Source: a phage. Taken from it: a stretch of DNA of 64,000 bases. Positions within the stretch are counted from its first letter, which is position 1. Every line of letters starts with the position of its first letter. Below the pieces are notes generated by a model. The model was given only the letters and a program-made list of their open reading frames with translations, was not told the origin of the DNA and did not search any database. The DNA lies in sequence record PZ386978.1; one strand, 5' to 3'. This document shows, one piece after another, positions 1 to 64,000 of this stretch. A program made the translations under genes and the position numbers.

Positions 1-193
1 GTTTGCGTGAAGTATCAATCAACGAATCTATGTTTGTAGCCCTAACCTTTTCACGTTCATCGTTAAGATAATCATCGAGAGCCTTTTCAATCTGTGAATC
101 ATCTTGACAGATAACTGTAAAGACTGTAAAGCCGTCTGTATCATCAATTATCTTACCATAACCGCTTCTGGGATGTAACTTTTTAAGAGCCAT
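1..193 (-). CDS. hypothetical protein, partial (5' end at 193, continues past window start)
   Basis: Minus-strand ATG at 193-191 (reads MALKKLHPRSGYGKIIDD...) open to the window edge; not in supplied ORF track because truncated. Confidence 0.35.
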   Translation of the reverse strand, partial: MALKKLHPRSGYGKIIDDTDGFTVFTVICQDDSQIEKALDDYLNDEREKVRATNIDSLIDTSRK

Positions 194-194
194 A

Positions 195-578
195 TCAAAT
201 ACCTGTGCAGCTTCTGTTTTCTAAGAAATACTCAACACCATACATAGCTTTTTGCATCAAATCTTCTTTAAACTGGATACGGTGGTTGAGCATAGCCTGT
301 ACATCAATATCATCATGGTGTTTCTCTTTAATATTTGCAGATTGCAGGAAATACTCTGCAAGAACACGATACTGATAGTCAGTCACCTTATCAGTCATCT
401 CTGTCAAAGACTCTTCAGAGATTGGTTTAAGTAACTCACCATTAGCCAAAGCAATCCCTTTTACAATCTGGCAAGTATCTTCTGGAACACCTGATAAGTC
501 CACATTTGGAAGTTCTGTTGCATTGACTGGTAAATTCATTGCCATAACCATTGCAGCAGCTAATAAAATCTTTTTCAT
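195..578 (-). CDS. hypothetical secreted protein (N-terminal signal peptide)
   Basis: 127 aa ORF; N-terminus MKKILLAAAMVMAMNLPVNA is signal-peptide-like; GAGG Shine-Dalgarno upstream of ATG at 578. Confidence 0.5.
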   Translation of the reverse strand: MKKILLAAAMVMAMNLPVNATELPNVDLSGVPEDTCQIVKGIALANGELLKPISEESLTEMTDKVTDYQYRVLAEYFLQSANIKEKHHDDIDVQAMLNHRIQFKEDLMQKAMYGVEYFLENRSCTGI

Positions 579-689
579 AATGACCTCAAAGTTATATTAA
601 ATTTTGTATTACATTGGGTATAAAAATAAGCTATAACACCTGACTTGTCAACAGATTTTATAGCTTATTTGGCAGATTTTTTATAAGGC

Positions 690-1100
690 TACTGCCATCC
701 TTCCATACCAAACCGTTCCCAACCCAACCCTACAGCACCGAGCCAAACCCTACCGAACCGTGCCTAACCTGACCTAGCCGTACCTTACCAAACATCGCTT
801 AAAAACCCTCTTAGAAGACGCTTAAGTGATGTAATCGAATTTTAATGTAGCTTCGATTAACTACCCATACCTCACCTTACTTAACCGTACCGCACAGAAC
901 CACACCAAACCTAACACCACTTCTCATCACCTTATTAAAAACTCTGTTTAAAGACCTTTTAAAAAGATGAGTCTCATTTTAATGTAGATGAGACTAGCTA
1001 CCCATACCTTACCTAGCCAAACCTCACCTAACCATACCAAACCCCACTCCACCTCATTAAAAGACCCTCTTAAAGACCTTTTAAAAAGGAGCCTCCGAAG
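690..1100. repeat. three tandem ~130 bp non-coding units: ACC-rich tract followed by a conserved hairpin module
   Basis: Units at ~690-860, ~860-1000, ~1000-1100; hairpins 832-859 and 970-995 share loop TTTAATGTAG with different complementary stems; unit 3 ends in hairpin GGAGCCTCCGAAGAGGCT. Confidence 0.55.
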
Positions 1101-1116
1101 AGGCTGCCTAGTCAAA

Positions 1117-1557
1117 TTAGAAAGGTTTTCTGCGTTGTTTGTTAATGTTAGCTTTCATAGCAGCTAAATGGTTTTGCTGTTCAATCAGTCGTGAACGTTC
1201 TTGATGACTAAGTGCCATAGTGTTCACATTCTCAATTGCTTGAGTGGCTTGTTTTAAAGCACGACCAATCTTACCAGACATTTTACGTTTTGCAATAGTT
1301 GCTTGATGCTTAGGTTCAACCACACGATAACCAACACCCATTGAAGCAACCAGATAAATCTTCTCTTCTTTAAGAAGCTTCTCAATAAACTTCTCAAGCC
1401 GGTTTAGACGTGTAAGTGCATAAGCCTTCATTTCATCTTCGTACTTAACAATGTCGCCTTGATAAGTTGGCTTAACAATACCTAAGAAGGTATCCATCTC
1501 AGAATGTGATACAGTGTCACCGTAACTAAACTTTGCTGCTAATGCTTTTGTATTCAT
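1117..1557 (-). CDS. hypothetical protein
   Basis: 146 aa ORF in minus-strand gene block, tightly packed with downstream ORF. Confidence 0.5.
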   Translation of the reverse strand: MNTKALAAKFSYGDTVSHSEMDTFLGIVKPTYQGDIVKYEDEMKAYALTRLNRLEKFIEKLLKEEKIYLVASMGVGYRVVEPKHQATIAKRKMSGKIGRALKQATQAIENVNTMALSHQERSRLIEQQNHLAAMKANINKQRRKPF

Positions 1558-1559
1558 AA

Positions 1560-2165
<606 letters not shown>

Positions 2166-2214
2166 TTAGTTGATTGTTAAGTTGTTTGTAAAGAACCCTC
2201 AACAGAAGACTCTT

Positions 2215-2395
2215 TAGAAACTTGGTAGATTTTTAACGTGGCTACTACCATCCACCCATACCGCGCCCGACCCTACATTACCAGACCATACAAAGCCATA
2301 CCCAACCAAACACTACCGCACCATACCGAACATCACTTAAAAACCCTCTTAGAAGACTCTTAAGTGATGCTGGTGAGTACCCGTTGGTTTATGCT
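2215..2395. repeat. fourth copy of the ACC-rich non-coding unit seen at 690-1100
   Basis: Shares GGCTACT(A/G)CCATCC start and CTTAAAAACCCTCTTAGAAGAC(G/T)CTTAAGTGATG end with the unit at 690-840; followed by hairpin GGTGAGTA...TACTCACC. Confidence 0.5.
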
Positions 2396-2434
2396 GCTCA
2401 GTATACTCACCAAATTTTCTATGTCAACAACTTT

Positions 2435-3535
2435 TTATTCGTAGTCTCGAATAACTAACCCAACAGGGAACTGTAAAGAACCCTTACGAGTCATCTTCTG
2501 GAACTGAACCGTTAAAGGCTTCCCGATAAACTCATCAGGATGCTCAGCAAGATACTGCTTCTTCTCATGAGTAGTCTTCCATGAGACATCTACAAAGACG
2601 TTAGGAAGAGTCTCTACAACGAACTTACCATGACCACGTTTATCAGTCTTTACACCAGTCACTTTAAACTCTTCAGTGTGCATCTTCTTGTGCTTAATCA
2701 AGAAGTATGAACGGTGACAACACTCATAGAAGGAGTCTTCAGAGATTGAACGGTACATTGCACCTTCAAACTTAGCTTCAACCCACTTATCATGAGCTTC
2801 ATCAAACTCTTCCCAAGAATTTACACGACGAGACTTAACAGGAACAACTCTACAGCCATCTCTAAAGTCATTCAATGGTGAAGTCTCAATAATATCTCTA
2901 CGCTCAGGCCAAGTTTTTGAATTGTCACAGATATCATACCAGTAGAACTTAAGAAGGTGGCGGTCTGGATTGTCAGCATTCTTAATCATAGACACAATAT
3001 CTTCTAAGTCCCAACCATGAGCATAAATCTCACCATCAAAGTCTTCGACTTGTGGATGCAATTTAAGCAACAAAAGCAAATCTGGGATTAGTTCTGCTGG
3101 GACGTTGTAAACAGTATTCTCACGAGAATAAGCCGTGAAACTAACTGAATCAGCATTTCTTGAAATCCTACAACGTACACCATCCAGTTTCGGTTGAGCA
3201 TCAGCAGGAAATTTCAAATACTTTGCATGACTTACCTTCGCAGCATCGTGAGCAAGCTGTACACCTACCTTTTCAGCATTCTGTGCAGACTCTTTTGTGT
3301 AAGCATAACCTTTACGGTCAACTTGCTTTTTATACTTAGCAGAAACTTCAAAGAGAGCTTGCTGTTCAGCGTTACGCTCATTCTTTTTACCGATGTTTTT
3401 AGGTTCTGCTGTATACTCTTCAAACATCATCTTGCCATTTTCTTTGCCATACGTGGTAACAACTTTGTCACCTACAGCAACGCATGACCAGACGTTAAAA
3501 GAGCCGTCTTTATTTTGTTTGTATAGAATTGTCAT
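2435..3535 (-). CDS. ATP-dependent DNA ligase
   Basis: 366 aa; adenylation motif I KxDGxR present as PKLDGVRC; size and context typical of phage ligases. Confidence 0.8.
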   Translation of the reverse strand: MTILYKQNKDGSFNVWSCVAVGDKVVTTYGKENGKMMFEEYTAEPKNIGKKNERNAEQQALFEVSAKYKKQVDRKGYAYTKESAQNAEKVGVQLAHDAAKVSHAKYLKFPADAQPKLDGVRCRISRNADSVSFTAYSRENTVYNVPAELIPDLLLLLKLHPQVEDFDGEIYAHGWDLEDIVSMIKNADNPDRHLLKFYWYDICDNSKTWPERRDIIETSPLNDFRDGCRVVPVKSRRVNSWEEFDEAHDKWVEAKFEGAMYRSISEDSFYECCHRSYFLIKHKKMHTEEFKVTGVKTDKRGHGKFVVETLPNVFVDVSWKTTHEKKQYLAEHPDEFIGKPLTVQFQKMTRKGSLQFPVGLVIRDYE

Positions 3536-3738
3536 TTTCTCTTACCACCAATTTCCACGTCAATAACTTGAACATCACCAGCAACATCAAACTTATGAAT
3601 GATGCTTTCCACAGTGTAAGTCCAACCCTCGATGCGAACCAATTCACCTTCTCGTGGGACGATTGGATTACGTTGAGCTACGGTTGTAGTGGAGTGAACA
3701 ACATCATAACAGTAGATATAGTTTACTAGAACTTGCAT
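3532..3738 (-). CDS. hypothetical small protein
   Basis: 68 aa ORF, start overlaps stop of downstream gene. Confidence 0.35.
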   Translation of the reverse strand: MQVLVNYIYCYDVVHSTTTVAQRNPIVPREGELVRIEGWTYTVESIIHKFDVAGDVQVIDVEIGGKRK

Positions 3739-3747
3739 ATCCCCACC

Positions 3748-4002
3748 TTAAAAGAATAAGTCAGATGCTTTTGGGTTGATTAAACTCATGCAGTTTTGAA
3801 GCATGGCTTCATTGTAACCCTCTTGGCAAACTGCGTAGAGTTTATCGAAAGTTTCTTTTGATACGGGGGAGACTGATAACTCTTGGCATACACTAAGATA
3901 CCATTCGTAATCTAAGCCTCTGCTCCAAGCGTCAGCGATTAAGGCTGTAGCTTTGTCTTTGCTTCTGATAACTTCATCAGACTTTTCAATTTTACTGTTC
4001 AC
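3748..4002 (-). CDS. hypothetical protein
   Basis: 84 aa ORF in co-directional compact block. Confidence 0.4.
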   Translation of the reverse strand: MNSKIEKSDEVIRSKDKATALIADAWSRGLDYEWYLSVCQELSVSPVSKETFDKLYAVCQEGYNEAMLQNCMSLINPKASDLFF

Positions 4003-4234
4003 GATGCTCCACCTCTCTGTACGTTCGTCGATAATATATAATAAGCTGTGCTAACTCGTTGCTTTTAACATCTGAACGCAGCAGTTGCCAATCAAAACCT
4101 TTACCGACTCTTCCATACAGACTAAATAATTTTACTTTGCGTTTCATTTTGGTATACCAATACTCAGAAGTCAATATTAATACGTTCGCCCTTAAGGACT
4201 CCAGTACGGTCCCTTGCAATCTTGCCATCAACAA
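3992..4234 (-). CDS. hypothetical protein
   Basis: 80 aa ORF, overlapping start/stop with neighbours. Confidence 0.4.
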   Translation of the reverse strand: MLMARLQGTVLESLRANVLILTSEYWYTKMKRKVKLFSLYGRVGKGFDWQLLRSDVKSNELAQLIIYYRRTYREVEHREQ

Positions 4235-4391
4235 TAAGGATATGTGCAGCCCTTAAAGATTCACTATTAAAACCTTTTACGAACTTGCTAGGCATCACTA
4301 CAATAAGCATTTCCTGAATTAACTCTGGAGTGTAGCAATTGTCATGAAGTTGCTGAATAACGTCTGCAAGTGTCATTTTTGATGTCTCCAA
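4164..4391 (-). CDS. hypothetical protein
   Basis: 75 aa ORF; overlaps 3992..4234 in a different frame, so one of the two may be spurious or the start is internal. Confidence 0.35.
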   Translation of the reverse strand: METSKMTLADVIQQLHDNCYTPELIQEMLIVVMPSKFVKGFNSESLRAAHILIVDGKIARDRTGVLKGERINIDF

Positions 4392-4582
4392 TACTCAATG
4401 TCAATAAGTTCTTGTGCAATGCTTTTCAGATTACCTTTCAAGAAAACCTTCTCAGAACCAGAAAGAGATGAATTGTCAATTAACCTGTTCATCCTCTCAA
4501 ACAACTTCTGCTTACGGTTCTTGATAGTTTCCTTCGAAGCACCTTTCAACATCGCTGCATGGGTTCTTCCACGGTGGCTCAT
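4373..4582 (-). CDS. hypothetical protein
   Basis: 69 aa ORF. Confidence 0.4.
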   Translation of the reverse strand: MSHRGRTHAAMLKGASKETIKNRKQKLFERMNRLIDNSSLSGSEKVFLKGNLKSIAQELIDIEYWRHQK

Positions 4583-4633
4583 AAGCCCTCCTATACAAGA
4601 TATAGTATAAGGTACTCTTCCCTGAGCACCTTG

Positions 4634-5161
4634 TCAACTTAGTTTTGCAAACTCTCCGTGGAGTTTTACAGCAGCTTCACAGTAAGCTTTATGGGCTTCT
4701 TCAGGTGTGTCATAGTAGCCTAATGACATCTTTTTACCTTTATAGCTTATTTGTGCAACCCACCTGCCAGACTTCTTCTTCAGGCTTACACCTTTATAGC
4801 CTGATTTATTGGTGGATAGTTTGCTTTTATTCCAAGCACTTTGGCAGTCATCTGCTTCTCTTAAGTTTACAACCCTGTTATCAAGGGAGTCCCCATTAAT
4901 ATGGTCAATAACACCTTTCGGTAGCCTACCATACACGTACAGCCATGCGAGTCTGTGTGCTTTATGTGCTTTCTTGTCAAAATAGATAGTAATCTGCTTA
5001 TGACCAGTTGAGTCAATCTGGATGCTCCCCGCTACCTGTCCTGCGTACTTACTATTAAAGACTTTAACAGCCCTTGAGTCACCCTCTCTACGAAGCCAAG
5101 TAAAGACCCCTGTTTCGGGGTCATAGTGTAGTAGTTCCTTTAAACGTTCTTGTGTAATCAT
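4634..5161 (-). CDS. HNH homing endonuclease with AP2-type DNA-binding domain
   Basis: N-terminal HYDPETGVFTWL...HRLAWLYVYG...VDHINGDSLDNRVVNLREA (HNH core) then GVSLKKKSGRWVAQISYKGKKMSLGYYDTPEEAHKAY (AP2-like); start placed at internal Met (MITQERL) by comparison with paralogue at 14764. Confidence 0.7.
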   Translation of the reverse strand: MITQERLKELLHYDPETGVFTWLRREGDSRAVKVFNSKYAGQVAGSIQIDSTGHKQITIYFDKKAHKAHRLAWLYVYGRLPKGVIDHINGDSLDNRVVNLREADDCQSAWNKSKLSTNKSGYKGVSLKKKSGRWVAQISYKGKKMSLGYYDTPEEAHKAYCEAAVKLHGEFAKLS

Positions 5162-5171
5162 TTTGTCACCA

Positions 5172-7871
5172 TTAATGCACTTCCAACCACGATTTACCAA
5201 CCTTACCAGTACCAGTTACCAGTGTTTCACTCTTTAGTCCTAAGTTCTTAGAGGCTTGACCGTAATACCAATCAGTGACAGCCTTCACCTCTGCCGTCAT
5301 ACTTTCTGGGCATTCCCAACTCGTCTCGTCGTGATAGGAGCACAATAAACGAGCACCTATAGCTGGTTTGCGACCGTTCAACTTCATCAAACCTTCGTCA
5401 ATCATACGACGGCAAGCAAGGTTAATTGCCTCGTTCTGAATCTGACTTTCCGAACCCATGAGCAAATAATTCAATAACTTATGTGGAGATTTACACCACA
5501 ACCAAGCTCCAGCAACCTTTACAAAACCTCCTTTAGAGATTGCAGCAGTCTTACCAAACACCTCTTCAAGTGCCTTTTTAGTTGCTTTGTAGTCAGCTTC
5601 CAAGTCATCTAGCAGCTTCTTAATTTTAGGCAAACGAATAAAGTAAGTCTGTTTAGTCAGCGCACCTTCCTGAGTAGTTGCAGCTTTAATTGTCTTAGCA
5701 AACTTCTCATCACCTGCACCGAACAGTAGTGCATAGATACCATTCTTAGCTTTCTTACGACCTTTGCTAATCTCATGAAGAAGATTCTCATCCTGAGTAG
5801 CTCGACAAGTCAAGATGTCCTGCTCATCGTTCAAGCTAAAGTAAATACTGTTCAGTGTATGTGCATCAGTCCCTGAATAGACAACGTACAGGTCATTCTC
5901 AGAGTCATAGCGAAGGTACTTATCAATTTCTGGGTTGAGATACTCATCAAAATGTTTGCAGTAATAGCGTCCATCTTCTTGACGAATGAACTCAATTTCT
6001 TCTTTACCTTGTGTTACCGCTTTGGTGAAGTCTTTATCACCCATAAAGTTACAAAGGAGAACTAGCTGGGCTGAGTTCATGTCTACAGAGACAACGTTAG
6101 TCCCTTCCTCACAAATCCACACTGCCCTCATTGGTTCCCCATAGACAGCAGCACCAGACGGTACGTTTACAATACCATATTGTGTCATACGTCCAGTTGA
6201 AGTACCAAACACCATTGCACCAGCACTAAGGCGACCATCAGGACGAATCTGGTTCAACCAACCTTTTTCATCATCTTTTGAGTTCTCAATAGTTCTGCGT
6301 CGGTGCATTAAAGTATAGTACTTAGCAATCTTCTGTCCAAGCTCACCTTCAATCGTATCATAAGATGATTCAGTAAGTTTTGGTGAAGTACGGATTAAGC
6401 AAGGCTCAAGCAAATCTGTATATTTCTTCACAGACCAGTTATGCTCAATGTACTGTACACCTTCATGTTCAACATAACTCAAACCACATCGTTCCACCAT
6501 TTCCTGCCACTTAGGATGTTTTGTAATCATCTTTTTATTGTCTTTGAAACGACAAACTTTGACAGGGCGACCGTCTGAGTCTTTCTTGTAGTTCCAGTCA
6601 TCTGGAATCCAACCAACTGATTTCAAGTAGTCTTTAACAACTGCTACCTGAGTCATACGAGAAACTTCGAACTCAATTGGTGTATATGGTGCATCAATCA
6701 AACCTGTGTAGCGACTTGACTCAAGTTCAAAGTGGTTAACAACGTGACTGTTATAGTACTTCACAGTTTTGACTGTTTTTACTGGCTTCCAGTCTTTGCA
6801 CTTCTTACCAATCTTTGCGTTCAACTCATTGCAAATTGCACGAGCATCCTTCATTGCTACAAAACCTTCCTTGTACTCTTCACCAGTTACAGTGTTGGTT
6901 GGTGTATAGCAATTCCTTTTCTCAATGTTAAAAATCTTTGTAGTTGGCTTACCAAATGGCTTGATTTCATATGTTTGCATCTCGCCGTTACGTACCTGCT
7001 GACGATACTTCGTCTTAGGGTACTTGGTAATTCTTTTCAGACCATCTGCATGACCGAATGTTTCAACATACTCATTCCAAGCTTTTGCAAACTCTTCTCC
7101 AGTGACTTTACCTTTGGTCTTAATAGTTGGAGGAAGATGTGGTTCAACCTCTGAAGCAAGCTCATTAGTCAATTTGTCAAGTTCCTTCACATGGAACTCC
7201 ATAAGCTCTTTATCAGCTTTCCAGCCATTAATAGCTTGTTGACTCATCCAGAAAGATGTCTCTTTAGCTCGCATGTAAGTCTCATAAGTGTCTATACCAC
7301 ACTTCTTAAGCTTGAGATACTCGTTATCAAGTGCCCGTTTAGTTTTGGCGTTAATACGGATATCTTCTACAACACGAGTGAAGATTTCTGCATTCCACAC
7401 ACCCCAATGTTCAATCTCTGGTTTACGGACACCAACACGAGCACCCCATGCAGCCAAACCATGAGCACCTTTATAACCCTTTGGAGTTGGTCTATCCATC
7501 CACTGAACACGAGACTGGATAAGAGAATCCTGAAAGAAATTACTCCACGGCTTACATTTTGGATTATCAAAGTTCCATAAATCAGGTGCAATGTGATTGA
7601 AAACCCACCAGTCATAGCCGAGACCATTATGGATGCAAAGACGTTTTGCCTTTAACGCAAATTCAACACCTTCACGTAAGCCGCCCTTGATGTACTTGGT
7701 ATACTTGTGACCGAGGATAGGCTCATCTGTAAAGACCCATACAGGAGGCTCTTCATCGTCAGATTTATAGTCTGCAAAAGCCATTACGTGAACTTTAGTG
7801 AACTCAAGGAGTAAACCATCAGTCTCTGTATCACCAACTAAATGTAAGTTTTTAAAATCTACGTTTTCCAT
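5172..7871 (-). CDS. DNA polymerase, family A, with 3'-5' proofreading exonuclease
   Basis: Exo motif GDTETDG near N-terminus; polymerase motifs KKAKNGIYALLFGAG and YHDE; start at Met MENVDF with GGAGGG SD (ORF track begins 30 nt upstream). Confidence 0.9.
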   Translation of the reverse strand: MENVDFKNLHLVGDTETDGLLLEFTKVHVMAFADYKSDDEEPPVWVFTDEPILGHKYTKYIKGGLREGVEFALKAKRLCIHNGLGYDWWVFNHIAPDLWNFDNPKCKPWSNFFQDSLIQSRVQWMDRPTPKGYKGAHGLAAWGARVGVRKPEIEHWGVWNAEIFTRVVEDIRINAKTKRALDNEYLKLKKCGIDTYETYMRAKETSFWMSQQAINGWKADKELMEFHVKELDKLTNELASEVEPHLPPTIKTKGKVTGEEFAKAWNEYVETFGHADGLKRITKYPKTKYRQQVRNGEMQTYEIKPFGKPTTKIFNIEKRNCYTPTNTVTGEEYKEGFVAMKDARAICNELNAKIGKKCKDWKPVKTVKTVKYYNSHVVNHFELESSRYTGLIDAPYTPIEFEVSRMTQVAVVKDYLKSVGWIPDDWNYKKDSDGRPVKVCRFKDNKKMITKHPKWQEMVERCGLSYVEHEGVQYIEHNWSVKKYTDLLEPCLIRTSPKLTESSYDTIEGELGQKIAKYYTLMHRRRTIENSKDDEKGWLNQIRPDGRLSAGAMVFGTSTGRMTQYGIVNVPSGAAVYGEPMRAVWICEEGTNVVSVDMNSAQLVLLCNFMGDKDFTKAVTQGKEEIEFIRQEDGRYYCKHFDEYLNPEIDKYLRYDSENDLYVVYSGTDAHTLNSIYFSLNDEQDILTCRATQDENLLHEISKGRKKAKNGIYALLFGAGDEKFAKTIKAATTQEGALTKQTYFIRLPKIKKLLDDLEADYKATKKALEEVFGKTAAISKGGFVKVAGAWLWCKSPHKLLNYLLMGSESQIQNEAINLACRRMIDEGLMKLNGRKPAIGARLLCSYHDETSWECPESMTAEVKAVTDWYYGQASKNLGLKSETLVTGTGKVGKSWLEVH

Positions 7872-8128
7872 TTTTACTCCCTCTAAAATCATTAACCTCA
7901 TACATTACTGCAAAAAATTATAAAAAGCAAGTTGACAATGCACTTGACAAGGTGTTAATCTTTGCGAAGTGGGTTTTTACTTAAAAGGTTACTTAACAGT
8001 TTAACTATACAGATACTTTAAAACTCTTAAAAGATTATTTAATAGCTTTTAAAAAGCTTTAAAGTATAACGTATAGAATACGTTAAGATAAAAGATTAAA
8101 ACTTAATAGTTACTTAAAAGAGGCTTAC

Positions 8129-8551
8129 ATGCAGAAAATGTTTGTTCACCCAGACATAGCTGACTTTGTTAGAGCTTTGCAGAAGTTGGAAGAACTTGAC
8201 ATTGCTGCTCAACGGGAATATGCTCACCATCACAGGAGAATGGTTGATATACAACATGAAATAGAGTTGTCTGAAAACTATGAAGATGACTTAAAATGCT
8301 CTGTATTTGAGCATATGAAAGATGTTGCTACAGCGAGACGTAAAGCTAAAGACACAGTTGCTTTACTAGATTCTCTTAAAAAGAGGTTGCAAAGTGGTAC
8401 AGACCTGTGTAATCTGGCGTCACTGATTAACGATGTTGAAACTTCTTGGGATAGGCACTATTATCCACGCTCTGAAAAGACACTTGACTTTTCTTCATCA
8501 GAAAACTTAAAATGTTCTAGAAAGAAACTTAACCAACTGAGAGAGAAATAA
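8129..8551 (+). CDS. hypothetical protein
   Basis: 140 aa, first gene of plus-strand block after divergent intergenic region. Confidence 0.5.
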   Translation: MQKMFVHPDIADFVRALQKLEELDIAAQREYAHHHRRMVDIQHEIELSENYEDDLKCSVFEHMKDVATARRKAKDTVALLDSLKKRLQSGTDLCNLASLINDVETSWDRHYYPRSEKTLDFSSSENLKCSRKKLNQLREK

Positions 8552-8552
8552 T

Positions 8553-9353
8553 ATGAATATCGATGTAGAAAAGATGCTTGAAGAAAAAGGTATTGACGAA
8601 GCATTTTTAATCAATGCCGTAGAAAGTATGGCTATGATTCTTCGTGGGAACAACTACACAGAACAGTTTATGCCTTCAAGCTATAACTTGCCTGAAGACA
8701 AGTCTGATAACGGTGCTTTTGCAGAACAGGTTAACATGATGTTGACAGACACTACACTTGCTCTGGCATCTATTGCGGTTGGTGTTGATGCACTTGCTGA
8801 GTTTATTTTTTATGAAATGCAAAAGAATGACTATATCAGGATGTCAGACGAAGATAAGGAACTGTTGCTGACTAAGGATACTGATTTCCTTATTGACATG
8901 CTTATCTCATCAACTAGTGCTGTTATGGCTGCTCTTGAGAAGCGTATGGAAGAAAAGCTGTCACGATATGAAAAGCTTGATTGGGGCGTAGAAGAATTAA
9001 GCCCACGAATCAAGGAGATTATCCAGCAAACTAAAGAGTCTTTGGAAGAAGCTGTTGAAAATGACTCTGTAGCTGATATAGAACCACTTCAGGTGAAAGT
9101 TGCACTGATGATTCCAGCTATCTCTACGATGATGAATATCGTTGCACTAATCCAACTTTCACAGATGATGGGTATGAGTATTAAGTTTATTGAGGAGATG
9201 ACTGGCGGTGTCAGTATGCAAGCAATCAATGATGTTTTGGTGAACATTGGTGCTTCAATCATTGAAGAGAAACTACGCATTAACTTCGGTGATGATTTTG
9301 TGAAGCAACTCTCAGCTATGGCTGAAAAAGAGTCTGCTGAGCAACTGCACTAA
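8553..9353 (+). CDS. hypothetical protein
   Basis: 266 aa ORF, start 2 nt after previous stop. Confidence 0.5.
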   Translation: MNIDVEKMLEEKGIDEAFLINAVESMAMILRGNNYTEQFMPSSYNLPEDKSDNGAFAEQVNMMLTDTTLALASIAVGVDALAEFIFYEMQKNDYIRMSDEDKELLLTKDTDFLIDMLISSTSAVMAALEKRMEEKLSRYEKLDWGVEELSPRIKEIIQQTKESLEEAVENDSVADIEPLQVKVALMIPAISTMMNIVALIQLSQMMGMSIKFIEEMTGGVSMQAINDVLVNIGASIIEEKLRINFGDDFVKQLSAMAEKESAEQLH

Positions 9354-9371
9354 GTCTTTATAAATCTTACA

Positions 9372-9397
9372 AGCCTCCTTAGTTGGGGGCTTTTTAG
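9372..9397 (+). terminator. putative intrinsic terminator
   Basis: Imperfect GC hairpin AGCCTCC...GGGGGCT followed by TTTTT. Confidence 0.4.
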
Positions 9398-9414
9398 TAA
9401 TTAATGGAGATAAA

Positions 9415-10158
9415 ATGAATAAAATCATCGCATTTACTGGAAAGGCACGTTCTGGAAAAGACACCTCATGTTCTATTGTGAAGAACATCTTAGAGGATGA
9501 GTATGGCTACAATGTTGAAGTAATGGCCTTTGCAGACAACCTTAAACTATCTGCATCAAAGATATTTGACTTGACTTGGAATGACCTGTACGGTGGAACT
9601 AAAGAGACTCTACAGGTTTTTGACTTATCATATCCTGAACTGATGTTTAAAGTTACGGAAGCTATGGAGTTCACCTTCAGAGATGAACGTTACCATATGG
9701 ACTTCAAGCTTATGTCAGAGTTAACCGGACGATTAATCATAGAGCTTAAGAAGGTTGCTAAACCGACTCTATTGACACGTCTGGGGTTTAGCAAAAAGTA
9801 TAAATTCTCATCAAGACAAATTCAACAGATTTGGGGCACTGAAGTTGTCCGTAAAGTAATGGGCGACAAGTTCTGGTCTAAAGACCTTGAAAAAAGAATG
9901 GCTAGATTCTATGAAATGTGCTCACTTAGAAATCAATATGGTTTTGTCTTAATCAGCGATTTAAGATTTGACTCTGAAGCTGAATGGCTGAGTAGATTTG
10001 CACACCAAACTATTGAAGTAAAAAGAGACAATGTGGACAAAGTTTCATCACATGTTTCAGAAAATGGGATTTCTACAAAATATGAGCGTGACATTATTCA
10101 TAATAATGGTACTCTTGCAGACCTTGAGAACAAGCTAAGAGCCATCATTAAAGTTTAA
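9415..10158 (+). CDS. deoxynucleoside monophosphate kinase-like P-loop protein
   Basis: N-terminal FTGKARSGKDT P-loop resembling phage dNMP kinase. Confidence 0.55.
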   Translation: MNKIIAFTGKARSGKDTSCSIVKNILEDEYGYNVEVMAFADNLKLSASKIFDLTWNDLYGGTKETLQVFDLSYPELMFKVTEAMEFTFRDERYHMDFKLMSELTGRLIIELKKVAKPTLLTRLGFSKKYKFSSRQIQQIWGTEVVRKVMGDKFWSKDLEKRMARFYEMCSLRNQYGFVLISDLRFDSEAEWLSRFAHQTIEVKRDNVDKVSSHVSENGISTKYERDIIHNNGTLADLENKLRAIIKV

Positions 10159-10166
10159 AAGAGAGA

Positions 10167-10367
10167 ATGAAGATGAGAGTAAAAGACAATTTTAAAGTTA
10201 TTGACCACCGTTTAGTGGAACTCTCATCTCTTTCCAATGAGGTAATGATTGAACGTCTTAAGAGAGTTGAATCACGAAGGAAAGAGATTGCAGATGAAAT
10301 TCATGAACTGGACAAGATTGAAAATGGATTAAAAGCAGAACTACAACGAAGAGGTGCTAATGTCTAA
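10167..10367 (+). CDS. hypothetical small protein
   Basis: 66 aa ORF. Confidence 0.4.
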   Translation: MKMRVKDNFKVIDHRLVELSSLSNEVMIERLKRVESRRKEIADEIHELDKIENGLKAELQRRGANV

Positions 10368-12345
10368 AGGTCGTAAATTGAAAGAGGCTGGTCAGTTTGT
10401 TGGTCATTGTGCATGTCCACGTTGTGGTTCATCAGATGCTGGTTCAATCTATCATCATGACGATGATTCTTATTCGATGACTTGCTTTAGTTGTAACAAA
10501 GGTTTCCCAGAGTGGGATTTTGATAAAGGACAAATCGTGAGCACTTATTCTACTGGTTCAGACAATAAAAACCGTACTTTCCGTGGAATGGATTTAGACG
10601 ATGTGAAAGAAAACCTTGAAGCGATGGACTTGAAAGATAGGAAGATTCCTGCAAAAGTCCTTGAACGCTTAGGTATCAAGGTAGACATTGACAGTGATGG
10701 TGAAATTGATGCGCATTTCTATCCAACTTACAAACGTAATGAAGATGGTAAGCTAGAGCACGTCGGTTACCGTGTACGTCATCGTTATCCAGAAGACCAT
10801 CCAAAAGAACACCTACGAGGTAAGTTAAAAGACTTCTCAGGTGGCGTTGGAGACATTAAAGGTGAACTGGCAATGTTCGGTTCATGGATTGCTCCAGAAG
10901 GTGGTAACCGTCTATTCATCTGGGAAGGTGAGATGGAATGTGCGACAGCAATCTATATGACTTCTCTTGCGATTAAGGACAAGTCTCGTCGTAAGAATTA
11001 CTGTCACGTATCTGTTCCATCAGGTGCAAACATTAAGTCTATCAAAGACAACTATCAGTACATCACATCATTTGATGAGATTTACTTGTGCTTTGATAAC
11101 GATGAAGCAGGTGCTAAAGCTACCAAAGAGGCTGCTGGTATCCTACCTATTGAGAAGGTTCGTTTATTCCAGTATCCAGAGGGTGTAAAAGACCTTAATG
11201 AATGGTGGACAAAGTTCTATAAAGAGAAAGATACAGTTCTGGAAGGATTTAAGCAGCGTATCTACAATGCACCTCGTTACTGTCCTGCTGGTATCAAGAA
11301 CTTCGCAGATGGTTTTGAGGCAATGAAGAATCGTGGTCAGATTCCATTGATTCCTTTCCCAGAATCTTTCGGAGATTTGAACAGACTGACTTATGGTGGT
11401 TATGGTCTAGGTGAGATTACAACTCTGGCAGCACCATCTTCAGTGGGTAAATCAGCATACACTCGTGAAATGATTTACACAGCTTGGAAAGATACCGATT
11501 ACAATATTGGTGTAATTCCTGTAGAAGATACCTATGAAGAGTTGATGGAGATGCTCTGTGCAATCCACCTAAGCAAGCAGATTTCTGAGATTCCTTATGA
11601 CGAACGTGATTGGGATGAATTGAAGGAAGCACACGCAGAACTATCTAAAGGTCGTCGTATCCACATCGTAGACCATCAAGGGGCAATTGACCAAGATAAC
11701 TTGCTGGAGTTTGTTGACTATCTTGTTAATAGTTTAGACTGTAAGATTATTATTCTTGACCCTATTACGTTGGCTCTGTCACGTTCAGATACGGATGAAG
11801 AGGAAGTTTTGTCTGAGCTATTGCGTCGTTGCAAACGCTACCAGTATGCACAGGTAAACGTCTGTCACGTTCGTAAAAGTGCAGGTGGTCAGAAGGCTAA
11901 CTCCGAAGGTGGAGATATCTCTGAAGAGGATATTAAAGGTTCTGGTGCGTATTTCCAGATTTCTATGAACAACATCCTGTTAATGCGTAACAAAGTTGAC
12001 CCAGACCCTGTTAAGAAAAACTTGACAAAAATCAAGCTAACTAAATGTCGTCGTCACGGTAAGTCAACGGGTATTGCTGGTCATACTTGGTACAATCCAG
12101 ATACAGGACGCCTCATCAAAGCATCTGGTTGCGGAGTTGACATTGATGGTGCAGCAGAAAATATTCGCCAACAGTTTGGTATTGGTGAAGCTGAAGACCA
12201 TTACGATGACTCTTTGCCACATTATGAGGATGAAGTATTTGACCGTGAGACTGGTGAAGTCTATACTGAAGAGCAGCGTCAAAGCTCAACGATTCCACCT
12301 GTATTAAGTGAGGATGCAGATGACTGCCCATTCGAAACTGAGTGA
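10354..12345 (+). CDS. bifunctional DNA primase-helicase (T7 gp4-like)
   Basis: N-terminal zinc ribbon CxxC...CxxC (CPRCGSSDAG...CFSCNKGF); C-terminal DnaB-like helicase with Walker A APSSVGKSAY. Confidence 0.85.
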   Translation: MLMSKGRKLKEAGQFVGHCACPRCGSSDAGSIYHHDDDSYSMTCFSCNKGFPEWDFDKGQIVSTYSTGSDNKNRTFRGMDLDDVKENLEAMDLKDRKIPAKVLERLGIKVDIDSDGEIDAHFYPTYKRNEDGKLEHVGYRVRHRYPEDHPKEHLRGKLKDFSGGVGDIKGELAMFGSWIAPEGGNRLFIWEGEMECATAIYMTSLAIKDKSRRKNYCHVSVPSGANIKSIKDNYQYITSFDEIYLCFDNDEAGAKATKEAAGILPIEKVRLFQYPEGVKDLNEWWTKFYKEKDTVLEGFKQRIYNAPRYCPAGIKNFADGFEAMKNRGQIPLIPFPESFGDLNRLTYGGYGLGEITTLAAPSSVGKSAYTREMIYTAWKDTDYNIGVIPVEDTYEELMEMLCAIHLSKQISEIPYDERDWDELKEAHAELSKGRRIHIVDHQGAIDQDNLLEFVDYLVNSLDCKIIILDPITLALSRSDTDEEEVLSELLRRCKRYQYAQVNVCHVRKSAGGQKANSEGGDISEEDIKGSGAYFQISMNNILLMRNKVDPDPVKKNLTKIKLTKCRRHGKSTGIAGHTWYNPDTGRLIKASGCGVDIDGAAENIRQQFGIGEAEDHYDDSLPHYEDEVFDRETGEVYTEEQRQSSTIPPVLSEDADDCPFETE

Positions 12346-12819
12346 TAGTTATAAAAGAGAGGGGTTCACACCCTTCTTTGAAGAAAAAAGTTTAAATAAA
12401 TTTCAGGAAGAGTGTTTGACAAAGGTTGATAGGTTCTATAGAATGCTCTACATGAAATGTGATGGGGGTGTTGAGGTAGAAGAAAAGTTCCATCACAGTA
12501 TTATTACAGTCACTATTACTATACCTCAGCATAATATTGGTTGGCTGTTTATAATTAAAGAAAATGTGTTTGAATATCAAGTATATCGGAGAATATCATG
12601 AAACACTCTAAAGCATTTGAAAAAGTTTTTGGGGATTCCTTAAAAGCCACTGCTGGAAAACCAGCAAAATACTATGAAGAGAAACGTGTAAGAACTGGAA
12701 AAACTGCACGTAAAGCAGCTTCTAAAGATAAGCACAACTTCCAGTAATTAGTATTTGACAATAGAGTATCAACAAATTAGAATTGGTACTCTTCATAAAT
12801 TGAGATAGAGGTTTAAATA

Positions 12820-13677
12820 ATGTCTAAAGTTGTTAAAATGAAAGCTCCGGTAGAGAAGTACAATGGTACTGAACGTCAAACTCTGCGTTACCTGCTGAAA
12901 GATGTCTGGTTTTATTACCTGAACACTTCACCACGTCCGGGAAAAGGTAAGTCTATTGATAAGAAATTCCCAGGAAAAGATTGTAACTACAGCGTATCAA
13001 TTCTGGCAGAGGACGGTAACAAACTGTTTAAAGAGTTTACTAAGTCTAAGAAAAATCCAGAAGGCTGGGATAAAGTTACTACTGAAGCAGTTGATGCAGA
13101 TGACTTCGAAGAGAAGTTTGGTTGTAAACCACCTTTTGAAGCAGACACTTACTACATCTTGAAAGTAAGTCGTGCAGCAGCTTATAAAGATGGTGCTGTA
13201 TGGACAGCTAAACAGTCATTCCCTGTTATGCTTATTGAAGAAGTAAATGGTAAGCGTGTAGCTGTTAAACAGCCGATGAAGAAAATCAAAGCTCAAGCAT
13301 CTGATAAACATGAAGATGACAAGAACTATGATGTAATTCATCCAGATATTGCAGTTGGTAACGGTTCTTTTGGTAGTGTGATTCTTTCTACTCACTTCTA
13401 CACTTTTGAGAACAATGTTCTGACAAAACCTATTCAGGAGCAGTTTATCATTGATACTCTTGTGCCTTACACTGGTGGTAATGGTACTAACGGTGAACCT
13501 GAACTGGATGAAGACGAACTGGCTATGCTTGGTCTTGATGGTGTCGAAGATAACGGTGAAATCACTGAAGAAGACGCAACAGACCATAAATCTTCGAATG
13601 ATTCTGATGATGGCGATGACGAAGACTTGCCAGACCCAGATGACGAAGAAGATGAAGACTTCGATACAGAAGACTAA
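12820..13677 (+). CDS. putative single-stranded DNA-binding protein (acidic C-terminal tail)
   Basis: 285 aa with extremely acidic C-terminus ...DDGDDEDLPDPDDEEDEDFDTED, placed between primase-helicase and flap endonuclease. Confidence 0.45.
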   Translation: MSKVVKMKAPVEKYNGTERQTLRYLLKDVWFYYLNTSPRPGKGKSIDKKFPGKDCNYSVSILAEDGNKLFKEFTKSKKNPEGWDKVTTEAVDADDFEEKFGCKPPFEADTYYILKVSRAAAYKDGAVWTAKQSFPVMLIEEVNGKRVAVKQPMKKIKAQASDKHEDDKNYDVIHPDIAVGNGSFGSVILSTHFYTFENNVLTKPIQEQFIIDTLVPYTGGNGTNGEPELDEDELAMLGLDGVEDNGEITEEDATDHKSSNDSDDGDDEDLPDPDDEEDEDFDTED

Positions 13678-13739
13678 TCTCTAAAAGTTACTTTAAAGCC
13701 CTGTACTTAGTATGGGGCTTTTTCATATGGAGAGCCATA

Positions 13740-14786
13740 ATGGAGAAGTACACATTAACAAAGCTTCCCGATTCAGTTACACATGTTTTTATTGACTCTG
13801 ACAGCATTGCCTATAAAGGTGCTTGTGTAGTTGAGAAAGCAAAATATAAATATGTCAATAAACTCACAGCAGAAGAATCTGATTCGTTTGATAATGCAAA
13901 AGATGCTGCAAGATGGTTAGCAGACCAGAGAATCCTTGTGGAAGAGCTTGGTCTGACATTTGATGAAGATGAATGGGAAAGACAGACTTGGAAAGAAGCT
14001 AAGAGTGAAAAAGAAGCTATCATGGCTACTCAACAGGTGCTTCAGGAATGGCTTAAGGTTGTTGGTAAAGAAAGAACTTGGGTAGGTTATTTAACAGAGA
14101 AAGGTGTGCATAAACATAAAGACGTTAAAGGTCTTGAGCACCAATATCAAGGCAACCGTAAAGATGCTGTCACACCAACACACCTAGTTGCTTGTCGTGA
14201 GTATCTTCTGTCAAGACCAGAGTTCAAACTAATTCTTGATGGGTTTGAAGCCGACTCTATCGTTATTGCTAAAGCTGAAAAGATGGGTAAAAAGGCTGCC
14301 TTAATGAGTATTGATAAAGACCTTCGCCAAGCTGAAGGAACTTACTGCATTGATATGACCTATGAAAAGTCACCTTTGATTTTCATTGCTGATAACAACG
14401 TTGGTGAAATTTGGGATTGCCCAATAAAATCAACACCAAAAGCTAAGAAGACAGTTGGTGTAGGTTTTAAATTCCTTTGTTATCAAGCTGTGGCTGGTGA
14501 TAACGCGGATAATTATTTTGGTTTAAAGGGCGTTGGTAAGGCTACTGTAATGAAAGCCCTTGAAGGTAAAACCACCTACAAAGAGTGTCTTGATGCAATT
14601 TATGAGCTTTATGCTAAGAAAGAGTCGTACACTTATGTCTCGTGGGATGGTCAAACAATTACCAGAACACCCTTAGAGTTAATGCAGCAACACTTTTTCT
14701 TAGCTTATCAGGAAAGAAACAAGAAAGACGATTTCACTTTTGATAAGTATGGGTGGACACCAAATGTTAACTCAACAAACTCTTAA
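13740..14786 (+). CDS. 5'-3' exonuclease / flap endonuclease (FEN family)
   Basis: Helix-3-turn-helix-like motif GDNADNYFGLKGVGKAT; replication gene neighbourhood. Confidence 0.6.
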   Translation: MEKYTLTKLPDSVTHVFIDSDSIAYKGACVVEKAKYKYVNKLTAEESDSFDNAKDAARWLADQRILVEELGLTFDEDEWERQTWKEAKSEKEAIMATQQVLQEWLKVVGKERTWVGYLTEKGVHKHKDVKGLEHQYQGNRKDAVTPTHLVACREYLLSRPEFKLILDGFEADSIVIAKAEKMGKKAALMSIDKDLRQAEGTYCIDMTYEKSPLIFIADNNVGEIWDCPIKSTPKAKKTVGVGFKFLCYQAVAGDNADNYFGLKGVGKATVMKALEGKTTYKECLDAIYELYAKKESYTYVSWDGQTITRTPLELMQQHFFLAYQERNKKDDFTFDKYGWTPNVNSTNS

Positions 14787-15264
14787 AGAGCACCTGCACT
14801 ATGACCCCGAAACAGGGGTCTTTACTTGGTTAGTTGATAGAACAGGTAAGGCCAAAGCTGGCTCAGTAGCAGGTTTTAAACACCATAGCGGTTATATCTA
14901 TATAAAACTCTTCGGAAAAAGATATGCAGCACACAGACTGGCATTCTTGTATATGAAAGGATACCTCCCAAAATTTGTTGACCACAAGAATTGTATCAGA
15001 CACGACAACTGGTTCGACAATTTGAGAGAGTGTAGCAGGTCAGACAACAACTGTAATGCAGTCAAAAGAAGAGATAATAAGTCTGGTGTGAAGGGTGTAT
15101 ATTACCACAAGCAAAGAGGTAGATGGGCTGCACAAGTTAAGCATAATAAAGTTTGCTACCATCTAGGCCTATTTGACTCTGTTGCTGAGGCTGAAAAAGT
15201 TGTCAAAAAGAAAAGAGAAGAACTCCATAGAGAGTTTACAAATCACGGAGAAACTCATGAATGA
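14764..15264 (+). CDS. HNH homing endonuclease with AP2-type domain (paralogue of 4634..5161)
   Basis: Shares HYDPETGVFTWL N-terminus, HRLAFLYMKG, VDHKN...DNLRE HNH core and GVKGVYYHKQRGRWAAQV AP2-like segment; start moved to Met MLTQQTL. Confidence 0.7.
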   Translation: MLTQQTLKEHLHYDPETGVFTWLVDRTGKAKAGSVAGFKHHSGYIYIKLFGKRYAAHRLAFLYMKGYLPKFVDHKNCIRHDNWFDNLRECSRSDNNCNAVKRRDNKSGVKGVYYHKQRGRWAAQVKHNKVCYHLGLFDSVAEAEKVVKKKREELHREFTNHGETHE

Positions 15265-15761
15265 TTAAAGTTAAAGGTTTTGGGAGTTGCCCCACTTATG
15301 GTCACTGGATTTCACTATGTGGTGAAGTTGACCCAGCAAAGCACTTTGGTTTTGTCTACCTAGTGTACTGCAAAAAGACTGGACAGTACTATTTGGGTAA
15401 GAAGCAGCTTAACAGTGTGACCAAAAGAAAAGTTGCTGGGAAGACTCGGAAGAAGGTAGTCACTAAGGAGAGTGATTGGATGACTTACGAGACTTCTTCT
15501 GAGTATATTAAAAAAGATATTGATAGCTTTGGAAAAGAATTTTTTGACTTTTACATTATTCAAACCTACTACACAAAAGGTGGCCTAGTCTATGGTGAAG
15601 CAAACCTTCAACATAAATTCGATGTAATGACAAAAAGGATTGACTCGAAGCTCAGACTCTTCTACAATGCCAATATTGCAGCAATTAAGTTTATTACTAA
15701 AGAAACTTATGAAGATGCTGAAAAAAGAATCCATAAGGTAATGAAAGCAAATTGTGCTTGA
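15261..15761 (+). CDS. hypothetical protein
   Basis: 166 aa ORF. Confidence 0.45.
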   Translation: MIKVKGFGSCPTYGHWISLCGEVDPAKHFGFVYLVYCKKTGQYYLGKKQLNSVTKRKVAGKTRKKVVTKESDWMTYETSSEYIKKDIDSFGKEFFDFYIIQTYYTKGGLVYGEANLQHKFDVMTKRIDSKLRLFYNANIAAIKFITKETYEDAEKRIHKVMKANCA

Positions 15762-15782
15762 TAACTATTGAGAGAGAATAAA

Positions 15783-16031
15783 ATGTTTAACAAAAGTAAA
15801 GCTGTGAGTCATGTAGCAAAAGTTGACAGCAAGATTGAAGAACTTGAGCGCATCCTTGCAAATGCTAGAGAGTCAATAATTAAAGAAGTTGAAGCTGTTG
15901 AGTCTCAAATGCAGCACCTAATGCTTAAACGTCAAGAGCTACGTGAGCATCTAGAATATATTGAAACACGAGAGCTAAAGGTTAACAAATATTTTAAGGA
16001 GTCCGAATGTTTAACTCAAGAGAATCAGTAA
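15783..16031 (+). CDS. hypothetical protein (coiled-coil-like)
   Basis: ORF with internal start MFNKSK after GAGAGAA; heptad-like charged sequence. Confidence 0.4.
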   Translation: MFNKSKAVSHVAKVDSKIEELERILANARESIIKEVEAVESQMQHLMLKRQELREHLEYIETRELKVNKYFKESECLTQENQ

Positions 16032-16762
16032 AAAACTGGAACCTTCGTTGTGGAAACACTCAAAAGCAACCTTACAGTGATGAGTATTGGGAATCTTTAA
16101 AATCTCAATCTCTGTGTATGCTTGAAGAAGCAAAAGAGCTTGTAAAAGCAATTGAAGAGAAAGACCCCATTGAGACACTGGATGCTCAGGCAGATTTGCA
16201 ATATGTTCTTGACGGCTTGATTTATCTGTCACAACATGACCATAACGGTGCTATGAAAGCTGTTTGCCATAATAATGACCTGAAGTACACAGATGACTAT
16301 GAAGAAGCTTTAAAACGTCTTGCAGACATTGAAAAGCGTACTGGTCAAGAGTGTATTATCAGAATGTCAGTAGTTGATGGTAAAGAGTGGTATGCTATTG
16401 TTCGTGCAGCCGATGGGAAGATTATGAAGCAATCAAATCTCCCTAAAGTACAGCTTGGTGAATACATTGTAGAACTTGAAAGCCAAGAACTTTTTGTGGT
16501 AGTATCTGAGACATGCGTTATCTGCAAAGGTATTGTAGGTAGCTTAAAGGATTTGGGTGTAGATGGTTTTGTAGAAGTTAATCCAATTACCTCTAAAGCA
16601 GATAAAGACTTCTGTAAAGAGAACGGACTATGGATTGCAGATATTGTCTACTATGATGGTGAGCAGTTCCATGTAACCTCATACCCGAAACTGAATTATG
16701 ATGCTAATAACCTGAAGTGCTGGTTAAAAGGGGTTGGTTATAATGGATTCACAGAACATTAA
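16007..16762 (+). CDS. hypothetical protein
   Basis: 251 aa ORF with AGGAG SD. Confidence 0.45.
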   Translation: MFNSRESVKNWNLRCGNTQKQPYSDEYWESLKSQSLCMLEEAKELVKAIEEKDPIETLDAQADLQYVLDGLIYLSQHDHNGAMKAVCHNNDLKYTDDYEEALKRLADIEKRTGQECIIRMSVVDGKEWYAIVRAADGKIMKQSNLPKVQLGEYIVELESQELFVVVSETCVICKGIVGSLKDLGVDGFVEVNPITSKADKDFCKENGLWIADIVYYDGEQFHVTSYPKLNYDANNLKCWLKGVGYNGFTEH

Positions 16763-17066
16763 TAAAGAGGGTGTGGCTCAGAAGAGCCACTTCTCAAACT
16801 ACAATATTTCTATGACGGTGTTTATGAATGACCCGTTACTAGAAAAATATGGTGAGACTCCAGATACACTTCTGGACAATGAACAAGTTTTAAAAGCAGT
16901 CCTGTACAAATACGGGATTGATATTGAGAAAGAGTATTCTTTTGAAATCTGCCAACACAGAAACACTTTTGGTAAAGTTGTGATGGCTCCACTCTTTATG
17001 GGCGTAGAAAGGACTGACTATGGCTGGTTGTATCTGAAAAGAAACTTGGAGAAATACCGTGTCTAA
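16743..17066 (+). CDS. hypothetical protein
   Basis: ORF overlapping previous stop. Confidence 0.4.
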   Translation: MDSQNINKEGVAQKSHFSNYNISMTVFMNDPLLEKYGETPDTLLDNEQVLKAVLYKYGIDIEKEYSFEICQHRNTFGKVVMAPLFMGVERTDYGWLYLKRNLEKYRV

Positions 17067-17394
17067 AGCAAAAAAGCTATCTTATGATGACATTATCTCA
17101 GGTGCTAAGTTAGGTGTTGATAGTATCGGACAAGATGTTAAGCACGGAGACACAGTCATGTACTGTGATGACCGAAGAGGTAGAAGTGCAATCTTGTTTG
17201 GAAGAATTGTTTGCAAGATGAGAGGTAATTACGTTGTTGCAGACATGGATGTGAACGTTACACAAAAACTTGAAACAATTATGGATGCTAGCGCACCATC
17301 ATGGTTCCTAAATTGTATGCACACCTCGTCAGTCACAAAAGTAAGTGATAAGTTTTACGATATGTGGCAGAATGAGCAAATTTTCAAGATTTAA
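17059..17394 (+). CDS. hypothetical protein
   Basis: 111 aa ORF followed by terminator. Confidence 0.45.
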   Translation: MSKAKKLSYDDIISGAKLGVDSIGQDVKHGDTVMYCDDRRGRSAILFGRIVCKMRGNYVVADMDVNVTQKLETIMDASAPSWFLNCMHTSSVTKVSDKFYDMWQNEQIFKI

Positions 17395-17398
17395 ACTA

Positions 17399-17422
17399 TG
17401 GAGCCTCTTCGGAGGCTCTTTT
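17399..17422 (+). terminator. intrinsic terminator
   Basis: Hairpin GGAGCCTCTTCGGAGGCTC followed by TTTTC. Confidence 0.6.
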
Positions 17423-17440
17423 CATCTGTAGGATTCAAAA

Positions 17441-19675
17441 ATGATTAAGACAATTAAAAAATCAAACGGTACAGTAGTAAGCTTTGACCCAGAAAGACTG
17501 AACAAGTGGGCATCATGGGCAGATAAGCGTGGAATTATCTGGTCAGAAGTCACTATGGAAGCCATGAAACGTGTCTATGAAGGATGCACTACAAAAGAGA
17601 TGCACCAAGCCATGATTGATGTTTGTGTTGATAAACAAACTCAAGAGTACTCAGACATGGCTGGACGGCTACTTTTGGGTATTATCTACAAAGAAGCCTT
17701 TGGAGGCTTTACTAAGGTTCCTACACTGATTACCTTCGTTAAAAATATGGAGAGAGCAGGACTTTGGGAGAAGATGGACTATTCACAGGAAGAGCTTGAA
17801 TACCTGCAAGGTTACATCGTACACTCAAAAGATATCTCTTACGGTTATGCAGTCTTGAAACAGTTCAGAGACAAGTATGGTATCCGTGATATTAAAACGG
17901 GAAGACTTTTTGAGTCACCACAATTTATGTTTATGGGTATGGCTATGAAAGCTTTTGAGAAGCAACCAAAGCACCGTAGACTGCAAGATGTTATCAAGCT
18001 GTACACTTACCTATCTGACCTGAAGATTAACGCTCCTACGCCTTATTTAAATGGTTTAAGAGCAACTAAATCAGGTTATGCGTCATGCTGTTTGATTAAG
18101 GCAAATGATACTGCTGAGTCTCTCGGTATTGCTGCAAAGGTTGCTTATGATATGACCACAAAGCAAGCTGGTATCGGTATGCTGATGGAGACACGCACTA
18201 TTGGTGATGGTATCCGTCAAAATACGATTGAGCACATGGGTAAACTGCCTTATTACAAGCTTGTACGTTCATCTGTAGAGGCAAACAAACAGAAGAGCCG
18301 TGGTGGTTCAGCTAATAACTTCTACACTGCTCTAGACCCGCAGATTGAAGATTTACTGCGTTTGAAGCACCCTACAACGGTTCCTTCTAAACGTATTAAT
18401 GAGATGGACTACTCATTCGGCACAAACGATTATTTCTGGCAGTGTGTTCAGTATGATACAGATTGGTTGCTATTCTCTTACAAAGATGCACCAAAACTCT
18501 ATGACATGTTCTACACAGCATCTGCTGATGAGTTTGCTATGGCAGTTGGTCACGCAGTACATTCAGGAGTTAAGCACAGACGAGTAAAGGCTCGTGAAAT
18601 TGCTAAGCTGTTTATTCAACAGCGTTATGCTACAGGTCGTGTGTATCCATTCTTCACAAATAATGCGAACACACATACACCATTTAAAGAGCCTTTGAAG
18701 ATGTCAAATCTTTGTATGGAAATTGTGTTGCCAGTGTATGGTTTTGAGAAAGAGACAGACCTTTACAGAGACGATGCTGTGAAAGAGGATGGTGAGGTGG
18801 CTCTTTGCTTCCTAGCTAGTTTGGTTGCAGGGAGAATTTCAGAAGATGAATACGCTGACGTTGCTTATTATGCTCTTGCAATGGTTGACTCCGTTATTGA
18901 CCTTATGGATTATCCGTATCCGTCGATGCGTAACCACGTTCAGAAGCGTCGTTCTGTTGGGATTGGCCTTACAAATGTGGCTCATTACCTTGCGAAGAAC
19001 TACGTGAACTACTCTTCACGAGCAGGTAAAACGAAACTTCATGAACTTGCAGAGATGCACTCTTACTACCTGCATGAAGCCTCTCTGAGACTTGCTAAAG
19101 AGCGTGGAGTTCCAGAGTACATGAAGTTCACTAAGTATCCTGAAGGGTGGGTTCCTCCAAAGACAGCTAACAAGAAGATTGATGAAAAGCATGATGCGAA
19201 ACTACGATATGATTGGGATGACTTAGCACAACGTATCAAAGAGAATGGTGGAATCCGAAACTCTGTATTAGAAGCTTACATGCCTAATGAGAGTTCTTCA
19301 CTAGCAACTAATACGACAAATGGCTTGTACCCAATTCGTGACTTTATTTTAACTAAAAAGTCTGCAACTGGTAACGTGCTGTTTATTGTTCCAGACTACG
19401 AAGAGTTGAAGTATGTCTATGAAATTGCTTGGGATATTGACACCTTTGATATGATTGACTGTTATGCAATTGTTCAAAAGTTCACTGGTCAAGCTATCTC
19501 TTCAGACTTCTATGTTGACTATTCAAAGTCTAAGAAGGTATCATTGGCTCAAGCTCTGAAGTACATGATTTATGCCAACTCGGTAGGTATGAAAACCATG
19601 TACTACCTTAACAGTCGCATTGGTGTAGGTAAATCTGCACTGCAAGATGCTTATTGCGAGGGTTGTGGTGTTTAG
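17441..19675 (+). CDS. nrdA: ribonucleoside-diphosphate reductase large subunit (class I)
   Basis: 744 aa; N-terminal ATP-cone-like region; catalytic-site motif NLCMEI; followed by nrdB. Confidence 0.9.
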   Translation: MIKTIKKSNGTVVSFDPERLNKWASWADKRGIIWSEVTMEAMKRVYEGCTTKEMHQAMIDVCVDKQTQEYSDMAGRLLLGIIYKEAFGGFTKVPTLITFVKNMERAGLWEKMDYSQEELEYLQGYIVHSKDISYGYAVLKQFRDKYGIRDIKTGRLFESPQFMFMGMAMKAFEKQPKHRRLQDVIKLYTYLSDLKINAPTPYLNGLRATKSGYASCCLIKANDTAESLGIAAKVAYDMTTKQAGIGMLMETRTIGDGIRQNTIEHMGKLPYYKLVRSSVEANKQKSRGGSANNFYTALDPQIEDLLRLKHPTTVPSKRINEMDYSFGTNDYFWQCVQYDTDWLLFSYKDAPKLYDMFYTASADEFAMAVGHAVHSGVKHRRVKAREIAKLFIQQRYATGRVYPFFTNNANTHTPFKEPLKMSNLCMEIVLPVYGFEKETDLYRDDAVKEDGEVALCFLASLVAGRISEDEYADVAYYALAMVDSVIDLMDYPYPSMRNHVQKRRSVGIGLTNVAHYLAKNYVNYSSRAGKTKLHELAEMHSYYLHEASLRLAKERGVPEYMKFTKYPEGWVPPKTANKKIDEKHDAKLRYDWDDLAQRIKENGGIRNSVLEAYMPNESSSLATNTTNGLYPIRDFILTKKSATGNVLFIVPDYEELKYVYEIAWDIDTFDMIDCYAIVQKFTGQAISSDFYVDYSKSKKVSLAQALKYMIYANSVGMKTMYYLNSRIGVGKSALQDAYCEGCGV

Positions 19676-19730
19676 TTTTAACAACTATGAGGGTCGTAAA
19701 AGACCCTCTAAAAATAACTTTGGAGAGACC

Positions 19731-19988
19731 ATGAAAGATTTAATAGAAAAACATGAGCGGCCTATATACTTGCTCTACAAGCCTAGGAAAACGATGTACT
19801 ATGTGAGTAGCACAGACATAATGATAAAACAAAATGATGACTCATGGGTTGCTGGTATCTCTTACATCTCTACAGCAGATGGTAAAATCTACGCAAGACC
19901 TTATGAGATGTTTAACAAAGAAAATTGGGAAGTTTTAGACAGAAAACAAGCCTTAAAAATGATAAAGAAAGGAGAAATCACGCTATGA
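19731..19988 (+). CDS. hypothetical small protein between nrdA and nrdB
   Basis: Start at MKDLIEKHE with GGAGAG SD; ORF track begins earlier at 19647. Confidence 0.4.
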   Translation: MKDLIEKHERPIYLLYKPRKTMYYVSSTDIMIKQNDDSWVAGISYISTADGKIYARPYEMFNKENWEVLDRKQALKMIKKGEITL

Positions 19989-21058
19989 TTAACCAGCACC
20001 CAATCTTTTTAGGTGGTGAGAGAAAAACTTTTGACTCACTTAATAAGTACTACCCAAAAATCTTTGAACTTTATAAACAACAAAAAGCACAAGACTGGTC
20101 AGAAGATGAGTTCCCTTTTGAACAATCACGTCTTGATTTTGAGAGTGTCCCAGCATCAATGTCAGGTGTAATGCTTGAGATTCTTAAGTGGCAATGGGAA
20201 GCAGATACTCAAGTTGCTAAGAGCTTGGCATTTGCCTTTGCACCATTTATCTCTGATGACATTTATGCAACTGCAATTATGAAGCAGTCTGAGATTGAAA
20301 ACCTACATGCTCTCACTTACTCAGAGATTGTAAGACAATGTATTAAAAACCCTGAAACAATCTTAGATGAGATTAACCAGAATGTTGCTGTGCAAGACCG
20401 ATTAAAAACTGTGAATCGTGTTCTTGAAGAATTACTGGATGAAGGTATAAACTATCGTCTTAGTTATGTGCGTGATTCACTTCTGGACAAAGACCCTTTA
20501 CACTTCCATAAAGTGATTCTGAAAGGGCTGTTTGCAGTGACTGCACTTGAAGGTATATCTTTTATGGCATCATTTGCATGTACTTTTGCACTTGATGCTC
20601 AAGATAAATTTCAGGGTATTGCTCAAGCGGTACAGAAAATCATGCTTGACGAAATCCTTCACACTAAAATTGATATTGAAGTTTTAAAAGAAACTTTAAG
20701 AGATGATGAGTGGCAGAAAGCTTTTCAACAAATTCTTCCAGAGATTAAAGTAATCTTAGATGAAGTAGTTGAAAGTGAAGAGAAATGGTCGTATTATATC
20801 TTCTCCGAAGGACGTGCTGTAGTTGGCCTAAATACAAAGCTTCTTCATGAGTGGGTTTACTATAATGCTGCCCCACTGTATGATATGTTTGGCATTCCCA
20901 GAGATTTTGTAGCTCCTAAAGAACCACCTTTGAAGTACATGATTAAGAAGATGGAAATTGATAAAGAGCAGAATGCTAATCAGGAGCAACAGAACGGTGC
21001 GTACCTATTGAATACTGTTGTAGATGATTTGAATAGTGGATTTTTAGAGGTTCCTTAA
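19985..21058 (+). CDS. nrdB: ribonucleoside-diphosphate reductase small subunit (class I)
   Basis: Adjacent to nrdA; start placed at MINQHPIF with GGAG SD (ORF track starts 19925); size and position typical. Confidence 0.8.
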   Translation: MINQHPIFLGGERKTFDSLNKYYPKIFELYKQQKAQDWSEDEFPFEQSRLDFESVPASMSGVMLEILKWQWEADTQVAKSLAFAFAPFISDDIYATAIMKQSEIENLHALTYSEIVRQCIKNPETILDEINQNVAVQDRLKTVNRVLEELLDEGINYRLSYVRDSLLDKDPLHFHKVILKGLFAVTALEGISFMASFACTFALDAQDKFQGIAQAVQKIMLDEILHTKIDIEVLKETLRDDEWQKAFQQILPEIKVILDEVVESEEKWSYYIFSEGRAVVGLNTKLLHEWVYYNAAPLYDMFGIPRDFVAPKEPPLKYMIKKMEIDKEQNANQEQQNGAYLLNTVVDDLNSGFLEVP

Positions 21059-21300
21059 TGACTTATGTAATTTACTCCAAAACTGGATGCCCTCAATGTG
21101 AGACTGCAAAGAATTTTGCAAAAGCTCGTGGTATTGAACATGTTGTGAGAATGTTAGGGCAGGACTATGAGCTATCAGACCTGATGGATATTGCACAGAT
21201 GCCAGTTCGTCAGATGCCATTCATCATGAAAACTGATGGGCAAAACCTAAAACCTGTTGGAACGCTACAGAATTTTATGGCAGAGGTGAATAATGCTTAA
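21058..21300 (+). CDS. glutaredoxin/NrdH-like redoxin
   Basis: 80 aa, N-terminal YSKTGCPQCETAK thioredoxin-fold CxxC active site. Confidence 0.7.
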   Translation: MTYVIYSKTGCPQCETAKNFAKARGIEHVVRMLGQDYELSDLMDIAQMPVRQMPFIMKTDGQNLKPVGTLQNFMAEVNNA

Positions 21301-21499
21301 ACGCCTTTGGGAAGGTTTGGTTGTTGATGCACCAGCTATTGTGATTGGTATGCTTATTGTTAACCTATTTACTGACTTTGAACAAGGTTCATTGTTTGGA
21401 GCCATGTTACTATGGGTTATCTTTGAAATATTAGAGATACAGTTAGGTATCACTGAAAAATTAAGAGAACTCTTTTCGAAGTTTTCTAAAAAGATTTAA
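21293..21499 (+). CDS. hypothetical small hydrophobic protein
   Basis: 68 aa ORF with hydrophobic segment. Confidence 0.35.
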   Translation: MLKRLWEGLVVDAPAIVIGMLIVNLFTDFEQGSLFGAMLLWVIFEILEIQLGITEKLRELFSKFSKKI

Positions 21500-21506
21500 A
21501 ATGAAA

Positions 21507-21529
21507 GGGTCTCTTCGGAGACCTTTTTA
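21507..21529 (+). terminator. intrinsic terminator
   Basis: Hairpin GGGTCTCTTCGGAGACCC followed by TTTT. Confidence 0.6.
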
Positions 21530-21547
21530 GCATGTAAAGGGGCAATA

Positions 21548-22744
21548 ATGAACAAAGTACAGATTATTAAAAAGAACGGCTCACTCGAAGAACCTGATAT
21601 CAAAAAAGTTTTAGCAGCAGTCACAAAGTCAGCTAATAGGGTTGGGTATAAAGAACTCCCACCAGATGTTACCCAAGCTCTTGAGTCAGCATTTATGAGG
21701 ATTCTGGTAAAATCCACTAAGCAGAATAATTTACTCATTTCAGTAAATGATATTCACAGTATTGTTGAGGGTGCTTTGGCAGAAGTCAATCACGAGATTT
21801 ATGAGTCTTACTCAACATATAGAAATTACCGTAAAGAAGTTGCTCAGAATTGGGATGAGCTTTATCAGAAGACCAAAGATACACTCTTCTTAGGTGACCG
21901 AGAAAATGCTAATTTTGACAGCAGTTTAATTTCTACAAAAGGTTCAATTATTCGTGGTTATCTGACTAAAGAAATCTTTAAACAGTACCATTTAACACCA
22001 GAGGAACTTGAAGCCATTGAAAAAGGGTTTATCTATATCCATGATTTAAGAGACCTAATTTTTGGTGGTATCAACTGTTGCCTGTTTGACATTGGTAAAG
22101 TCCTGAAAGGTGGCTTTGAAATGTCTGGCATTGAATATTGTGAACCAAAGTCTGTGCTGTCGGCCTTACAGGTTATTGGTGACGTAGTTCTTTCAGCAAC
22201 TGCACAGCAATTTGGTGGCTTTACTTTAGCAGAGATTGATAAGGTACTCGTACCGTATGCTAAGAAGTCTCTACGCTATCATGCTGAGAAAGCAGCATCT
22301 TATGGTATTCCTAAAGAACATTACCACAATTATGTCATGGAGCAGTTACAGATTGAGCTAACTCAAGGTTTCCAGTCACTTGAAATGAAACTCAATACTG
22401 TGCCTTGTAGCCGTGGGGATTTTGCATTCACAACTTTGACATTCGGGTTACTTGACTCAGATATGTCCAATGAAGATAACCGACTGCAATATATGATTGC
22501 AAGTACTCTCCTAGATGTTCGTATGAATGGACAAGGTAAGAGCAAGAAGCCTGTTGTATTTCCTAAACTGGTTTATATTTATGACCAGAAGAGACACGAT
22601 GAGAATATCTGTCAAGGACACCTGTACAGTAAAGCTATTGAGTGTTGCTCTAAAGCAATGTATCCAGATTTCTTAAGTGTATCTGGTCATGGTGCTGTAG
22701 CAGAGGCTTTTGAGCGTTCTGGCAAGGTTATTTCACCGATGGGT
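21548..22744 (+). CDS. nrdD: anaerobic ribonucleoside-triphosphate reductase, exon 1
   Basis: Reading frame ends ...ISPMG at an in-frame TAA; continuation found in frame ~740 nt downstream; exon ends with U as expected for a group I 5' splice site. Confidence 0.75.
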
Positions 22745-23486
22745 TAACAAGCTCTATAGCTCATCTAAAACGTGCCTAAACAGGGAAACTCTACAGGTGT
22801 AGACAATCCTGTGCTAAATGATGTACGATGTAAGAAACTATATGACATAGGAGTATTACATGCCAAATTATCATGTTACTGAAGACGGAAGAGTCTTTAG
22901 GAAAAATGGTGTAGAACTTAAGCAGTGGAAATCCAACACTGGGTATATGAAAGTGAGGTTTTACGGTAAGAAGAATCGTGACATGTATGTTCATAGGTTA
23001 GTTGCTGAGAAATATGTACCTAACCCGAACAATCTTCCAATTGTAAAACACAAAGATGATAACAAACTGAATAACCATGCTTCTAACTTAGAATGGGGAA
23101 CTCATTCTGAGAATGTTAAAGAAGGTTATGAAAATGGTTGCTACAAGTTTTGTAAGCGTTCATATGCTGTGAAGGCTACACACAAAGTAACAAAAGAAGT
23201 TATTGTTGCGAACTCGATACGAGAGTTGTCCAAGATGCTTGGGTATAATCGCAAGACTATCTCTTCAATACTGAAGGGTGTAAAAGAATATAATAACTTT
23301 GAACATGAATTTGAATACATCTAAATGCCGAACGACTAACCGTGATGAATGTAGCGGTGTAGGGTCAAGCGACTCGAAATGGTACGCTACTTAGAAATAA
23401 GTAGAAGATATAGTCTGGACTTACTGGCGACAGTAAGCAGCTTGAATAAAGCGGGGTAAGCTTAGCGAACTTACCTGAACAACAAG
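22745..23486 (+). mobile_element. putative group I intron interrupting nrdD, carrying an HNH homing endonuclease ORF
   Basis: Non-coding flanks around ORF 22860..23324; 3' end ...AACAAG ends in G; joining 22744 to 23487 restores ...ISPMG|CRAFLSPYHNEHGEEFYVGRAN... Confidence 0.6.
22860..23324 (+). CDS. HNH homing endonuclease (intron-encoded)
   Basis: 154 aa; motifs YVHRLVAEKY...VKHKDDNKLNNHASNLEWGTHSEN typical of HNH_3 family. Confidence 0.75.
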   Translation: MPNYHVTEDGRVFRKNGVELKQWKSNTGYMKVRFYGKKNRDMYVHRLVAEKYVPNPNNLPIVKHKDDNKLNNHASNLEWGTHSENVKEGYENGCYKFCKRSYAVKATHKVTKEVIVANSIRELSKMLGYNRKTISSILKGVKEYNNFEHEFEYI

Positions 23487-24434
23487 TGTAGAGCATTTTT
23501 ATCACCATACCATAACGAACATGGTGAAGAGTTTTATGTAGGTCGTGCTAATATTGGTGCTGTATCTTTGAACTTACCAATGATTTACCAGTATTCTAAA
23601 GAGAATGGCTTAGATTTCTGGAAAGAGCTTGATAAGTACCTAGAAATGATTCGTAGTTTCCACAAGAAACGCTATGAAATGATTGCCAATATGCCAGCAA
23701 GTTCTAATCCTCTTGCATTTACACAAGGTGGTCTGTACAAAGGAACTAAGAAGCCTACTGACAGGGTTGGTTGGGATATTGTGAAGTCCTTCACAGCTTC
23801 TTTTGGGGTTACTGCGCTTGATGAGCTATCTGTTCTTGCTGAAGGTAAACGACTTCATGAAGTTGGAAGCTATAGTTTTGCATATGATGTTCTGGCATAC
23901 ATCAACATGAAAACTGAAGAGTTTAAGAACGAAGATGGCTTCTTGTATGCGGTATATGGCACTCCAGCAGAATCACTTTGTGGAACTCAGTTAAAACAGT
24001 TCAGAGATATGTTTGGCGTTATTAAAGGTGTCTCTGACAAGGAATACTTTACAAACAGTTTCCATATGAATGTTGCAGCAGACATCTCACCATTTGAGAA
24101 GCAGGACTTAGAAGAACCATTCTTCCATATCTGTAGAGGTGGCAGAATCCAGTATGTCAGGGTAGCTAACCCAGAAAACTTAACAGCACTTAAGAGTTGT
24201 ATTACGAGAGGTATGTTGAAAGGTTTCTATCAGGGACTTAACTTTGACTTAGCAATCTGTGAACATTGTGGTAACAGACCAAAGGCTGATGTTGAAGAAT
24301 GTGAGGTTTGTCATTCACATGACATCTCTGTGATTAACAGGGTGTGCGGGTACTTGTCATTCACAAAAATTAAAGGTCAGTCTCGAATGAATGATGCAAA
24401 AATCGCTGAGATTCGTGACAGGATTTCTATGTAA
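23487..24434 (+). CDS. nrdD: anaerobic ribonucleoside-triphosphate reductase, exon 2
   Basis: C-terminal zinc site CEHCG...CEVCHSH and glycyl-radical motif RVCGYLS; ORF track calls only the portion from 23568. Confidence 0.75.
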   Translation, partial: CRAFLSPYHNEHGEEFYVGRANIGAVSLNLPMIYQYSKENGLDFWKELDKYLEMIRSFHKKRYEMIANMPASSNPLAFTQGGLYKGTKKPTDRVGWDIVKSFTASFGVTALDELSVLAEGKRLHEVGSYSFAYDVLAYINMKTEEFKNEDGFLYAVYGTPAESLCGTQLKQFRDMFGVIKGVSDKEYFTNSFHMNVAADISPFEKQDLEEPFFHICRGGRIQYVRVANPENLTALKSCITRGMLKGFYQGLNFDLAICEHCGNRPKADVEECEVCHSHDISVINRVCGYLSFTKIKGQSRMNDAKIAEIRDRISM

Positions 24435-24442
24435 AACTTGAC

Positions 24443-24485
24443 AAGGTGATGTGGGTCTTGATAGGCTTACATCACCTTTTTATTT
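24443..24485 (+). terminator. intrinsic terminator after nrdD
   Basis: Stem AAGGTGATGT / ACATCACCTT followed by TTTTATTT. Confidence 0.6.
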
Positions 24486-24496
24486 GGAGTTACACT

Positions 24497-24832
24497 ATGG
24501 ACTTGTGGCTTTATGTAGCAGTTTGTGGGATTGTATGTCTGATAATCTTATTTATTCTTGGAGTAATGCGATTTAGAGACATCATACAGTCAGATTTTTT
24601 GCCTGAGTTTGCCATGATAGTTGGGGTTATTACCCTTTGTGTCTTGGCAGTGTTCTATTCATACAAAACTGTGATATGGATGGAGGAAAACAATTGTGTA
24701 AAAACTCATCAGCATCGTGAGGTTACTCATTTTGTGAGTGTACTTAGTGGTAGCACCACTATACTTGTCCCACAAACTTCTGTAGAGTATCTTTACACAT
24801 GTGATAATGGTAAAACTATATGGTGGAATTAA
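24497..24832 (+). CDS. hypothetical membrane protein
   Basis: Start at MDLWLYV with GGAG SD; two hydrophobic helices. Confidence 0.4.
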   Translation: MDLWLYVAVCGIVCLIILFILGVMRFRDIIQSDFLPEFAMIVGVITLCVLAVFYSYKTVIWMEENNCVKTHQHREVTHFVSVLSGSTTILVPQTSVEYLYTCDNGKTIWWN

Positions 24833-24834
24833 CA

Positions 24835-25035
24835 ATGACAACACTCTTAAAAGTATTGATACCCATACTACATATAGCAGTCTTCTTCTTTGGTGTTAGT
24901 GTTATGGTATGGGGATTTTCAGACCCACAATGGAGTTTCTCATATCATGGTCAGATGGACTTATGGTCATGCTTCAAACCATTTTTAGGGTTAGCTATAG
25001 CATTCAGTGCATTACCAACTAAGGTGAAATTATGA
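24835..25035 (+). CDS. hypothetical membrane protein
   Basis: Small ORF with hydrophobic segment ILHIAVFFFGVSVMVW. Confidence 0.4.
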   Translation: MTTLLKVLIPILHIAVFFFGVSVMVWGFSDPQWSFSYHGQMDLWSCFKPFLGLAIAFSALPTKVKL

Positions 25036-25427
25036 TTAAGTTGAGCCAAAAACAGTTAGAGTGGATTAAAGATTATGCCTCAGAGTGTGGCTCTTGCGAA
25101 AAGAATCACGTAAGATACTCAACATTCCATACGACCTTCACATTGTATATTGGCGACAATGTTCTAAGTGATTCTGTAGAAGATGGTGTAGCATTGCCTA
25201 ATGAATTACTTGATAAACTGGCTGTAGTCTCTGGAACTTGGTCTGAAGAAGATGGTCACGAACTATCTGACGATGTTGTCTTCTACACCCTTGAAAACAT
25301 CATGAATCCAGAGTACATTATGCTAATGACTTGCGCACAAGATTGTGTACCATTACAAAACTTTATTAAAGAGCACTGTGAAGAGTTTATTACTAAACAG
25401 GTTCCTTGTCAGGTGGTGTTTGAATGA
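25032..25427 (+). CDS. hypothetical protein
   Basis: 131 aa ORF, overlapping stop/start. Confidence 0.45.
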   Translation: MIKLSQKQLEWIKDYASECGSCEKNHVRYSTFHTTFTLYIGDNVLSDSVEDGVALPNELLDKLAVVSGTWSEEDGHELSDDVVFYTLENIMNPEYIMLMTCAQDCVPLQNFIKEHCEEFITKQVPCQVVFE

Positions 25428-25723
25428 GTAAAACAATTCGAAGAAAAGGTTTAAAGAACGTTCATGGGCTTTATGAGTGGAGAAATGAGGTACGTAACAG
25501 AGAAAACGCTTCAGATGTCTACTTCCATTCTGATATGATGTCCAGAAAAGGTGGCTCTTATGACTTTACAAGCCAACCTTGTAGAGAGATTAAGAAGGCT
25601 ACTAAACGTCTTACAAGAACACAAATAAGGCAGCTTTCTAAGACATCTTTCTTAGATGAAGACTTTGACATTGATAGTAAGTCCCCAAAGAAAGCTGCTA
25701 AGAATACTTATATGTATTGGTGA
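25424..25723 (+). CDS. hypothetical protein
   Basis: 99 aa ORF. Confidence 0.45.
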   Translation: MSKTIRRKGLKNVHGLYEWRNEVRNRENASDVYFHSDMMSRKGGSYDFTSQPCREIKKATKRLTRTQIRQLSKTSFLDEDFDIDSKSPKKAAKNTYMYW

Positions 25724-25732
25724 GGTAACTAG

Positions 25733-26218
25733 ATGAATTACATGGAGATTAGACCATTTGACACAGCTAATGGTGAAGGGGTTCGTGTAAGCCTCTTCGT
25801 AGCTGGTTGTAAGCATCACTGTGAAGGCTGCTTTAACAGGGAGTCTTGGAAGTTTAATGCTGGTAAAGTGTTCACTTATGCAAACCTATATGGAATCATC
25901 CAGTTAATGGGTGATGATGCTGTCAGTGGGTTGTCAATACTTGGTGGAGAACCTCTGGATGATAGAAACATTCAAGAGGTTACCAACATATGCAAACGTA
26001 TTAAAACCGTTTACCCAGAAAAATCTATCTGGCTCTGGACAGGTTTTCAGTTACATGAAAAAATTCACCTTGATGTGATGAAATATGTTGACGTGGTGAT
26101 TGATGGCAAGTATGATTCATCTAAACCAACAGTTAAACCATATCGTGGTTCTGATAACCAAAACCTCTGGAGAAAAGAGTATGGGTGGCAAGGTGATTGT
26201 CAGTGGAGAGCAGAGTGA
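25733..26218 (+). CDS. nrdG: anaerobic ribonucleotide reductase activating protein (radical SAM)
   Basis: 161 aa; N-terminal FDTANGEGVRVSLFVAGCKHHCEGC iron-sulfur cluster motif. Confidence 0.8.
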   Translation: MNYMEIRPFDTANGEGVRVSLFVAGCKHHCEGCFNRESWKFNAGKVFTYANLYGIIQLMGDDAVSGLSILGGEPLDDRNIQEVTNICKRIKTVYPEKSIWLWTGFQLHEKIHLDVMKYVDVVIDGKYDSSKPTVKPYRGSDNQNLWRKEYGWQGDCQWRAE

Positions 26219-26317
26219 TTATTCTGGCAAATGGACTAAGGTATAACTCCAATTGGTATCACTGAAGAAGAACTTCATAAGTTCTGTATTAAACTTTAAT
26301 GAGAGAGAGACTAAAAA

Positions 26318-26584
26318 ATGGGAATTTTAGGTAATATGAAAGCTGGATTCTTGAAGGCATTGGCAAAAGCAGCAGCAATTGTTTCTATGACTGGAAAGCA
26401 GGTCGGTGTAGATGCTTCAGCGGTTGCACAGGTTCTTACAAGCCAAATTGAAAAGCAGCCTTACATCTATGTAGGCCGTGGCAAAGGTGGTAAGAAACAA
26501 GCCCACCGTCCGTCTGGTGCAGCAGCTATTAAACGAGCAGCTAAGAAAGCTCGTAACCGTAAACGTAATAAGAAGGCTAAATAA
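26318..26584 (+). CDS. hypothetical basic protein
   Basis: 88 aa with lysine/arginine-rich C-terminus KKARNRKRNKKAK. Confidence 0.45.
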   Translation: MGILGNMKAGFLKALAKAAAIVSMTGKQVGVDASAVAQVLTSQIEKQPYIYVGRGKGGKKQAHRPSGAAAIKRAAKKARNRKRNKKAK

Positions 26585-26586
26585 TC

Positions 26587-26907
26587 ATGAGCAAAGTTTA
26601 TAACACTCGCAAATTACAGATTTTCGTACTGTGCCAGTTTATGGCTAAAGAATATAACTTCTACTATTGTGGTACAGGTTTTATTAGCGATGATGATGGC
26701 TCATACCTCCCATTCAAAGAAGCTGTAAAACTCTTTAATGAAGAGAAAAGCTCTAAGAAAGATATTGAAAAGGTTAAACTAACCTACAGCAAGAAAGATA
26801 AGAAGATTATCTGCCTAGATAACTTTGTAAAAGTTACTGGAGAAGCAAAAGAGTTTATGGATGAGAGTGAAATTTCATTCACAAGTATCTTGAAAGTAGC
26901 TCAGTAA
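26587..26907 (+). CDS. hypothetical protein
   Basis: 106 aa ORF. Confidence 0.45.
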   Translation: MSKVYNTRKLQIFVLCQFMAKEYNFYYCGTGFISDDDGSYLPFKEAVKLFNEEKSSKKDIEKVKLTYSKKDKKIICLDNFVKVTGEAKEFMDESEISFTSILKVAQ

Positions 26908-26920
26908 ACAGATACTATAA

Positions 26921-26947
26921 GGGAACTGTAAAGGTTCCCTTTTTTAT
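26921..26947 (+). terminator. intrinsic terminator
   Basis: Hairpin GGGAACTGTAAAGGTTCCC followed by TTTTTTAT. Confidence 0.6.
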
Positions 26948-26959
26948 TTTGGAGATAAA

Positions 26960-27475
26960 ATGTATCTGTCAAACCTGAAACGTTCGGCTGCAATGTCAGT
27001 TCTAAGACTCAGCTTTGAGGAACGTCAAGAGTTCATTGACTCCCACCAATATGACCCTTCTAACTCGAATCACATGGTTCTTTGGAATCGTGATAGTACT
27101 CGTGAAAGAGCACTATTCCGCTACTACCCACATTACACCGTAGACAACCTGTATGAATGTTTTGTTGTGAAGAACACCATTACAGTACTCAATAAACTTT
27201 GCAGATACACAGGTAGTCAATCCTTCACATTAGGACATCACAAACCTGTTACAAAGGGTGGTGAGCATCACTGTGCAAACTGGTTTATCCAGACTAGACT
27301 TGATAACCAGAGGCAAGGTGATAGTCTTTTAAGTACCCCTAAGATGTCCTATGAAGAGCAAGAGAAATATATCAAAAATAATATGCCAGATGTGCTTGAC
27401 AACAACTATACAGATTTGGCAATATCTCTCCTGTTGAAGTTCGAGACAGTTTATAGGGCAACTTATAATGGCTAA
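26960..27475 (+). CDS. hypothetical protein (weak HNH-like His cluster)
   Basis: 171 aa; segment LGHHKPVTKGGEHHCANW is only loosely HNH-like. Confidence 0.4.
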   Translation: MYLSNLKRSAAMSVLRLSFEERQEFIDSHQYDPSNSNHMVLWNRDSTRERALFRYYPHYTVDNLYECFVVKNTITVLNKLCRYTGSQSFTLGHHKPVTKGGEHHCANWFIQTRLDNQRQGDSLLSTPKMSYEEQEKYIKNNMPDVLDNNYTDLAISLLLKFETVYRATYNG

Positions 27476-27746
27476 AGAGAAGTGGGAGATTTTACCATTA
27501 GTCAGTGAAGGCGGTAATGGTTGTGAAATGTACATGATACGTGGTCATGTTCCAGAACCAATTGCACTTGAGATGGTAAACAACTTTACAGATGGCTCTT
27601 ACAAAGACTTAGGGGAGCCAACTATAAAGCAGCAATGGGTAAAGCCTGTACCAGACAGCACAGGTAACTGTAGTGTACTTTATCACGTTGTAGACCCTGC
27701 AAGATGCAAATCTGCAATGGCAGTAACAAACGTAACTTTTGATTGA
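27468..27746 (+). CDS. hypothetical protein
   Basis: 92 aa ORF. Confidence 0.4.
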   Translation: MAKEKWEILPLVSEGGNGCEMYMIRGHVPEPIALEMVNNFTDGSYKDLGEPTIKQQWVKPVPDSTGNCSVLYHVVDPARCKSAMAVTNVTFD

Positions 27747-27757
27747 GAGAGAAAACT

Positions 27758-28639
27758 ATGAAAACATCTATCCGTGTTACAGTTCATTCACCAACTAAAG
27801 GGACTCATGAAGAAGAGTTTAACATCATCCAATTCCCTTCTGGTGAGATTGGTGGACACTTTTCACCAGAGTTTGTTGATTTCACTGCTTATGCAGCATC
27901 ATCCATCAACAATGTGGTTATGATTGTAAAAGGTTATGATAAGGACACATTGTTTGCTGTGGCACTTGCTAAAGAGGCGGTGGATGACTTAGTACCTCAT
28001 AAGTTTGCTATGAAGACTGTTATCTTTTACTATTTGCCAAATGCACGTTACGACCGTCACATGTTTAAAGGTGATGCAGCAGCTTTGAAAGTGTTTGCAC
28101 AACAGGTTAATGCAATGGGTTTTGATGCAGTCTGTGCAGTTGACCCTCACAGTTACGTTCCAGACAACCTGTTTAACTGCTTCCAGAGTATTCCTCAAAA
28201 GGAGATTGCAGTTCACTATGCAAATGACCCTCTGATTGATTACTTAGTAGCCCCAGATGCAGGTGCTTCTAAGAAGATTGCAGAGACTGCTAAAGAGGTG
28301 GATAAACCATATATCACAATGTCTAAAGTGCGTAACCTTAAGACTGGTGAAATTACTGGTATGCGAATCCTTGATGATGTTGATTTGACAGATAAAACCG
28401 TCATGATTCTGGATGATATCTGTGATGGTGGTCGAACCTTCGTAGAAGCAGCAAAACATCTTCGTGAAGCAGGTGCAAAACGTGTGGAACTTTATGTAAC
28501 ACATGGTATCTTCTCTAAAGATGTTGAAAACCTTCTTGACAACGGTATCGACCATATTTACACTACGAACTCTTTAGGCGAAGCTAAAGACCGTGGTTTA
28601 ACACATTATAGTCAAGTTACTGTAGCAAACCTTGATTGA
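27758..28639 (+). CDS. ribose-phosphate pyrophosphokinase (PRPP synthetase)-like protein
   Basis: Type I PRTase/PRPP-binding loop VMILDDICDGGRTF in C-terminal half; ATG at 27758 preferred over track start 27743. Confidence 0.7.
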   Translation: MKTSIRVTVHSPTKGTHEEEFNIIQFPSGEIGGHFSPEFVDFTAYAASSINNVVMIVKGYDKDTLFAVALAKEAVDDLVPHKFAMKTVIFYYLPNARYDRHMFKGDAAALKVFAQQVNAMGFDAVCAVDPHSYVPDNLFNCFQSIPQKEIAVHYANDPLIDYLVAPDAGASKKIAETAKEVDKPYITMSKVRNLKTGEITGMRILDDVDLTDKTVMILDDICDGGRTFVEAAKHLREAGAKRVELYVTHGIFSKDVENLLDNGIDHIYTTNSLGEAKDRGLTHYSQVTVANLD

Positions 28640-28648
28640 AAGTTTATA

Positions 28649-28669
28649 GGGGCTTAAAAGCCCCATTTT
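28649..28669 (+). terminator. hairpin, possible terminator/attenuator
   Basis: GGGGCTTAAAAGCCCC followed by ATTTT. Confidence 0.4.
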
Positions 28670-28684
28670 GAGAGAGATTAAAAG

Positions 28685-30466
28685 ATGACTAAATCACTTT
28701 ATGCAGTACCAGCAGGTTTAAATGCAGATGCTTACAAGGCATCACATATATATCAGTATCCAGATGCTACGCAATATCTTATGTTGAACCTAACACCACG
28801 TAGCGACAAATGGTTTAACAGCCCCTTAGCAATTGATGGTGTAGTGGCTTTTGGTATTCAACGTTTCGTTAAAGATTACTTGATAGACCATTGGAATGCC
28901 ACCTTCTTTGAACGTGACAAAAAAGAAGCAATTGACGAAATCTTAGAAGTCATGAATGGTGTTCTGGGTAAAGATGCTATCGGTCGAGAGCATTGGGAAG
29001 CACTTCACGACTTAGGTTATCTACCAGTTGAAGTATACGCTGTAGAAGAAGGTACAGTTGTCCCTATGCGTGTCCCAATGATTGTCTTCCAGAACACTGT
29101 TTCAGGTTTCCATTGGGTAGCAGGTTATCTGGAAGATGCTTTCTCTGCTGAGATTTGGAAGGCTTGTACCATTGCAACTATTGCATTGCATTATAAACGC
29201 ATCTGTAAGAAGTGGGCTGACCTTACTTGTGACAATGACTTACATTTACCTTATCAGTGCCATGACTTTGCTATGCGTGGTATGTCCGGCTTTACTGATG
29301 ACGCATTTAACGCTGTAGGTCACTTAACCAGCTTTAAAGGAACTGATAGCTTCCCTGCTGTATACACGGCTAAACGCATCTATGGACAGTCTTACCCAAT
29401 TTCTGATATTGGTAGTTCTGTACCAGCCACTGAACACTCTGTAATGTGTGCAAACATTGCTTGGGAAGGTGGTAATGAATTGATTGAAGAGGAAAGACGC
29501 TTTAAAGGTGAATTACAAACCTTCCGTCGCTTCTTAACAGAAACTTACCCAACTGGTATTGCAAGTATTGTTTCAGACACTTATAACTTCTGGAGAACTG
29601 TGTCAGAAATCTTACCAGCACTTCGCAAAGAGATTATGGAACGTGACGGTAAACTGGTAATTCGTCCTGACTCTGGAGACCCTGTACACATTGTCACAGG
29701 TTATAAAGCAATCCACTTAGAGTGTGCTAAAAAGGCTTATTATGAGCACCTAAGCAAGCTGGAAGCCAGTGACACAATGCTGAATGCTGTTCTGAACATG
29801 AAGCTTGAAAACATCAGCTATGGTATTGCTGGATGGCTACTGTCAGAAGGCTACGAAATGGTTGTTGACCGAGAAGACTTTGAAGTTGCTGATACAGTGA
29901 TGTTGAAAAATGCTTATATGGTTGGCTCTGCAAACGTTGTAACACGTCCTGTAGCAGAGATTGATGGAGCTATTAAGACACTGTACAACATCTTTGGAGG
30001 AACTATTAACTCGAAAGGGTTTAAGGTACTGGATGAGCACATCGGCCTTATCTATGGTGACTCTATCACACTGGAACGTGCAAACGAAATCCTGAAGCGT
30101 CTGTATGAAATGGGTTTTGCAAGCTCTAACGTAGTGTTTGGCGTAGGCTCTTACACTTACCAGTACATGACTCGTGACACCTTTGCATTTGCTGTTAAAG
30201 CAACTCTTGCAAGCATTGGTGGTAAAGAGATTATGCTTGCAAAAGACCCTAAAACAGATAGTGGTGTTAAGAAGTCTGCTTTTGGTGGTGTAGCACCTAT
30301 GTGGGATGGTGATAAGTTGAAAGCTGTAGATGGCTACGGATTCCAGAGCTTTGCAGATGCACTTGAACATCCAGCTTGTGCTTTACGTTTAGTCTTTAGT
30401 GACTCTGAGCAGTACGGTTACACATCTCTTGGTGATATTCGAAATAATATTGACAAGCAGCTTTAA
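28685..30466 (+). CDS. nicotinamide phosphoribosyltransferase (NAMPT)-like protein
   Basis: 593 aa; overall NAMPT-like by eye, immediately downstream of the PRPP-synthetase-like gene. Confidence 0.7.
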   Translation: MTKSLYAVPAGLNADAYKASHIYQYPDATQYLMLNLTPRSDKWFNSPLAIDGVVAFGIQRFVKDYLIDHWNATFFERDKKEAIDEILEVMNGVLGKDAIGREHWEALHDLGYLPVEVYAVEEGTVVPMRVPMIVFQNTVSGFHWVAGYLEDAFSAEIWKACTIATIALHYKRICKKWADLTCDNDLHLPYQCHDFAMRGMSGFTDDAFNAVGHLTSFKGTDSFPAVYTAKRIYGQSYPISDIGSSVPATEHSVMCANIAWEGGNELIEEERRFKGELQTFRRFLTETYPTGIASIVSDTYNFWRTVSEILPALRKEIMERDGKLVIRPDSGDPVHIVTGYKAIHLECAKKAYYEHLSKLEASDTMLNAVLNMKLENISYGIAGWLLSEGYEMVVDREDFEVADTVMLKNAYMVGSANVVTRPVAEIDGAIKTLYNIFGGTINSKGFKVLDEHIGLIYGDSITLERANEILKRLYEMGFASSNVVFGVGSYTYQYMTRDTFAFAVKATLASIGGKEIMLAKDPKTDSGVKKSAFGGVAPMWDGDKLKAVDGYGFQSFADALEHPACALRLVFSDSEQYGYTSLGDIRNNIDKQL

Positions 30467-30480
30467 AAGTATATGATAAG

Positions 30481-30504
30481 AGGCTCCTACGGGAGCCTTT
30501 TTAA
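30481..30504 (+). terminator. intrinsic terminator
   Basis: AGGCTCCTACGGGAGCCT followed by TTTTAA. Confidence 0.6.
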
Positions 30505-30519
30505 TTTCTGGAGAAAGAT

Positions 30520-30855
30520 ATGAAAATCAAAGAGATGAACATTAACGTTGTCCTAGAAGAACGTTGGGAAAACATTAAGAAACCTGAAGATGGTAAAAAG
30601 TTCCTTAACAAAATTTTAGTAGCAGCTAAAGAAGAACTGACTGGCAAGATTGCAGCAGCAATCACAATAAAAGTCTGTGTAAAAGGTCTTCCACAACATC
30701 ACCAATTTGCACTTGACGAGTTTAAAGAAAGCTTCTACAATCCAAACAAACAGATACTTGAAAGTAACTTTGCAGTGTCTACAAGTATCGTCCATGACAG
30801 AAGCTTTATCCTTTACAAAAACATGAGGGGTGAGTCATGCAAGCATATTGGATAG
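30520..30855 (+). CDS. hypothetical protein
   Basis: 111 aa ORF. Confidence 0.45.
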   Translation: MKIKEMNINVVLEERWENIKKPEDGKKFLNKILVAAKEELTGKIAAAITIKVCVKGLPQHHQFALDEFKESFYNPNKQILESNFAVSTSIVHDRSFILYKNMRGESCKHIG

Positions 30856-31013
30856 AAATTTTACTGTCACTTGGTAGTGTAGCAGTATTTGTTTACCTTC
30901 TTTGCAAGTACTATGCAGAGCACAAGAAGTGTGATTACTGCAACGGGGAAGGGTATACGAGAGCAGGCTGTTGCCCTATTTGTGGTGGTTCTGGTAAAAT
31001 GTTTAATAAGTAA
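30837..31013 (+). CDS. hypothetical small membrane/zinc-ribbon protein
   Basis: ~58 aa ORF below the track cutoff: hydrophobic N-terminus then CDYCNGEG...CCPICGGSG. Confidence 0.3.
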   Translation: MQAYWIEILLSLGSVAVFVYLLCKYYAEHKKCDYCNGEGYTRAGCCPICGGSGKMFNK

Positions 31014-31041
31014 TTTAACAGTAAACTAAGAGGAAAGTATT

Positions 31042-33408
31042 ATGCGCATGGTAAACGACCACGCAGAAGTGATTAAGAGTTCAACTTCTTTGGAGACATC
31101 TCAAGCACAGATTACAATGACACCTGAAATGTTCAGCCTTTTGAGTTCAGGTGTATACACATTCAAAGAAAGGGCAGTAATTCGTGAACTGTCATGTAAC
31201 GCAGTAGATGCTCAAAAAGAAGCTGGAAAAGAGAACATCCCATTCCATGTGCATTTACCTACTCGATTTGAGCCTTACTTTGAAGTCCGTGACTTTGGAA
31301 CTGGTTTAACCCATGACAAAGTAATGAGTTTGTATCTGAACTATGGGGCTTCTACGAAGAATGACTCCAATGATTACATTGGTGCAATGGGTATCGGCTC
31401 AAAATCCCCATTTGCAATTGCTCAGTCATTCACAGTATCTAGCTATGTTGATGGTGTTGTTAATAAGTACTCTGTTTACCTTGAGAATGGTATCCCTCAA
31501 GTAACTAAGCTTACTACCAACCCAACAAATGAACCCAATGGTTTAGCTGTACGTGTAGCAGTTGCTGACCATCGTATCTCAAAGTTCTTTGAAGAGGCTG
31601 GTCACGTATACTCATACTTTGCTGTAAAACCAGAAAGTAATATTGTGTACGACGATGTATTAGCAGATATGAACGTCATTGCCCGTGAAGAGGGTGTTTA
31701 TGATGCCATGATTCATAAGCAAAGTTGGCGCTCTAGCGGTAACAGGACAGAGTTTAATGTGGTGATGGGTAATATCACCTATCCAGTTAACATGGAAGCG
31801 TTACTTGGTGATGATTTCTTCAAAGTCTTGCCAGAATTTTTCCGTAGGAGCGTAGACCTTGTAAACATCTACATGCCTATCGGTTCAGTTGCTATTGCAG
31901 CTTCTCGTGAAGCATTGCAGATGAATGATACGACAAAAAATGTTATCATTGAAGCTACTAAAAAGATAACTGAAGCAATTACAAAGGATGTTATCAAGAA
32001 AGTTAACAGCCAACCTACACTCATGGATGCTGCACAGGCTTATGCTGAGTTACGTTTGAACTCACGAGAGATGTTTAATGCTGTGTGTCCAAAGCTAGAG
32101 TGGGGAGGCGTTAAGCTTGATTCTCTGGAAGAAGAATTACTAAACATTCGTCGTGGGATTATCTACGCAGAAGACGGCTCAGTCATTTATGAACGTGACG
32201 GTAAAGGTAATATCAAGGTTGATAGGAACGGGAACAATATCCCTAAAGTGGATTATCTTTATAACCCAGTTGCTTATGTCAAGTTCAACTCTTTAGAGAG
32301 TAAGATTCGTGCAACAGCACTTTCCTACACTCAAGAGGCAAGTATGTTCAATATCTTTGGTGCAATGCGTAAAAGCCAAATTGAACAGTTTTTGTTCGTG
32401 ATTAATGACCGTCGTAATAAAAATGGCACTGAGAAGACTGTAGGCCGCAATCAGATTCTGCGTGGTGCATGTCGAGACTACGCTAACGAGTCAAGCCTGT
32501 TCCACAGATACAATGGTATTGTGTTTGTATTCTCGACTGAAAAAGAGTTAGATGATTTAATCAATCTGCATAAACTTGATAAAAGTTTGTTAAAGATTGT
32601 GAAGATGTCTGATAAGGAACACCATTATCAGCGTAAAGAAGCTGTGAGGGGTGTTGTAAAACTCTGGAAAGCTGTTCCATCAGAAACTAAAGCTTCATAC
32701 ACAGAGGTGTCAGAAGACCTAGATACAATTGAAGAACCCCAGCTTTATATCAAGGCAGTAGGCGACACAGTTGATGGTGAATGTTTTTGCTCATCCCCAG
32801 AAGATGTAGCTAAAACAATTGCTAATTTTATAGGAAAAACAGTCTATGTTTTCCGAAAAGCAAATTGGAAAAAGATACCAGAAGACTGGATTGAAGTAGA
32901 TGAGAAGCTATTGAATGACAGCTTAACTGATGTTCACTGGATTAATCATAACAGGTATATGACACGTATCTATATGAATGGTGTCCTTGACCTTACAAGT
33001 AGTTGGATTATTGCCAGAAACTTTACGTTTAATAACAAGAAGATTTCTCGCGGGTATTGCTATTCACGAGATACAAACAAAACCATCTTCTTAGAAGGTA
33101 ATGAGAATGCTGTTGAGGCAATGTTTGGTAAGATTCAGTATGTGGCTGCACCGTTTGCATACACTTACACTATCAGTGTTCTTCAGGATTTGAAGTCATG
33201 CCTTGACAATGATACAAAACTGTACAAAAAGATTAAGAAAGCGGGTGACCGCATGGTTATCAAACTGACAAACTACCTTTCAAAAAGAAAACAAGAAAAC
33301 TTCTTGCTTTCCCATTTAGATTGGAATAAAGTGTCACCCATCGAAGTGAGTAAGTTCTTAGGCTTTGATGTGAAGTGTGTTCCAGAAGGGACTACAATTT
33401 ACGATTAA
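31042..33408 (+). CDS. rIIA: rIIA-like protein (GHKL ATPase-like N-terminal domain)
   Basis: N-terminal motifs RAVIRELSCNAVDA, VRDFGTGL and SNDYIGAMGIGSKSPF closely resemble T4 rIIA as I recall it. Confidence 0.75.
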   Translation: MRMVNDHAEVIKSSTSLETSQAQITMTPEMFSLLSSGVYTFKERAVIRELSCNAVDAQKEAGKENIPFHVHLPTRFEPYFEVRDFGTGLTHDKVMSLYLNYGASTKNDSNDYIGAMGIGSKSPFAIAQSFTVSSYVDGVVNKYSVYLENGIPQVTKLTTNPTNEPNGLAVRVAVADHRISKFFEEAGHVYSYFAVKPESNIVYDDVLADMNVIAREEGVYDAMIHKQSWRSSGNRTEFNVVMGNITYPVNMEALLGDDFFKVLPEFFRRSVDLVNIYMPIGSVAIAASREALQMNDTTKNVIIEATKKITEAITKDVIKKVNSQPTLMDAAQAYAELRLNSREMFNAVCPKLEWGGVKLDSLEEELLNIRRGIIYAEDGSVIYERDGKGNIKVDRNGNNIPKVDYLYNPVAYVKFNSLESKIRATALSYTQEASMFNIFGAMRKSQIEQFLFVINDRRNKNGTEKTVGRNQILRGACRDYANESSLFHRYNGIVFVFSTEKELDDLINLHKLDKSLLKIVKMSDKEHHYQRKEAVRGVVKLWKAVPSETKASYTEVSEDLDTIEEPQLYIKAVGDTVDGECFCSSPEDVAKTIANFIGKTVYVFRKANWKKIPEDWIEVDEKLLNDSLTDVHWINHNRYMTRIYMNGVLDLTSSWIIARNFTFNNKKISRGYCYSRDTNKTIFLEGNENAVEAMFGKIQYVAAPFAYTYTISVLQDLKSCLDNDTKLYKKIKKAGDRMVIKLTNYLSKRKQENFLLSHLDWNKVSPIEVSKFLGFDVKCVPEGTTIYD

Positions 33409-33487
33409 AGTGTTTGACAAGGGGCTTCAAAGCCCCTTAGAATAGCCTTACAAAATGATTTATTAACTAACAAGAGAGAGTAATAAG

Positions 33488-34597
33488 ATGACTATTAAAA
33501 CTAAAGCACAGATTGACGCAGAAATTTACAAACTGGTTAAAGAGGGTAAGCTGACTAAAACAGCTATTGCACAGAAATTTAACACCTCAACCCGTTCAGT
33601 CGGTCGTGCTGTAGAGCGTCATGAAGCAACCTTAAAAGGTAAGAAAAAGGTAGCTTCTAAACCAGCTACGAAGACTTTGAAGCAAGTTGCTAAATCAGTT
33701 AAAAAGAAAGCTGGAAAACCAGTTGAAAATGTTGTTAAAGAGACTGTACAAAAGGCTCCGGTAAATAAACTACACGAAGCTATGCAGAATGGTAACCAGA
33801 TTGAGTATATGATTACTGGCGATTCTGTTATCATGACTTTCGGTGCAGATTCTGAAATCGTTGAATCTACCCATCCGAACTACAAAGAAATCGTAATGGC
33901 TGTTGTATCCGGTGAGTATAAGAAAGCTTTCGAACTGATGAACATTCGTAAGTCTATCGAAAACTTCACTCAGGGTGCTATCACAATCAAAGGTGACAAG
34001 CTATTCTACGGTGCTGTTGAGATGCGTTCTACTCTGGTTGACCGTATTCTTCACATGATGAAGACTGGAGATAAAGGTTTTGAACGCCTTGTGATGTTCT
34101 TCGAAAAACTGATGGAAAACCCATCTAAAGACTCTGTAGAACAACTTTGGGGCTTCGTATCTCACCTTGATGTTGAAATTGATGAAGAAGGTTACATCAT
34201 TGGTTGGAAGAAAGTATCTACTCGTGAAGGCAAGCTGGTTGACTCCCACACCTACAGAGTACCTAATGATTTGGGTAACATTGTAGAAATGCCACGTTGG
34301 ATGGTTGATAATAACCGTAACGTGACTTGCTCTCAAGGTCTTCATGTTGGTGCTTGGGATTATGTTCGTTGCTTCTCAGGTGATACAATTCTGAAGGTTC
34401 GTGTCCATCCACGAGACGTTGTATCCGTACCAACTGATTACAATGATATGAAGATGCGCTCGTCTCGTTATGAAGTTGCAGCAATCGTTGATAATCAACG
34501 TAAAGTGCTGAAAGCATGGGATGGCAAGACTGAAGCTTTGCATGTCATCGTTGGCACTGCTGGAGAACTTATCTCCCAACGTAAACGTGAAATCTAA
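33488..34597 (+). CDS. rIIB: rIIB-like protein
   Basis: C-terminal CSQGLHVG...VRVHPRDVVSVPTDYNDMKMR matches the T4 rIIB C-terminal signature as I recall it; follows rIIA. Confidence 0.75.
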   Translation: MTIKTKAQIDAEIYKLVKEGKLTKTAIAQKFNTSTRSVGRAVERHEATLKGKKKVASKPATKTLKQVAKSVKKKAGKPVENVVKETVQKAPVNKLHEAMQNGNQIEYMITGDSVIMTFGADSEIVESTHPNYKEIVMAVVSGEYKKAFELMNIRKSIENFTQGAITIKGDKLFYGAVEMRSTLVDRILHMMKTGDKGFERLVMFFEKLMENPSKDSVEQLWGFVSHLDVEIDEEGYIIGWKKVSTREGKLVDSHTYRVPNDLGNIVEMPRWMVDNNRNVTCSQGLHVGAWDYVRCFSGDTILKVRVHPRDVVSVPTDYNDMKMRSSRYEVAAIVDNQRKVLKAWDGKTEALHVIVGTAGELISQRKREI

Positions 34598-34614
34598 TAA
34601 GTAATTTCTTAAAA

Positions 34615-34637
34615 GGCTGCTTCGGCGGCCTTTTTTA
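34615..34637 (+). terminator. intrinsic terminator
   Basis: GGCTGCTTCGGCGGCC followed by TTTTTTAT. Confidence 0.6.
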
Positions 34638-34697
34638 TTTGTATTTTGTGCAGAGTGCTGTATAATTGTTGTCACGATAAACTAAACAGGAGAACCA

Positions 34698-35246
34698 ATG
34701 AAGAAATTGATTCTAGGTTTGTGCTTAATGTTTACAGCACACTTATCTTATGCAGTTGACTGCCCAGAGCTATCAATTAGCCAAAAAGTAAACATGTTAA
34801 AAGCTTACCAGTATGGTGAGAATAACATGGGTAAAGGTTGGGGTATCACTCTAGCTGCTATAGCCTTACAAGAGTCAGAGTTAGGTCTGAATGTAGAGAA
34901 TAAAAAGACACATGATTATGGTATCTTCCAGAATCACTTGAAGACTGTTGTAAAGCGTAACAAAATCAGTCCTAATGTGGCTAAAAAGAAACTCTTAAAA
35001 GATTTTGACTATGCTGCAAAGGAAACACACAAAGAGCTTGAATTTTGGACTAAGGTACACGGTCAACCAAAGTCAAAGAAGACTTTACAAAAAGTTTTAG
35101 CATCATATAATGCTGGGTATTCGTACAGAATCCCTAAAGCTAAGAAATATTCTCAAAATGTCTATAACAATATGAAAGTCATCGCTCAATGTGAATTTGC
35201 AACAAACATTTCTAAGGTAAATCATGAAAAAATTAAGAAAGTCTGA
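34698..35246 (+). CDS. putative secreted lytic transglycosylase-like protein
   Basis: Signal peptide MKKLILGLCLMFTAHLSYA; ALQESELG...YGIFQ resembles the SLT-domain catalytic region. Confidence 0.45.
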   Translation: MKKLILGLCLMFTAHLSYAVDCPELSISQKVNMLKAYQYGENNMGKGWGITLAAIALQESELGLNVENKKTHDYGIFQNHLKTVVKRNKISPNVAKKKLLKDFDYAAKETHKELEFWTKVHGQPKSKKTLQKVLASYNAGYSYRIPKAKKYSQNVYNNMKVIAQCEFATNISKVNHEKIKKV

Positions 35247-35919
35247 TGAAGTACTGTGTCATGCTTATGACTTGCATCCTCATGAGTTAGGGCTTGATTC
35301 CTGTATATGGACTCCAGAACAGTGCAGGGATTTTGAAGACACTGCAAGAGAGGTTGCATGTTCACTCGAAGAGTTCCACACATCAGAACCAATTGTGAAC
35401 GTTGTGGACAAAGAGACTGGACAATCTATAGGTGTAAGACGTGACAGTTTAGTCATAGTCAATAAAGACCTTGTAGAAAAAGGTAACCTCATCTTAGCAG
35501 ATATTGATGGTGTTCTTACAAATTTTAATCACGAAGATTGTTCAACGGAATTGACTGATGGTTCATTTTCACAGTACACTAATCTTCTTGACTCTGTAAG
35601 AGCAAAACCAACGTATGTTTTCAATATCATTGATGCAATTGCTAATCATGCTGCCGTTGGACTCTTGACAGCGAGAGGCGAATCTCAGAGAATACCCACT
35701 GAGATGTTTTTAAGGCATAACACAGAGCATGATTATATGCTTTTTATGCGTGGTTTTGGAACTAACTCTATAAGTGCAGAAAGTTTGAAAGTGAGGATGA
35801 TTCAGTCTTGCATTCTGCCTTACTTTAATATAGTATGTTTTATAGAAGATACAGAGAAGAATGTGCAGAAGGTGAACAGAATCCTTCCACACATCAAAAC
35901 CATGTTAGTTAAACATTGA
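35224..35919 (+). CDS. hypothetical protein
   Basis: 231 aa ORF. Confidence 0.45.
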   Translation: MKKLRKSDEVLCHAYDLHPHELGLDSCIWTPEQCRDFEDTAREVACSLEEFHTSEPIVNVVDKETGQSIGVRRDSLVIVNKDLVEKGNLILADIDGVLTNFNHEDCSTELTDGSFSQYTNLLDSVRAKPTYVFNIIDAIANHAAVGLLTARGESQRIPTEMFLRHNTEHDYMLFMRGFGTNSISAESLKVRMIQSCILPYFNIVCFIEDTEKNVQKVNRILPHIKTMLVKH

Positions 35920-35929
35920 GAGAAAACTT

Positions 35930-36394
35930 ATGAACAATATCATTACGGTAGCACTGGACGTTACGGCAAACAAATCTGAAGTAGTTCGTAACATTATCAA
36001 GAGCAACTTTGAGGGTAAAATCTTCCGTGCTGTCAATGTAAAAGCAGACGGCAACATCCGAGAGTATCGTGCTCTTTTGAATGTTAAGAAACACGTCAAA
36101 GGTTCTGGTTCAACGACTGCACACAAAGAAAACCTGATGACTATCTATGATATGGGGATGGCCTCAGAATTAGGTGCTGAAGGTATCGTTAAAGAAGGTG
36201 CTCCGTACCGCTCTTTCAATCTGGAAACTGCTCTTATGCTTTCCTTTACAAGTGGTTCTAAAACAACCACTTATCTCTTTACTGATGCTGCAACGGTATC
36301 TGCTATCAAGGATAACGCTATCAAAGCTGGGGTAGCTGCTGCTGCAAAAGCTTCTTCGATGGCTGCAAATGTCCTTGCTAAAGTCCTCGGTTAA
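35930..36394 (+). CDS. hypothetical protein
   Basis: 154 aa ORF. Confidence 0.45.
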   Translation: MNNIITVALDVTANKSEVVRNIIKSNFEGKIFRAVNVKADGNIREYRALLNVKKHVKGSGSTTAHKENLMTIYDMGMASELGAEGIVKEGAPYRSFNLETALMLSFTSGSKTTTYLFTDAATVSAIKDNAIKAGVAAAAKASSMAANVLAKVLG

Positions 36395-36404
36395 GGTTAA
36401 GATA

Positions 36405-36428
36405 CAGGCTCCTTCGGGAGCCTTTTTC
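36405..36428 (+). terminator. intrinsic terminator
   Basis: CAGGCTCCTTCGGGAGCCT followed by TTTTC. Confidence 0.6.
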
Positions 36429-36446
36429 ATTTCAGGAGATTGTTAA

Positions 36447-36794
36447 ATGACATTTAAAGAGTTCTGTCAAGCTACTTTCATAATTGTTTTCTTAGTTGGG
36501 GCAGGTGTCTGGGGAGGATACTCTTACAGAGACTACCAAGTTGCTGAAACTGAGCTAAACAATCAAAAGCTCATAAGTGTTGCTAAAGATGCTTATCAGG
36601 AAGGATTAGTTACACTGAGCACCAATTACAAAAATGATTTGAAAGATGTGCTTGCTAAGAATAAGCACACAAAAGAGGTACTAACATATGAAAAAACTAA
36701 GCCAGAGTTTTATAATGTTTGTGTTACTGATAATTATGTCAGGGTGTTCAACGAACAAAGTGAACAGTACATTCAAAAACTCCCAAGTAAGTGA
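36447..36794 (+). CDS. membrane-anchored protein, possible i-spanin
   Basis: N-terminal transmembrane helix FIIVFLVGAGVWGG then soluble domain; an overlapping out-of-frame lipoprotein ORF begins inside its 3' end. Confidence 0.35.
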   Translation: MTFKEFCQATFIIVFLVGAGVWGGYSYRDYQVAETELNNQKLISVAKDAYQEGLVTLSTNYKNDLKDVLAKNKHTKEVLTYEKTKPEFYNVCVTDNYVRVFNEQSEQYIQKLPSK

Positions 36795-36957
36795 GAGTGA
36801 TAAGTACACTCAAGAAGAATCACGGTATATCGTCAAAGGCAACACAGGCAGTGATGTAGCAGCAGCACTTGAGTTCTACCGTGACGGCTTTTACCAGTGT
36901 ACAATTAAAGCTAATAACCTTATTGACATGATTTTATTAGGGAATAAGCAGCAATGA
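36688..36957 (+). CDS. lipoprotein, possible o-spanin
   Basis: Signal peptide with lipobox LLIIMSGC|S; starts within the preceding gene in another frame. Confidence 0.4.
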   Translation: MKKLSQSFIMFVLLIIMSGCSTNKVNSTFKNSQVSESDKYTQEESRYIVKGNTGSDVAAALEFYRDGFYQCTIKANNLIDMILLGNKQQ

Positions 36958-37223
36958 CAGAGAATCAAGACACTTTCTATGTAGAAGGTTACTTACTGTT
37001 GCCACGACCAAAAGAAACTTATATGCGAATTGATTTCTTACCAACCATTATGGATAATGTGATGTGCCATATCTTTATGCAAGGTGTCACAGCACAACTT
37101 AAACATGTTGGTAAAGAGTGCAAAATAAAGATTGACACTCATCCAGAAATCAAAGAGAATCACTACACATGGTTCTTACCAGACTCTAAAGAAATCTTAG
37201 CAGTTCTTAAAACGAGGAAGTAA
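36954..37223 (+). CDS. hypothetical protein
   Basis: 89 aa ORF. Confidence 0.4.
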   Translation: MTENQDTFYVEGYLLLPRPKETYMRIDFLPTIMDNVMCHIFMQGVTAQLKHVGKECKIKIDTHPEIKENHYTWFLPDSKEILAVLKTRK

Positions 37224-37225
37224 CT

Positions 37226-37552
37226 ATGCAGATTAATGGAAGAGACTTTGTAGCCGTTTACTACGAGAAAGGTAAAGAAGTTGGCGTAGCACAAGTATCT
37301 TATGGCAATGGTAAGTGGCTATATGGAACAATCGCAGTAGTAGGAACAAGAAGTGATACAAAAACTTTTAAAGATTGTGTTGAACTTCTTGAAGAATCCA
37401 TCCATAATCATTGGTGTCTGATATGGATGACTGATAACGAAGTGATGGAGCGTTTCAAAAAGATTGATATCCACATTGACAGTATTGAGCATGTTGATTT
37501 ATATGAGCTAACTGAGAAGGTAAACTATGAAAGTAATACTAGCCAGAGATAA
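37226..37552 (+). CDS. hypothetical protein
   Basis: 108 aa ORF. Confidence 0.4.
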   Translation: MQINGRDFVAVYYEKGKEVGVAQVSYGNGKWLYGTIAVVGTRSDTKTFKDCVELLEESIHNHWCLIWMTDNEVMERFKKIDIHIDSIEHVDLYELTEKVNYESNTSQR

Positions 37553-37754
37553 AAAGACACGAAAACTTATCAGGTCAGCAGTGTTCATTGGACGAAATGA
37601 GGTCATCCCATTTACAGCAAATGATGTGATAGTTTACAGGAAAAACTTAGTATTCACTGACTGCTTACGTGGCTTCATCTCTGAACCATTGGAAGACTTT
37701 AAAAGTCGTTGTGGTAAAGGTATCATCATTCAAGAGGCAATTATTCATGGCTGA
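37527..37754 (+). CDS. hypothetical protein
   Basis: 75 aa ORF. Confidence 0.35.
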   Translation: MKVILARDKKTRKLIRSAVFIGRNEVIPFTANDVIVYRKNLVFTDCLRGFISEPLEDFKSRCGKGIIIQEAIIHG

Positions 37755-37947
37755 CTTCTGCAAAGACTGTTCTATCGAGATGTTTGGACGTGATACAGGT
37801 GCCTTAAAAGGTCTCATCACTGAAGATGACTTTAAAGCTGGCTATGCAATGCCAGTAATCTGTGAAGGTTGTGGGTGCATCTGGGTAGACCACGAAGGGC
37901 AACGTGTAAAACCTTCAGAAGATAAAGAATCTTGGGAGAGATGTTAA
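37747..37947 (+). CDS. hypothetical small Cys-rich protein
   Basis: Start at MADFCKDC; CxxC...CEGCGC pattern suggests a zinc ribbon. Confidence 0.4.
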   Translation: MADFCKDCSIEMFGRDTGALKGLITEDDFKAGYAMPVICEGCGCIWVDHEGQRVKPSEDKESWERC

Positions 37948-38733
37948 ATGGGCATTGTAAAAATCATCAATGGTGATATCTTTGCAGCATTTGATAAAGG
38001 TAAGTTTGACGTCATTGGTCACGGTTGCAACTGTATGAATTTAATGGGTGCAGGTATCGCTGACAAGATTTCTAAACTTTACCCAAAAGCATATGAGACC
38101 GATACAGAAGTTTATCTATATGCAGGTGGTATAGGCCACAAACCCTGTGAAAATTTACTGGGTAATTTCTCTGTAGCACGTTTAAAACAAGGTCGCATAG
38201 CTAACCTTTACACTCAACTTAAGACTGGTAAAGATGCCAGATACAGTGCTTTAGAGTCATCTTTGAAACAGCTTAACAGATACTGTGAAGTCAACCAGTT
38301 GAAGAAGGTTGGTCTACCTATGATTGGTGCAGGTATCGGTGGGCTAGACCCTCAAGCCGTCACAGTTATCATTAATCAGGTGATGAAGAGTGTAGATGTG
38401 TATCTTTATGTCTACGAAGGAGAGATGTACCACAAGTTACGCTCAGGTTGGAAGAACTACTGTGAACCAGAATACTTTGCAGGTGTAGTAGTGTTCACTA
38501 ATGATGCAGTTACCCTCTTCAGACGAAGAAAAGGTAAGATACATCAAAGTAACCCTCCGGTTGAAAAGATGTCTCTAAGTAACGCTCTAGTTACCCACCT
38601 GTCGAAGAGCAGTCACAGGATTGCAGTAACATTTGGCAGTGATGCAGATGCTTACATCTATGCAAGAACTGATGAGGATATCGAGACGGTTTTCTCTTCA
38701 CCAGAGCTTACCTTCTTAGACGCAAAGAACTAA
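37948..38733 (+). CDS. macro-domain-like protein (ADP-ribose binding/processing)
   Basis: N-terminal NGDIFAAFDKGKFDVIGHGCNCMNLMGAGIADKI follows the macro-domain pattern GDI...D.IVNAAN...GGGV..AI. Confidence 0.5.
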   Translation: MGIVKIINGDIFAAFDKGKFDVIGHGCNCMNLMGAGIADKISKLYPKAYETDTEVYLYAGGIGHKPCENLLGNFSVARLKQGRIANLYTQLKTGKDARYSALESSLKQLNRYCEVNQLKKVGLPMIGAGIGGLDPQAVTVIINQVMKSVDVYLYVYEGEMYHKLRSGWKNYCEPEYFAGVVVFTNDAVTLFRRRKGKIHQSNPPVEKMSLSNALVTHLSKSSHRIAVTFGSDADAYIYARTDEDIETVFSSPELTFLDAKN

Positions 38734-38805
38734 GAAACTTCGTAGTATATTCACAATAGACTAAGCCTTTCTTATCTGGTAAATTTCTCAGGTAAGGAGG
38801 GCTTT

Positions 38806-38992
38806 TTCATTTCAGAATTGTGCAGGTAGAGTTCTGTAGAGAAATCTATAGAGAAAATTTTGAACTCCAAAGAGAAAATTCATTTTCAAACTGTGCAGGT
38901 AATCTCCAAAGAGCTTTTTCATTTTCAAAACGTGCAGACCCCGCTCAGGTCGGGCAAGAAAAATCATTTTAGAATTGTGCAGGTAGGTGGGT
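38806..38992 (+). repeat. four direct repeats, consensus TTTTCATTTTCARAAYTGTGCAGGTA (iteron-like)
   Basis: Copies near 38814, 38879, 38926 and 38963, spaced ~45-65 bp, in the 500 bp non-coding gap upstream of the small-gene array. Confidence 0.6.
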
Positions 38993-39162
38993 GTAGGTGG
39001 GGCTGTCGCCATTTCTCACAAGGCTACCACATCTGGAAATAAAAGTCAACAGAAAAATTTGTAGCGGATTGAAAAATAATTCTTGATTGTAGTTCTGTTT
39101 TGTGGTAGTCGCGCGCACCCGTTTCATTACAATCTTTGCAAAAAATATTTTTAAAATTCCTA

Positions 39163-39191
39163 TTGACTCTTTGAGTATGGTTATCTAATAT
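39163..39191 (+). promoter_or_regulatory. sigma70-like promoter for the small-gene array
   Basis: TTGACT at 39163-39168, 17 nt spacer, TAATAT at 39186-39191. Confidence 0.55.
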
Positions 39192-39241
39192 TTGCATCAG
39201 ACGGGCAATCAAGCCCACTTCCTAAACTGGAGAATCTAAAA

Positions 39242-39448
39242 ATGCTTTACAGTCGTGAATTGATGGTTACAACTAACGTTAACACAAAGGTAAAACGTTT
39301 TTACATGCAAATTTGTGGCGTATGGTCTAGAATATCAGAGGCTGACTATTGCAACTATGTAGAAACAGCTATAAACTCTAATTGCTACCTTACAAGAAAT
39401 ACAAGAAAGTACATAAGACAGACAGCAATTTACTACTACGATAAATAA
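39242..39448 (+). CDS. hypothetical small protein (array ORF1)
   Basis: 68 aa; preceded by conserved leader CCTAAACTGGAGAATCTAAAAATG. Confidence 0.5.
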   Translation: MLYSRELMVTTNVNTKVKRFYMQICGVWSRISEADYCNYVETAINSNCYLTRNTRKYIRQTAIYYYDK

Positions 39449-39538
39449 AAAGTACTTTACAGGGGGCTTATAAGGCTGTACAGTAAGCCCCAGATAAAGA
39501 GCTTTACCACATTAACCCTTAAACTAGGAGATTCTAAA

Positions 39539-39919
39539 ATGGCATATCGCGCACCTAAATTCATCAATAAAGACAACTTTCGCAACGCACTGGAGAAGTC
39601 ACTTGATGAGAATTTTAAAGGCAACGTTATTGTTGTTCACTCGTTTAATTTCAAGTATGATATCAACGGGAATAAAATCAACCATTACACGGCAACCATG
39701 ATAGATGGTACACTATCAAGTGAAAAAGCCATTTTGCATGCACTTGCTGGACGTGGTAAAAAACTGATAAAATGCGATAAGAGACGTTATCAGGGTGGCG
39801 CATATGGTTATGATGATACTGTTTATCATCTTGAAAATATGGGCTATCAAGTAGAAAAAGCTGGAGTATCACAAATCATCGGGAGTGACGGCTATGTGAC
39901 AATCTTCAAAATTAAATAA
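39539..39919 (+). CDS. hypothetical protein (array ORF2)
   Basis: 126 aa; conserved leader upstream. Confidence 0.5.
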   Translation: MAYRAPKFINKDNFRNALEKSLDENFKGNVIVVHSFNFKYDINGNKINHYTATMIDGTLSSEKAILHALAGRGKKLIKCDKRRYQGGAYGYDDTVYHLENMGYQVEKAGVSQIIGSDGYVTIFKIK

Positions 39920-40007
39920 AAAGTACTTTACAGGGGGCTTATAGTTCGATAAAGTAAGCCCCAGATAAAGAGCTTTACCACTAAATCCTAAATTGGAGAT
40001 TCAAAAA

Positions 40008-40298
40008 ATGGCTATTATCAAAAACGTTGTAATTCCTGCAAAAACTCGTGATGACGCTCGCATCATGGCGAAAAAGTTAGGCGGGAAAGTGGTTGACAAT
40101 GGAAAACAATCTGCTGTAAGATGGGGTGTGAAGGCTGATAAACAGTTGAAGTTAAAAAATTCACCAATAAACCTTTTTACATGTGTAAACACTATCGGGA
40201 AGACAAATGTATACACGAAAAAGGCATATATTAGACGCGTAGCCTTAACATCTCCCATTCGTACAATGAGAAGCTATGCAAAGCTAAAAATTAACTGA
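40008..40298 (+). CDS. hypothetical protein (array ORF3)
   Basis: Start at MAIIKNVV right after conserved leader GGAGATTCAAAAA; track ORF begins 15 nt upstream inside the leader. Confidence 0.5.
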   Translation: MAIIKNVVIPAKTRDDARIMAKKLGGKVVDNGKQSAVRWGVKADKQLKLKNSPINLFTCVNTIGKTNVYTKKAYIRRVALTSPIRTMRSYAKLKIN

Positions 40299-40385
40299 TA
40301 AAGTACTTTACAGGGGGCTTAAAAGTTGATATCTTAAGCCCCAGATAAAGAGCTTTACCACTCAATCCTAAACTGGAGATTCAAA

Positions 40386-40898
40386 ATGAAGACTGTAGAC
40401 GCTACTTTTGAAGTTGTAAAAGAAAAATTCACTATTATTTATGAAGCGGTAAATTGCTACGAAGCAAGCCATAATCTTGATAATTGGAAGTTTACAGATG
40501 ACCATCAAGGCGGCGTGACTGTTAAAAATCCTAACTGTCAGCATAATGAATTTAAATATGCAATCCCTTTACATTACAGCCTTAAACAGCTTTCTAGTGA
40601 CTATGCAAAACAAGGCCGGGAAAATCCATCAAAAGAGGCTTACGCAAGCTTACAGAAAGAACTAGAAAGAGATTTAGAGGCTTCAGAGTACAACCTTGCC
40701 GCGAAAGTTGTCGATGCAAACGGTAACACGGTTTTAGAAAGTTTTTATCTTGGTTATGCTTTCGATTGGTGCTATCGTGACGGCGATGATTTAGAGGATA
40801 GACTAAAAGAAGAGGTGAACAATTCAGACGCAGAAACTGAAGTATTAGAACGTTTGGAATCGTTGAAAGACTCAGTGATGAATATCTTTAAGAACTAA
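40386..40898 (+). CDS. hypothetical protein (array ORF4)
   Basis: 170 aa; conserved leader upstream. Confidence 0.5.
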   Translation: MKTVDATFEVVKEKFTIIYEAVNCYEASHNLDNWKFTDDHQGGVTVKNPNCQHNEFKYAIPLHYSLKQLSSDYAKQGRENPSKEAYASLQKELERDLEASEYNLAAKVVDANGNTVLESFYLGYAFDWCYRDGDDLEDRLKEEVNNSDAETEVLERLESLKDSVMNIFKN

Positions 40899-40989
40899 AT
40901 AGATTTCTTTACACGGGGTTATCAAGCTGGTAGGATAGCCCCAGATAAAGAGATTTATCAAATAAAGCCCTTAAACTAGGAGATTCAAA

Positions 40990-41286
40990 ATGAAATTATC
41001 AAATAAAGTTCGTGAAAATCTAAGCAAGTTACTAAACAAAATTGATTTCATTGAAACATCAAGAAATAATCATGATGTTATGGAATGGTTGCACGGCAAA
41101 ATAAAAGGCCGTCGTGTAGTGATTTGCTTATGGAATAGCTGCAGGGAGTATAAAAAACCTGTATTGCAAGTCAATATTTATGATGACACCTTTAAAAGTC
41201 CTGTAAAGTCTAAAAGCGATTTATTAGAATCCTATGAGATAACTGTAAATGGTAAAGTGTCACGTAAAGAGGAAACACCATGCTGA
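40990..41286 (+). CDS. hypothetical protein (array ORF5)
   Basis: 98 aa; conserved leader upstream. Confidence 0.5.
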   Translation: MKLSNKVRENLSKLLNKIDFIETSRNNHDVMEWLHGKIKGRRVVICLWNSCREYKKPVLQVNIYDDTFKSPVKSKSDLLESYEITVNGKVSRKEETPC

Positions 41287-41612
41287 TGACTGGTATCACT
41301 GCAATCATTGCCATTTTCGCGCTCTATAAGGCATATAAAGCCTATAATCTAGCAAATAAGGCAATCACGCAGCAGGTTAGCAATAGCCTTGTAGAGAGCT
41401 TTCTAGAGCGCCTCAGTGATGAGCAAATAAAGCGGCTAGAGATGAGCTTCAGATATAAAGCGAAAACCTATCAGATAAGTGACATCTTCAAAGATGATTT
41501 TCAGTTAGTCGATGATTATAATTCACTGATAAATGCTTTAAATATCAGTGACTTAAAAGACTACTACGCTGTAATTGTTCAAGAATTGAGCAAACGAAAA
41601 CAAAGTGTTTGA
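41280..41612 (+). CDS. hypothetical membrane-anchored protein (array ORF6)
   Basis: Start overlaps the ORF5 stop (no repeat unit between); N-terminal hydrophobic helix. Confidence 0.45.
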   Translation: MLMTGITAIIAIFALYKAYKAYNLANKAITQQVSNSLVESFLERLSDEQIKRLEMSFRYKAKTYQISDIFKDDFQLVDDYNSLINALNISDLKDYYAVIVQELSKRKQSV

Positions 41613-41702
41613 CACTGGTTTTTAGATAGATTAAATTACACATCAACGGGGAGGTAATAACCTTCCCCACTAAATAAAGTCCTTAAACTAGGAGAGTCTA
41701 AA

Positions 41703-41975
41703 ATGTATACTACTAACAATGGTCGTACTTTAAATGTAACTTTACGTCACTATGTAGACGGTGTAATGCACTTTGAGGATTTACGGGCTGAACAACATAT
41801 CTTAGATTGGCAAGTAGCAGGACTCCAAAAAACTGCTACGGGATATGGTAAAAAGATTCCAACCAGTTGGAAAGTACACTACGAAGGACGTTTGCGCAGA
41901 ATTTATCAAGATGTATGTAGTAATAGCGCAGCAAGTTACATCATAGTAAAAGGTAAAAAACTGCACTTAGTATAA
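41703..41975 (+). CDS. hypothetical protein (array ORF7)
   Basis: 90 aa; type 2 leader upstream. Confidence 0.5.
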   Translation: MYTTNNGRTLNVTLRHYVDGVMHFEDLRAEQHILDWQVAGLQKTATGYGKKIPTSWKVHYEGRLRRIYQDVCSNSAASYIIVKGKKLHLV

Positions 41976-42060
41976 AGTGCTTTACATGGGGCTTAAAAGT
42001 CTGTAAAGTAAGCCCCAGATAAAGAGCTTTACCACTAAATCCTAAATTGGAGATTCTAAA

Positions 42061-42465
42061 ATGGCTATTAACAACCGTGAATTATCAATCTTAAAAGCAC
42101 GTTTGACCGTTAACCGGATTAATGTTATTACGTCATCAGCACCGGACGAAACATTACACAACATTATCGGGAAGATTCAAAGCGTTATCTTAGACGTTGA
42201 AAATGTAAAAAGCTCATTGGCTGACGTTGCAGCAGGTATCACGCTAGACGGTGCACAATATGAAATGGCTGACATGTTAGGCAAATCAAAGATAATGAAT
42301 AAAGAGCTTGATTTAAAAATGTTTCGATTTGCCGTGAAAGTGTGGCTATCCGTCGAGTATGACGCCAATTTTGCAATCGCTGATTTCTTTGCCACTTGGT
42401 TACAACGTAATTTGACAAATCACGATTTTCGTGATGTCTGTGATGCAATTTATGCAGAACTCTAA
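42061..42465 (+). CDS. hypothetical protein (array ORF8)
   Basis: 134 aa; type 1 leader upstream. Confidence 0.5.
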   Translation: MAINNRELSILKARLTVNRINVITSSAPDETLHNIIGKIQSVILDVENVKSSLADVAAGITLDGAQYEMADMLGKSKIMNKELDLKMFRFAVKVWLSVEYDANFAIADFFATWLQRNLTNHDFRDVCDAIYAEL

Positions 42466-42568
42466 AAATTTTATTGACACTGGTTTTTAGATAGATTAAA
42501 TTACACATCAACGGGGAGGTAATAACCTTCCCCACTAAATAAAGTCCTTAAACTAGGAGATTCTAAAA

Positions 42569-42772
42569 ATGGCTATTATTAATGGCTTAACCATTGAAAC
42601 TACACACATCAAAGATATTAAAGTTGGTGATATAGTCCTTTCCCACGGCGTAGAAAAAACTGTCACTGCAAAGGATATCAAAGAGGATTCTTTCATGGGT
42701 AGGACTCTCTTCGGTGATTCTTATTGCTTAGGTTATCTTGCAGTTTTAAAAGTTGTCAAAAATAACAAATAA
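42569..42772 (+). CDS. hypothetical protein (array ORF9)
   Basis: 67 aa; type 2 leader upstream. Confidence 0.5.
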   Translation: MAIINGLTIETTHIKDIKVGDIVLSHGVEKTVTAKDIKEDSFMGRTLFGDSYCLGYLAVLKVVKNNK

Positions 42773-42858
42773 AGTACTTTACAAGGGGCTTATAGTTCGA
42801 TAAAGTAAGCCCCAGATAAAGAGCTTTACCACTAAATCCTTAAACTAGGAGATTCAAA

Positions 42859-43425
42859 ATGAAATGCTATCACGGCACTACTCTGAAAAACTTTGTAAAC
42901 CTGCTTAAAGGTGGCGACAAGCCGGAAGGTATCTGGAACTGCTCTTACATGGATGATTGTTTTTACGTTTACCCGATGGATAAGATTATCAAGACGGAAT
43001 GCCTGGAAGATGAAGAAGCCTCTTACATCCGTGAACGCTGCATTCAAAACGCTTTAGAGTCGGGGCTTATTACGGCAGCTTTCCAAATGGAAACGCAGGA
43101 AGTGATTGTAATTGAGATGGATATCCCAGAGGAAGAACTTGAGGACGATTATTCTTGTGACAACATGAGCGAAATCGCCAGCTTTACCGGTTACTTTGAT
43201 AAAGATTGGATTATTGGTATTCACTCAACGAAATTTAGTGCAATGTATGCGCCATTCTTTGTACCTGATACAACTAACCTAAATTTGGGATATATTGACG
43301 ATGATTTGTTGAGTATTGCAAAAATTGTACAGAATAGCGGGGATACTTCTTCTTTGTTTTGTGACCTGCTGGATAAAATTACCGAGAATCTCACAGAGCG
43401 CAATCTAAGCGACTTTTTAGACTAA
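42859..43425 (+). CDS. hypothetical acidic protein (array ORF10)
   Basis: 188 aa; type 1 leader upstream. Confidence 0.5.
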   Translation: MKCYHGTTLKNFVNLLKGGDKPEGIWNCSYMDDCFYVYPMDKIIKTECLEDEEASYIRERCIQNALESGLITAAFQMETQEVIVIEMDIPEEELEDDYSCDNMSEIASFTGYFDKDWIIGIHSTKFSAMYAPFFVPDTTNLNLGYIDDDLLSIAKIVQNSGDTSSLFCDLLDKITENLTERNLSDFLD

Positions 43426-43488
43426 GCAGTACAAAGACACTAATTTCCAACTTAAGGCCCATACAGGGCCATTTAAAGGGCTTAAATC

Positions 43489-43722
43489 ATGCTTACAACC
43501 GTTTACCTTATCCTTTCTGTTTGTAATGGCCATTCATGTGACTTTAAAGGGCTTGAGGAGTTCACAGGAAGTAAAGAAAATACTATTCAAGTTTGCCAGA
43601 TAGCAAGACAAGACTACCCCGCCAGTGACGACATTCAATGCTACTTTAAGACAGAAGATGAAGACGGAATCTATTTTGACAGCGTTGACGGTCAATATGA
43701 AATTATCATAGAAAAAGATTAG
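43489..43722 (+). CDS. hypothetical protein (array ORF11)
   Basis: 77 aa; preceded by a different hairpin GGCCCATACAGGGCC. Confidence 0.45.
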   Translation: MLTTVYLILSVCNGHSCDFKGLEEFTGSKENTIQVCQIARQDYPASDDIQCYFKTEDEDGIYFDSVDGQYEIIIEKD

Positions 43723-43810
43723 ACAAGCCTGATAAAAGTCTGTAAATTGTCAATCAACGGGGGTAACAACCTCCCACTACATAAAACCCTTAAACTAGGA
43801 GATTCAAAAA

Positions 43811-44152
43811 ATGGCTTATGTAACTGTAATTACCAATAAACCGGATTCATCTTGGTCAACTCAAGTAAGCGACAAGATGTCACCTATGCAGTGCCTAAAA
43901 TACTTTGAGCAATGGAATAAAGGCGAGGATGTAAGCCCCTTTCAAATAATGCAGATTATTCATGTAGACAATGAAGGGAAGAAAACGACTCTGAACAGTG
44001 AGTACTATGCAAGCCGCTTCGAAACGAGAAGTAAAGCAATGAAGCTTCTACGTGAATCCGGTTATGCTCATATTGCCGCACTAATCTGGGATGACCTGCT
44101 AAAAAGTCAACGTATCAGCTATGTAAAGCCTGAAAAAATATTCATCAGTTAA
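43811..44152 (+). CDS. hypothetical protein (array ORF12)
   Basis: 113 aa; type 2 leader upstream. Confidence 0.5.
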   Translation: MAYVTVITNKPDSSWSTQVSDKMSPMQCLKYFEQWNKGEDVSPFQIMQIIHVDNEGKKTTLNSEYYASRFETRSKAMKLLRESGYAHIAALIWDDLLKSQRISYVKPEKIFIS

Positions 44153-44184
44153 TCAATAACTTACAAAAAACTTTTAAAAAAGTG

Positions 44185-44213
44185 TTGACAATACCCCTTG
44201 ACATTGGTAACTT
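44185..44213 (+). promoter_or_regulatory. possible internal sigma70-like promoter
   Basis: TTGACA at 44185-44190 (second TTGACA at 44198), 17 nt spacer, weak -10 TAACTT. Confidence 0.35.
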
Positions 44214-44371
44214 TGTTCGAGGGGGTTTATCTAAAAGGGATTCACTTAAAAGATTCTTTATAGATAAGCTTAAAAAATTGCTTGCAATCAGTTATCAAAA
44301 CAAGTAAATTACTAATCAACGGGAGGGATGACCTCCCCACTAAATAAAATCCTTAAACTAGGAGAGCCAAA

Positions 44372-44902
44372 ATGAACAAGTTTAAAGCTATCAACTTCAT
44401 TCGTTCAAATGCTGTAATGTCAAAACCTGTAAAAGACACATACGAATTTCGCTGCAATGGGGTACACTTTGCAACCATCACTAAGTCAGAAAACGGGGCT
44501 TATTACATTCATCGCCGTAATGTTTCTACTGTTGTAGTCTCTCACTTTATGCAAGCTGTAGCGGAATTATTACCATTATTCTTAGAGATTTATCTAGATG
44601 AGTGTAAAAACGTTCGTAACCACGTTAAAAACCTTTTAAACGGTTATAAAATGGCTTATGAACGTTCTATCAAGTCCTTAAACAAGTTCTATAAAGCCCC
44701 TATGAATACCGTTTCAATGGCTTACAGTGTAAGCGGTGAGTTGGTTAGCCTCTTCGAAGTGGAAGAAATAGAACTGCATGACTTGCGCCCTAGTGGTTAC
44801 TCTAAGACACTGGGAGAAGGCTTATCTTTCAATATCAAGAACTTAGAAAAAACTTTAAAAGATATTGAAAAAGATATTGACGAAACAATCAAAAGTCTGT
44901 AA
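44372..44902 (+). CDS. hypothetical protein (array ORF13)
   Basis: 176 aa; type 2 leader upstream. Confidence 0.5.
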   Translation: MNKFKAINFIRSNAVMSKPVKDTYEFRCNGVHFATITKSENGAYYIHRRNVSTVVVSHFMQAVAELLPLFLEIYLDECKNVRNHVKNLLNGYKMAYERSIKSLNKFYKAPMNTVSMAYSVSGELVSLFEVEEIELHDLRPSGYSKTLGEGLSFNIKNLEKTLKDIEKDIDETIKSL

Positions 44903-44968
44903 ATTGTTAATCAACGGGGAGGGAATGAACTTCCCCACTAAGTAAAGTCCTAAACTGGAGTTATCAAG

Positions 44969-45232
44969 ATGGAAAACGTAGAGTTAACCACACTTTTACA
45001 AATCGCAACCGACAAAGAAAACGTAGCATTATTACACCGCATTGAAAGCGATTTGTTCAATGGTGAAATCATCAAAGAGTCTTATGAAGTTGTTGGATTC
45101 AAAGATGGTAAAGCATTTGGATTCTTTGACCTCGACAAAGGCAACGCGGTTACAAAATATGATGTTTTATCTTGTGAGATTCTTACAAAATACAACGAAA
45201 AAAGGCTTGCAACTTACGACAACATGCAGTAA
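44969..45232 (+). CDS. hypothetical protein (array ORF14)
   Basis: 87 aa; type 2 leader upstream. Confidence 0.5.
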   Translation: MENVELTTLLQIATDKENVALLHRIESDLFNGEIIKESYEVVGFKDGKAFGFFDLDKGNAVTKYDVLSCEILTKYNEKRLATYDNMQ

Positions 45233-45311
45233 ATTACTAATCAACGGGGAGGGAATGAACTTCCCCACTAAACAAAACCCTTAATCAACTTCCTAAACTG
45301 GAGATTCTAAA

Positions 45312-45560
45312 ATGGCTACTATCCGCGCAACTGTTAACGAATTCGGCTTCTACTCTCTGGACGTTAAATTTGACCTTGTAGGTACTGATAACGCCTTTGA
45401 AATGGTGAAAGGCCTTATCATCCAGACCATCAGCGATTACAACCCCTCTGATGAATTCTGGAAAGAAACAAAAGAGGAAGTTCTCAAAGAGGGTTACACT
45501 TATCACTATTGGGGTGAAAAAATTGTATCCCTGTACTACGACAAAAAAGGCACTAACTAA
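45312..45560 (+). CDS. hypothetical protein (array ORF15)
   Basis: 82 aa; leader CCTAAACTGGAGATTCTAAAATG upstream; last gene of the plus-strand block. Confidence 0.5.
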   Translation: MATIRATVNEFGFYSLDVKFDLVGTDNAFEMVKGLIIQTISDYNPSDEFWKETKEEVLKEGYTYHYWGEKIVSLYYDKKGTN

Positions 45561-45598
45561 ACGCCGCAACGGGGCTAAATAGCCCCAGATACCTTTAC

Positions 45599-45620
45599 AG
45601 CCCCTTAAATGGGGCTTTTT
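45599..45620 (+). terminator. intrinsic terminator closing the plus-strand block
   Basis: GCCCCTTAAATGGGGC followed by TTTTTT. Confidence 0.6.
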
Positions 45621-47298
45621 TACGTCTATCAAATTCCTTTCCAGAATCTTAAAACCCACCTAACAAGTCAGAACTTTACCAGACCTTAAAAAGCAATAAC
45701 TCTATAGTCTACTCTATAGCCTTTTATCAAATCAACTGATTGGCATTGTTACCAATCCCTTAAATATAAGCCCATAACCCGAAAGGGAAGGGCAACCACT
45801 AAAATGCTCTATAAAGCTCTATAACAGCCTTATCAACCTAACTTAAGCAATCATATTAACCCACTCTAAAAAGCCCTTCCTAGAGCTTCCCAGAGCCTTA
45901 AAAGAATCTTATAAGGGGTGTAAGCTTTATCATCTCGTTAGTATTCTTGTGAACTACTATAAAGGGCTATGAGATAGGACTCTATGAGGGTAATTCATTA
46001 CCTGAATCACTATCGAATCCTATTGTTATTGTCTTAAAAGTATGTTATAGGGGCTTAAAAGTAGCTTAAAAGTTACGTAAAAGAGGCTATAAAGTTACGT
46101 AAATGCTAGCCCCCTTAACATTTTCTTAACAATTTCTTAACAAACCCTACATAGTTATGCTTGTTAGAGACTTGTTAGCCCCTTGTTAAATCTCTGTTAA
46201 GACCACGTAAAAGCCTTGTAAGAGTCTTTGGCATAGCCTTAAAAGCCACTGTAAAGCCCTATAAAGAGCTATCCATACAGTTGAGGGGTAAATACTAGGA
46301 AGATGCTTAAAAGAGCCTATAAAGAGTTATAGAGAGCTTTTAAGAGGTATGTTTAAGGAATCACTAAGAAAGGAAAGGGAACGATAAGAAAAGAGTAGTG
46401 ACCATGTTAATAGCTTGTTAAAAAGATTAAGCACTTGTTAGGAACTTGTTAATTATCTTAACAAAATAACTCTTTAAAATTAACTTGTTAGCTCTTGTTA
46501 GCCATCTGTTAAGCATCTGTAAAGACTATTCAGCACTTGTTAAGAATCTGTTACAACCTTGTTAGTTCTGTTAAGAAACTGTTAAGACCTTTGAAGAGAT
46601 GTTAAGAAGATGTTATGACTGTTAAGAGATTGTTAAGGATATTTTAAAATTTTGCAAAGGGGGTGTTAAGGGGCTGTTAAGGGCTACCAAGCAGATATAC
46701 ATCCTAATCAGATATTTTCAGTTCCTTCAAAGACCCTAAAAAATGACTTGATAGTCCTATTTTATAAAAATTTTAAAATTCTGGATAATTACCTAGACAG
46801 TCTTTTAAAATACAGGCAGAAACAGGCTTATAAGATACCTTGTTAGTACCGTGTTAGACCTTGTGAGATAAGGTCTGTAAAGATATTCCTGTTAAGTTTG
46901 TTAAAACAGTCTATATAGAGGCTTAGTAATACCTAGTGAACACCTATAGAGGGTATCATAGCTGACATAGAGATTAAGAGGTGTATAGGGGCTTCTAAGA
47001 GTGTGTAGAGAGATGGTTAAGGTGATTGTATAGGCTGTTAAGAAGGCTTGTTAGAAGAGTGTTTAGAAGGTTTGTTAGAGGGCTAGTTAGAAGGGTTATA
47101 CAGAGGGGCTATTAAGACCACTAGATAATTACTAAGATACTATATAGTACTATATAACTATATAGAGAGTAAGATTAAGAAGGTTGTTAAGAAGGGTAGA
47201 TATTTTATTCACATATGATGGTGACCCAGAGGTTGGGACAACCGATAAAATTTTATAAAAATTAAAAAGCCCCCAATTAAGGAGGCTCTTAAGATATT
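45621..47298. repeat. 1.7 kb ORF-free region densely populated with short YTGTTAR / CTATAAAG-type repeats
   Basis: No ORF of 60 aa or more on either strand in the supplied track; ~18 YTGTTAR copies at 46380-46680, more at 46130-46215 (both orientations) and 47030-47200; lies between convergent gene blocks. Confidence 0.65.
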
Positions 47299-47904
47299 TT
47301 AAATCAGTGTTTCCAGAACTGTTTTTAATGATGACTTGGTTGTCTGATAAAAATGAGTGAATCCGTTGTTGTTATCAAATATCTGCATCATAACAGCATC
47401 TCCCTTGATTGGGTACACTCGGATATCATAGTGAAACCCATTAAAGACAGCAGAACCGTTACAGAACACACTAAAATCATCCACTGAGATATACTCTTCA
47501 TGCCCTGTGATTTTTATACAGACACCTTTGCTCGGTCTCTTAGGGTTGATATCTTCCATCACAGACATATTCTGTCCACCAAGAGATACCATAGTGACCA
47601 CTTTACGGTTCTTCTGTTTAAAGTACATTTTAACTTTCTGTAAAGTGTCTTCATAGAACGGATAAGACTTCTCTACAAAGATTCCTTCTAATGGCTCTTT
47701 ACCATTTTCAACTTCTCTGTTATGCCGTACTGCAAAGATAATTTGTTCGAACCAGTCAAGATTTTCTTCGGAGAGTGCTTCTCGAACATCACTCCAGTCA
47801 AGTACTAGGTAGTTACCTTCAACTTCTTTTAAGTTATCTTTTTCCATAGCTGTCACACCATTATCGTAAAACTTGGTAGTCTGGTACTGCAAACTTGTTG
47901 TCAT
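47299..47904 (-). CDS. hypothetical protein
   Basis: 201 aa; first (3'-most) gene of minus-strand block. Confidence 0.5.
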   Translation of the reverse strand: MTTSLQYQTTKFYDNGVTAMEKDNLKEVEGNYLVLDWSDVREALSEENLDWFEQIIFAVRHNREVENGKEPLEGIFVEKSYPFYEDTLQKVKMYFKQKNRKVVTMVSLGGQNMSVMEDINPKRPSKGVCIKITGHEEYISVDDFSVFCNGSAVFNGFHYDIRVYPIKGDAVMMQIFDNNNGFTHFYQTTKSSLKTVLETLI

Positions 47905-48325
47905 TGTTTTTAATGAGGTCTTCTTCTGTTACTAAGAATGTAAGACCACACAAGTGTGTATAGCGGCTATCATACTCAAATATTTTAAGTAAGTATTTAC
48001 CATCATGATAGACAGATTCTACTACACCTTTTGCAACAATCTTTCCAGTCTTGAAGTCTTTAAGACGGTATACATTACCAACTTTAGGGACTGTTTTCAC
48101 TTCAGGTTCTTTTAGCTTCTCACCAGCTTCTACATCCCCTAGTAAGTGAGAACTTTCAAACGCTACATATTGCATATAAGCTTCTGAGCATTCCCAGATA
48201 AAACAGTGTACAAGAACCTTAGCAGCATGTCTTGAGCAATTCAACTTATCACAAATCTCTTTGTACATTTCATCTTTAGTTGAGTTGTCAAGCATTGCTT
48301 TTTGGACTACTTCTTTAATTTTCAT
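47861..48325 (-). CDS. hypothetical protein
   Basis: 154 aa ORF. Confidence 0.45.
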   Translation of the reverse strand: MKIKEVVQKAMLDNSTKDEMYKEICDKLNCSRHAAKVLVHCFIWECSEAYMQYVAFESSHLLGDVEAGEKLKEPEVKTVPKVGNVYRLKDFKTGKIVAKGVVESVYHDGKYLLKIFEYDSRYTHLCGLTFLVTEEDLIKNNDNKFAVPDYQVLR

Positions 48326-48737
48326 AAGCTCTCCGAATAACCCTATTAAGCGTCTCTAAAGTCAGCTTTCCAGATTCTAAATGTGGCATAACAAGCTTTA
48401 AAGCTTTTTCAACATCATGCACAACATCTATTATACCTTCTGCATAGGCTTCCACAAGGATATCTTTTACACCAATATAGCTTTCATTGATGAGGACTTG
48501 CATATCAAAATCTTTTGGATTCCGGTTTAATTTACCTCTCCAATACCCATCTACATTAAAAGATATGACTTCACACTCATGAAAGTCTACACCATCTGCA
48601 CTAAATGGGTTAAGTATTGTGCATTGGATTGGATATTCTACACCAGTGGTGTCAACATCAAAGACTTTCACAGAAGTGAGTGGTTTCTTTGTTTTAGAGC
48701 AGTAAACTGTCAATCTTTTACCAATAAGCTCTTTCAT
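48315..48737 (-). CDS. hypothetical protein
   Basis: 140 aa ORF. Confidence 0.45.
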   Translation of the reverse strand: MKELIGKRLTVYCSKTKKPLTSVKVFDVDTTGVEYPIQCTILNPFSADGVDFHECEVISFNVDGYWRGKLNRNPKDFDMQVLINESYIGVKDILVEAYAEGIIDVVHDVEKALKLVMPHLESGKLTLETLNRVIRRAYEN

Positions 48738-48793
48738 TTCGCTACCTTCTAAGTTTCTACAAAGGGGCTATCAAGTAACCCCTAAGTTATTAC

Positions 48794-49015
48794 TCAGACT
48801 TTTTCAGTCTTCTTATCGGATTTCTTACTAGTCTTCTTCTCAGCTTTCTGTTCAGGCTCCTTCTCAGGAGTTGCCTTGATAACCATATCAAGAAGCTCTG
48901 ATAAGTCACTCTTCAGCAAAGTAACAGGCTGCTCGTTGTAGAAGTTTTTGTCAAGATAAACTTTAAACTCTTCTATAGAAGGAAATCCAAAAATTGGTAC
49001 AGGTGTCTTAATCAT
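48794..49015 (-). CDS. hypothetical protein with lysine-rich C-terminus
   Basis: 73 aa ORF. Confidence 0.4.
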   Translation of the reverse strand: MIKTPVPIFGFPSIEEFKVYLDKNFYNEQPVTLLKSDLSELLDMVIKATPEKEPEQKAEKKTSKKSDKKTEKV

Positions 49016-49091
49016 TACTTAGTCTCTCCATAGGCATCTTTTAAGATTGCCTTGTTAATCATTTCAGCGATTGCAAAACGAACACATACAG

Positions 49092-49625
49092 CTATAATTG
49101 TAGGTTGCATTCTTTACTTACCTCTTCAAGTTTAACCTCAGAATCCTTAAGTCGTTTCTTATGAACTCTGAATCTTATTAGTGAGATGATGATACCAGCT
49201 AAAGGGACAGCATACAAGTACCAGATATCATGTAGCTTTGCAGTAATCTGTGTAATGGTTAAATCTTGAGCTATGTAGCTGATTGCTGATACTGCCAGTA
49301 ACGTTGCTAAGAAGAACGCCAGTACCATAACAATACTTAGGCAACCTCTGGCATGGTGTTCATGCTTAATGCACTTATTCTTTTCGTCAACAACTCTGTT
49401 GTAGTCATTTGCAAAGTCTCTGTAGAAAGCTTTCAGGTATTCTTGAGTGTAGCCTTCAAAGCAACCTGTGCCATACCAATAATCACCACCAAAATGTGCT
49501 ATGATACCGGTATCTCCATTTGGTTTCGTCACTCTTAAAGAAGTGTGATGGCGAGTATCCTGAAAATCTATCTTGTATCTTTCTTCGTAAATCATTTTCC
49601 AACCCCTCTCAATCGTTTGTTCCAT
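49092..49625 (-). CDS. hypothetical membrane protein
   Basis: 177 aa with two C-terminal hydrophobic helices. Confidence 0.45.
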   Translation of the reverse strand: MEQTIERGWKMIYEERYKIDFQDTRHHTSLRVTKPNGDTGIIAHFGGDYWYGTGCFEGYTQEYLKAFYRDFANDYNRVVDEKNKCIKHEHHARGCLSIVMVLAFFLATLLAVSAISYIAQDLTITQITAKLHDIWYLYAVPLAGIIISLIRFRVHKKRLKDSEVKLEEVSKECNLQL

Positions 49626-49810
49626 TCAAGGTCAACAAGTCTTTGCAGGACTTTCCCTCTAGGTGTTACACCTTTTAAATCTGCATCATAGCAACGGTAA
49701 AAGTCACCTTCAGCGTGTTTACCATAGCATTTTCTGATATTCTGGCTTCTACGATACTGTTCTAACAGGGAAAGTTTGTAGTAATCTTCAACTGTAGTTA
49801 ACTTTTTCAT
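49592..49810 (-). CDS. hypothetical protein
   Basis: 72 aa ORF. Confidence 0.35.
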   Translation of the reverse strand: MKKLTTVEDYYKLSLLEQYRRSQNIRKCYGKHAEGDFYRCYDADLKGVTPRGKVLQRLVDLEWNKRLRGVGK

Positions 49811-50352
49811 TCTTTCACCATAGCATTTCTGAACTGGCGTTGTGTTTCTCTTGTAATTTCGTTTGGAGTAAACCCTGCTTTTAGCATATCTCTGAAAAGA
49901 GCTTCTAAGTGGTTCCTCTCAATGATGTAAATGGCATTCTGAATAGCTGTTTTATGCTCCTTCAAGTCACTGCTCATCTCTTCACACTTACTGGTAAGCT
50001 CTGTATCAACTCTCTTAAAGGGTGGTATAATATGTGTATGACCACCTTTAGCAGCATCCATGAAAAATTTAAAAGATTCTTCAGAGTCCTTTAAAGCAAT
50101 TCCTATAAAGTTTTTGTAAGCACCTGTGAAAGATAAGGAATCAATCTCAGCAGTTGAGTATACAGTCCCTGCACACAGTCTTGCAGAAGTACTAAATGTG
50201 TGGTTTGGTGTTGTGTCAAAGTCTAAGTTCTTCAGTGGTCGGAAATAAACTGTACCATTTTGTGAGATGTGTGTTACAACAGCCTCAACACTCTTTGAAG
50301 GGTTCTGCTTAACATACAAAATAATTTTATCGTGCTCTTTCACTTTAGCCAT
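49807..50352 (-). CDS. hypothetical protein
   Basis: 181 aa ORF. Confidence 0.45.
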   Translation of the reverse strand: MAKVKEHDKIILYVKQNPSKSVEAVVTHISQNGTVYFRPLKNLDFDTTPNHTFSTSARLCAGTVYSTAEIDSLSFTGAYKNFIGIALKDSEESFKFFMDAAKGGHTHIIPPFKRVDTELTSKCEEMSSDLKEHKTAIQNAIYIIERNHLEALFRDMLKAGFTPNEITRETQRQFRNAMVKE

Positions 50353-50424
50353 ATCTACTCTCCAGAAACTAAAAAGGGAACTACCTCTCGATAGCTCCCA
50401 TCATAATCAGTTTTGTATAATCGG

Positions 50425-51006
50425 TCAAGAGTATTTTTTAGGCAGTAATGCACTGCGCTTGTTACTCTCTTCACTCAATAGTGCAATGAAATCATCACTT
50501 TTACCTTTCCACGGGCTAAATGAAGGGATATGCTCACGGATAGCCTCAATCACTGTTTTAAGTGCTGTGTTCTTCATCCACCAATCAGGGTCTGCTGATG
50601 CTACCACGTAGTATCCACCGTCATCAGTTAAAATTGGCTCTGAAATACATGGTGAAATCAAAGTGGTGATAATTGAACCATTGTTCATGTAGTATGTGCG
50701 CTTCATAACCTTTTCAAGAAGCTTGTGAAGGTCACCAAACAGTGTTACAAGTTCTTTGTGGTCGATGTCTTTTTCGAGATTTGCTCGGTACTTCAATAGT
50801 GCAGCATCAACCTCTCTGTCATTAAACTTGAAGTACTGGACTTCATCAACAAGGCAAACACTGATATTGTTAACATTCATAGTCAACTTGCAAACTTTTG
50901 CAGGAGAGTTGATGTTTGGTTGAAAAAGTGCAACACACCCTTCAATATTTCCAAAGTGTTGTACAAGTGTTACTTGTGGAATGATATCCTGTTGCTCTTC
51001 GGACAT
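50425..51006 (-). CDS. hypothetical protein
   Basis: 193 aa ORF. Confidence 0.45.
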   Translation of the reverse strand: MSEEQQDIIPQVTLVQHFGNIEGCVALFQPNINSPAKVCKLTMNVNNISVCLVDEVQYFKFNDREVDAALLKYRANLEKDIDHKELVTLFGDLHKLLEKVMKRTYYMNNGSIITTLISPCISEPILTDDGGYYVVASADPDWWMKNTALKTVIEAIREHIPSFSPWKGKSDDFIALLSEESNKRSALLPKKYS

Positions 51007-51350
51007 TACAGTTTCCTCATTAAATACTTTTTAAGTTGTGTGTTAGGTTTCTCAAAAACTTCTATAGAAGATATCTTGACAGATTCACCACGCATACCAG
51101 TATGTTTGAATATGTAATACTCTAACATCCCTATGTACTTTGCTGGTAAGTCATATTTGACATACACCGTCACAGAATCTTCAAATTCGACAACCTTTGT
51201 ACCATCTTTATAGTTAAACTCTTTAGGATGGTTGTAGTTGTCTATGTCGTACATTAAAAAGAGTCTTTTACGTTGTAAGTCAAGCTTATTTGTTAAAGAC
51301 TCTTTGATATCTGAGAAGTTTTTGTAAACTGTGACATGGAGCTTACTCAT
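51006..51350 (-). CDS. hypothetical protein
   Basis: 114 aa ORF. Confidence 0.45.
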   Translation of the reverse strand: MSKLHVTVYKNFSDIKESLTNKLDLQRKRLFLMYDIDNYNHPKEFNYKDGTKVVEFEDSVTVYVKYDLPAKYIGMLEYYIFKHTGMRGESVKISSIEVFEKPNTQLKKYLMRKL

Positions 51351-51636
51351 CGTTAAACTCTCTGACGAAGAAATAGTTGACTTTGTTATTGCCTACCATA
51401 AGGTCAAAGCAGGTATTCTCAAAAGGTTTGTTGTAGGCATCGTATGAAACATATGGGTCAGCTACTTGCTTAGTGCTTAACTTCTTACTTGATGGGTTTA
51501 AGAGGCCACCATATAGTTTCTTGATAGCCTCTTCTACAACAGACCAGATAATTTCGTCAGTAATTTCTTCGTACAGGTCAAGTTCACGCTCTAGTGAGAA
51601 GTCACAAATAGGGAAAACAACCTGTACTTTACTCAT
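51343..51636 (-). CDS. hypothetical protein
   Basis: 97 aa ORF. Confidence 0.45.
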   Translation of the reverse strand: MSKVQVVFPICDFSLERELDLYEEITDEIIWSVVEEAIKKLYGGLLNPSSKKLSTKQVADPYVSYDAYNKPFENTCFDLMVGNNKVNYFFVREFNDE

Positions 51637-52031
51637 TAACGAATAACCTGTGATACTTGAATTGCTTCGGTTACTGACAAGTCACCTACTTTCTCTTCTT
51701 TGATAAAAGTGAAGGTGAGTTCAACAGGTTCTTGTTCTTCTTGCTCAACTGGAACACCATTAAGCTCATCAAAGATTGATTGAGTTGTCCAGTCTTCTCC
51801 ACCATCTGGGTAGTGGATTGCATAAAGAGGTAACTCTAAATTATACCAAGCAAAAACAGGACAACCATCTACATCATCTCGACATCTGTGTAGGTATGTG
51901 TTTGTGCCTTCAAAATGTAAATGCAGATTACCATTCTTCTCATAGAGAATCGCATCTCGCAGGTCTAGTTCTTCATCTCCACTGTAACGGCTAACATCGA
52001 CTTTAACTTTAATCTGACTGATATTATTCAT
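51636..52031 (-). CDS. hypothetical protein
   Basis: 131 aa ORF. Confidence 0.45.
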   Translation of the reverse strand: MNNISQIKVKVDVSRYSGDEELDLRDAILYEKNGNLHLHFEGTNTYLHRCRDDVDGCPVFAWYNLELPLYAIHYPDGGEDWTTQSIFDELNGVPVEQEEQEPVELTFTFIKEEKVGDLSVTEAIQVSQVIR

Positions 52032-52422
52032 AAAAACCTCTCTCTGCTAGTTTTATCTTTTCTTTGAGAGTTTCACAACGCTCTATGTGGTATTTTGCTT
52101 CACACTCATGGGTTGCTAACTCTCTTTCAAGTAGAGTTTTATAATAACCTGATAATTGCTCTGCTGTCAATGGGTGTTCAGAAATAATATCTAATCCACT
52201 CTCTCCAAGAGGGTTGAACCGACCGTACTCATCTACTTTGTAACTCTCGAACCTGAAAAACCCATTCTTAGCACGGGTGATAGGTGATAGTTCAGTTAAC
52301 TCTACAGTGAACTTTGTACAAACCTCATCACCACTTACTACAATCTGGCTGCCAATAATCCTCACCATTGAACCATCACGAGTGTACTTAAAAGTCCCAA
52401 AATCACTAGCCCAAAGTTTCAT
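52024..52422 (-). CDS. hypothetical protein
   Basis: 132 aa ORF. Confidence 0.45.
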   Translation of the reverse strand: MKLWASDFGTFKYTRDGSMVRIIGSQIVVSGDEVCTKFTVELTELSPITRAKNGFFRFESYKVDEYGRFNPLGESGLDIISEHPLTAEQLSGYYKTLLERELATHECEAKYHIERCETLKEKIKLAERGFYE

Positions 52423-52441
52423 AGTTTTCTCCTTATGAAAA

Positions 52442-52463
52442 TAAAAAGGCTCCCGAAGGAGCC
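52442..52463 (-). terminator. intrinsic terminator downstream of the endolysin gene
   Basis: On minus strand: GGCTCCTTCGGGAGCC followed by TTTTTAT. Confidence 0.55.
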
Positions 52464-52473
52464 TATGAAGATA

Positions 52474-52938
52474 TTACTTTGGGTATACACTGTCAAGATA
52501 AATGTCAGCTTCCATTCTACGTCTGTTTTTCAGGCCGTTTGAAGTGACCCTCTTACCTTTGACTGTAACCTTGTTCCACCACTGCATAGCTTCTGCACAA
52601 CCTACCTTGTCACCAGCATTATGTCGCTTGATAAATGTAGAATCCTGCATAGCTGTGATACCGATGTTGTATGTTTCACTTACAAGTGCATCAAACTCGT
52701 TCTGAGAAGTTGGAACCTTGATGGCTTTGTTCACTGCTGCAACGAACTTTTCAACATCTTCGAGAAGATACTGTTCAGCTTGTTCAGCGGTAATCTTCAT
52801 ACCCATCTTAACAGGTTTACCAGAAATACGGATTGTTCCGTACCCAATTGTAGGGATTCCAGCAGAATCTTCGTAAGCCTCTAGCTTAAGACCTTCAAAG
52901 AACTTAATAGCCTCTAAACCTTTCTGTGAGAGTTGCAT
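52474..52938 (-). CDS. endolysin, glycoside hydrolase family 24 (T4-lysozyme-like)
   Basis: N-terminal EGLKLEAYEDSAGIPTIGYG catalytic E...D...T signature. Confidence 0.8.
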   Translation of the reverse strand: MQLSQKGLEAIKFFEGLKLEAYEDSAGIPTIGYGTIRISGKPVKMGMKITAEQAEQYLLEDVEKFVAAVNKAIKVPTSQNEFDALVSETYNIGITAMQDSTFIKRHNAGDKVGCAEAMQWWNKVTVKGKRVTSNGLKNRRRMEADIYLDSVYPK

Positions 52939-54323
52939 TATGCCTCCCCTGCTGGGTTAACTGTAACTGTTGCCGCATTAGATGTTACAGAGCCACCTGC
53001 GCCAGTAACTACACAGGTGTAGCTTCCTGCATCAGCAGTGGTTGCACCTTCTTTGGTGTAAGTTGCAGTAGTTGCATCAAGGATGTCTTCCTCACCTTTC
53101 TTCCACTGGTAACCTGTCGCACCTGTTGCCACAACATTCAGTGTTAAGGTCTCACCTTCAGTGATTTCTTGATTGGTTGGCTGTTGAGTGATTACCGGAA
53201 GTGCATTCACAGTAACTGTTGCTGCATTAGATGTGACTGTTGTGCCACCTGCACCAGTAACTACACAAGTGTATGAACCAGCATCGGCAGGAGCTACACT
53301 AGCTTTCGTGTAAGTCGCACCAGTTGCACTAGGGATGTTTACATTGTCCTTTTTCCATTGGTAACCTTCTGCGCCTGTAGCCTCAACACTCAGTGTCAAA
53401 GAGCTACCATCATTAACTACCTGATTGGTTGGCTGCTTGGTAATAACTGGTAAAGCATTTACCGTGACAGTTGCAGGGCTAGAAGTAACAGAACCACCTG
53501 CACCTGTTACGACGCAAGTGTATGAACCTGCATCTGCTGGCAGAGCACCAGACTTGCTATAGGTAGCCCCTGTAGCCGAAGGAATGTCAGAGCCATCTTT
53601 CTTCCACTGGTAACCCGTTGCACCCGTTGCAGTCACTTCCAAGCTGATGTTTCCACCCTCATTGATGGTCTGGCTAGAAGGTTGCTGTGTAATCACAGGT
53701 AGTGCGTTAACAGTAACTGTTGCCGCATCTGAGGTAACACTTGTCCCAGCCTCTCCAGATACAACACAAGTGTATGAACCAGCATCAGAAGGTGCTACAG
53801 ACTGTTTTGTGTAGGTTGCAGATGTGGCGCTAGTGATATCCTCACCATCCTTTTTCCATTGATATCCAGTGGCATTAGTTGCAATAATGCTTAGGGTAAG
53901 TGTACCACCTTCATTTACTGTTTGATTGGTTGGTTGCTGAGTAATTGATGGTGGCTTGATAGCATCCTTCAACTTAGCGTTCAACATTGAGAACGGCTTA
54001 ACCCTTGCCAACCATTCACAATAAATTGTATCAACGTCTTTACCATTGATAATTGCATATTGTAAGTCCATGAAGAAGTCAGAAGTTCTCATTTGAGCAC
54101 CGATGCTGTAAAGCAACTCATCACTAAATGGAACTTTGTAGTCTGGTTTGTAGTCAAACTCCTCAACTTCTGCAATATCAGCTTCAGGCCAATACGAACT
54201 GTAGGTAAGTGGTAAAATAGCCTCTTGATATGTTCTAAAATCATATCTCTTACCAGCTTTTACGTTTGCAATGAAGCCCTTCACAAACTCTTTGAAGTCT
54301 GGGTAAGTCTTTGCTTTAATCAT
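52938..54323 (-). CDS. protein with four tandem Ig-like domains
   Basis: 461 aa; four ~90 aa repeats each with GATGYQWKKDG...SATGATY...ADAGSYTCVV; N-terminal ~110 aa paralogous to 54320..54691. Confidence 0.6.
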   Translation of the reverse strand: MIKAKTYPDFKEFVKGFIANVKAGKRYDFRTYQEAILPLTYSSYWPEADIAEVEEFDYKPDYKVPFSDELLYSIGAQMRTSDFFMDLQYAIINGKDVDTIYCEWLARVKPFSMLNAKLKDAIKPPSITQQPTNQTVNEGGTLTLSIIATNATGYQWKKDGEDITSATSATYTKQSVAPSDAGSYTCVVSGEAGTSVTSDAATVTVNALPVITQQPSSQTINEGGNISLEVTATGATGYQWKKDGSDIPSATGATYSKSGALPADAGSYTCVVTGAGGSVTSSPATVTVNALPVITKQPTNQVVNDGSSLTLSVEATGAEGYQWKKDNVNIPSATGATYTKASVAPADAGSYTCVVTGAGGTTVTSNAATVTVNALPVITQQPTNQEITEGETLTLNVVATGATGYQWKKGEEDILDATTATYTKEGATTADAGSYTCVVTGAGGSVTSNAATVTVNPAGEA

Positions 54324-54691
54324 TTCTTTTTAGCCTCTAAATGTGCGTTTAGTCTAAAATAACCTTTGTGGTGTGGAGATACATCACCAACAACAATGCC
54401 TTTAACCTTATAACCTTTACCAATTACATACTGGATATCCATAAGGAATCTTCCAAGACCAACAATATGGAACATTGGATATAATAGATTCTCAGAGTCT
54501 GGGATATTGATTTCTGGTTTATAGGTGCGTTGTTCGCTTGTTGGTGTAATATCTTCTTCAGGCCATTTACTGAGTCTCCATGTCAAAGGTGTTGGGATAA
54601 CATCATTAAGGTTGTACCTTTCACCATTTTGCACGGAATTGATATAGGATTGTAGGAAGCAATAAAAGTCTTTTGCACTCTTAGCTTTCAT
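54320..54691 (-). CDS. hypothetical protein, paralogue of the N-terminal domain of the Ig-repeat protein
   Basis: Shared pattern KAK...F...V..G.RY...SKWPE.DI...YKP...FMD(I/L)QY(V/A)I. Confidence 0.5.
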   Translation of the reverse strand: MKAKSAKDFYCFLQSYINSVQNGERYNLNDVIPTPLTWRLSKWPEEDITPTSEQRTYKPEINIPDSENLLYPMFHIVGLGRFLMDIQYVIGKGYKVKGIVVGDVSPHHKGYFRLNAHLEAKKK

Positions 54692-54738
54692 TAAATATCC
54701 TTATAAATAGTTAAAGGGGCATCAGCCCCTATTCACAC

Positions 54739-55329
54739 TTAAGCTTTGGTCTTAAGTAGGTTCTTAAGTTTTTTAAGATTCATACTCTCATCAAACTTAA
54801 AACCAAATCCATTGACATAATCAATGAACTCGGATTTCTTACTGAGTGACAGTGCGTAACTCATATCAAAGTTCTTACTTGTTTCTGCGTCTGGACTAGA
54901 GTTCACATCAAATGAAATTTCTGTAGGCTCTTGCTTACTTTTTCTCATATTATCAACCAACAAACATGTATAGTTTGCTGGATAGAAGTTTACACTACCA
55001 TCAACGTAGCTGTACTTATTATTATGGATAAGGTTGGAAAATACCTTAAGGAATGTTTCTGAGTCGTGGCAAACAAGTTTGAATTGGCTACTCTCTCCAA
55101 GCGCAACTAATGAGTACGGGCTTTCACTATCAAAGTTATAGTTTGGATTCGATGCAGTCACTGTTACACGCATCAAGTTATTAGCAATAGTCTTCTGTTT
55201 AAAAGAATTTTGAACATAGTGAAGACCCCTCTCACACTGATTGACTAGCTCTTTAAGTAGGTCATTTGCATATGGTGAGTTAATTGATACAGAGCCGTCA
55301 CTATTGTAATTAAAACTTACTGTTAACAT
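54739..55329 (-). CDS. hypothetical protein
   Basis: 196 aa ORF. Confidence 0.45.
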   Translation of the reverse strand: MLTVSFNYNSDGSVSINSPYANDLLKELVNQCERGLHYVQNSFKQKTIANNLMRVTVTASNPNYNFDSESPYSLVALGESSQFKLVCHDSETFLKVFSNLIHNNKYSYVDGSVNFYPANYTCLLVDNMRKSKQEPTEISFDVNSSPDAETSKNFDMSYALSLSKKSEFIDYVNGFGFKFDESMNLKKLKNLLKTKA

Positions 55330-55556
55330 TTTTCAGTTCTCCTGCGATTTATAATTTTGCTGCAATAGAGAAACGAAGTAAACTCACTGGAAGAAACCAC
55401 TAAGTGTTGTTCACTAGATTGAGCCATTGCCCTGAAATACATTCCAGTCAAAGCATCATAGTGACTATTCTTTCCAATTGAGGTTATATAGCCATGACTC
55501 TTTGCAGTTTGATATAAATCTATAATATCTGTGATTTCTAATTGGGAACTACACAT
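55323..55556 (-). CDS. hypothetical protein
   Basis: 77 aa; first gene of the minus-strand block. Confidence 0.4.
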   Translation of the reverse strand: MCSSQLEITDIIDLYQTAKSHGYITSIGKNSHYDALTGMYFRAMAQSSEQHLVVSSSEFTSFLYCSKIINRRRTEKC

Positions 55557-55948
55557 AGATAATCCTCTTGTCTTCTGTAATTTTGAAAGAACAGGTACAG
55601 ACCAATTTCAGAGGATGAATAGTAGATTAATTCTACTCTTTTTGATTCCTTACAGTGATTGGTATTCTTACCTTTCTTCGGTTTATTTGATTTTCTCATT
55701 AAGTCTCCTTTGTAGAACAAGGCAGACCTACAGCTTTAAGTAAGATGGTACAGTAATCCATACAACAAGTCAAGAACTATTGCAAGTTAAAAAAGTTGTT
55801 GACAAAGTACTTGACAAGGTGTAGGCTTATAAATACTTAGAAGATAACTTAAAAGGTTCCTCTAAAAAGGCTATTTAAACAGATATCTTTCTGGATATCT
55901 ATCTTTTATCTTAAAAGCCTTTTAAGAGGTCTTATAAGAGGCATACCA

Positions 55949-56320
55949 ATGAAAAACAGAACAAACAAAGGCCAGTTTAAAAAAGGCCAATCTGGAAACC
56001 CATCTGGAAGACCAAAAGGCTCTCGTAACAAAAGCTCACTTGTAAAAGCTCAACTGACCATTGATAATTCTGCTGAGTTTGCTGCAAAACTGTTTGAGGC
56101 GATTGTTACAAGGGACGCTGCTAAGCTTGCAGAGTTCGGGTTAAACACAGACGACGTAACCATCAAGAGTATGATTGAGGTCGGTAAAACCATCTTTACT
56201 CACTCAGCAGGTGAGATGAAAGCACTTGCAGCAGACACTAAGAAGACTCCTGATAACGGTGGTCAGTCCCAGACAGATAACAAACCAACGTTCTCTGCTG
56301 TTGCAACGCTCAAAAAATAA
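55949..56320 (+). CDS. hypothetical protein with N-terminal GNPSGRPKG motif
   Basis: 123 aa; basic N-terminus KGQFKKGQSGNPSGRPKGSRNK. Confidence 0.5.
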   Translation: MKNRTNKGQFKKGQSGNPSGRPKGSRNKSSLVKAQLTIDNSAEFAAKLFEAIVTRDAAKLAEFGLNTDDVTIKSMIEVGKTIFTHSAGEMKALAADTKKTPDNGGQSQTDNKPTFSAVATLKK

Positions 56321-56402
56321 TTTTAAAAGGTGTTGACAGACTCTACAAAGTTGCTCTAAAGTCTGTCACATCGACAAACAAAATGAGAGAAGAGAGTAAA
56401 AT

Positions 56403-57818
56403 ATGAGCGAATTATTTAAACATGCGCACCTTCATGCAGGTCGAACTGAAAATGTTGCTGTAAACCATACTTCATCAATGTCTGCTCTTGTAGACTTTTA
56501 CAAAGCTGCTGGTTCAAGCCGTAGCAATGTAGAAATCTTACCAGACCTGTTCTACAAAGCTTTGCGTGAGGATGTTGATGTTGCAGTTCGTATTTTACTG
56601 CATATGCGAGATGTACGAGAAGGTATGGGTGAGCGTAAAGCCTTCAGAACTGTTTTACTTCAAGCAATCGAAGACAAAGTTTTAGAGCCTACACAGGTTC
56701 TTCGCATTATGGATAAGATTGCAGAACTTGGTCGTTTTGATGACTTCAAAATCTTCGTAGGTACTCGTTTCGAGACAGATGCCTTCAAACATTTAGAAGC
56801 AGCATTACTAGACCCTGCAACAGCAGGTTTGGCAGCTAAGTGGTTACCACGAGTCAAACCACGTCATAAACAGTTTGTAAAACGTTTCTGCAAGTTTGCC
56901 AACTTGAGTGAGAAAGAGTACCGTACACTGTTGTCTGCACTATCTGATACAGTTGAGCAAAAAATCTCTGCTAATGAGTTTGGTAAGATTGATTACAGTA
57001 AGATTCCTTCACTTGCTGCTGCACGTTACCAAAAACTGTTTAACCGTAAAGATGGAGAACGCTACAAAGCTTACATTGAGTCTTTATCAAAGGGTGAGGC
57101 TAAGATTAATGCTGGTGCTGTTTACCCATACGATGTGATTAAATCTGTCAAGCATGGTAATGCAGATGTTGCTAATGAGCAGTGGAAAGCACTACCAAAC
57201 TGGATGGCAGAGGGTGAAAACATCTTATGTATGACTGATGTTTCAAGCTCAATGTCTTGGGTGAATTTTGGTTCAATCACTGCTCTTGATATTGGCGTAT
57301 CACTTGCCTTGTATGTAGCAGAACACAATACAGGTTGCTTTAAGGATGAGTTGATGGTTTATTCAACAAACCCTCACTTCATTGAACTGAGTGGTGATTT
57401 ACGAAACCGTCATCGTCAGGTGATGCGATACGTTGAATATGGCTCAACTAACTTACAAGCAGCTTTTGAACGCATTCTTGAGATAGGTAAGAGAAACAAC
57501 TTGACTCAGAAAGATATGCCAAGTAAGCTTATCATCTTCTCCGATATGGAGTTCAATCAGGTTGATGGAGCTAACGGTCGTACAAACTTTGAAGCAATTC
57601 AGAGTAAGTACAAGAAAGCTGGATACGAAATGCCACAACTGGTATTCTGGTACTTAGCAAACCGTAATGGTACTTGCGAAGTATCTGTTAAGGATAACGG
57701 TGTAGCAATGGTATCTGGTTTCTCTCCAGCCACTTTAAAAGCTCTGCTTGGTGGTGAGAAGTTTGACCCAATCAGCGTAATGCTCAAAGCAGTAATGATT
57801 GACCGTTATATCTGGTAA
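56403..57818 (+). CDS. vWA-domain protein (MIDAS DxSxS), possibly Ro60/TROVE-like
   Basis: 471 aa; MIDAS-like CMTDVSSSM in C-terminal half; helical N-terminal half; TROVE assignment is a guess. Confidence 0.45.
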   Translation: MSELFKHAHLHAGRTENVAVNHTSSMSALVDFYKAAGSSRSNVEILPDLFYKALREDVDVAVRILLHMRDVREGMGERKAFRTVLLQAIEDKVLEPTQVLRIMDKIAELGRFDDFKIFVGTRFETDAFKHLEAALLDPATAGLAAKWLPRVKPRHKQFVKRFCKFANLSEKEYRTLLSALSDTVEQKISANEFGKIDYSKIPSLAAARYQKLFNRKDGERYKAYIESLSKGEAKINAGAVYPYDVIKSVKHGNADVANEQWKALPNWMAEGENILCMTDVSSSMSWVNFGSITALDIGVSLALYVAEHNTGCFKDELMVYSTNPHFIELSGDLRNRHRQVMRYVEYGSTNLQAAFERILEIGKRNNLTQKDMPSKLIIFSDMEFNQVDGANGRTNFEAIQSKYKKAGYEMPQLVFWYLANRNGTCEVSVKDNGVAMVSGFSPATLKALLGGEKFDPISVMLKAVMIDRYIW

Positions 57819-57836
57819 AAAGTTTTAAAAAGGGTA

Positions 57837-57865
57837 TTGACAATGTGTTTGATACCCTTTAATAT
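57837..57865 (+). promoter_or_regulatory. sigma70-like promoter upstream of tRNA cluster
   Basis: TTGACA 57837-57842, 17 nt spacer, TAATAT 57860-57865. Confidence 0.55.
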
Positions 57866-57927
57866 GTTCTACATAGAAACGAAACGAGAGCTTTTCTAAG
57901 ATACTGAAAAATATTTTAAAAAAGTTC

Positions 57928-57958
57928 TTGACAATCACTAAAAAATAATGTTAAAGTG
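57928..57958 (+). promoter_or_regulatory. possible second promoter upstream of tRNA cluster
   Basis: TTGACA 57928-57933 with weak -10 candidates (TTAAAG/TAAAGT). Confidence 0.35.
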
Positions 57959-57983
57959 GTTACATAGAGTTTGAAAAGTTTAT

Positions 57984-58057
57984 CTCTGTTTAGCTCAGCT
58001 TGGTAGAGCGTTCCGTTTGGGGCGGTAAGGCCGGAGGTTCAAGTCCTCCAACAGAGA
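57984..58057 (+). tRNA. tRNA-Pro (anticodon UGG)
   Basis: Acceptor CTCTGTT/AACAGAG, D-arm GCTC..GAGC, anticodon loop TTTGGGG, T-arm GGAGGTTCAAGTCCTCC, CCA encoded. Confidence 0.7.
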
Positions 58058-58067
58058 CCAAATTAAT

Positions 58068-58142
58068 GTTCCAGTAGACAAAATGGTATAGTCACCACTC
58101 TTTCAAAGTGGATATTTGAGGGTTCAAATCCCTTCTGGAACG
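58068..58142 (+). tRNA. tRNA-Glu (anticodon UUC)
   Basis: Acceptor GTTCCAG/CTGGAAC, anticodon stem CCACT/AGTGG with loop CTTTCAA, T-loop TTCAAAT, CCA encoded. Confidence 0.7.
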
Positions 58143-58152
58143 CCAGTTTTGA

Positions 58153-58226
58153 CAGAAGACCAATTACAGCAAACTTAATCTTATTCATCTGAAGGTAAAT
58201 CGGACAAAGAAGAGATTTGGTCTGGT
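58153..58226 (+). ncRNA. conserved stem-closed element, copy 1
   Basis: CAGAAGACCAATTACAGCAA...ATTTGGTCTGG; stem AGACCAA/TTGGTCT. Confidence 0.4.
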
Positions 58227-58237
58227 CATTAAGAATT

Positions 58238-58310
58238 GCGGGTATAGAGAAAGGGCGTCTCACATGTCTCATTAGCATGGTATCGGCAGGTTCGACTCCT
58301 GCACCCGCCT
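58238..58310 (+). tRNA. tRNA-Met family (anticodon CAU; initiator, elongator or Ile-lysidine undetermined)
   Basis: D-stem GAGA/TCTC, anticodon stem CATGT/GCATG with loop CTCATTA, T-arm GCAGGTTCGACTCCTGC; acceptor boundary ambiguous by 1 nt. Confidence 0.6.
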
Positions 58311-58317
58311 CCAAATT

Positions 58318-58384
58318 TACAGAAGACCGTTTACAGCAATATTTATTAAATTTTTAGCGGAAAAATTGAAAGATACGGTCTGGT
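58318..58384 (+). ncRNA. conserved stem-closed element, copy 2
   Basis: CAGAAGACCGTTTACAGCAA...ATACGGTCTGG; stem AGACCGT/ACGGTCT (compensatory to copy 1). Confidence 0.4.
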
Positions 58385-58396
58385 AATACTAAACAT

Positions 58397-58470
58397 GGTT
58401 AGGAAGCACATAAGGTATGTGCGGTCGCCTGTTAAGCGAATGGCACAGGGTTCGAATCCCTGACTAACCG
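58397..58470 (+). tRNA. tRNA-Asn (anticodon GUU)
   Basis: Acceptor GGTTAGG/ACTAACC, D-stem GCAC/GTGC, anticodon loop CTGTTAA, T-arm CAGGGTTCGAATCCCTG, CCA encoded. Confidence 0.7.
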
Positions 58471-58542
58471 CCAAATTTAGGAGAGAAGCGATTGCTCACC
58501 GATTTGTAAGGTGCAAGTCCTTAGCCTGAATAGAAATTAAAT

Positions 58543-58627
58543 GTGTCGTTATCCCGTAGATGGTAGCGGTGGGGACTGTAAATCCCTTGTCATTGAGACT
58601 CGGTAGGTTCGACTCCTACACGGCACA
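58543..58627 (+). tRNA. tRNA-Tyr (anticodon GUA), long variable arm
   Basis: 85 nt; acceptor GTGTCGT/ACGGCAC, anticodon loop CTGTAAA, long variable arm, T-arm GTAGGTTCGACTCCTAC, CCA encoded. Confidence 0.65.
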
Positions 58628-58635
58628 CCAATAAA

Positions 58636-58710
58636 GGTTATGTAGTTTAATTTGGTTAAAATACTCCCCTGTCACGGGAGATGATGAGGGTTCAAATCCA
58701 TTCGTAACCG
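58636..58710 (+). tRNA. tRNA-Asp (anticodon GUC)
   Basis: Acceptor GGTTATG/CGTAACC, anticodon stem CTCCC/GGGAG with loop CTGTCAC, T-loop TTCAAAT, CCA encoded. Confidence 0.65.
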
Positions 58711-58773
58711 CCAATTTTGAGAGGGCTATTTAGCCCCTCCCTTAAAGAGTTCTTACGAGTATTCTTTAAAGGA

Positions 58774-58849
58774 GCAGAAGACCAAATACAGCAAGTTACT
58801 TAAAATTTCAAGCCAATTTAATTTTGAAAAATTTAAAACTTGGTCTGGC
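58774..58849 (+). ncRNA. conserved stem-closed element, copy 3
   Basis: CAGAAGACCAAATACAGCAA...CTTGGTCTGG; stem AGACCAA/TTGGTCT. Confidence 0.4.
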
Positions 58850-58860
58850 TCAACAAATTT

Positions 58861-58993
58861 ACAGAAGACCGTTTACAGCAAAACTTAAACAATCTATTTC
58901 TCGGTAAAGAAAAGGCGAAGGTTCGATTCCTTCACTCGGCAGATGTCGAGTTGGTGTAATGGTAGCACTTAAGATGATAAACAACGGTCTGGT
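58861..58993 (+). ncRNA. conserved stem-closed element, copy 4, with an embedded permuted tRNA-like segment
   Basis: CAGAAGACCGTTTACAGCAA...AACGGTCTGG; interior has T-arm GAAGGTTCGATTCCTTC + ACTCGGC directly followed by GTCGAGT + D-arm-like GGTGTAATGGTAGCAC. Confidence 0.4.
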
Positions 58994-59136
58994 AATTATC
59001 TTTGTAGATAAGTTATTAAGCTTACCTGTGAGTATGCGACCACAAAGGGTGAAGGGTAAATTCTAGATTTAAACCCAAAAAGGCACATCGCTACAGACCT
59101 TAAGCAAGTCTGGGTAGCTTATCTACAAAGATAATT
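58994..59136 (+). repeat. 19 bp perfect inverted repeat enclosing ~105 nt
   Basis: AATTATCTTTGTAGATAAG at 58994-59012 and its exact reverse complement CTTATCTACAAAGATAATT at 59118-59136. Confidence 0.6.
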
Positions 59137-59140
59137 TAAT

Positions 59141-59213
59141 GGAAGTGTAGCAGAATGGTGATGCGGCAGACTTTTAATCTGACAGGCGATGGGTTCGAAT
59201 CCCTCCACTTCTA
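59141..59213 (+). tRNA. tRNA-Lys (anticodon UUU)
   Basis: Acceptor GGAAGTG/CACTTCT, anticodon loop CTTTTAA, T-loop TTCGAAT, CCA encoded; paralogue of tRNA at 60730. Confidence 0.6.
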
Positions 59214-59220
59214 CCAATAT

Positions 59221-59294
59221 GGTTCAGTCGCAGATAAGGTAATGCAAGGGTCTCATAAGCCCTATGAATGTGGGTTCGATTCCCATCTGAACCT
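59221..59294 (+). tRNA. tRNA-Met family, second copy (anticodon CAU)
   Basis: Acceptor GGTTCAG/CTGAACC, anticodon stem AGGGT/GCCCT with loop CTCATAA, T-loop TTCGATT, CCA encoded. Confidence 0.65.
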
Positions 59295-59298
59295 CCAA

Positions 59299-59371
59299 GC
59301 TGGTATAGTTAAGAAGGTTATAACACTCCCCTGATAAGGGAACATCGGTGGTTCGATTCCACCTACCAGTA
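59299..59371 (+). tRNA. tRNA-Ile (anticodon GAU)
   Basis: Acceptor GCTGGTA/TACCAGT, D-stem GTTA/TAAC, anticodon loop CTGATAA, T-arm GGTGGTTCGATTCCACC, CCA encoded. Confidence 0.7.
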
Positions 59372-59389
59372 CCAATTTCAATAAAGTTG

Positions 59390-59418
59390 TTGACATTGAG
59401 ATGTGACTACTTTATAGT
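59390..59418 (+). promoter_or_regulatory. sigma70-like promoter inside tRNA cluster
   Basis: TTGACA 59390-59395, 17 nt spacer, TATAGT 59413-59418. Confidence 0.55.
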
Positions 59419-59622
59419 AACCTTAGTTTTCGTTGCGTAGCGTCTATTTTGCAAATTTAAAATAAATGCAAACGACAATGTTTTTCTGGCAGTAGCTTGA
59501 TAGGCTAAACACCAGTGAGGTCTTCCAATCCCTCATCAAAGAATTTGGCGTACTAGCCCACGGTATGATTAATAAGGTGGGCATCTTTAAGGGCTTTCTA
59601 AGAGAGTCTTTAAAGATAATTA

Positions 59623-59701
59623 CGGGGCGTATCTCAGCTGTCTTCTAAACAGCCGTTAATCGAGTAAGTGGAGTATGCGGGTTCGAGTCCTGCCGCCTCG
59701 A
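59623..59701 (+). ncRNA. atypical tRNA-like gene (acceptor + T-arm + anticodon-like hairpin with loop CTTCTAA; no recognisable D-arm)
   Basis: Acceptor CGGGGCG/CGCCTCG, T-arm GCGGGTTCGAGTCCTGC, hairpin GCTGT-CTTCTAA-ACAGC (would read UCU, Arg), 22 nt extra segment, CCA encoded. Confidence 0.4.
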
Positions 59702-59718
59702 CCAATTTTGGAGAAATC

Positions 59719-60066
59719 ATGAAAACTTGTATTAGGTGCAAACTCAGCAAGGATGAAAATGATTTCTACATGAAAGATGGTAGGAGAACTCATTCATACT
59801 GTAAAAAGTGTGTTAATGAGCAAACCATAGAAAGACAAAGAGCACTTAAACTCTCAGCTATTGAGTACAAAGGTGGGGTTTGTCACGATTGTGGTAAAAA
59901 GTATCATCCAGCAGTGTATGACTTCCATCATTTGAATCCTTCAGATAAAGATTTTAACATTGGTCATAGGAAAAGCCTTAAGTTCTCTCAAGAACTAAAA
60001 GATGAACTTGACAAATGTGTTTTGCTATGTTCAAATTGCCATAGGGTAAGACATGCAAAGTATTAG
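59719..60066 (+). CDS. HNH endonuclease within tRNA cluster
   Basis: Start at MKTCIRCK with GGAG SD (track start 59668 overlaps the upstream tRNA-like gene); zinc-finger cysteines and HNH core DFHHLNP...CSNCHRVRH. Confidence 0.7.
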   Translation: MKTCIRCKLSKDENDFYMKDGRRTHSYCKKCVNEQTIERQRALKLSAIEYKGGVCHDCGKKYHPAVYDFHHLNPSDKDFNIGHRKSLKFSQELKDELDKCVLLCSNCHRVRHAKY

Positions 60067-60203
60067 TTAGCAGATTACTTAGACGACCTTAGCGGGTCTC
60101 CGTGTAGGGAGGTGGTCTGTATCTCATGTTTTCCAGAACATGTAAATAATCTGAGAAGGGGCTTTACAGTGTTGAGATAATACGGTAAGCTTCGAATTAT
60201 AGT

Positions 60204-60283
60204 GTGGGACGATGTTAAGACTCTAAGGCATGAGCAACGGCCTCCAAAACCGTTTCAAAGGGGTTCAACTCCTCCGTCCCATG
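60204..60283 (+). tRNA. tRNA-Trp (anticodon CCA), 5' boundary uncertain
   Basis: Anticodon loop CTCCAAA, T-loop TTCAACT, acceptor GTGGGAC/GTCCCAT, CCA encoded; D-region longer than canonical. Confidence 0.5.
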
Positions 60284-60299
60284 CCAAAGTCTTATTAGG

Positions 60300-60387
60300 G
60301 GTAGGTAGCGGCTAATGGCAGCCAAACAGTCTTGAAAACTGTTGCCACTGTAGAGATACGGTGAGGGTTCGACTCCTTTACTTACCG
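60300..60387 (+). tRNA. tRNA-Ser (anticodon UGA), long variable arm
   Basis: 88 nt; acceptor GGTAGGT/ACTTACC, anticodon stem ACAGT/ACTGT with loop CTTGAAA, long variable arm, T-loop TTCGACT. Confidence 0.65.
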
Positions 60388-60644
60388 CCTAATAAGATTT
60401 AAAGCCAAGCTTCATTCGGATGTTGCTTTGGTATCACTCGTGTATTGTCGTACACACTGATAAAACACTTAGTAGGTGTCACGGAGAAGAGATAATATCA
60501 AGCTCTCCAAAGGTTCTAGTCACCGGATTAAACAAGACTATGCAAAGACCTTTTTAGGTCTTTTTAGAGGGCTTCTAAGGTTATTACAGCTTGTTGTGGA
60601 ACCTTGTTGCTTAGGTTCTTAGAAGTTCTCTAAAAAGATTTAAT

Positions 60645-60719
60645 GGGAGATTGATGGTAATTGGTAAACCTATCTCGCTTAGAACGAGATGTTTGAGGGT
60701 TCGAATCCCTTGTCTCCTA
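60645..60719 (+). tRNA. tRNA with anticodon UAG (Leu by anticodon) but short variable arm
   Basis: Anticodon stem TCTCG/CGAGA with loop CTTAGAA, T-arm GAGGGTTCGAATCCCTT, acceptor GGGAGAT/GTCTCCT, CCA encoded; 5 nt variable loop. Confidence 0.5.
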
Positions 60720-60729
60720 CCAAATTAAT

Positions 60730-60802
60730 GCAGGTGTAGCAAAATGGTTATGCGGCTGACTCTTAATCAGTAAGACGATGGGTTCAATTCCCTCCACCTG
60801 TA
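60730..60802 (+). tRNA. tRNA-Lys (anticodon CUU)
   Basis: Acceptor GCAGGTG/CACCTGT, anticodon loop CTCTTAA, T-loop TTCAATT, CCA encoded. Confidence 0.6.
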
Positions 60803-60811
60803 CCAGACATT

Positions 60812-60884
60812 GGGGTCATAGTTTATATGGTTAAAATTCGAGTTTTGCAAACTTGGGAACTGAGTTCAATTCTCAGTGACTCCA
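60812..60884 (+). tRNA. tRNA-Ala (anticodon UGC)
   Basis: Acceptor GGGGTCA/TGACTCC, anticodon loop TTTGCAA, T-arm CTGAGTTCAATTCTCAG, CCA encoded. Confidence 0.65.
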
Positions 60885-60893
60885 CCAATTAGT

Positions 60894-60965
60894 GCATCCA
60901 TAGTTTAAACGGGAAAATTACAGTCTTCCAAACTGAGGTTGAGGGTTCGATTCCCTCTGGATGCT
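60894..60965 (+). tRNA. tRNA-Gly (anticodon UCC)
   Basis: Acceptor GCATCCA/TGGATGC, anticodon loop CTTCCAA, T-arm GAGGGTTCGATTCCCTC, CCA encoded. Confidence 0.7.
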
Positions 60966-60975
60966 CCAAATTAAT

Positions 60976-61048
60976 GCTCCTATCGTATAATCGGCTATTA
61001 CGGTTGCCTTGTAAGCAACTTATCAGGGTTCGAATCCTTGTGGGAGCA
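60976..61048 (+). tRNA. tRNA-Thr (anticodon UGU)
   Basis: Acceptor GCTCCTA/TGGGAGC, anticodon stem GTTGC/GCAAC with loop CTTGTAA, T-loop TTCGAAT, CCA encoded. Confidence 0.7.
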
Positions 61049-61054
61049 CCAATT

Positions 61055-61143
61055 CAGAGGTCAAGTGAAAGACCGCTGGTGTCAACTGAAGACCGTAACA
61101 AATTCCACGGAGTTGAGTTAGCGGCACAACTTCAGACCTCTTT
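61055..61143 (+). ncRNA. large hairpin element between tRNAs
   Basis: Outer stem CAGAGGTC / GACCTCTT enclosing ~75 nt that contains CTGAAGACCGTAACAA (related to the CAGAAGACC elements) and inner stem TGAAG/CTTCA. Confidence 0.35.
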
Positions 61144-61146
61144 CAT

Positions 61147-61218
61147 ACTCGCTTAGTTTATATGGTAAAACATCACCCTTACAAGATGAAGAAAAAGGTT
61201 CAAGTCCTTTAGTGAGTA
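61147..61218 (+). tRNA. tRNA-Val (anticodon UAC)
   Basis: Acceptor ACTCGCT/AGTGAGT, D-stem GTTT/AAAC, anticodon loop CTTACAA, T-arm AAAGGTTCAAGTCCTTT, CCA encoded. Confidence 0.65.
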
Positions 61219-61222
61219 CCAT

Positions 61223-61297
61223 GTTCCAGTATCCCAATTGGCAGAGGATGCAAGCTCAAACCTTGTATTAGTGACGGTTCGAATCCGTCTTGGAACA
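61223..61297 (+). tRNA. tRNA with anticodon CAA (Leu by anticodon) but short variable arm
   Basis: Acceptor GTTCCAG/TTGGAAC, anticodon stem GCAAG/CTTGT with loop CTCAAAC, T-arm GACGGTTCGAATCCGTC, 75 nt, CCA encoded. Confidence 0.5.
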
Positions 61298-61305
61298 CCA
61301 ATTTT

Positions 61306-61378
61306 GCAGGATTAGTTCAAATGGATAGAGCAACAGTCTACGAAACTGTTAATAGGGGTTCGAATCCCTTATCCTGCG
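61306..61378 (+). tRNA. tRNA-Arg (anticodon ACG)
   Basis: Acceptor GCAGGAT/ATCCTGC, anticodon stem ACAGT/ACTGT with loop CTACGAA, T-loop TTCGAAT, CCA encoded. Confidence 0.7.
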
Positions 61379-61399
61379 CCAGATAAGCAAGAGGAATTT

Positions 61400-61642
61400 A
61401 TGCAAACATTAACCGTCGTTGAACATGAAAATTCCAATAGTATTGAGTTTGTAAGGGTTCCCACTATAGATACCCACATTTTCTTAAAAGTCGGATGGGA
61501 ATGCGACCCAATAAAAGTAGAAAGATTTATTGGTCATTGCTTTGGTGGAAGACAACTTAAAAGTGTCAATTTTGAGACAATGTTGCCAGAAAGCTCAGAA
61601 ACAAATAATAATGCTTACCTCCTTACGAGGGTTAGACAATGA
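61400..61642 (+). CDS. hypothetical protein within tRNA cluster
   Basis: 80 aa ORF between tRNA genes; coding status uncertain. Confidence 0.3.
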   Translation: MQTLTVVEHENSNSIEFVRVPTIDTHIFLKVGWECDPIKVERFIGHCFGGRQLKSVNFETMLPESSETNNNAYLLTRVRQ

Positions 61643-62196
61643 GATACTTAAAATATGCTTCATGGATTTTCTTAGCTTTACTAGACCCAATTGCAGCAAT
61701 CCTAGCAGTTATCTTAGCACCTTTCGTAGTTCCATTCTACAGTGAGAAGAAAGGGCATCTACCTTTTGGATTCAGATGGATGGAGACCTATGACAACCCA
61801 ATTGATGGTGACGAAGGTCACGTTAAAAGATGGGCTAAGATTAGAAAGATTGGTAAGCTAGGTGTCTACATGCAGAGAGTCGGATGGCTATGGAGAAACA
61901 AAGCTTATAACTTCTCTTACCATGTATTAGGAAGAGATGTAAAAGATGTCACTAAGTGGAAAGGTAATATCAACGTAAGTTCTGACCCTGAAGATAATCA
62001 GACAGGTTATCTCCTAATGTGGAACAACAATGCTTGGGGATTATTTGCTTTTATTCCGTCAATTAAAGTCTTTGGTAAACAGTTTTACTGGAGAATTTAT
62101 GTTGGATGGAAACTAAAAAGTGTTGTCCCAGAAGAAAGAGCATTCTCAAGGGAAAGAGTTATGTTGGCATTCTTTATTCATCCACTGAGAAAGTAA
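61639..62196 (+). CDS. hypothetical membrane protein within tRNA cluster
   Basis: 185 aa; N-terminal hydrophobic helices IFLALLDPIAAILAVILAPFVVPF; Trp-rich. Confidence 0.45.
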   Translation: MRYLKYASWIFLALLDPIAAILAVILAPFVVPFYSEKKGHLPFGFRWMETYDNPIDGDEGHVKRWAKIRKIGKLGVYMQRVGWLWRNKAYNFSYHVLGRDVKDVTKWKGNINVSSDPEDNQTGYLLMWNNNAWGLFAFIPSIKVFGKQFYWRIYVGWKLKSVVPEERAFSRERVMLAFFIHPLRK

Positions 62197-62204
62197 AGAT
62201 TTAA

Positions 62205-62277
62205 AGGGGATTAGTTTACAAGGTTAAAACCTCGGTCTTTGAAATCGAAGAAGTTGGTTCAATTCCAACATCCCCCG
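62205..62277 (+). tRNA. tRNA-Gln (anticodon UUG)
   Basis: D-stem GTTT/AAAC, anticodon loop CTTTGAA, T-arm GTTGGTTCAATTCCAAC, acceptor 3' ATCCCCC, CCA encoded. Confidence 0.65.
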
Positions 62278-62282
62278 CCAAT

Positions 62283-62358
62283 GCTCCATTACTCCAATTG
62301 GCAGAGAGGCCAGACTTAAAATCTGTGTTATGTATCGGTTCGAATCCGATATGGAGTA
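62283..62358 (+). tRNA. tRNA with anticodon UAA (Leu by anticodon) but short variable arm
   Basis: Acceptor GCTCCAT/ATGGAGT, anticodon loop CTTAAAA, T-arm ATCGGTTCGAATCCGAT, 76 nt, CCA encoded. Confidence 0.5.
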
Positions 62359-62366
62359 CCAAATTT

Positions 62367-62439
62367 AGCGGTATAGCATAACTGGCAATGCAACAGTCTC
62401 TGAAGCTGTCCTATTAAGGTTCAAATCCTTATGCCGCTG
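62367..62439 (+). tRNA. tRNA-Gln (anticodon CUG)
   Basis: Acceptor AGCGGTA/TGCCGCT, D-stem GCAT/ATGC, anticodon loop CTCTGAA, T-arm TAAGGTTCAAATCCTTA, CCA encoded. Confidence 0.65.
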
Positions 62440-62473
62440 CCACTTCTAAGGGTTCTTACGAGAGTCCTTAAAT

Positions 62474-62546
62474 GTGGCCTTATCATAAATGGTAATGACC
62501 CATGCTGTGAACATGGTCTATACGGGTTCAAATCCCGTAGGTCACC
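62474..62546 (+). tRNA. tRNA-His (anticodon GUG)
   Basis: Acceptor GTGGCCT/AGGTCAC, D-stem TCAT/ATGA, anticodon stem CCATG/CATGG with loop CTGTGAA, discriminator C, CCA encoded. Confidence 0.7.
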
Positions 62547-62554
62547 CCAATTTA

Positions 62555-62629
62555 TAGTCCAAGTAGCTTATATGGTTAAAGCGCGTGTCTGAAAAACATG
62601 AGAAGAGGGTTCAAATCCCACTGGACTAC
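62555..62629 (+). tRNA. tRNA-Phe (anticodon GAA)
   Basis: Acceptor TAGTCCA/TGGACTA, anticodon loop CTGAAAA, T-loop TTCAAAT. Confidence 0.65.
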
Positions 62630-62647
62630 CAATTTCAAAGGTGCTTA

Positions 62648-63382
62648 ATGAAAGAGATGACAGAACAAGGTAAGGAGATTTTTAATCTCTTAAAAACCGG
62701 TAAAGGGTTTTCTAACCCACTTATTACTGGTGCAGCAGTTCTCGGTGGAACCGTAGCTGCCTCTACATCACTTGTAAGCTCTATTAGCTCTGTAACAGAC
62801 CCTACAATGAAGGAGAAGCTTGTTGCTGCTGGACTTACAACAGTCCTTCTAAACAGTTTTACAACCAGCCTTACAAGCACTACAGCAACTACTAAGACCC
62901 TAACAGACTATGGTCAAAAGTCTATTGATGAGTTTTCATCACGTATGCAGGTAGCAAAGGGCTATTCCAATGTTATGGGTGCAGCAGGAGAACAAGTTGG
63001 TTGTACACCATTTAGTGGTATTATGGGTGTTGCTACAGAATATGGTCAAAAAGCTATTGACATGATGAACAGTACACTAGATAGTGTTAACGGTGTATTA
63101 AGTGACTTACAAGACGCTATTGACAAGGGTCTTGATACCGTTTCTGATTTAGCTAACCAAGCTGTTAGCAAGATTAATGAAGGTATCTCAAAGATTACAG
63201 CTTATGCAGATGAAGTTGTGCAGATGATTGAAGAAGAAGCTGCCCTTATTGCAGAGTACCTTAAAACGAATATCAATGGGTTCTTAGCAGGTATCTTACC
63301 AGATTGGTTTGATGATGCTTGTAAAACTGGTGTGATTGACACTATTGCAACACCAGAAATGAAGAACGCATTACAGAAATAA
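62648..63382 (+). CDS. hypothetical Ser/Thr-rich protein with hydrophobic segment
   Basis: Start at MKEMTEQ (track start 62585 overlaps tRNA-Phe); segment PLITGAAVLGGTVAASTSLVSSISSV. Confidence 0.45.
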   Translation: MKEMTEQGKEIFNLLKTGKGFSNPLITGAAVLGGTVAASTSLVSSISSVTDPTMKEKLVAAGLTTVLLNSFTTSLTSTTATTKTLTDYGQKSIDEFSSRMQVAKGYSNVMGAAGEQVGCTPFSGIMGVATEYGQKAIDMMNSTLDSVNGVLSDLQDAIDKGLDTVSDLANQAVSKINEGISKITAYADEVVQMIEEEAALIAEYLKTNINGFLAGILPDWFDDACKTGVIDTIATPEMKNALQK

Positions 63383-63383
63383 T

Positions 63384-63473
63384 GGAAGATTAACCCTAAA
63401 AGGTAAGGGAGCAGTTTGCTAAACTGCCAGTAGCTGAGAAATCGGTGTACCAGTTCAAGTCTGGTATCTTCCT
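63384..63473 (+). tRNA. tRNA-Ser (anticodon GCU), long variable arm
   Basis: 90 nt; acceptor GGAAGAT/ATCTTCC, anticodon stem GCAGT/ACTGC with loop TTGCTAA, long variable arm, T-arm ACCAGTTCAAGTCTGGT, CCA encoded. Confidence 0.7.
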
Positions 63474-63480
63474 CCAATTT

Positions 63481-63553
63481 GAATCCGTGACAGAAATGGC
63501 TATGTGCCTGTCTGCAAAACAGGTTTATAAGGGTTCGAGTCCCTTCGGATTCT
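63481..63553 (+). tRNA. tRNA-Cys (anticodon GCA)
   Basis: Acceptor GAATCCG/CGGATTC, anticodon stem CCTGT/ACAGG with loop CTGCAAA, T-arm AAGGGTTCGAGTCCCTT, CCA encoded. Confidence 0.7.
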
Positions 63554-63593
63554 CCAAGTTATTTTACTCTCTCTCAATTAAAATAATAATAAT

Positions 63594-63653
63594 GCCCTGC
63601 TATAAGTATTCTTCCTTTCGCTACCGAAGAGTATTTTTAGACAGGGCTTTTTT
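63594..63653 (+). terminator. intrinsic terminator closing the tRNA cluster
   Basis: Long hairpin GCCCTG...CAGGGC followed by TTTTTT. Confidence 0.55.
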
Positions 63654-63778
63654 ACAGAGTTATACTTTATAGGAAGACTTATACAGTATGTCTCTGACGT
63701 ACATTGTGGTTTCTCCTTGACGGTCTCTGTACCGTCTTTTTTAAGGGGAAACAAGATTTATTATTTGGAGAAAACATA

Positions 63779-63979
63779 ATGAGCGAGAACGTTTATAAAG
63801 AACTTTATGAAGCTAACAAGAAGTTAGAGTTTATGCAGAATACTATCATGGCAATTGCAGATAGATTATCTGTAGCAACAGGTATTGATATTAAAGAAGC
63901 ATCTATGGATGCACTTCTTGATGCTGTTGATGCAAAGTTCGAAGTTAAGAAAGAAGAGACTGCTACAGACTCTGAATAA
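63779..63979 (+). CDS. hypothetical small protein
   Basis: Start at MSENVYKELYE with GGAG SD (track start 63704). Confidence 0.4.
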   Translation: MSENVYKELYEANKKLEFMQNTIMAIADRLSVATGIDIKEASMDALLDAVDAKFEVKKEETATDSE

Positions 63980-64000
63980 TTCTATTTGCGGAGGCGCTTA

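Follow-up and report, generated by a model that had tools for sequence, protein, structure and literature searches.

Genes and repeated units at the locus

The window (the whole 64-kb stretch of DNA analysed) is, judged by its sequence, from a Felixounavirus, a Felix O1-like myovirus; Felixounavirus genomes are 88–94% identical to its array region. The array comprises 15 plus-strand ORFs of 67–188 aa spanning 39242–45560, and 13 of these 15 small genes (39.1–45.6 kb) have an upstream repeated unit of 82–108 bp (Table 1), much as the sequence-only reading had described. The two genes lacking a unit are 41280–41612, which overlaps the gene before it, and 43489–43722, preceded by a short spacer with a different hairpin. 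The proteins were said to be devoid of recognisable domains, and Pfam indeed yielded no above-threshold domain in any of the 15 ORFs; PHROGs assigned all 15 to families of unknown function, and no PDB sequence relatives were found for four of the largest array proteins. With no domain, family name or solved relative found, the anti-defence or host-takeover role once suggested for them is pure conjecture.

Computational recovery of the repeat families from the window sequence yielded six type A copies and six type B copies, plus a variant (B') ahead of gene 1. Matches far exceeded expectation in the 64-kb window for GGGGCTTA-N13-TAAGCCCC (five exact matches vs 0.06 expected), TAAATT-N4-ATCAACGGGG (six vs 0.49) and CCTTAAACTAGGAGATTC (seven vs 0.07), bearing out the view of the units as conserved modules. 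All three patterns matched on the plus strand only, at 39.4–45.3 kb, and the units are confined to the array, with no further copies in the window. Their order is B',A,A,A,A,(none),B,A,B,A,(none),B,B,B,B, and not the strict alternation of two types proposed earlier. The second family, originally given as CGGGGAGG...CCTCCCC, is real, but its stem is usually GGGGAGG(G)/CCTTCCCC with G.U pairing. A terminator scan flagged just two canonical terminators, at 38763–38804 and 45599–45616, one at each array border; T-runs are present at both borders and in none of the units, in line with the earlier statement that the unit hairpins are not canonical terminators. The 38763 terminator, t13 in the Felix O1 paper (PMC3185647), closes an upstream operon whose last gene encodes a macro-domain protein (37948–38733).

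Table 1. Features of the array and its borders, with positions in the window.
Feature	Position	Strand	Details
Canonical intrinsic terminator	38763-38812	+	17-bp stem + T-run; terminator scan
Unit B'	39163-39244	+	predicted promoter TTGACT-N17-TAATAT; ATCAGAC; hairpin GGGC-AATCAA-GCCC (39203-39216); leader CCTAAACTGGAG-N8-ATG
Gene 1	39242-39448	+	68 aa; phrog_5293 (function unknown)
Type A unit	39456-39541	+	TTTACA(-35)-N17-TACAGT(-10); hairpin 39463-39491; then AGATAAAGAGCTTTACC + leader
Gene 2	39539-39919	+	126 aa
Type A unit	39927-40010	+	-10 TAAAGT; hairpin 39934-39962
Gene 3	40008-40298	+	96 aa
Type A unit	40307-40388	+	-10 TATCTT preceded by TG; hairpin 40314-40342
Gene 4	40386-40898	+	170 aa
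Divergent type A unit	40908-40992	+	stem GGGGTTAT/ATAGCCCC; -10 TAGGAT
Genes 5 and 6	40990-41612	+	98 aa and 110 aa; overlap at 41280-41286
Type B unit	41609-41705	+	TTGACA-N17-TAAATT, then ACACATCAAC; hairpin GGGGAGG-TAATAA-CCTTCCCC (41648-41668), then ACTAAATAAAG + leader
Gene 7	41703-41975	+	90 aa
Type A unit	41981-42063	+	hairpin 41988-42016
Gene 8	42061-42465	+	134 aa
Type B unit	42474-42571	+	99% identity to the unit at 41609
Gene 9	42569-42772	+	67 aa
Type A unit	42778-42861	+	hairpin 42785-42813, identical to that at 39934
Genes 10 and 11	42859-43722	+	188 aa and 77 aa (gene 11, 43489-43722)
Type B unit	43720-43813	+	TAGACA-N17-TAAATT; hairpin GGGGGT-AACA-ACCTCC; -35 contains gene 11 stop codon
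Gene 12	43811-44152	+	113 aa
Extra promoter-like site	44185-44225	+	TTGACA-N17-TAACTT; annotated promoter in AYO145A
Type B unit	44282-44374	+	TTGCAA-N17-TAAATT; hairpin GGGAGG-GATGA-CCTCCC
Gene 13	44372-44902	+	176 aa
Type B unit	44877-44971	+	TTGACG-N17-TAAATT; predicted promoter within gene 13 3' end
Gene 14	44969-45232	+	87 aa
Type B unit	45207-45314	+	TTGCAA-N17-TAAATT; longer leader
Gene 15	45312-45560	+	82 aa
Array end	45571-45622	+	hairpin GGGGCTAAATAGCCCC, then unit-like AGATAC-CTTTACA
Canonical terminator	45599-45616	+	GCCCCTTAAATGGGGC + T6; within array-end segment; terminator scan

Predicted promoters and hairpins of the units

Type A units carry TTTACA-N17-TAnnnT with the GGGGCTTA/TAAGCCCC hairpin within the spacer and the −10 in its loop, made up of the last five loop bases and the first base of the 3' arm, while type B units carry a variable TTGACA-like −35, N17 and TAAATT, with the hairpin starting 10 nt downstream; both types share the leader GGAG-N7-9-ATG. 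Hairpin and leader, the two parts first noticed, are thus present, but the σ70-like promoter upstream of or around the hairpin had been overlooked. We infer that every unit contains a σ70-type promoter: a scan at a threshold of ≥9/12 in a common register with a 17-bp spacer recovered such predicted promoters in all six type A and in five of the seven type B or B' units, the two remaining type B units (44282 and 45207) having TTGCAA-N17-TAAATT. Across 38 distinct type A units, TTTACA and the opening T and A of the −10 are invariant and its final T is >90% conserved, the remaining loop positions being variable. The same holds across four Ounavirinae genera, where promoter-critical bases are invariant and the rest of the loop is variable; Erwinia and Citrobacter relatives have TAnnnT (TAGTAT, TAATCT, TAAGAT) at unchanged spacing within different loops. 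In type B, TAAATT is invariant, and the AYO145A and ASO1B GenBank records independently annotate type B sites as promoters. Besides the units, the extra site at 44185–44225 has a CCCC...GGGGG inverted repeat flanking its −10 and lies in a conserved 130-nt non-coding stretch.

In favour of the predicted promoters, RT-PCR in Felix O1 found that array ORFs 16, 20, 21 and 22 peak at 5 min post-infection; against them, it found that ORFs 14, 17, 19 and 23, also in the array, peak at 25 min, not 5 min (PMC3185647). The neural-network predictor used by the Felix O1 authors did not call these sites promoters, and they were listed only as direct repeats (PMC3185647). As further counter-evidence, the −10 hexamers have just 4/6 consensus matches, either the GC-rich discriminator or the hairpin-forming spacer of type A could weaken the promoter, and promoter-like sites show a modest excess region-wide (37 vs 24.7 in shuffles, sd 4.7). 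Because no part of the unit is better conserved than its promoter-critical bases, most array genes are probably autonomous transcription units and not segments of one processed polycistron.

The hairpins themselves are stable, with ΔG of −21.6 to −25.1 kcal/mol and z of −4.4 to −6.0 for type A (−24.1 kcal/mol and −4.4 for the extended hairpin at 41969–42034). In 65 distinct type A units from four genera, 19 pair positions comprised 1101 Watson-Crick, 105 G.U, 4 A.C and 25 other combinations, the G.U counts owing mostly to a few old substitutions that many units have inherited. Compensatory switches occur at five pair positions, four of the 19 and one loop-adjoining stem position, covariation being thin, with one compensatory pair, within Felixounavirus alone. 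Moreover, the outer flanks of the divergent unit at 40908–40992, TAGATTTCTTTA/TAAAGAGATTTA, are kept complementary via compensatory changes. The 37 distinct type B hairpins use 15 stem variants between them, and their pairs are Watson-Crick in 225 cases, G.U in 14 and A.C in none. Of the two strands, the sense one gives the better fold in 53 of 74 type A units and in 27 of 37 type B units. Since the stems covary and G.U greatly exceeds A.C (105 vs 4), the hairpin points to a sense-strand RNA structure, and the covariation check suggested by the sequence-only reading thus came out in favour of structural selection on the stems. Type A pairing is predicted to continue ~12 bp past the GC stem, the −35 box pairing with the first 15 nt of the downstream mRNA.

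Gene gain, loss and exchange at the units

Relatives directly bear out the proposal that cassettes are shuffled at unit boundaries: the places where they have acquired, lost or exchanged genes coincide exactly with units. Across 21 genomes compared for indels, those of whole genes begin and end in units of the same type, with 44–69 nt of overlapping homology, and the junction sequences are chimeric units. Such breakpoints are partly expected even if units play no special role, because surviving indels must be intergenic and intergenic space is nearly all unit. The loop and leader alleles of a unit, and even its type, are not tied to the gene downstream: they reassort, and each of the four loop-by-leader combinations was found; in bumzen, the unit B' promoter is coupled to a canonical type B hairpin.

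Gene 1 is missing in AYO145A, bumzen and GEC_NS7, gene 2 in tootiki, Felix O1, ASO1B and Mijalis, and gene 9 in Felix O1, with another gene in its place in Mooglevirus and Suspvirus. Gene 14 is a facultative cassette, found in 123 Ounavirinae records and missing in eight of the first 13 relatives, and both breakpoints of its indel lie inside the flanking type B units. In several relatives the C-terminal allele of gene 3 is swapped as far as the unit boundary, and Erwinia phage Panisse has its genes in a permuted order. Genes 5 and 6 form a two-gene cassette with no intervening unit; genes 10 and 11 invariably co-occur in relatives, and their 63-nt spacer, with hairpin GGCCC-ATACA-GGGCC, contains neither a unit nor a promoter-like site. 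The array shows much greater plasticity than control regions: just 16 of 256 records cover ≥80% of it in one place, compared with 216/273 and 200/258 records for control regions of equal size.

Known systems and interpretation

In phage T7, RNase III processes transcripts at sites that separate successive small early genes. Type A elements resemble these as long imperfect internal-loop hairpins lying between small early genes with no U-tract, and upstream mRNA would likewise keep a protective 3' hairpin, but T7 sites have no internal promoters and type B is too short. A corresponding single polycistronic early transcript from the 39163 promoter, cut and stabilised at the hairpins, with the hexamers incidental, would fit the type A fold (a ~20-bp imperfect duplex with a 3×3 internal loop 8–9 bp below the terminal loop, a general RNase III substrate shape), the units' lack of T-runs, the G.U bias, by which the structure acts as RNA, and the Rfam search, whose only matches were weak ones to microRNA-precursor models reflecting the long hairpin shape. 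We nonetheless consider this unlikely: RNA processing would not predict that the loop bases invariant across genera are −12T, −11A and −7T, fixed 17 bp from an invariant TTTACA, and type B hairpins, at just 4–8 bp, fall below the length of an RNase III site and lie at a constant 10 nt downstream of an invariant TAAATT, which has TTGACA-like boxes 17 bp upstream of it. The two roles are not mutually exclusive, and read-through RNA could be processed in an array that also has promoters.

Plain terminators ending each gene's mRNA would account for GC-rich, stable hairpins, and type B hairpins are annotated as rho-independent, based on WebGeSTer, in ASO1B and KhF3. The PeSL stem-loops of T4-like phages had that interpretation, and one cut downstream lacZ as strongly as rrnB T1 (PMC2839356). 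Here, however, no hairpin is followed by a T-run (type A continues with AGATAAAGAG and type B with ACTAAATAAAG), although the phage has textbook hairpin-plus-T6 terminators at both array ends, and efficient termination 10 nt 3' of its own promoter would make a type B hairpin abort its own transcript, so that termination as the main function appears improbable. Least plausible, and in our view very unlikely, are DNA-level elements, either cruciform or single-stranded sites for a dedicated recombinase or nuclease (attC-like) or symmetric repressor operators. Like integron attC arrays, the locus has tandem, small, individually exchangeable genes, each bounded by an imperfect inverted repeat capable of folding on one strand, the type A flank TAAAG-nn-CTTTA is itself near-palindromic, and the PeSL authors speculated on a recombination protein binding GGGG...CCCC. 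Yet the G.U over A.C asymmetry is unexpected for a duplex or cruciform site or a symmetric operator and the structure reads as coding-strand RNA; the gene 5 unit flanks are no longer self-symmetric but remain mutually complementary; crossover intervals vary within units (−7 to +93), as in homologous-type and not site-specific exchange; and, unlike in integrons, there is no integrase, no recombinase being among the annotated genes in the flanking regions of 20 relatives, and cassettes are self-promoted.

Emory, Bouvet and Belasco are said to have described in 1992 that ompA-type 5'-terminal stem-loops stabilise mRNA, and a hairpin near a transcript's 5' end protects it from 5'-end-dependent RNase E decay. 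The GC-rich type B hairpin, ~2–4 nt from a start site predicted from the −10 position only, is similar. The closest likeness in kind is already known: the array has the architecture and behaviour of PeSL, the promoter-early stem-loop cassettes of T4-like myoviruses (Arbiol, Comeau & Krisch 2010, PMC2839356; Comeau et al. 2014, PMC4122927), in another subfamily, Ounavirinae (Felix O1-like). Both have a σ70-like early promoter with a 17-bp spacer, a stable stem-loop (often GGGG...CCCC, with G.T pairs), a Shine-Dalgarno and ATG, and share a TTTAC-type −35 (T4/PST pair); a PeSL stem-loop between −35 and −10 or over the −10 corresponds to the type A layout, and one just 3' of the −10 to type B. Both cluster between small ORFans in hyperplastic regions, where the junctions of indels and replacements that distinguish close relatives fall within the elements. 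In contrast to PeSL, units here are much more stereotyped, with two sharp families, a near-identical leader and conserved flanks (AGATAAAGAGCTTTACC; ATCAAC...ACTAARTAAAG), and type A has its lower helix. Promoter activity, terminator activity and mini-circle formation have been demonstrated experimentally for PeSL (PMC2839356, PMC4122927), the present units being known from sequence.

We therefore regard portable promoter–hairpin–leader cassettes, with hairpins acting as RNA and shuffled by homologous recombination at the units, as the probable explanation. The stretch would be a hyperplastic early-gene region of a Felix O1-like phage assembled from portable expression cassettes, each a ~90-bp composite unit (host σ70 promoter, GC-rich stem-loop and standardised 5' leader bearing a GGAG Shine-Dalgarno) plus one or two small ORFan genes, and the canonical terminators at 38.8 and 45.6 kb would delimit the entire domain. 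Because the type A stem-loop fills the spacer and the −10 lies at the loop end and 3' arm, transcripts of the downstream gene would start just 3' of the hairpin, near AGAUAAAG, and in transcripts entering from upstream the complete element would form an imperfect hairpin of ~60 nt. The type B hairpin would be the 5'-terminal stem-loop of its own mRNA, which may protect against 5'-end-dependent decay, and would double as a 3' structure on incoming transcripts. For the hairpins we infer an RNA role in attenuation, processing or stabilisation: most likely read-through is attenuated or processed at them and upstream mRNAs gain more stable 3' ends, and each gene would therefore be insulated. With repeats so nearly identical, homologous recombination from unit to unit, both within one phage and between co-infecting phages, would delete, insert, swap and re-promote cassettes with expression intact.

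Organization of the small-gene array

The phage is a Felix O1-like myovirus (genus Felixounavirus, subfamily Ounavirinae), and 39100–45620 is matched by 256 phage records, with 88–94% identity to AYO145A, Mushroom, bumzen, Meda and others. The array comprises 15 ORFs of 67–188 aa (genes 1 to 15, 5′ to 3′), and the earlier impression that these small proteins lack recognisable domains was borne out, none of the 15 having a Pfam match at threshold. All fall in PHROGs of unknown function and four of the largest had no relative in a PDB sequence search, so that Pfam, PHROGs and PDB yielded no function for them.

Repeat finding recovered two families of units, types A and B, preceding 13 of the 15 genes, with 13 copies within 6.4 kb and none elsewhere in the 64 kb. 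Diagnostic patterns GGGGCTTA-N13-TAAGCCCC, TAAATT-N4-ATCAACGGGG and CCTTAAACTAGGAGATTC had five, six and seven matches in the 64-kb window (0.06, 0.49 and 0.07 expected by chance), all on the + strand and confined to 39.4–45.3 kb. From gene 1 to gene 15 the units run B′,A,A,A,A,-,B,A,B,A,-,B,B,B,B, so the alternation described in the sequence-only reading is not strict. Of the two genes without a unit, gene 6 overlaps gene 5, and gene 11, preceded by a short spacer that has a different hairpin (see table), is inseparable from gene 10 in relatives, the pair forming a two-gene cassette.

Type A units read AAAGTAC-TTTACA-N-GGGGCTTA-(13-nt loop)-TAAGCCCC-AGATAAAGAGCTTTACC-...-CCT(T)AAAYT(A)GGAGA-N7-9-ATG, with TTTACA exactly 17 bp from a TAnnnT hexamer formed by the final five loop bases and the T that begins the 3′ arm; the spacer is taken up by the stem-loop, which also overlaps the −10. 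Type B units read (TTGACA, TAGACA, TTGCAA or TTGACG)-N17-TAAATT-N4-ATCAAC-hairpin-ACTAARTAAAG-leader, the stem-loop beginning 10 nt past the −10, and in several copies the −35 and spacer lie within the 3′ end of the preceding gene, with the stop codon in the −35 or −10. The gene 1 unit (B′) is a type B variant with TTGACT-N17-TAATAT and a GGGC/GCCC hairpin. Thus, what had been described as hairpin-plus-leader units are indeed conserved, specific repeats, but this anatomy makes the 'leader' a promoter plus 5′UTR.

Features of the array and its surroundings
Feature	Position	Strand	Description
Macro-domain gene	37948–38733		261 aa, directly upstream of array; Pfam Macro (E 1e-7), PHROG 'phosphatase'; labelled O-acetyl-ADP-ribose deacetylase in one relative
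Terminator, array 5′ border	38763–38812	+	Canonical hairpin and T-run, from terminator scan; t13 in Felix O1 paper (PMC3185647)
Direct repeats	38798–38990		Four, ~26 nt, consensus TTTTCATTTTCAAWYTGTGCAGGT, 39–73 bp spacing; between upstream terminator and first array promoter
Array ORFs	39242–45560	+	15 genes
Spacer before gene 11	43426–43491	+	Hairpin GGCCC-ATACA-GGGCC, poor SD, no promoter-like site, no unit
Non-coding stretch	44153–44281		Conserved, 130 nt, 5′ of gene 13 type B unit; TTGACA-N17-TAACTT, CCCC...GGGGG inverted repeat around the −10
Array end	45571–45622		CAACGGGGCTAAATAGCCCCAGATA, resembling a type B start joined to a type A 3′ arm; CTTTACA immediately 5′ of canonical terminator hairpin
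Terminator, array 3′ border	45599–45622	+	Canonical hairpin and T-run, from terminator scan; t23 in Felix O1 paper (PMC3185647)
Region past array	45620–47350		~1.7 kb, no convincing ORF; several small indels among relatives
tRNA cluster	57984–63553	+	23 genes; typical of Felix O1-like phages

Several neighbouring features are recorded here in their own right. Given its Pfam match and the label in a relative, the macro-domain protein is a candidate ADP-ribose-processing or counter-defence enzyme. The four direct repeats, which could be iterons or regulator binding sites, recur in the equivalent place in Erwinia phage Panisse (locus L015, ~2600–2760) and Citrobacter phage Mijalis (locus L016, ~2870–3060). 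The stretch before the gene 13 unit, near-identical in Mijalis (L016, 7195–7330), is labelled promoter in the AYO145A record and carries an annotated 38–46 aa ORF in some relatives; a tandem promoter and a small RNA are both conceivable. The array end looks unit-derived. The region past the array has repeat regions annotated in the bumzen, tootiki, allfine and nataliec records, and the dune, BPS15Q2, Sf19 and NBEco005 GenBank records begin or end in or beside it; it may hold genome termini or a replication origin.

Putative promoters and hairpins of the units

All 13 units contain −35 and −10 hexamers with a 17-bp spacer, and in a sigma-70 consensus scan 11 of them scored at least 9/12, with all six type A copies at 9/12 in the 17-bp register. 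Comparison with 20 further Ounavirinae loci showed that the 38 distinct type A units of Felixounavirus have no variation in TTTACA, the opening TA of the −10, the GGGG/CCCC core or AGATAAAGAG; the final T of the −10 is kept in more than 90%, and the remaining loop positions vary. TTTACA-N17-TAnnnT is kept in units of Erwinia (Kolesnikvirus), Citrobacter and Shigella (Mooglevirus) phages and of SUSP1 (Suspvirus), whose different loops carry the −10 variants TAGTAT, TAATCT and TAAGAT, and in type B TAAATT and ATCAAC are invariant. Such invariance of promoter-critical bases over 38–65 distinct unit copies is what would be expected of a sigma-70 promoter footprint, not of an RNA-structure loop. 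Independent hints come from GenBank annotations of type B sites in AYO145A and ASO1B as a promoter followed by a 'terminator', and from RT-PCR in Felix O1, where array ORFs 16, 20, 21 and 22 were maximal at 5 min; ORFs 14, 17, 19 and 23 peaked at 25 min (PMC3185647). The units are therefore probably active promoters, with modest −10 consensus matches.

The inner stems of the units have predicted dG of −7 to −17 kcal/mol. Type A regions fold at −21.6 to −25.1 kcal/mol (z −4.4 to −6.0), pairing continuing past the GC stem through a 3x3 internal loop into a lower helix formed between the −35 side (TAAAGTACTTTA) and the first part of the downstream message (TAAAGAGCTTTA), to give a predicted ~19–20 bp with 3x3 and 1x1 internal loops. 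Covariation supports this structure: with counts anchored on the fixed flanks, 19 pairs in 65 distinct (though related, not independent) type A units from four genera gave 1101 Watson-Crick, 105 G.U, 4 A.C and 25 other cells, with compensatory switches at five pair positions, of which four belong to the counted 19. Erwinia units show a G-C to U-A switch in the GC core (GGTG.../...CACC) and gene-5 units one in the outer helix, where the flanks have lost self-palindromy while keeping mutual complementarity. Covariation in the hairpins, for which the sequence-only reading had proposed a test, is thus present. The anchored counts replaced a Felixounavirus-only, MAFFT-based one with a weaker result (97% of cells paired, one compensatory pair), which under-reports covariation because MAFFT puts the shorter stem variants (gene-5 type A, short type B stems) out of register. 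Type B stems were counted by per-sequence folding, and 37 distinct hairpins comprised 15 different stems of 4–8 bp with 225 Watson-Crick, 14 G.U and no A.C pairs.

These counts bear directly on what the hairpins are. A duplex operator or cruciform would not be expected to show the excess of G.U over A.C, nor the strand asymmetry of folding, the sense fold being better than the antisense for 53 of the 74 type A units and 27 of the 37 type B units; both are unlikely, and the asymmetry points to selection of the hairpins as sense-strand RNA. Nor do they qualify as rho-independent terminators, as already suspected from the lack of U-tracts: a + strand scan for T-run terminators returned only the two border terminators and a chance site inside a gene, no unit combining a GC hairpin with a U-tract, and the sequences 3′ of the hairpins, AGATAAAGAG and ACTAAATAAAG, have no T-run. 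With T-runs at the domain boundaries and none at the units, efficient intrinsic termination is unlikely, and in type B, where the hairpin lies past its own promoter, an efficient terminator would abort the gene's own transcript. On balance, action at the RNA level, as attenuators, processing sites or end-stabilisers rather than terminators, seems the better explanation. Type B stems, at 4–8 bp, fall short of a T7-type RNase III site (about two turns of imperfect, internally looped dsRNA between cistrons on a single transcript), and the chances that they are 5′-terminal stabilisers appear about even.

We also considered, as an unlikely but specific possibility, that type A units are mRNA start sites reached by two routes. 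A ~60-nt RNA hairpin would contain the promoter of the next gene and, in its lower helix, join the −35 region to the initial ~15 nt of the downstream message. RNase III, for example, would cleave read-through RNA arriving from upstream within the 3x3 internal loop. The upstream mRNA would then keep a protective 3′ hairpin and the downstream mRNA would acquire a 5′ end (AGAUAAAG...) almost identical to that initiated at the promoter. If so, each cassette would be expressed identically from its own or any neighbour's promoter and be truly context-independent, which would account for the stronger conservation of the unit flanks relative to the genes.

Other elements were noted or set aside. Only tRNAs passed the Rfam gathering score in the whole window; within 38.6–47.2 kb the best hits were microRNA-precursor models (E 0.26–0.44, far below gathering scores), with no family for the units. 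Leaders of almost every unit (e.g. 42545–42558, 39220–39233) have a complement of the SD 6 nt upstream of it, potentially forming UCCU-UAAACU-AGGA or UCC-UAAACU-GGA (CCUU-AUA-AAGG and CCUC-AAA-GAGG in Erwinia), a hairpin that we set aside as weak (about −1 to −4 kcal/mol; −1 to −2.4 kcal/mol for UCCU-UAAACU-AGGA) and represented essentially by two linked alleles. A mini-ORF in the type B loop (ATG ACC TTC CCC ACT AAG TAA) is not conserved, variants having ATA, and was set aside as well.

Cassette gain and loss at the units

The array is hyperplastic: a single collinear place covering 80% or more of it was seen in only 16 of 256 records, compared with 216 of 273 and 200 of 258 for two equal-size controls from the window. 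When 13 relatives were compared by ungapped chaining, this exposed indel junctions that gapped BLAST chaining had hidden, and whole-gene indels had both ends in same-type units with 44–69 nt of overlapping homology, as followed unit by unit for genes 2, 2+3, 9–11 and 14 and the gene inserted in SflM_004.

Whole-gene indels among relatives
Difference	Phage	Length change	Junction
Gene 14 (87 aa) absent	8 phages	−330	B at 44877 x B at 45207, 56-nt overlap
Gene 2 absent	tootiki	−473	A x A
Genes 2+3 absent	Felix O1	−471 and −379	A x A
Genes 9–11 absent	Felix O1	−1242	B x B
Extra gene present	SflM_004	+333	Between two A units
Gene 1 absent	AYO145A, bumzen, GEC_NS7	about −284	Gene 1 promoter joined to gene 2 leader
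Genes 13–15 absent	MBP4696116	−1245	Type B hairpin to CAACGGGG preceding final terminator (45571–45622)

Junction units are visibly chimeric. Moreover, a comparison of 21 genomes showed that one and the same gene can be preceded by different loop alleles, different leader alleles and even a different unit type, and that loops and leaders occur in all four combinations. Mijalis, for instance, has type B before the 188-aa gene where Felixounavirus has type A, and Sf19 and SUSP1 have type A before the 113-aa gene, which here follows a type B unit. In Erwinia phage Panisse the genes stand in a permuted order. The gain and loss of cassettes at unit boundaries proposed from the sequence is thus seen among relatives, and homologous recombination between units very probably drives this turnover, with the caveat that viable indels must fall between genes, where the intergenic space is almost all unit. 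The facultative gene 14 occurs in 123 records, all Ounavirinae, and ASO1B_017 was likewise found only in this subfamily, so these two give no evidence of import from unrelated phages.

An integron-like attC array would entail an adjacent tyrosine-recombinase integrase, promoterless cassettes and a fixed-point crossover in the folded bottom strand. No integrase is annotated in the array flanks of 20 relatives, and the model was rejected on cassettes that carry promoters and crossover intervals that vary within units.

Relationship to PeSL cassettes of T4-like phages

The array reveals no new kind of mechanism. In T4-like phages, PeSLs (promoter-early stem-loop cassettes) combine a sigma-70 early promoter, a stem-loop and an SD and ATG; the stem-loops, often GGGG...CCCC with G.T pairs, lie between −35 and −10, over the −10 or just after it, and the cassettes occur between ORFans in hyperplastic regions, at indel junctions. 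Strong promoter activity, terminator/attenuator activity and excised mini-circles have also been shown for them (PMC2839356, PMC4122927). The Ounavirinae units match this architecture and behaviour: 13 have, at the sequence level, an intergenic sigma-70-like promoter with a ~17-bp spacer, a stable stem-loop overlaps or adjoins it in types A and B, and ORF indel or replacement junctions lie within the elements. They differ in belonging to a lineage that is not T4-like, in being tightly stereotyped, with two families and conserved flanks, and, for type A, in enclosing the promoter within an extended lower helix.

In the Felix O1 genome paper a 57-bp type A and a 39-bp type B core were listed only as 'direct repeats' and not called promoters (PMC3185647), and neither the wV8 paper nor a Felixounavirus comparative paper mentions the units. 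Literature searches found no transcript mapping in Felix O1-like or Ea21-4-like phages (Ounavirinae), and no promoter or terminator activity or excised mini-circle data for Ounavirinae. The present analysis gives those repeats a concrete reading and clears up the odd GenBank annotations in which a promoter has a terminator directly after it. It carries the PeSL principle, in which repeated linkers of promoter, stem-loop and RBS both express and shuffle small accessory genes, beyond T4-like phages into an unrelated subfamily that has been heavily sampled (more than 250 genomes). Since the units are very stereotyped and the relatives many, the system is well suited to measuring recombination between regulatory linkers, and it also suits building portable expression cassettes and defining the accessory early-gene pan-genome of Salmonella and E. 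coli biocontrol phages.

Follow-up and report, generated by a model that had tools for sequence, protein, structure and literature searches.

Phased short-motif arrays at the terminal repeat junction of a Felixounavirus genome, putative binding sites for the end-forming machinery

The R sites of lambda cosB, the hexamer clusters of P1 pac and the pacL/pacR sites of SPP1 are recognition sites of the small terminase: short motifs are clustered beside the place where the terminase cuts, and they presumably wrap around an oligomer of the recognition protein. In phage T7, the ends of which we read directly, a 160-bp repeat holds three CCTAAAG units and is followed by 12 units of the form (C/A)NTAAAG, mostly 13 bp apart; at least 12 units lie at nt 18-340 and further copies precede the right repeat. 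Dunn and Studier reportedly gave these short-repeat arrays of T7 and T3 the names SRL and SRR in 1983 and, to our knowledge, the role of the flanking arrays has not been established even in T7, where the question has been open since 1983. In T7 it is this junction that serves as substrate for packaging (Chung and Hinkle 1990, cited in PMC13236587). That the genus Felixounavirus has a terminal repeat, and where it lies, is known from publications or annotations, and the Felix O1-type terminase has been placed in a direct terminal repeat (DTR) cluster (PMC4837284).

The DNA analysed here, a window of 64,000 nucleotides (PZ386978.1), is a Felixounavirus (Felix O1-like) genome. The region 45500-47400 matched 257 phage records, essentially all of them Felix O1-like myoviruses of the genera Felixounavirus, Mooglevirus and Suspvirus, with a 91% match to Felix O1 for this query. 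The plus-strand gene run stops at 45560 and the minus-strand gene run at 47299, exactly where the original prediction had put the gene ends. The junction is bracketed by intrinsic-terminator-like hairpins, one per converging gene run. That of the plus-strand early-gene run lies at 45599-45624 (hairpin 45599-45616, AGCCCC-TTAAAT-GGGGCT and then a T-run), and its stem and T-run are kept in the 13 genomes of our junction alignment (ten Felixounavirus, two Mooglevirus and one Suspvirus); that of the minus-strand run, a hairpin at 47265-47290, is conserved in the same alignment. There is little doubt that the gene-free 1.7 kb represents a concatemer junction, at which the assembly has joined the left and right ends of the linear virion chromosome. 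Its parts are the unique DNA of the right end (45561-46108), one terminal repeat (46109-46688) and the unique DNA of the left end (46689-47298). The region is no internal spacer between convergent genes: the genes to its left and right are simply directed at the chromosome ends. In speaking of a convergent junction, the original prediction had the gene directions right and had overlooked that two chromosome ends are joined there. The terminase gene is absent from the 64-kb window, and the ten proteins flanking the junction, compared with Pfam and PHROGs, gave no Pfam family and only PHROGs of unknown function.

The DTR maps to 46109-46688 (580 bp), on which Pr103Blw, CRP22, UAB_69 and H12 agree. 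The records of H12, I14.1, CRP22, Pr103Blw and NBEco004 begin or end at window position 46109, and that of pEP20, written in the opposite direction, opens at 46688. A short direct terminal repeat of 581 bp, derived from PhageTerm (PMC8303462), is annotated at both record ends of Pr103Blw, and CRP22 has a 579-bp repeat at both of its ends, the two copies being 100% identical in each phage. Aligned to the window, these two repeats exhibit identical edges, the left one between ...AAATGCTA and GCCCCCTTAACA and the right one between TGTTAAGGGCTACC and AAGCAGATATACA; the UAB_69 annotation is 2 nt wider on each side. For UAB_Phi87, a DTR of 608 bp was obtained by time-limited Bal31 digestion and run-off sequencing (PMC4837284), and in its sequence the two edges are 614 bp apart. 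The 544-bp end duplication of MET-P1-301 lies slightly inside the consensus edges and was treated as an assembly-trimmed copy, not as a different terminus. The segment 46109-46688 can be aligned over its full length to the annotated DTRs, with which it is homologous and shares the edges; since only one copy of the repeat is present in the window, the termini of this phage itself are assigned by homology. The Felixounavirus DTRs (UAB_Phi87, Pr103Blw, UAB_69, CRP22) are alike in their homologous sequence, their edges, their sizes of 579-618 bp and their place, with the early-gene run on one side and the leftward gene run on the other; the reports on them differ from the present description in that they give only the existence and the length of the repeat. 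Several GenBank records annotate ORFs of 25-53 aa across the junction.

The region is filled with short motifs, the enrichment of which, put forward by the original prediction, proved real when it was compared with 1000 dinucleotide-preserving shuffles. The TGTTA core is found 33 times on the plus strand, compared to 3.1 ± 1.7 in the shuffles (maximum 9; z 17.5) and to about 2.3 copies per equal length elsewhere in the 64-kb window. In the same way, YTGTTAR occurs in 24 copies (1.1 expected) and the CTNTAAAG/CTTAAAAG/CGTAAAAG family in 16 copies (0.7 expected), the z values ranging overall from 17 to 21. Orientation is strongly one-sided, the reverse core TAACA being present only six times, three of them at 46116, 46127 and 46138. 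Thirteen of the 32 gaps between successive TGTTA cores are exactly 11 bp, and the pair distances cluster at 11, 20-22, 31-33, 42, 51-53 and 62-64 bp, i.e. at multiples of about 10.5 bp. The Fourier spectrum peaks at 10.3-10.4 bp, with a height exceeding the 99th percentile obtained when the positions were permuted, and with this period the cores keep to one face of the helix across hundreds of bp. The motif classes differ by place, TGTTAAG-type units occupying the repeat and the DNA on its right, CTNTAAAG-type units the DNA on its left.

The unique non-coding DNA of the right chromosome end (45625-46108) carries CTNTAAAG/CTTAAAAG-type units, which are best phased at 46033-46106, where they follow each other in 11-bp steps (46054, 46065, 46076, 46087 and 46098). 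Units of this stretch are gained or lost between relatives, again in 11-bp steps, and variable palindromic inserts are found at 45733-45758 and 45968-46019. The DTR follows at 46109-46688 as a single copy in the collapsed junction (annotations differ by ± 2 nt). Just inside its left edge, three CTTAACA units (reversed TGTTAAG) lie on the minus strand at 46114-46143 with 11-bp spacing; they are nearly invariant in the 13 genomes and recognisable in the Erwinia phage phiEa21-4 (Kolesnikvirus). Together with four forward units on the plus strand at 46160-46201 (CTTGTTAG, CTTGTTAG, CTTGTTAA and CTGTTAAG), also spaced by 11 bp, they form an inverted pair of arrays, the forward one of which has one 11-bp unit more or fewer among relatives. 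A second motif family within the DTR occupies the plus strand at 46204-46345 (CGTAAAAG, CTTGTAAG, CTTAAAAG, CTGTAAAG, CTATAAAG, CTTAAAAG and CTATAAAG), in steps of 10-11 bp within clusters. Between the two halves of the DTR stands a spacer that is purine-rich on the plus strand (GGAATCACTAAGAAAGGAAAGGGAACGATAAG..., 46350-46402). The dense plus-strand array at 46403-46683 comprises 18 forward TGTTA cores (YTGTTAR) and one reversed core at 46459, has a spacing of 9-11 bp with a period of 10.3 bp and runs up to the right DTR edge. Both DTR edges sit in blocks that are invariant in the 13 genomes, that of the right edge (TGTTAAGGGCTACC inside the repeat, AAGCAGATATACATC outside) extending over 46675-46705; its AAGCAGATATACA is also kept in phiEa21-4.

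Beyond the repeat, the unique non-coding DNA of the left chromosome end begins with a conserved AT-rich stretch (46689-46836), in which CTATTTTATAAAAATTTTA and an AT-rich block at 46740-46815 are invariant. An array outside the DTR, on the plus strand at 46837-46906 (CTTGTTAG, CGTGTTAG, CTTGTGAG, CTGTAAAG, CTGTTAAG and TTGTTAAA), is almost invariant within the genus. It is followed on the same strand by a G-rich, C-poor array of 12-bp period at 47030-47118 (GCTGTTAAG, GCTTGTTAG, GTGTTTAG, TTTGTTAG, CTAGTTAG and GCTATTAAG), with a GC skew of +0.45 and a copy number that shifts by 12 or 24 bp among relatives. Three conserved ACTATATAG-type (TATATAG) units lie at 47138-47166. The arrays abut both mapped DTR edges and reach 400-500 bp past the repeat on both sides.

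As in T7, a short exact repeat in non-coding DNA contains, and is flanked by, arrays of 7-8-mers in one orientation, the T7 units ending in TAAAG. The units of T7 are however 13 bp apart and not helically phased, whereas here the spacing is 11 bp and the period 10.4 bp; they are CCTAAAG, whereas here two motif families are present, TGTTAAG and CTNTAAAG. The repeat is here 3.6 times the length of that of T7 and has units throughout, and the genes run toward both ends, whereas promoters point out of the T7 left end. Felix O1 is without a phage RNA polymerase (PMC3185647), so the polymerase pause step of T7 cannot apply. The junction is therefore an analogue of the T7 type and not a member of it, sharing the array-flanked repeat and differing in unit, spacing and polymerase dependence; the analogy speaks for the same kind of place more than for a known mechanism. 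The resemblance to cosB and pac-type sites lies in the repeated motifs adjoining the cut site, as the arrays do at both mapped edges. The junction differs from these sites by its far larger number of copies (about 40-70 units over 1.7 kb), by two fixed cuts 580 bp apart in place of one cos or pac cut, and by the failure to find a recognisable small terminase gene: in phiEa21-4, none of the three genes that precede the large terminase matched a small-terminase family, and no small terminase is reported in Felix O1 or UAB_Phi87 (PMC4837284).

We consider it probable that the region is a DTR concatemer junction whose motif arrays are putative binding sites for the machinery that recognises, cuts and duplicates the ends. 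The location of the motifs, their phasing, their footprint-like conservation and the analogy with known sites suggest that they bind a protein. As to which protein binds and how the ends are cut, we infer the following scheme. The phage would package unit-length DNA with short exact direct terminal repeats, and in the replicating concatemer one 580-bp repeat would sit between right-end and left-end unique DNA, the converging gene runs both being halted by the terminators just outside the junction. Lined up on one helical face, the motifs would be bound by the packaging and end-processing machinery, either the terminase or another recognition partner, and the bound array may wrap or stiffen the DNA so as to direct cutting to both conserved edge sequences. 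As in the model for T7, strand-displacement synthesis would then duplicate the repeat. The reach of the arrays, 400-500 bp beyond the repeat, counts against this scheme, as it exceeds the need of a minimal cut site. So do the failure to recognise a small terminase and the shortness of the inverted repeat at the edges, from the mirror positions of which the mapped cuts deviate.

The same reach on both sides of the repeat, which a cut site alone does not require, would suit a protein-binding array with another role at the ends, such as terminus protection or synapsis after injection, annealing of the repeats for concatemer formation, or DNA organisation, and a conserved, helically phased array fits such a role equally well. 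Nothing specific points to it, and the tight link of the array ends to the two mapped cut positions is better explained by end formation, so we regard a non-packaging role as unlikely. The functions that the original prediction had considered were a replication origin, a terminus, a packaging site, a partition site and a nucleoid-protein sink; the genome-end or packaging option gained from the mapped DTR of relatives lying inside the region, while the origin, partition and sink readings gained no support, no adjacent initiator or Par gene having been found and DnaA and IHF sites not being in excess.

The strand asymmetry of the junction bears on the origin reading. The GC skew flips near 46150, from −0.25 to +0.45, and the plus strand at 46800-47200 is C-poor, with a GC skew of +0.455. 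An origin or a zone of replication priming located at the chromosome ends, with the phased repeats as initiator iterons, would account for this asymmetry as well as for the phased direct repeats and the invariant AT-rich block, and one DnaA-box-like sequence, TTATTCACA, is found at 47205 in a conserved block. As with origin iterons and R1 parC, the direct repeats follow at one helical turn and are suited to cooperative binding on one face; in contrast to these systems, there is here no adjacent initiator or partition gene and no excess of host-factor sites, and the array lies where chromosome ends have been mapped. Pfam and PHROGs showed no Rep-like domain in the flanking proteins, and the replication genes lie about 35-40 kb away, beside the divergent gene switch at 7.9-8.1 kb. 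Consensus searches gave one DnaA-like box and one IHF-like site, not above chance, and a sigma-70 promoter scan gave 12 matches for 11.4 expected, those within 46689-46836 likewise not above chance. Moreover, the convergence of genes on the region is the pattern expected for a terminus and not for an origin. An origin with iterons is on these grounds rather improbable, and we give as little credit to the variant in which a transcript over the G-rich, C-poor 46800-47200 would form an R-loop primer beside the AT-rich 46740-46815.

Differences among relatives are often whole units (11, 12, 22 or 24 bp). Such changes between close relatives, together with small palindromic inserts that come and go, indicate that the region tolerates indels and could suggest functionless slippage products tolerated in the non-coding chromosome ends. 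The junction is however better conserved over three genera than its flanking genes: compared with Mooglevirus and Suspvirus, its identity is 79-83% in aligned columns (69-72% counting gaps), whereas the two flanking genes show 53-74% nucleotide and 42-65% protein identity. The TGTTA cores are more conserved than the neighbouring spacer positions (0.89-0.93 compared to 0.74-0.82), also when the three distant genomes are taken alone (0.80-0.87 compared to 0.62-0.74), and the 10.4-bp phase is maintained over long range. The motif persists, furthermore, in a genus without alignable DNA. The phiEa21-4 genome is not among the megablast matches, and its syntenic 1.4-kb gap contains 20 TGTTA (2 expected) and 12 GTTAAGA (0.1 expected), a right edge with the identical AAGCAGATATACA and, about 439 bp away from it, a left edge of related sequence (TTAGCCACTTTTACATTTCGTTAACAACTTTTTAACA); in its second motif family CTTCTAA(A/G) replaces CTTAAAAG. 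Neutral slippage is contradicted by these conservation data and, already disfavoured, is very improbable as an explanation.

Synteny in related phages thus bears out the array and its edges, which are conserved in the 13 genomes and recur in phiEa21-4. A cis element that keeps the TGTTAAG unit unchanged in four genera argues for recognition of the arrays by a conserved phage protein. Tentatively, the phased TGTTAAG array, conserved with both cut-site sequences in at least four genera of the Ounavirinae, might be where a new type of packaging-recognition factor assembles. A scan of IMG/VR with the conserved right-edge pattern recovered only 9 loci and gave no evidence of a wider distribution.

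We also investigated the coding potential of the region. The only ORFs of at least 30 aa inside 45621-47298 are 46327-46434 on the minus strand (35 aa) and 46748-46846 on the plus strand (32 aa); a spurious antisense ORF at 45285-45659 on the minus strand reaches 39 nt into the region. The absence of ORFs of 60 aa or more, which the original prediction had noted as unusual, holds and is not unusual, as it is seen in 31% of composition-matched shuffles. A longest ORF as short as 35 aa was obtained in 0 of 1000 shuffles, and stop triplets are enriched (291 compared to 241); both the shortness of the ORFs and the excess of stops arise from the TAA or TAG within the repeated motifs. The GenBank records with ORFs of 25-53 aa and the fold of the minus strand at 46815-47264, which is somewhat better than shuffles (z −2.5), could point to small genes that have escaped annotation or to a non-coding RNA. 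Both small ORFs are nevertheless disrupted in relatives by frameshifts or stops, and no conserved ORF or Rfam RNA was found in 45561-47298. The Rfam scan of 45000-48000 (E up to 1) returned nothing usable, its one match at E ≤ 0.2 being a sub-threshold leader match on the terminator only (26 bits, gathering score 55), and no tRNA was detected in the region. On the plus strand the conserved left-end block folds with a z of −0.8, and no convincing structure is present on either strand; at 46800-47200 the plus strand is C-poor and a minus-strand transcript G-poor, which limits G-C pairing on either. Small genes or a non-coding RNA are for these reasons highly implausible. Folded as single-strand DNA, the terminal repeat gave a z of −1.6. 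A plasmid-like partition centromere of the parC/parS type has next to no likelihood: the 11-bp phased direct repeats do resemble the R1 parC iterons, but the phage is virulent and ParM-, ParR-, ParA- or ParB-like genes were undetected among the ten flanking proteins.

The motif architecture appears to be undescribed. In the literature on Felixounavirus repeats and intergenic regions and on the motif string, as far as it is searchable, we found no description of the arrays, nor of the conserved edge sequences and their conservation across genera, and the genome paper of Felix O1 does not discuss the gap and its motifs (PMC3185647). The mapping fixes the true chromosome ends of this phage group at about window positions 46109 and 46688, many GenBank records having been opened elsewhere or carrying spurious small ORFs across the junction. 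Felix O1-type phages are widely used in Salmonella typing, biocontrol and therapy, and the mapping defines the minimal DNA that is likely to be needed for packageable or transducible constructs of the Felix O1 type. The junction also provides a second, independently evolved and much richer case in which a terminal repeat lies within arrays of short motifs. With the phasing and the phylogenetic footprints, the protein-binding hypothesis becomes directly testable and, as a recognisable small terminase is lacking in these phages, the array offers a direct handle on the recognition factor, as a pull-down bait or as a transduction signal. If the array is indeed a platform for a recognition factor of a new type, it could help to explain the function of the arrays at T7-style junctions.

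At the level of the cut sites themselves, the GGGCTA of the right DTR edge mirrors the TAGCCC of the left edge, the mapped cuts lying off the mirror positions by an offset of 4 nt. A reading of this short edge repeat in terms of symmetric nicks is only suggestive.

Judged by gene orientation, a divergent gene switch at window 7901-8129 is a more natural candidate than the junction for a replication origin inside the chromosome. At this switch, DNA polymerase A (5172-7901, minus strand) is set against a long plus-strand run that includes the primase-helicase gene (10354-12345).

In the junction itself, the palindromic sequence AATTGGTATTGTTACCAATCC, roughly 22-24 bp long, is present at 45733-45758, and its position differs among relatives. 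Equivalents are placed at window position ~46485 in the relatives L003, L018 and L016, and at ~45797 in L013 and L016, and the palindromes of UAB_69, UAB_Phi87 and SUSP2 lie within the terminal repeat. The element looks like a small mobile insert. A second family of palindromic inserts, GATTCGATAGAATCTATC-like and variable in its presence among relatives, is represented at 45968-46019 by a copy in which an additional hairpin insert is nested; in the relatives, it occupies the window-equivalent positions 45609, 45676 and 46703, and the terminator loop of CRP22, BPS15Q2 and SUSP2 contains such an insert. Left of the terminal repeat, the hairpin GCCCATAACCCGAAAGGGAAGGGC (45783-45806) is conserved, and H12, CRP22 and SUSP2 exhibit the variant CCAATAACCCCAGAAAGGGGATGG, in which the pairing is retained.

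Inside the terminal repeat, ATCTGTTAC at 46546-46554 is identical to nt 161-169 of T7, where the terminal repeat of that phage has its right edge; this T7 sequence is the core of the class II pause site of T7 RNA polymerase. Since CTGTTA is the repeat unit in the window, this identity is probably a coincidence. The left-end unique DNA contains two copies of ATTTTATAAAAAT, at 46764-46776 and 47250-47262, both of which are invariant in the 13 aligned genomes; at the sequence level, ATTTTATAAAAAT presents a putative resemblance to a TATAAATA-type late-promoter core.

A match of 86.7% to the enterobacterial Felix O1-type junction was also observed in a GenBank entry that bears the name of Staphylococcus phage SA1 (GU169904.1, 135296-137171), and this record is likely to be chimeric or contaminated.

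A repeat unit roughly 75 nt long precedes at least six early genes, with copies at window 41632-41705, 42497-42574, 43742-43815, 44304-44372, 44899-44967 and 45229-45284. The unit comprises a hairpin, GGGGAGG...CCTTCCCC, which is followed by CCTTAAACTAGGAGAT and the start codon. Probably these genes have a 5′ leader or regulatory cassette in common, related to the repeats of 57 bp and 39 bp that the Felix O1 genome paper (PMC3185647) describes.

Elsewhere in the window, a gene for a four-repeat immunoglobulin-domain protein is located at 52938-54323 on the minus strand, and a cluster of 18 tRNA genes (57984-61381) is found directly downstream of a DUF2828/DUF7788 (Ro60/TROVE-like) ORF (56403-57818).

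Follow-up and report, generated by a model that had tools for sequence, protein, structure and literature searches.

A divergent Ro60-superfamily protein and candidate Y-like RNA cassettes beside the tRNA array of a FelixO1-like phage

Bacterial Rsr, found with YrlA/YrlB or Yrn1 RNAs (RYPER complex with PNPase; RF02553), combines a ring protein with paralogous small RNAs that share a protein-binding stem, and bacterial YrlA is defined by a circularly permuted tRNA-like layout (PMC4201824). The Ro60 protein of Thermus phage phiLo binds two phage-encoded Y-like RNAs (Yrl1/Yrl2) and host PNPase (PMC12135203; PDB 9KOP, 9L5Y). A third system is gene 130 of Bas63 (Escherichia phage JohannRWettstein, MZ501086, a Felixounavirus), which counters the Ppl defence (PMC11482910, PhageMaP preprint, 2024). 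Ppl is a single-gene defence system consisting of one protein with ATPase and PHP domains. Deletion of gene 130 in Bas63 results in small plaques on a Ppl host, which complementation restores, and T7 is rescued on Ppl by gp130 whether plasmid-borne or inserted into T7 (PMC11482910). The same study described gp130 as structurally Ro60-like and encoded directly upstream of tRNA genes, and raised, purely as speculation, the possibility of Y RNAs among the annotated tRNA genes (PMC11482910). Literature searches found no paper besides this preprint that ties Felixounavirus to Ro60 or Y RNA, and no functional work on DUF2828.

The window analyzed here, a 64,000-nt stretch of phage DNA (PZ386978.1) whose positions are used throughout unless another phage is named, carries a protein gene of this kind in a region 97-99% identical to FelixO1-like phages (Felixounavirus). 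Its parts are:

56403-57818, + strand: protein gene, an open reading frame with an ATG start encoding 471 aa; divergent Ro60/TROVE superfamily, Pfam DUF2828 plus DUF7788, PHROG 850
56403-57197, + strand: N-terminal helical half, TROVE/HEAT-ring-like, residues 1-265 (DSSP of the model; HHalign)
57210-57767, + strand: C-terminal vWA domain (Pfam DUF7788), residues ~270-455
57237-57254, + strand: MIDAS motif DVSSSM, residues 279-284 (translation), completed by T349 and D381

A real, conserved gene, it is carried by 252 phage records at the DNA level and by 710 at the protein level, with 2347 protein clusters matching at E<=1e-3. Annotations vary across the FelixO1-like records ('RNA-binding protein', 'vWFA protein', 'hypothetical protein'). 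Matches above curated Pfam thresholds are DUF7788 (147.8 bits) and DUF2828 (103.6 bits), PHROGs returns phrog_850 'RNA-binding protein' over the full length (E 4.7e-180), and an NCBIfam search with the 471-aa protein gave no match. A 37-sequence family alignment (A1; relatives at 40-89% identity) shows no variation at D279, S281, S283, M284, T349, or D381, so the MIDAS (DxSxS...T...D) is complete. The AlphaFold2 model of the 471-aa protein (pLDDT 88.2, pTM 0.88) is purely helical by DSSP between about residues 28 and 263 and continues into an alpha/beta vWA domain. The original prediction, drawn from the letters alone, was accurate in its reading frame (length and coordinates), in placing a MIDAS-like DVSSSM in the C-terminal half, and in describing the N-terminal half as helical. 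The DUF5681 gene upstream was considered as a conserved partner and ruled out, being present among relatives only in the close relative P778.

That prediction had treated two readings as equally good: a Ro60/TROVE-like protein, or an unrelated vWA protein whose helical N terminus resembles Ro60 only superficially. Sequence searches, taken by themselves, would lean toward the second. Neither Pfam TROVE (PF05731) nor vWA_Ro60 (PF25045) matched at E<=1 the window protein or eight distant relatives from phages of Mycobacterium, Listeria, Enterococcus, Bacillus, Campylobacter, Staphylococcus, and Sinorhizobium; the positive control, phiLo Ro60, does match Pfam TROVE. Searches of PDB chain sequences (phmmer, hmmsearch) gave nothing significant, the lone trace being phiLo Ro60 at the MIDAS (E 2.2), and sequence identity to Ro60 structures is only 11-16%. 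Structure and profile comparisons refute the unrelated-vWA reading computationally. In Foldseek searches of the PDB, full-length Ro60 structures (Xenopus, human complexes, Deinococcus Rsr, and Thermus phage phiLo; E 2e-8 to 1e-6) take all of the first 11 places, and the next tier below Ro60 consists of vWA domains alone. The predicted structure has the whole-protein fold, an alpha-helical HEAT-repeat ring and then a vWA domain closing the ring. For the homology comparison, the phiLo Ro60 gene was recovered, 90 TROVE relatives were collected, and 32 were aligned (A5). HHalign of A1 (37 sequences) against A5 (32 TROVE proteins) gave 99.0% probability and E 3.5e-18 over 402 collinear columns, with query 2-447 spanning template 22-477. 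The N-terminal residues 2-265 are collinear with the TROVE region, invariant R69 and P242 coincide with a TROVE-invariant Arg and Pro, and the MIDAS residues align with D322/S324/S326/M327/T391/D416 of the TROVE proteins.

The HMM evidence is negative for the Pfam TROVE model and positive for the profile-profile comparison with a TROVE alignment, and the comparison of predicted structure with Ro60 is unambiguous. Because the Ro60 fold and profile homology are found in a protein that Pfam TROVE leaves unmatched, this is a divergent branch of the Ro60/TROVE superfamily beyond the reach of the Pfam TROVE model. The protein is almost certainly a Ro60 homologue, and the supposition of an unrelated vWA protein, far from being equally good, is scarcely credible. 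The Ro60-like identity is correct but already known, since it was preceded by the Bas63 gp130 preprint and by 'Ro-like' database annotations; mycobacteriophage family members are annotated 'Ro-like RNA binding protein'.

Bas63 gp130 (bas63_0130), also of 471 aa, is essentially the same protein, identical at 456 of 471 positions (97%), and lies in the same synteny: Bas63 and the window share an Ig-like protein, the DUF5681 gene, and then tRNA-Pro, Glu, Met, etc. Judged by identity and gene order, the window protein is the orthologue of gp130, and by that orthology it very probably has the published anti-Ppl role.

The original prediction had also placed the gene directly upstream of a tRNA cluster holding several non-tRNA structured RNAs. 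The first statement holds and the second has a basis: 25 tRNA genes follow on the gene's strand, the first 165 nt past the stop codon (ARAGORN), and four conserved stem-loop cassettes lie among them at 58150-58995. Within the array, weak Rfam matches to tmRNA, tRNA-Sec, and miRNA models were set aside as tRNA-like noise. The array and cassettes are:

57984-63556, + strand: 25 tRNA genes with ncRNA cassettes and a few ORFs interspersed (ARAGORN; Rfam tRNA matches)
58150-58228, + strand: cassette 1, with a UGAC/GUCA terminal helix, AGA/G bulge, AGACCAA/UUGGUCU helix, UACAGCAA loop, and apical hairpin
58317-58386, + strand: cassette 2, with basal helix UAC/GUA and AGACCGU/ACGGUCU (z -2.08)
58772-58851, + strand: cassette 3, with basal helix GAGC/GCUC and AGACCAA/UUGGUCU (z -1.99)
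58859-58995, + strand: cassette 4, the common basal helix around a YrlA-type permuted tRNA-like domain (fold and pair counts)

All four cassettes follow the pattern CAGAAGACC-NN-UACAGCAA ... NN-GGUCUGG, and the base of each fold is a 3-4-bp terminal helix, an AGA/G bulge, and a 7-8-bp helix (AGACCNN/NNGGUCU). Over nine distinct arm sequences, pairing in the basal helix is 92.6%, as opposed to 21-46% once the partners are slid, and 5 of its 12 pairs have changed on both sides, including UGAC/GUCA versus GAGC/GCUC versus UAC/GUA in the terminal helix. The G-U wobbles of the basal helix and of cassette 4 are compatible with the + strand only. Cassette 1 is kept in Bas63, Si3, HP1, and ESh21, and cassette 3 in each of the eight genomes compared. 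Thermodynamic support is modest (z-scores of -1 to -2), and independent covariation events are few because the comparison draws on about three genera plus the paralogues. The cassettes are probably genuine structured RNAs. One common binding factor is suggested by the four paralogues with their identical bulged helix and identical UACAGCAA loop; that the cassettes are partners of the protein is a real possibility, judged slightly short of even. An Rfam scan of 55300-64000 at E<=1 returned no Y RNA family match, and the cassette motif was not found in Yersinia phage P778, a 53%-identical relative that keeps the tRNA array. A promoter reading of a cassette 5' arm (TTTACA-16-AATATT, 58316-58343) was rejected, as it cannot account for covariation with a 3' arm 50-115 nt away.

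Cassette 4 differs in what its stem encloses. A screen for T-arm hairpins outside the called tRNAs found 58917-58933, and in the fold a long stem encloses T-arm, closed hairpin, and D-arm:

58914-58971, + strand: permuted tRNA-like core (fold; pair counts; covariance model R1 built from it)
58917-58933, + strand: T-arm GAAGG-UUCGAUU-CCUUC
58934-58951, + strand: closed acceptor-like hairpin ACUCGGC-AGAU-GUCGAGU, 7 bp with a tetraloop
58952-58953, + strand: linker UG
58954-58968, + strand: D-arm GUGU-AAUGGUA-GCAC

This layout is circularly permuted and tRNA-like, as in YrlA. The element occurs in 253 Ounavirinae records, where it is almost never annotated. Felixounavirus, Suspvirus, and Mooglevirus all keep its T and D arms unchanged. 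In these genera pairing in the acceptor-like hairpin is complete (100%), and 3 of its 7 pairs have changed on both sides (AU/UA/CG, GC/UA, GU/UG/UA). The whole cassette 4 structure is 94% paired versus 47-51% in slid controls; an inner 4-bp CUUA/UAAG helix of the MFE fold was dropped from it, not being conserved in SUSP2 or Moogle. Cassette 4 lies 1041 nt past the gene's stop codon on the + strand, inside the same-strand range of about 4 kb, and is the best candidate for a Y RNA at the locus. The Rfam YrlA model (RF02553, gathering score 69 bits) found no match at E<=10 over 58700-59150. The YrlA motif GNCGAAN0-1G, a proposed contact with Ro60, appears in the window as GGCGAAG (58914-58920) and is not conserved, reading GGAGAAG or AGAGAAG in Si3, ESh21, Moogle, and HP1; what all four cassettes share instead is the bulged AGACC helix and UACAGCAA. 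The 'tRNA-OTHER' annotations in some records are tRNA-Tyr/Asp and not the cassette 4 element.

Comparison with the described systems shows both kinship and divergence. With Rsr/YrlA, the window shares an RNA with a permuted tRNA-like domain on the same strand within 4 kb, and several RNAs on one bulged helix, one of them bearing a tRNA mimic, is the pattern of YrlA/YrlB and of phiLo Yrl1/Yrl2. Unlike Rsr, the window protein belongs to a different sequence family (DUF2828/DUF7788), and unlike YrlA, the RNA at 58859-58995 scores nothing with RF02553, its stems are AU-rich, and it carries an additional, V-like hairpin. In the window, rtcBA-type repair genes were not seen alongside. phiLo Ro60 is a Pfam TROVE member whereas the window protein is not, and the phiLo RNAs lie upstream with a CGAA motif whereas those of the window are housed in the tRNA array downstream of the gene and differ in conserved loop (UACAGCAA) and helix. 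Mycobacteriophage proteins JoeDirt gp52 and LilDestine gp55 have the same DUF2828 plus DUF7788 architecture at 31-33% identity to the window protein; in those phages one Y-like RNA is seen, as against four cassettes in the window, and no tRNA array is nearby. Where the Bas63 preprint pointed to annotated tRNA genes as possible Y RNAs, the candidates here are unannotated elements between tRNA genes.

The association with tRNAs and tRNA mimics extends to distant family members. In eight of 11 GenBank lineages, Listeria A511, Campylobacter CP30A, and Yersinia P778 among them, tRNAs occur no more than 5 kb from the family gene and always share its strand; the gene of Enterococcus EF5 is embedded among tRNAs, and that of Bacillus Nate has 19 tRNAs upstream. 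The two cluster-L mycobacteriophages, JoeDirt and LilDestine, have no tRNAs near the gene. Of 60 unbiased IMG/VR loci searched with ARAGORN, 21 have tRNAs within 5 kb and 39 do not, an enrichment to be read qualitatively; all 149 tRNAs in this set are on the gene strand, and arrays often start 18-360 nt past the stop codon.

YrlA-type RNAs were detected in two ways. Significant Rfam YrlA-like matches lie 100-125 nt past the family gene's stop codon in JoeDirt (39.8 bits; E 1.9e-7 when the search was focused) and LilDestine (21.7 bits), and 1.3 kb upstream of the gene in Sinorhizobium phiN3 (35.9 bits); an element in L031 scores 41.9 bits with the same model, independently of R1. These RNAs are termed YrlA-like, and not certified members, because all score below the Rfam gathering score of 69. 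R1, the covariance model made from the Ounavirinae core alone, matched the following, each in the coordinates of its own sequence:

Bacillus phage Nate (L011), 3263-3325, gene strand: non-tRNA element, 42.9 bits
JoeDirt (L008), 6537-6593, gene strand: core of its YrlA-like RNA, 42.5 bits, E 1.5e-9
L047, 9408-9465, gene strand: core with closed hairpin, 48.8 bits
L068, 6442-6498, gene strand: core 59 nt past the stop codon, 37.6 bits
L068, 6560-6621, gene strand: second tandem copy, 28.2 bits
L031, 3801-3857, gene strand: core with closed hairpin and UUCG tetraloop, 28.5 bits

Tandem-tRNA junctions form an R1 background at 25-29 bits, and on the rest of the window R1 found nothing above 17.5 bits. 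All eight R1 matches (E<=1e-3) in the 763 kb of 75 unbiased IMG/VR loci, the set that includes the 60 above, are on the gene strand, again a qualitative indication. Cores of YrlA type accompany family genes in seven further phage lineages or contigs, and tRNA arrays and YrlA-type tRNA mimics are recurrent neighbours of the genes for DUF2828-type Ro60 proteins. An Rfam YrlA match in Bacillus phage Nate (2877-3021) was discarded as a tandem-tRNA artefact, and a Listeria A511 candidate at 2064 is ambiguous, as R1 joined its T-arm to the D-arm of the following tRNA.

These distant cores bear on whether the cassettes and the core have anything to do with the protein. They might instead be tRNA-precursor processing signals, or a rearranged tRNA remnant, that aid RNase P/E/III. 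Stable non-tRNA RNAs also occur in the tRNA cluster of T4. The position of the cassettes exactly between tRNA genes fits such a role, as do the recognition of T- and D-arm motifs by tRNA-processing enzymes, the unmatched Rfam YrlA model, and the retention by P778 of protein and tRNA array without the cassette motif. A decaying tRNA would not, however, be expected to keep a closed acceptor hairpin with compensatory changes, and the same layout stands beside family genes that have no adjoining tRNA array (JoeDirt, LilDestine, phiN3), as near as 59 nt past the stop codon in L068. The identical bulged helix and UACAGCAA loop of four paralogues, with the single binding factor that they suggest, likewise argue against such a role apart from the protein, which is considered an unlikely explanation.

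The explanation preferred here, with somewhat better than even confidence, is that the locus encodes the Ro60-superfamily anti-Ppl protein of FelixO1-like phages together with downstream Y-like RNA partners. The ring would bind structured RNA, as cellular Ro60/Rsr and phiLo Ro60 do, and its likely dedicated partners would be the four small RNAs 330-1180 nt downstream, bound through their bulged helix. The resulting ribonucleoprotein (RNP) may control access to the ring or link the ring to host enzymes acting on tRNA-like RNA, for which PNPase and tRNA-processing and repair enzymes are candidates, and the tRNA-like module may recruit tRNA-directed enzymes or mimic their substrates. Perhaps with host PNPase, as in RYPER and phiLo, the RNP would then act on structured RNA during infection, and tRNA-like RNAs would be kept up or cleared, blunting host immunity. 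An RNP of this sort is how we infer that Ppl is countered.

The main rival explanation is that gp130 counters Ppl by protein-protein contact alone, made through the vWA/MIDAS face like midasin, integrin, and Ku, the ring being an inherited scaffold without dedicated RNA and the tRNA adjacency reflecting a shared early 'accessory' region. Restoration of plaquing on Ppl hosts by gp130 without any Bas63 RNA (from a plasmid or T7) speaks for direct contact, and so do the complete, invariant MIDAS, the protein ligands of the MIDAS domains that are the closest non-Ro60 structures, and the 39 of 60 unbiased loci with no tRNA within 5 kb. Contact alone would leave unexplained why the whole TROVE-like half, collinear with RNA-binding Ro60 proteins, is conserved in 710 phage records with invariant Arg/Lys positions, and why same-strand YrlA-type RNAs lie beside the gene in at least eight lineages or contigs; it is rated improbable. 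Because gp130 alone rescues T7, the anti-Ppl effect may not need phage RNAs, may use host RNAs, or may depend on the MIDAS face; for the partner-RNA model, phage RNAs would be dispensable unless host RNAs substitute. Other observations that run against the partner-RNA model are the unmatched Rfam YrlA, the unconserved GNCGAAN0-1G, P778 without the cassette motif, and the 39 of 60 loci without tRNA.

A broader reading, put forward tentatively and at less than even confidence, is that the four RNAs at 58150-58995 are the Y RNAs of a DUF2828-type Ro60 and that the module with its tRNA array is widespread in phages. They would comprise one 'YrlA-like' RNA with a tRNA mimic and three 'YrlB-like' RNAs on a common bulged helix. 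If true, a DUF2828-type Ro60, tRNA-mimic Y RNA(s), and a tRNA array would form a phage ribonucleoprotein module in several hundred genomes, with Gram-negative, Gram-positive, and actinobacterial hosts, that defends the phage translation apparatus from RNA-directed host immunity, Ppl being one target. New here are conserved, covarying, unannotated RNA candidates with coordinates and a shared putative binding helix, and a protein-RNA gene pairing that recurs in distant phages, which makes the Y RNA question testable. Confirmation of the pairing would turn a large Pfam domain-of-unknown-function family into a Ro60 branch with known RNA partners and would tie the tRNA arrays of phages and tRNA mimicry to counter-defence.

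Signals flanking the gene bear on how the module may be expressed:

56333-56362, + strand: candidate sigma-70-like promoter TTGACA-18-TAAAGT, 41 nt before the start codon (consensus scan, 10/12)
57829-57860, + strand: 12-bp hairpin directly past the stop codon (terminator-like scan), overlapping the -35 of the next promoter
57837-57865 and 57928-57957, + strand: two candidate sigma-70-like promoters between the stop codon and tRNA-Pro (consensus scan, 10/12 each)

Promoter-like sites across the region are not commoner than in shuffles, so these calls are suggestions only, and a terminator role for the hairpin is uncertain because its T-run is weak. The gene seems to be driven by a sigma-70-type promoter of its own, with two further candidates ahead of the tRNA/ncRNA array. 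The hexamer pair of 56333-56362 is found again at 57928-57957.

Elements that resemble tRNAs without being ordinary tRNAs recur around genes of the Ro60-like (DUF2828+DUF7788) family. One of these, in the tRNA array of the window, was uncalled by ARAGORN and is followed by a small open reading frame (ORF).

59624-59705, tRNA-like element
59719-60066, small HNH-type ORF

The element's acceptor stem is CGGGGCG/CGCCUCG and its anticodon loop is CUUCUAA (UCU, Arg). CCA and a good T-arm are also present, but a normal D-arm is missing and there is a long extra region; Rfam scores the element as tRNA-Sec-like (25 bits). Escherichia phage Bas63 carries an ordinary tRNA-Arg(UCU) at this position. Because the HNH-type ORF after the element is missing from Bas63, the pair suggests a homing-endonuclease insertion.

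Three different phages have weak tmRNA-like Rfam matches (15-29 bits) within their tRNA arrays.

Window 59316-59621
Yersinia phage P778 (locus L003) 8009-8166
Locus L031 9601-9704

The P778 region contains a good T-arm at 8125-8141 but no callable tRNA, and all three matches may represent further tRNA-like non-tRNA elements.

Other RNAs accompany family genes in other phages.

Listeria phage A511 (L007) 3465-4016, same strand as the DUF2828 family gene, ROOL RNA match
IMG/VR contig L047 4880-4923, "mini" module
IMG/VR contig L049 4828-4870, "mini" module
L051 10822-11176, same strand as the family member, phage-encoded tmRNA
Sinorhizobium phage phiN3 (L013) 8127-8204, tRNA with anticodon UUA, annotated tRNA-TERM

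The ROOL match (87.5 bits, E 3e-16; slightly below the gathering score of 99.1) is placed between the tRNA array and the family gene. Each mini module scores about 29 bits with R1, our covariance model of the permuted tRNA-like core, and consists of a T-arm, a gap of 2-4 nt and a D-arm, lacking the acceptor hairpin; both lie 80-130 nt 5' of the family gene start. The tmRNA, with tag peptide VGSGELAVA, is 4.4 kb downstream of its family member. The phiN3 tRNA, 1.8 kb 3' of the family gene, is ochre-suppressor-like, and a macro-domain (Appr-1-p processing) gene lies 0.7 kb upstream in the same locus.

The following protein-coding genes also lie in these regions.

Aeromonas phage 4_4572 (L012) 10071-10994, RNA ligase 2 gene
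Window 52938-54323 (-), Ig-like protein, 461 aa
Window 55949-56320 (+), DUF5681 protein, 123 aa
Window 61639-62196 (+), 185-aa ORF inside the tRNA array
Window 62585-63382 (+), 265-aa ORF inside the tRNA array

The arrangement in 4_4572, with the ligase gene 3.7 kb 3' of the family gene, recalls the Salmonella rsr-yrlBA-rtcBA RNA-repair linkage. The DUF5681 gene, directly 5' of the Ro60-like gene, has its own putative TTGACA-type promoter, spotted by eye; across the gene family this neighbor is kept only in the close relative P778. Both ORFs inside the array are conserved in Bas63 (bas63_0153 and bas63_0159, respectively). The 461-aa protein, annotated in Bas63 as "immunoglobulin-like domain protein," contains four tandem Ig-like repeats (motif GYQWKKDG...AGSYTCVV) and probably serves as a Hoc-like decoration protein of the capsid.
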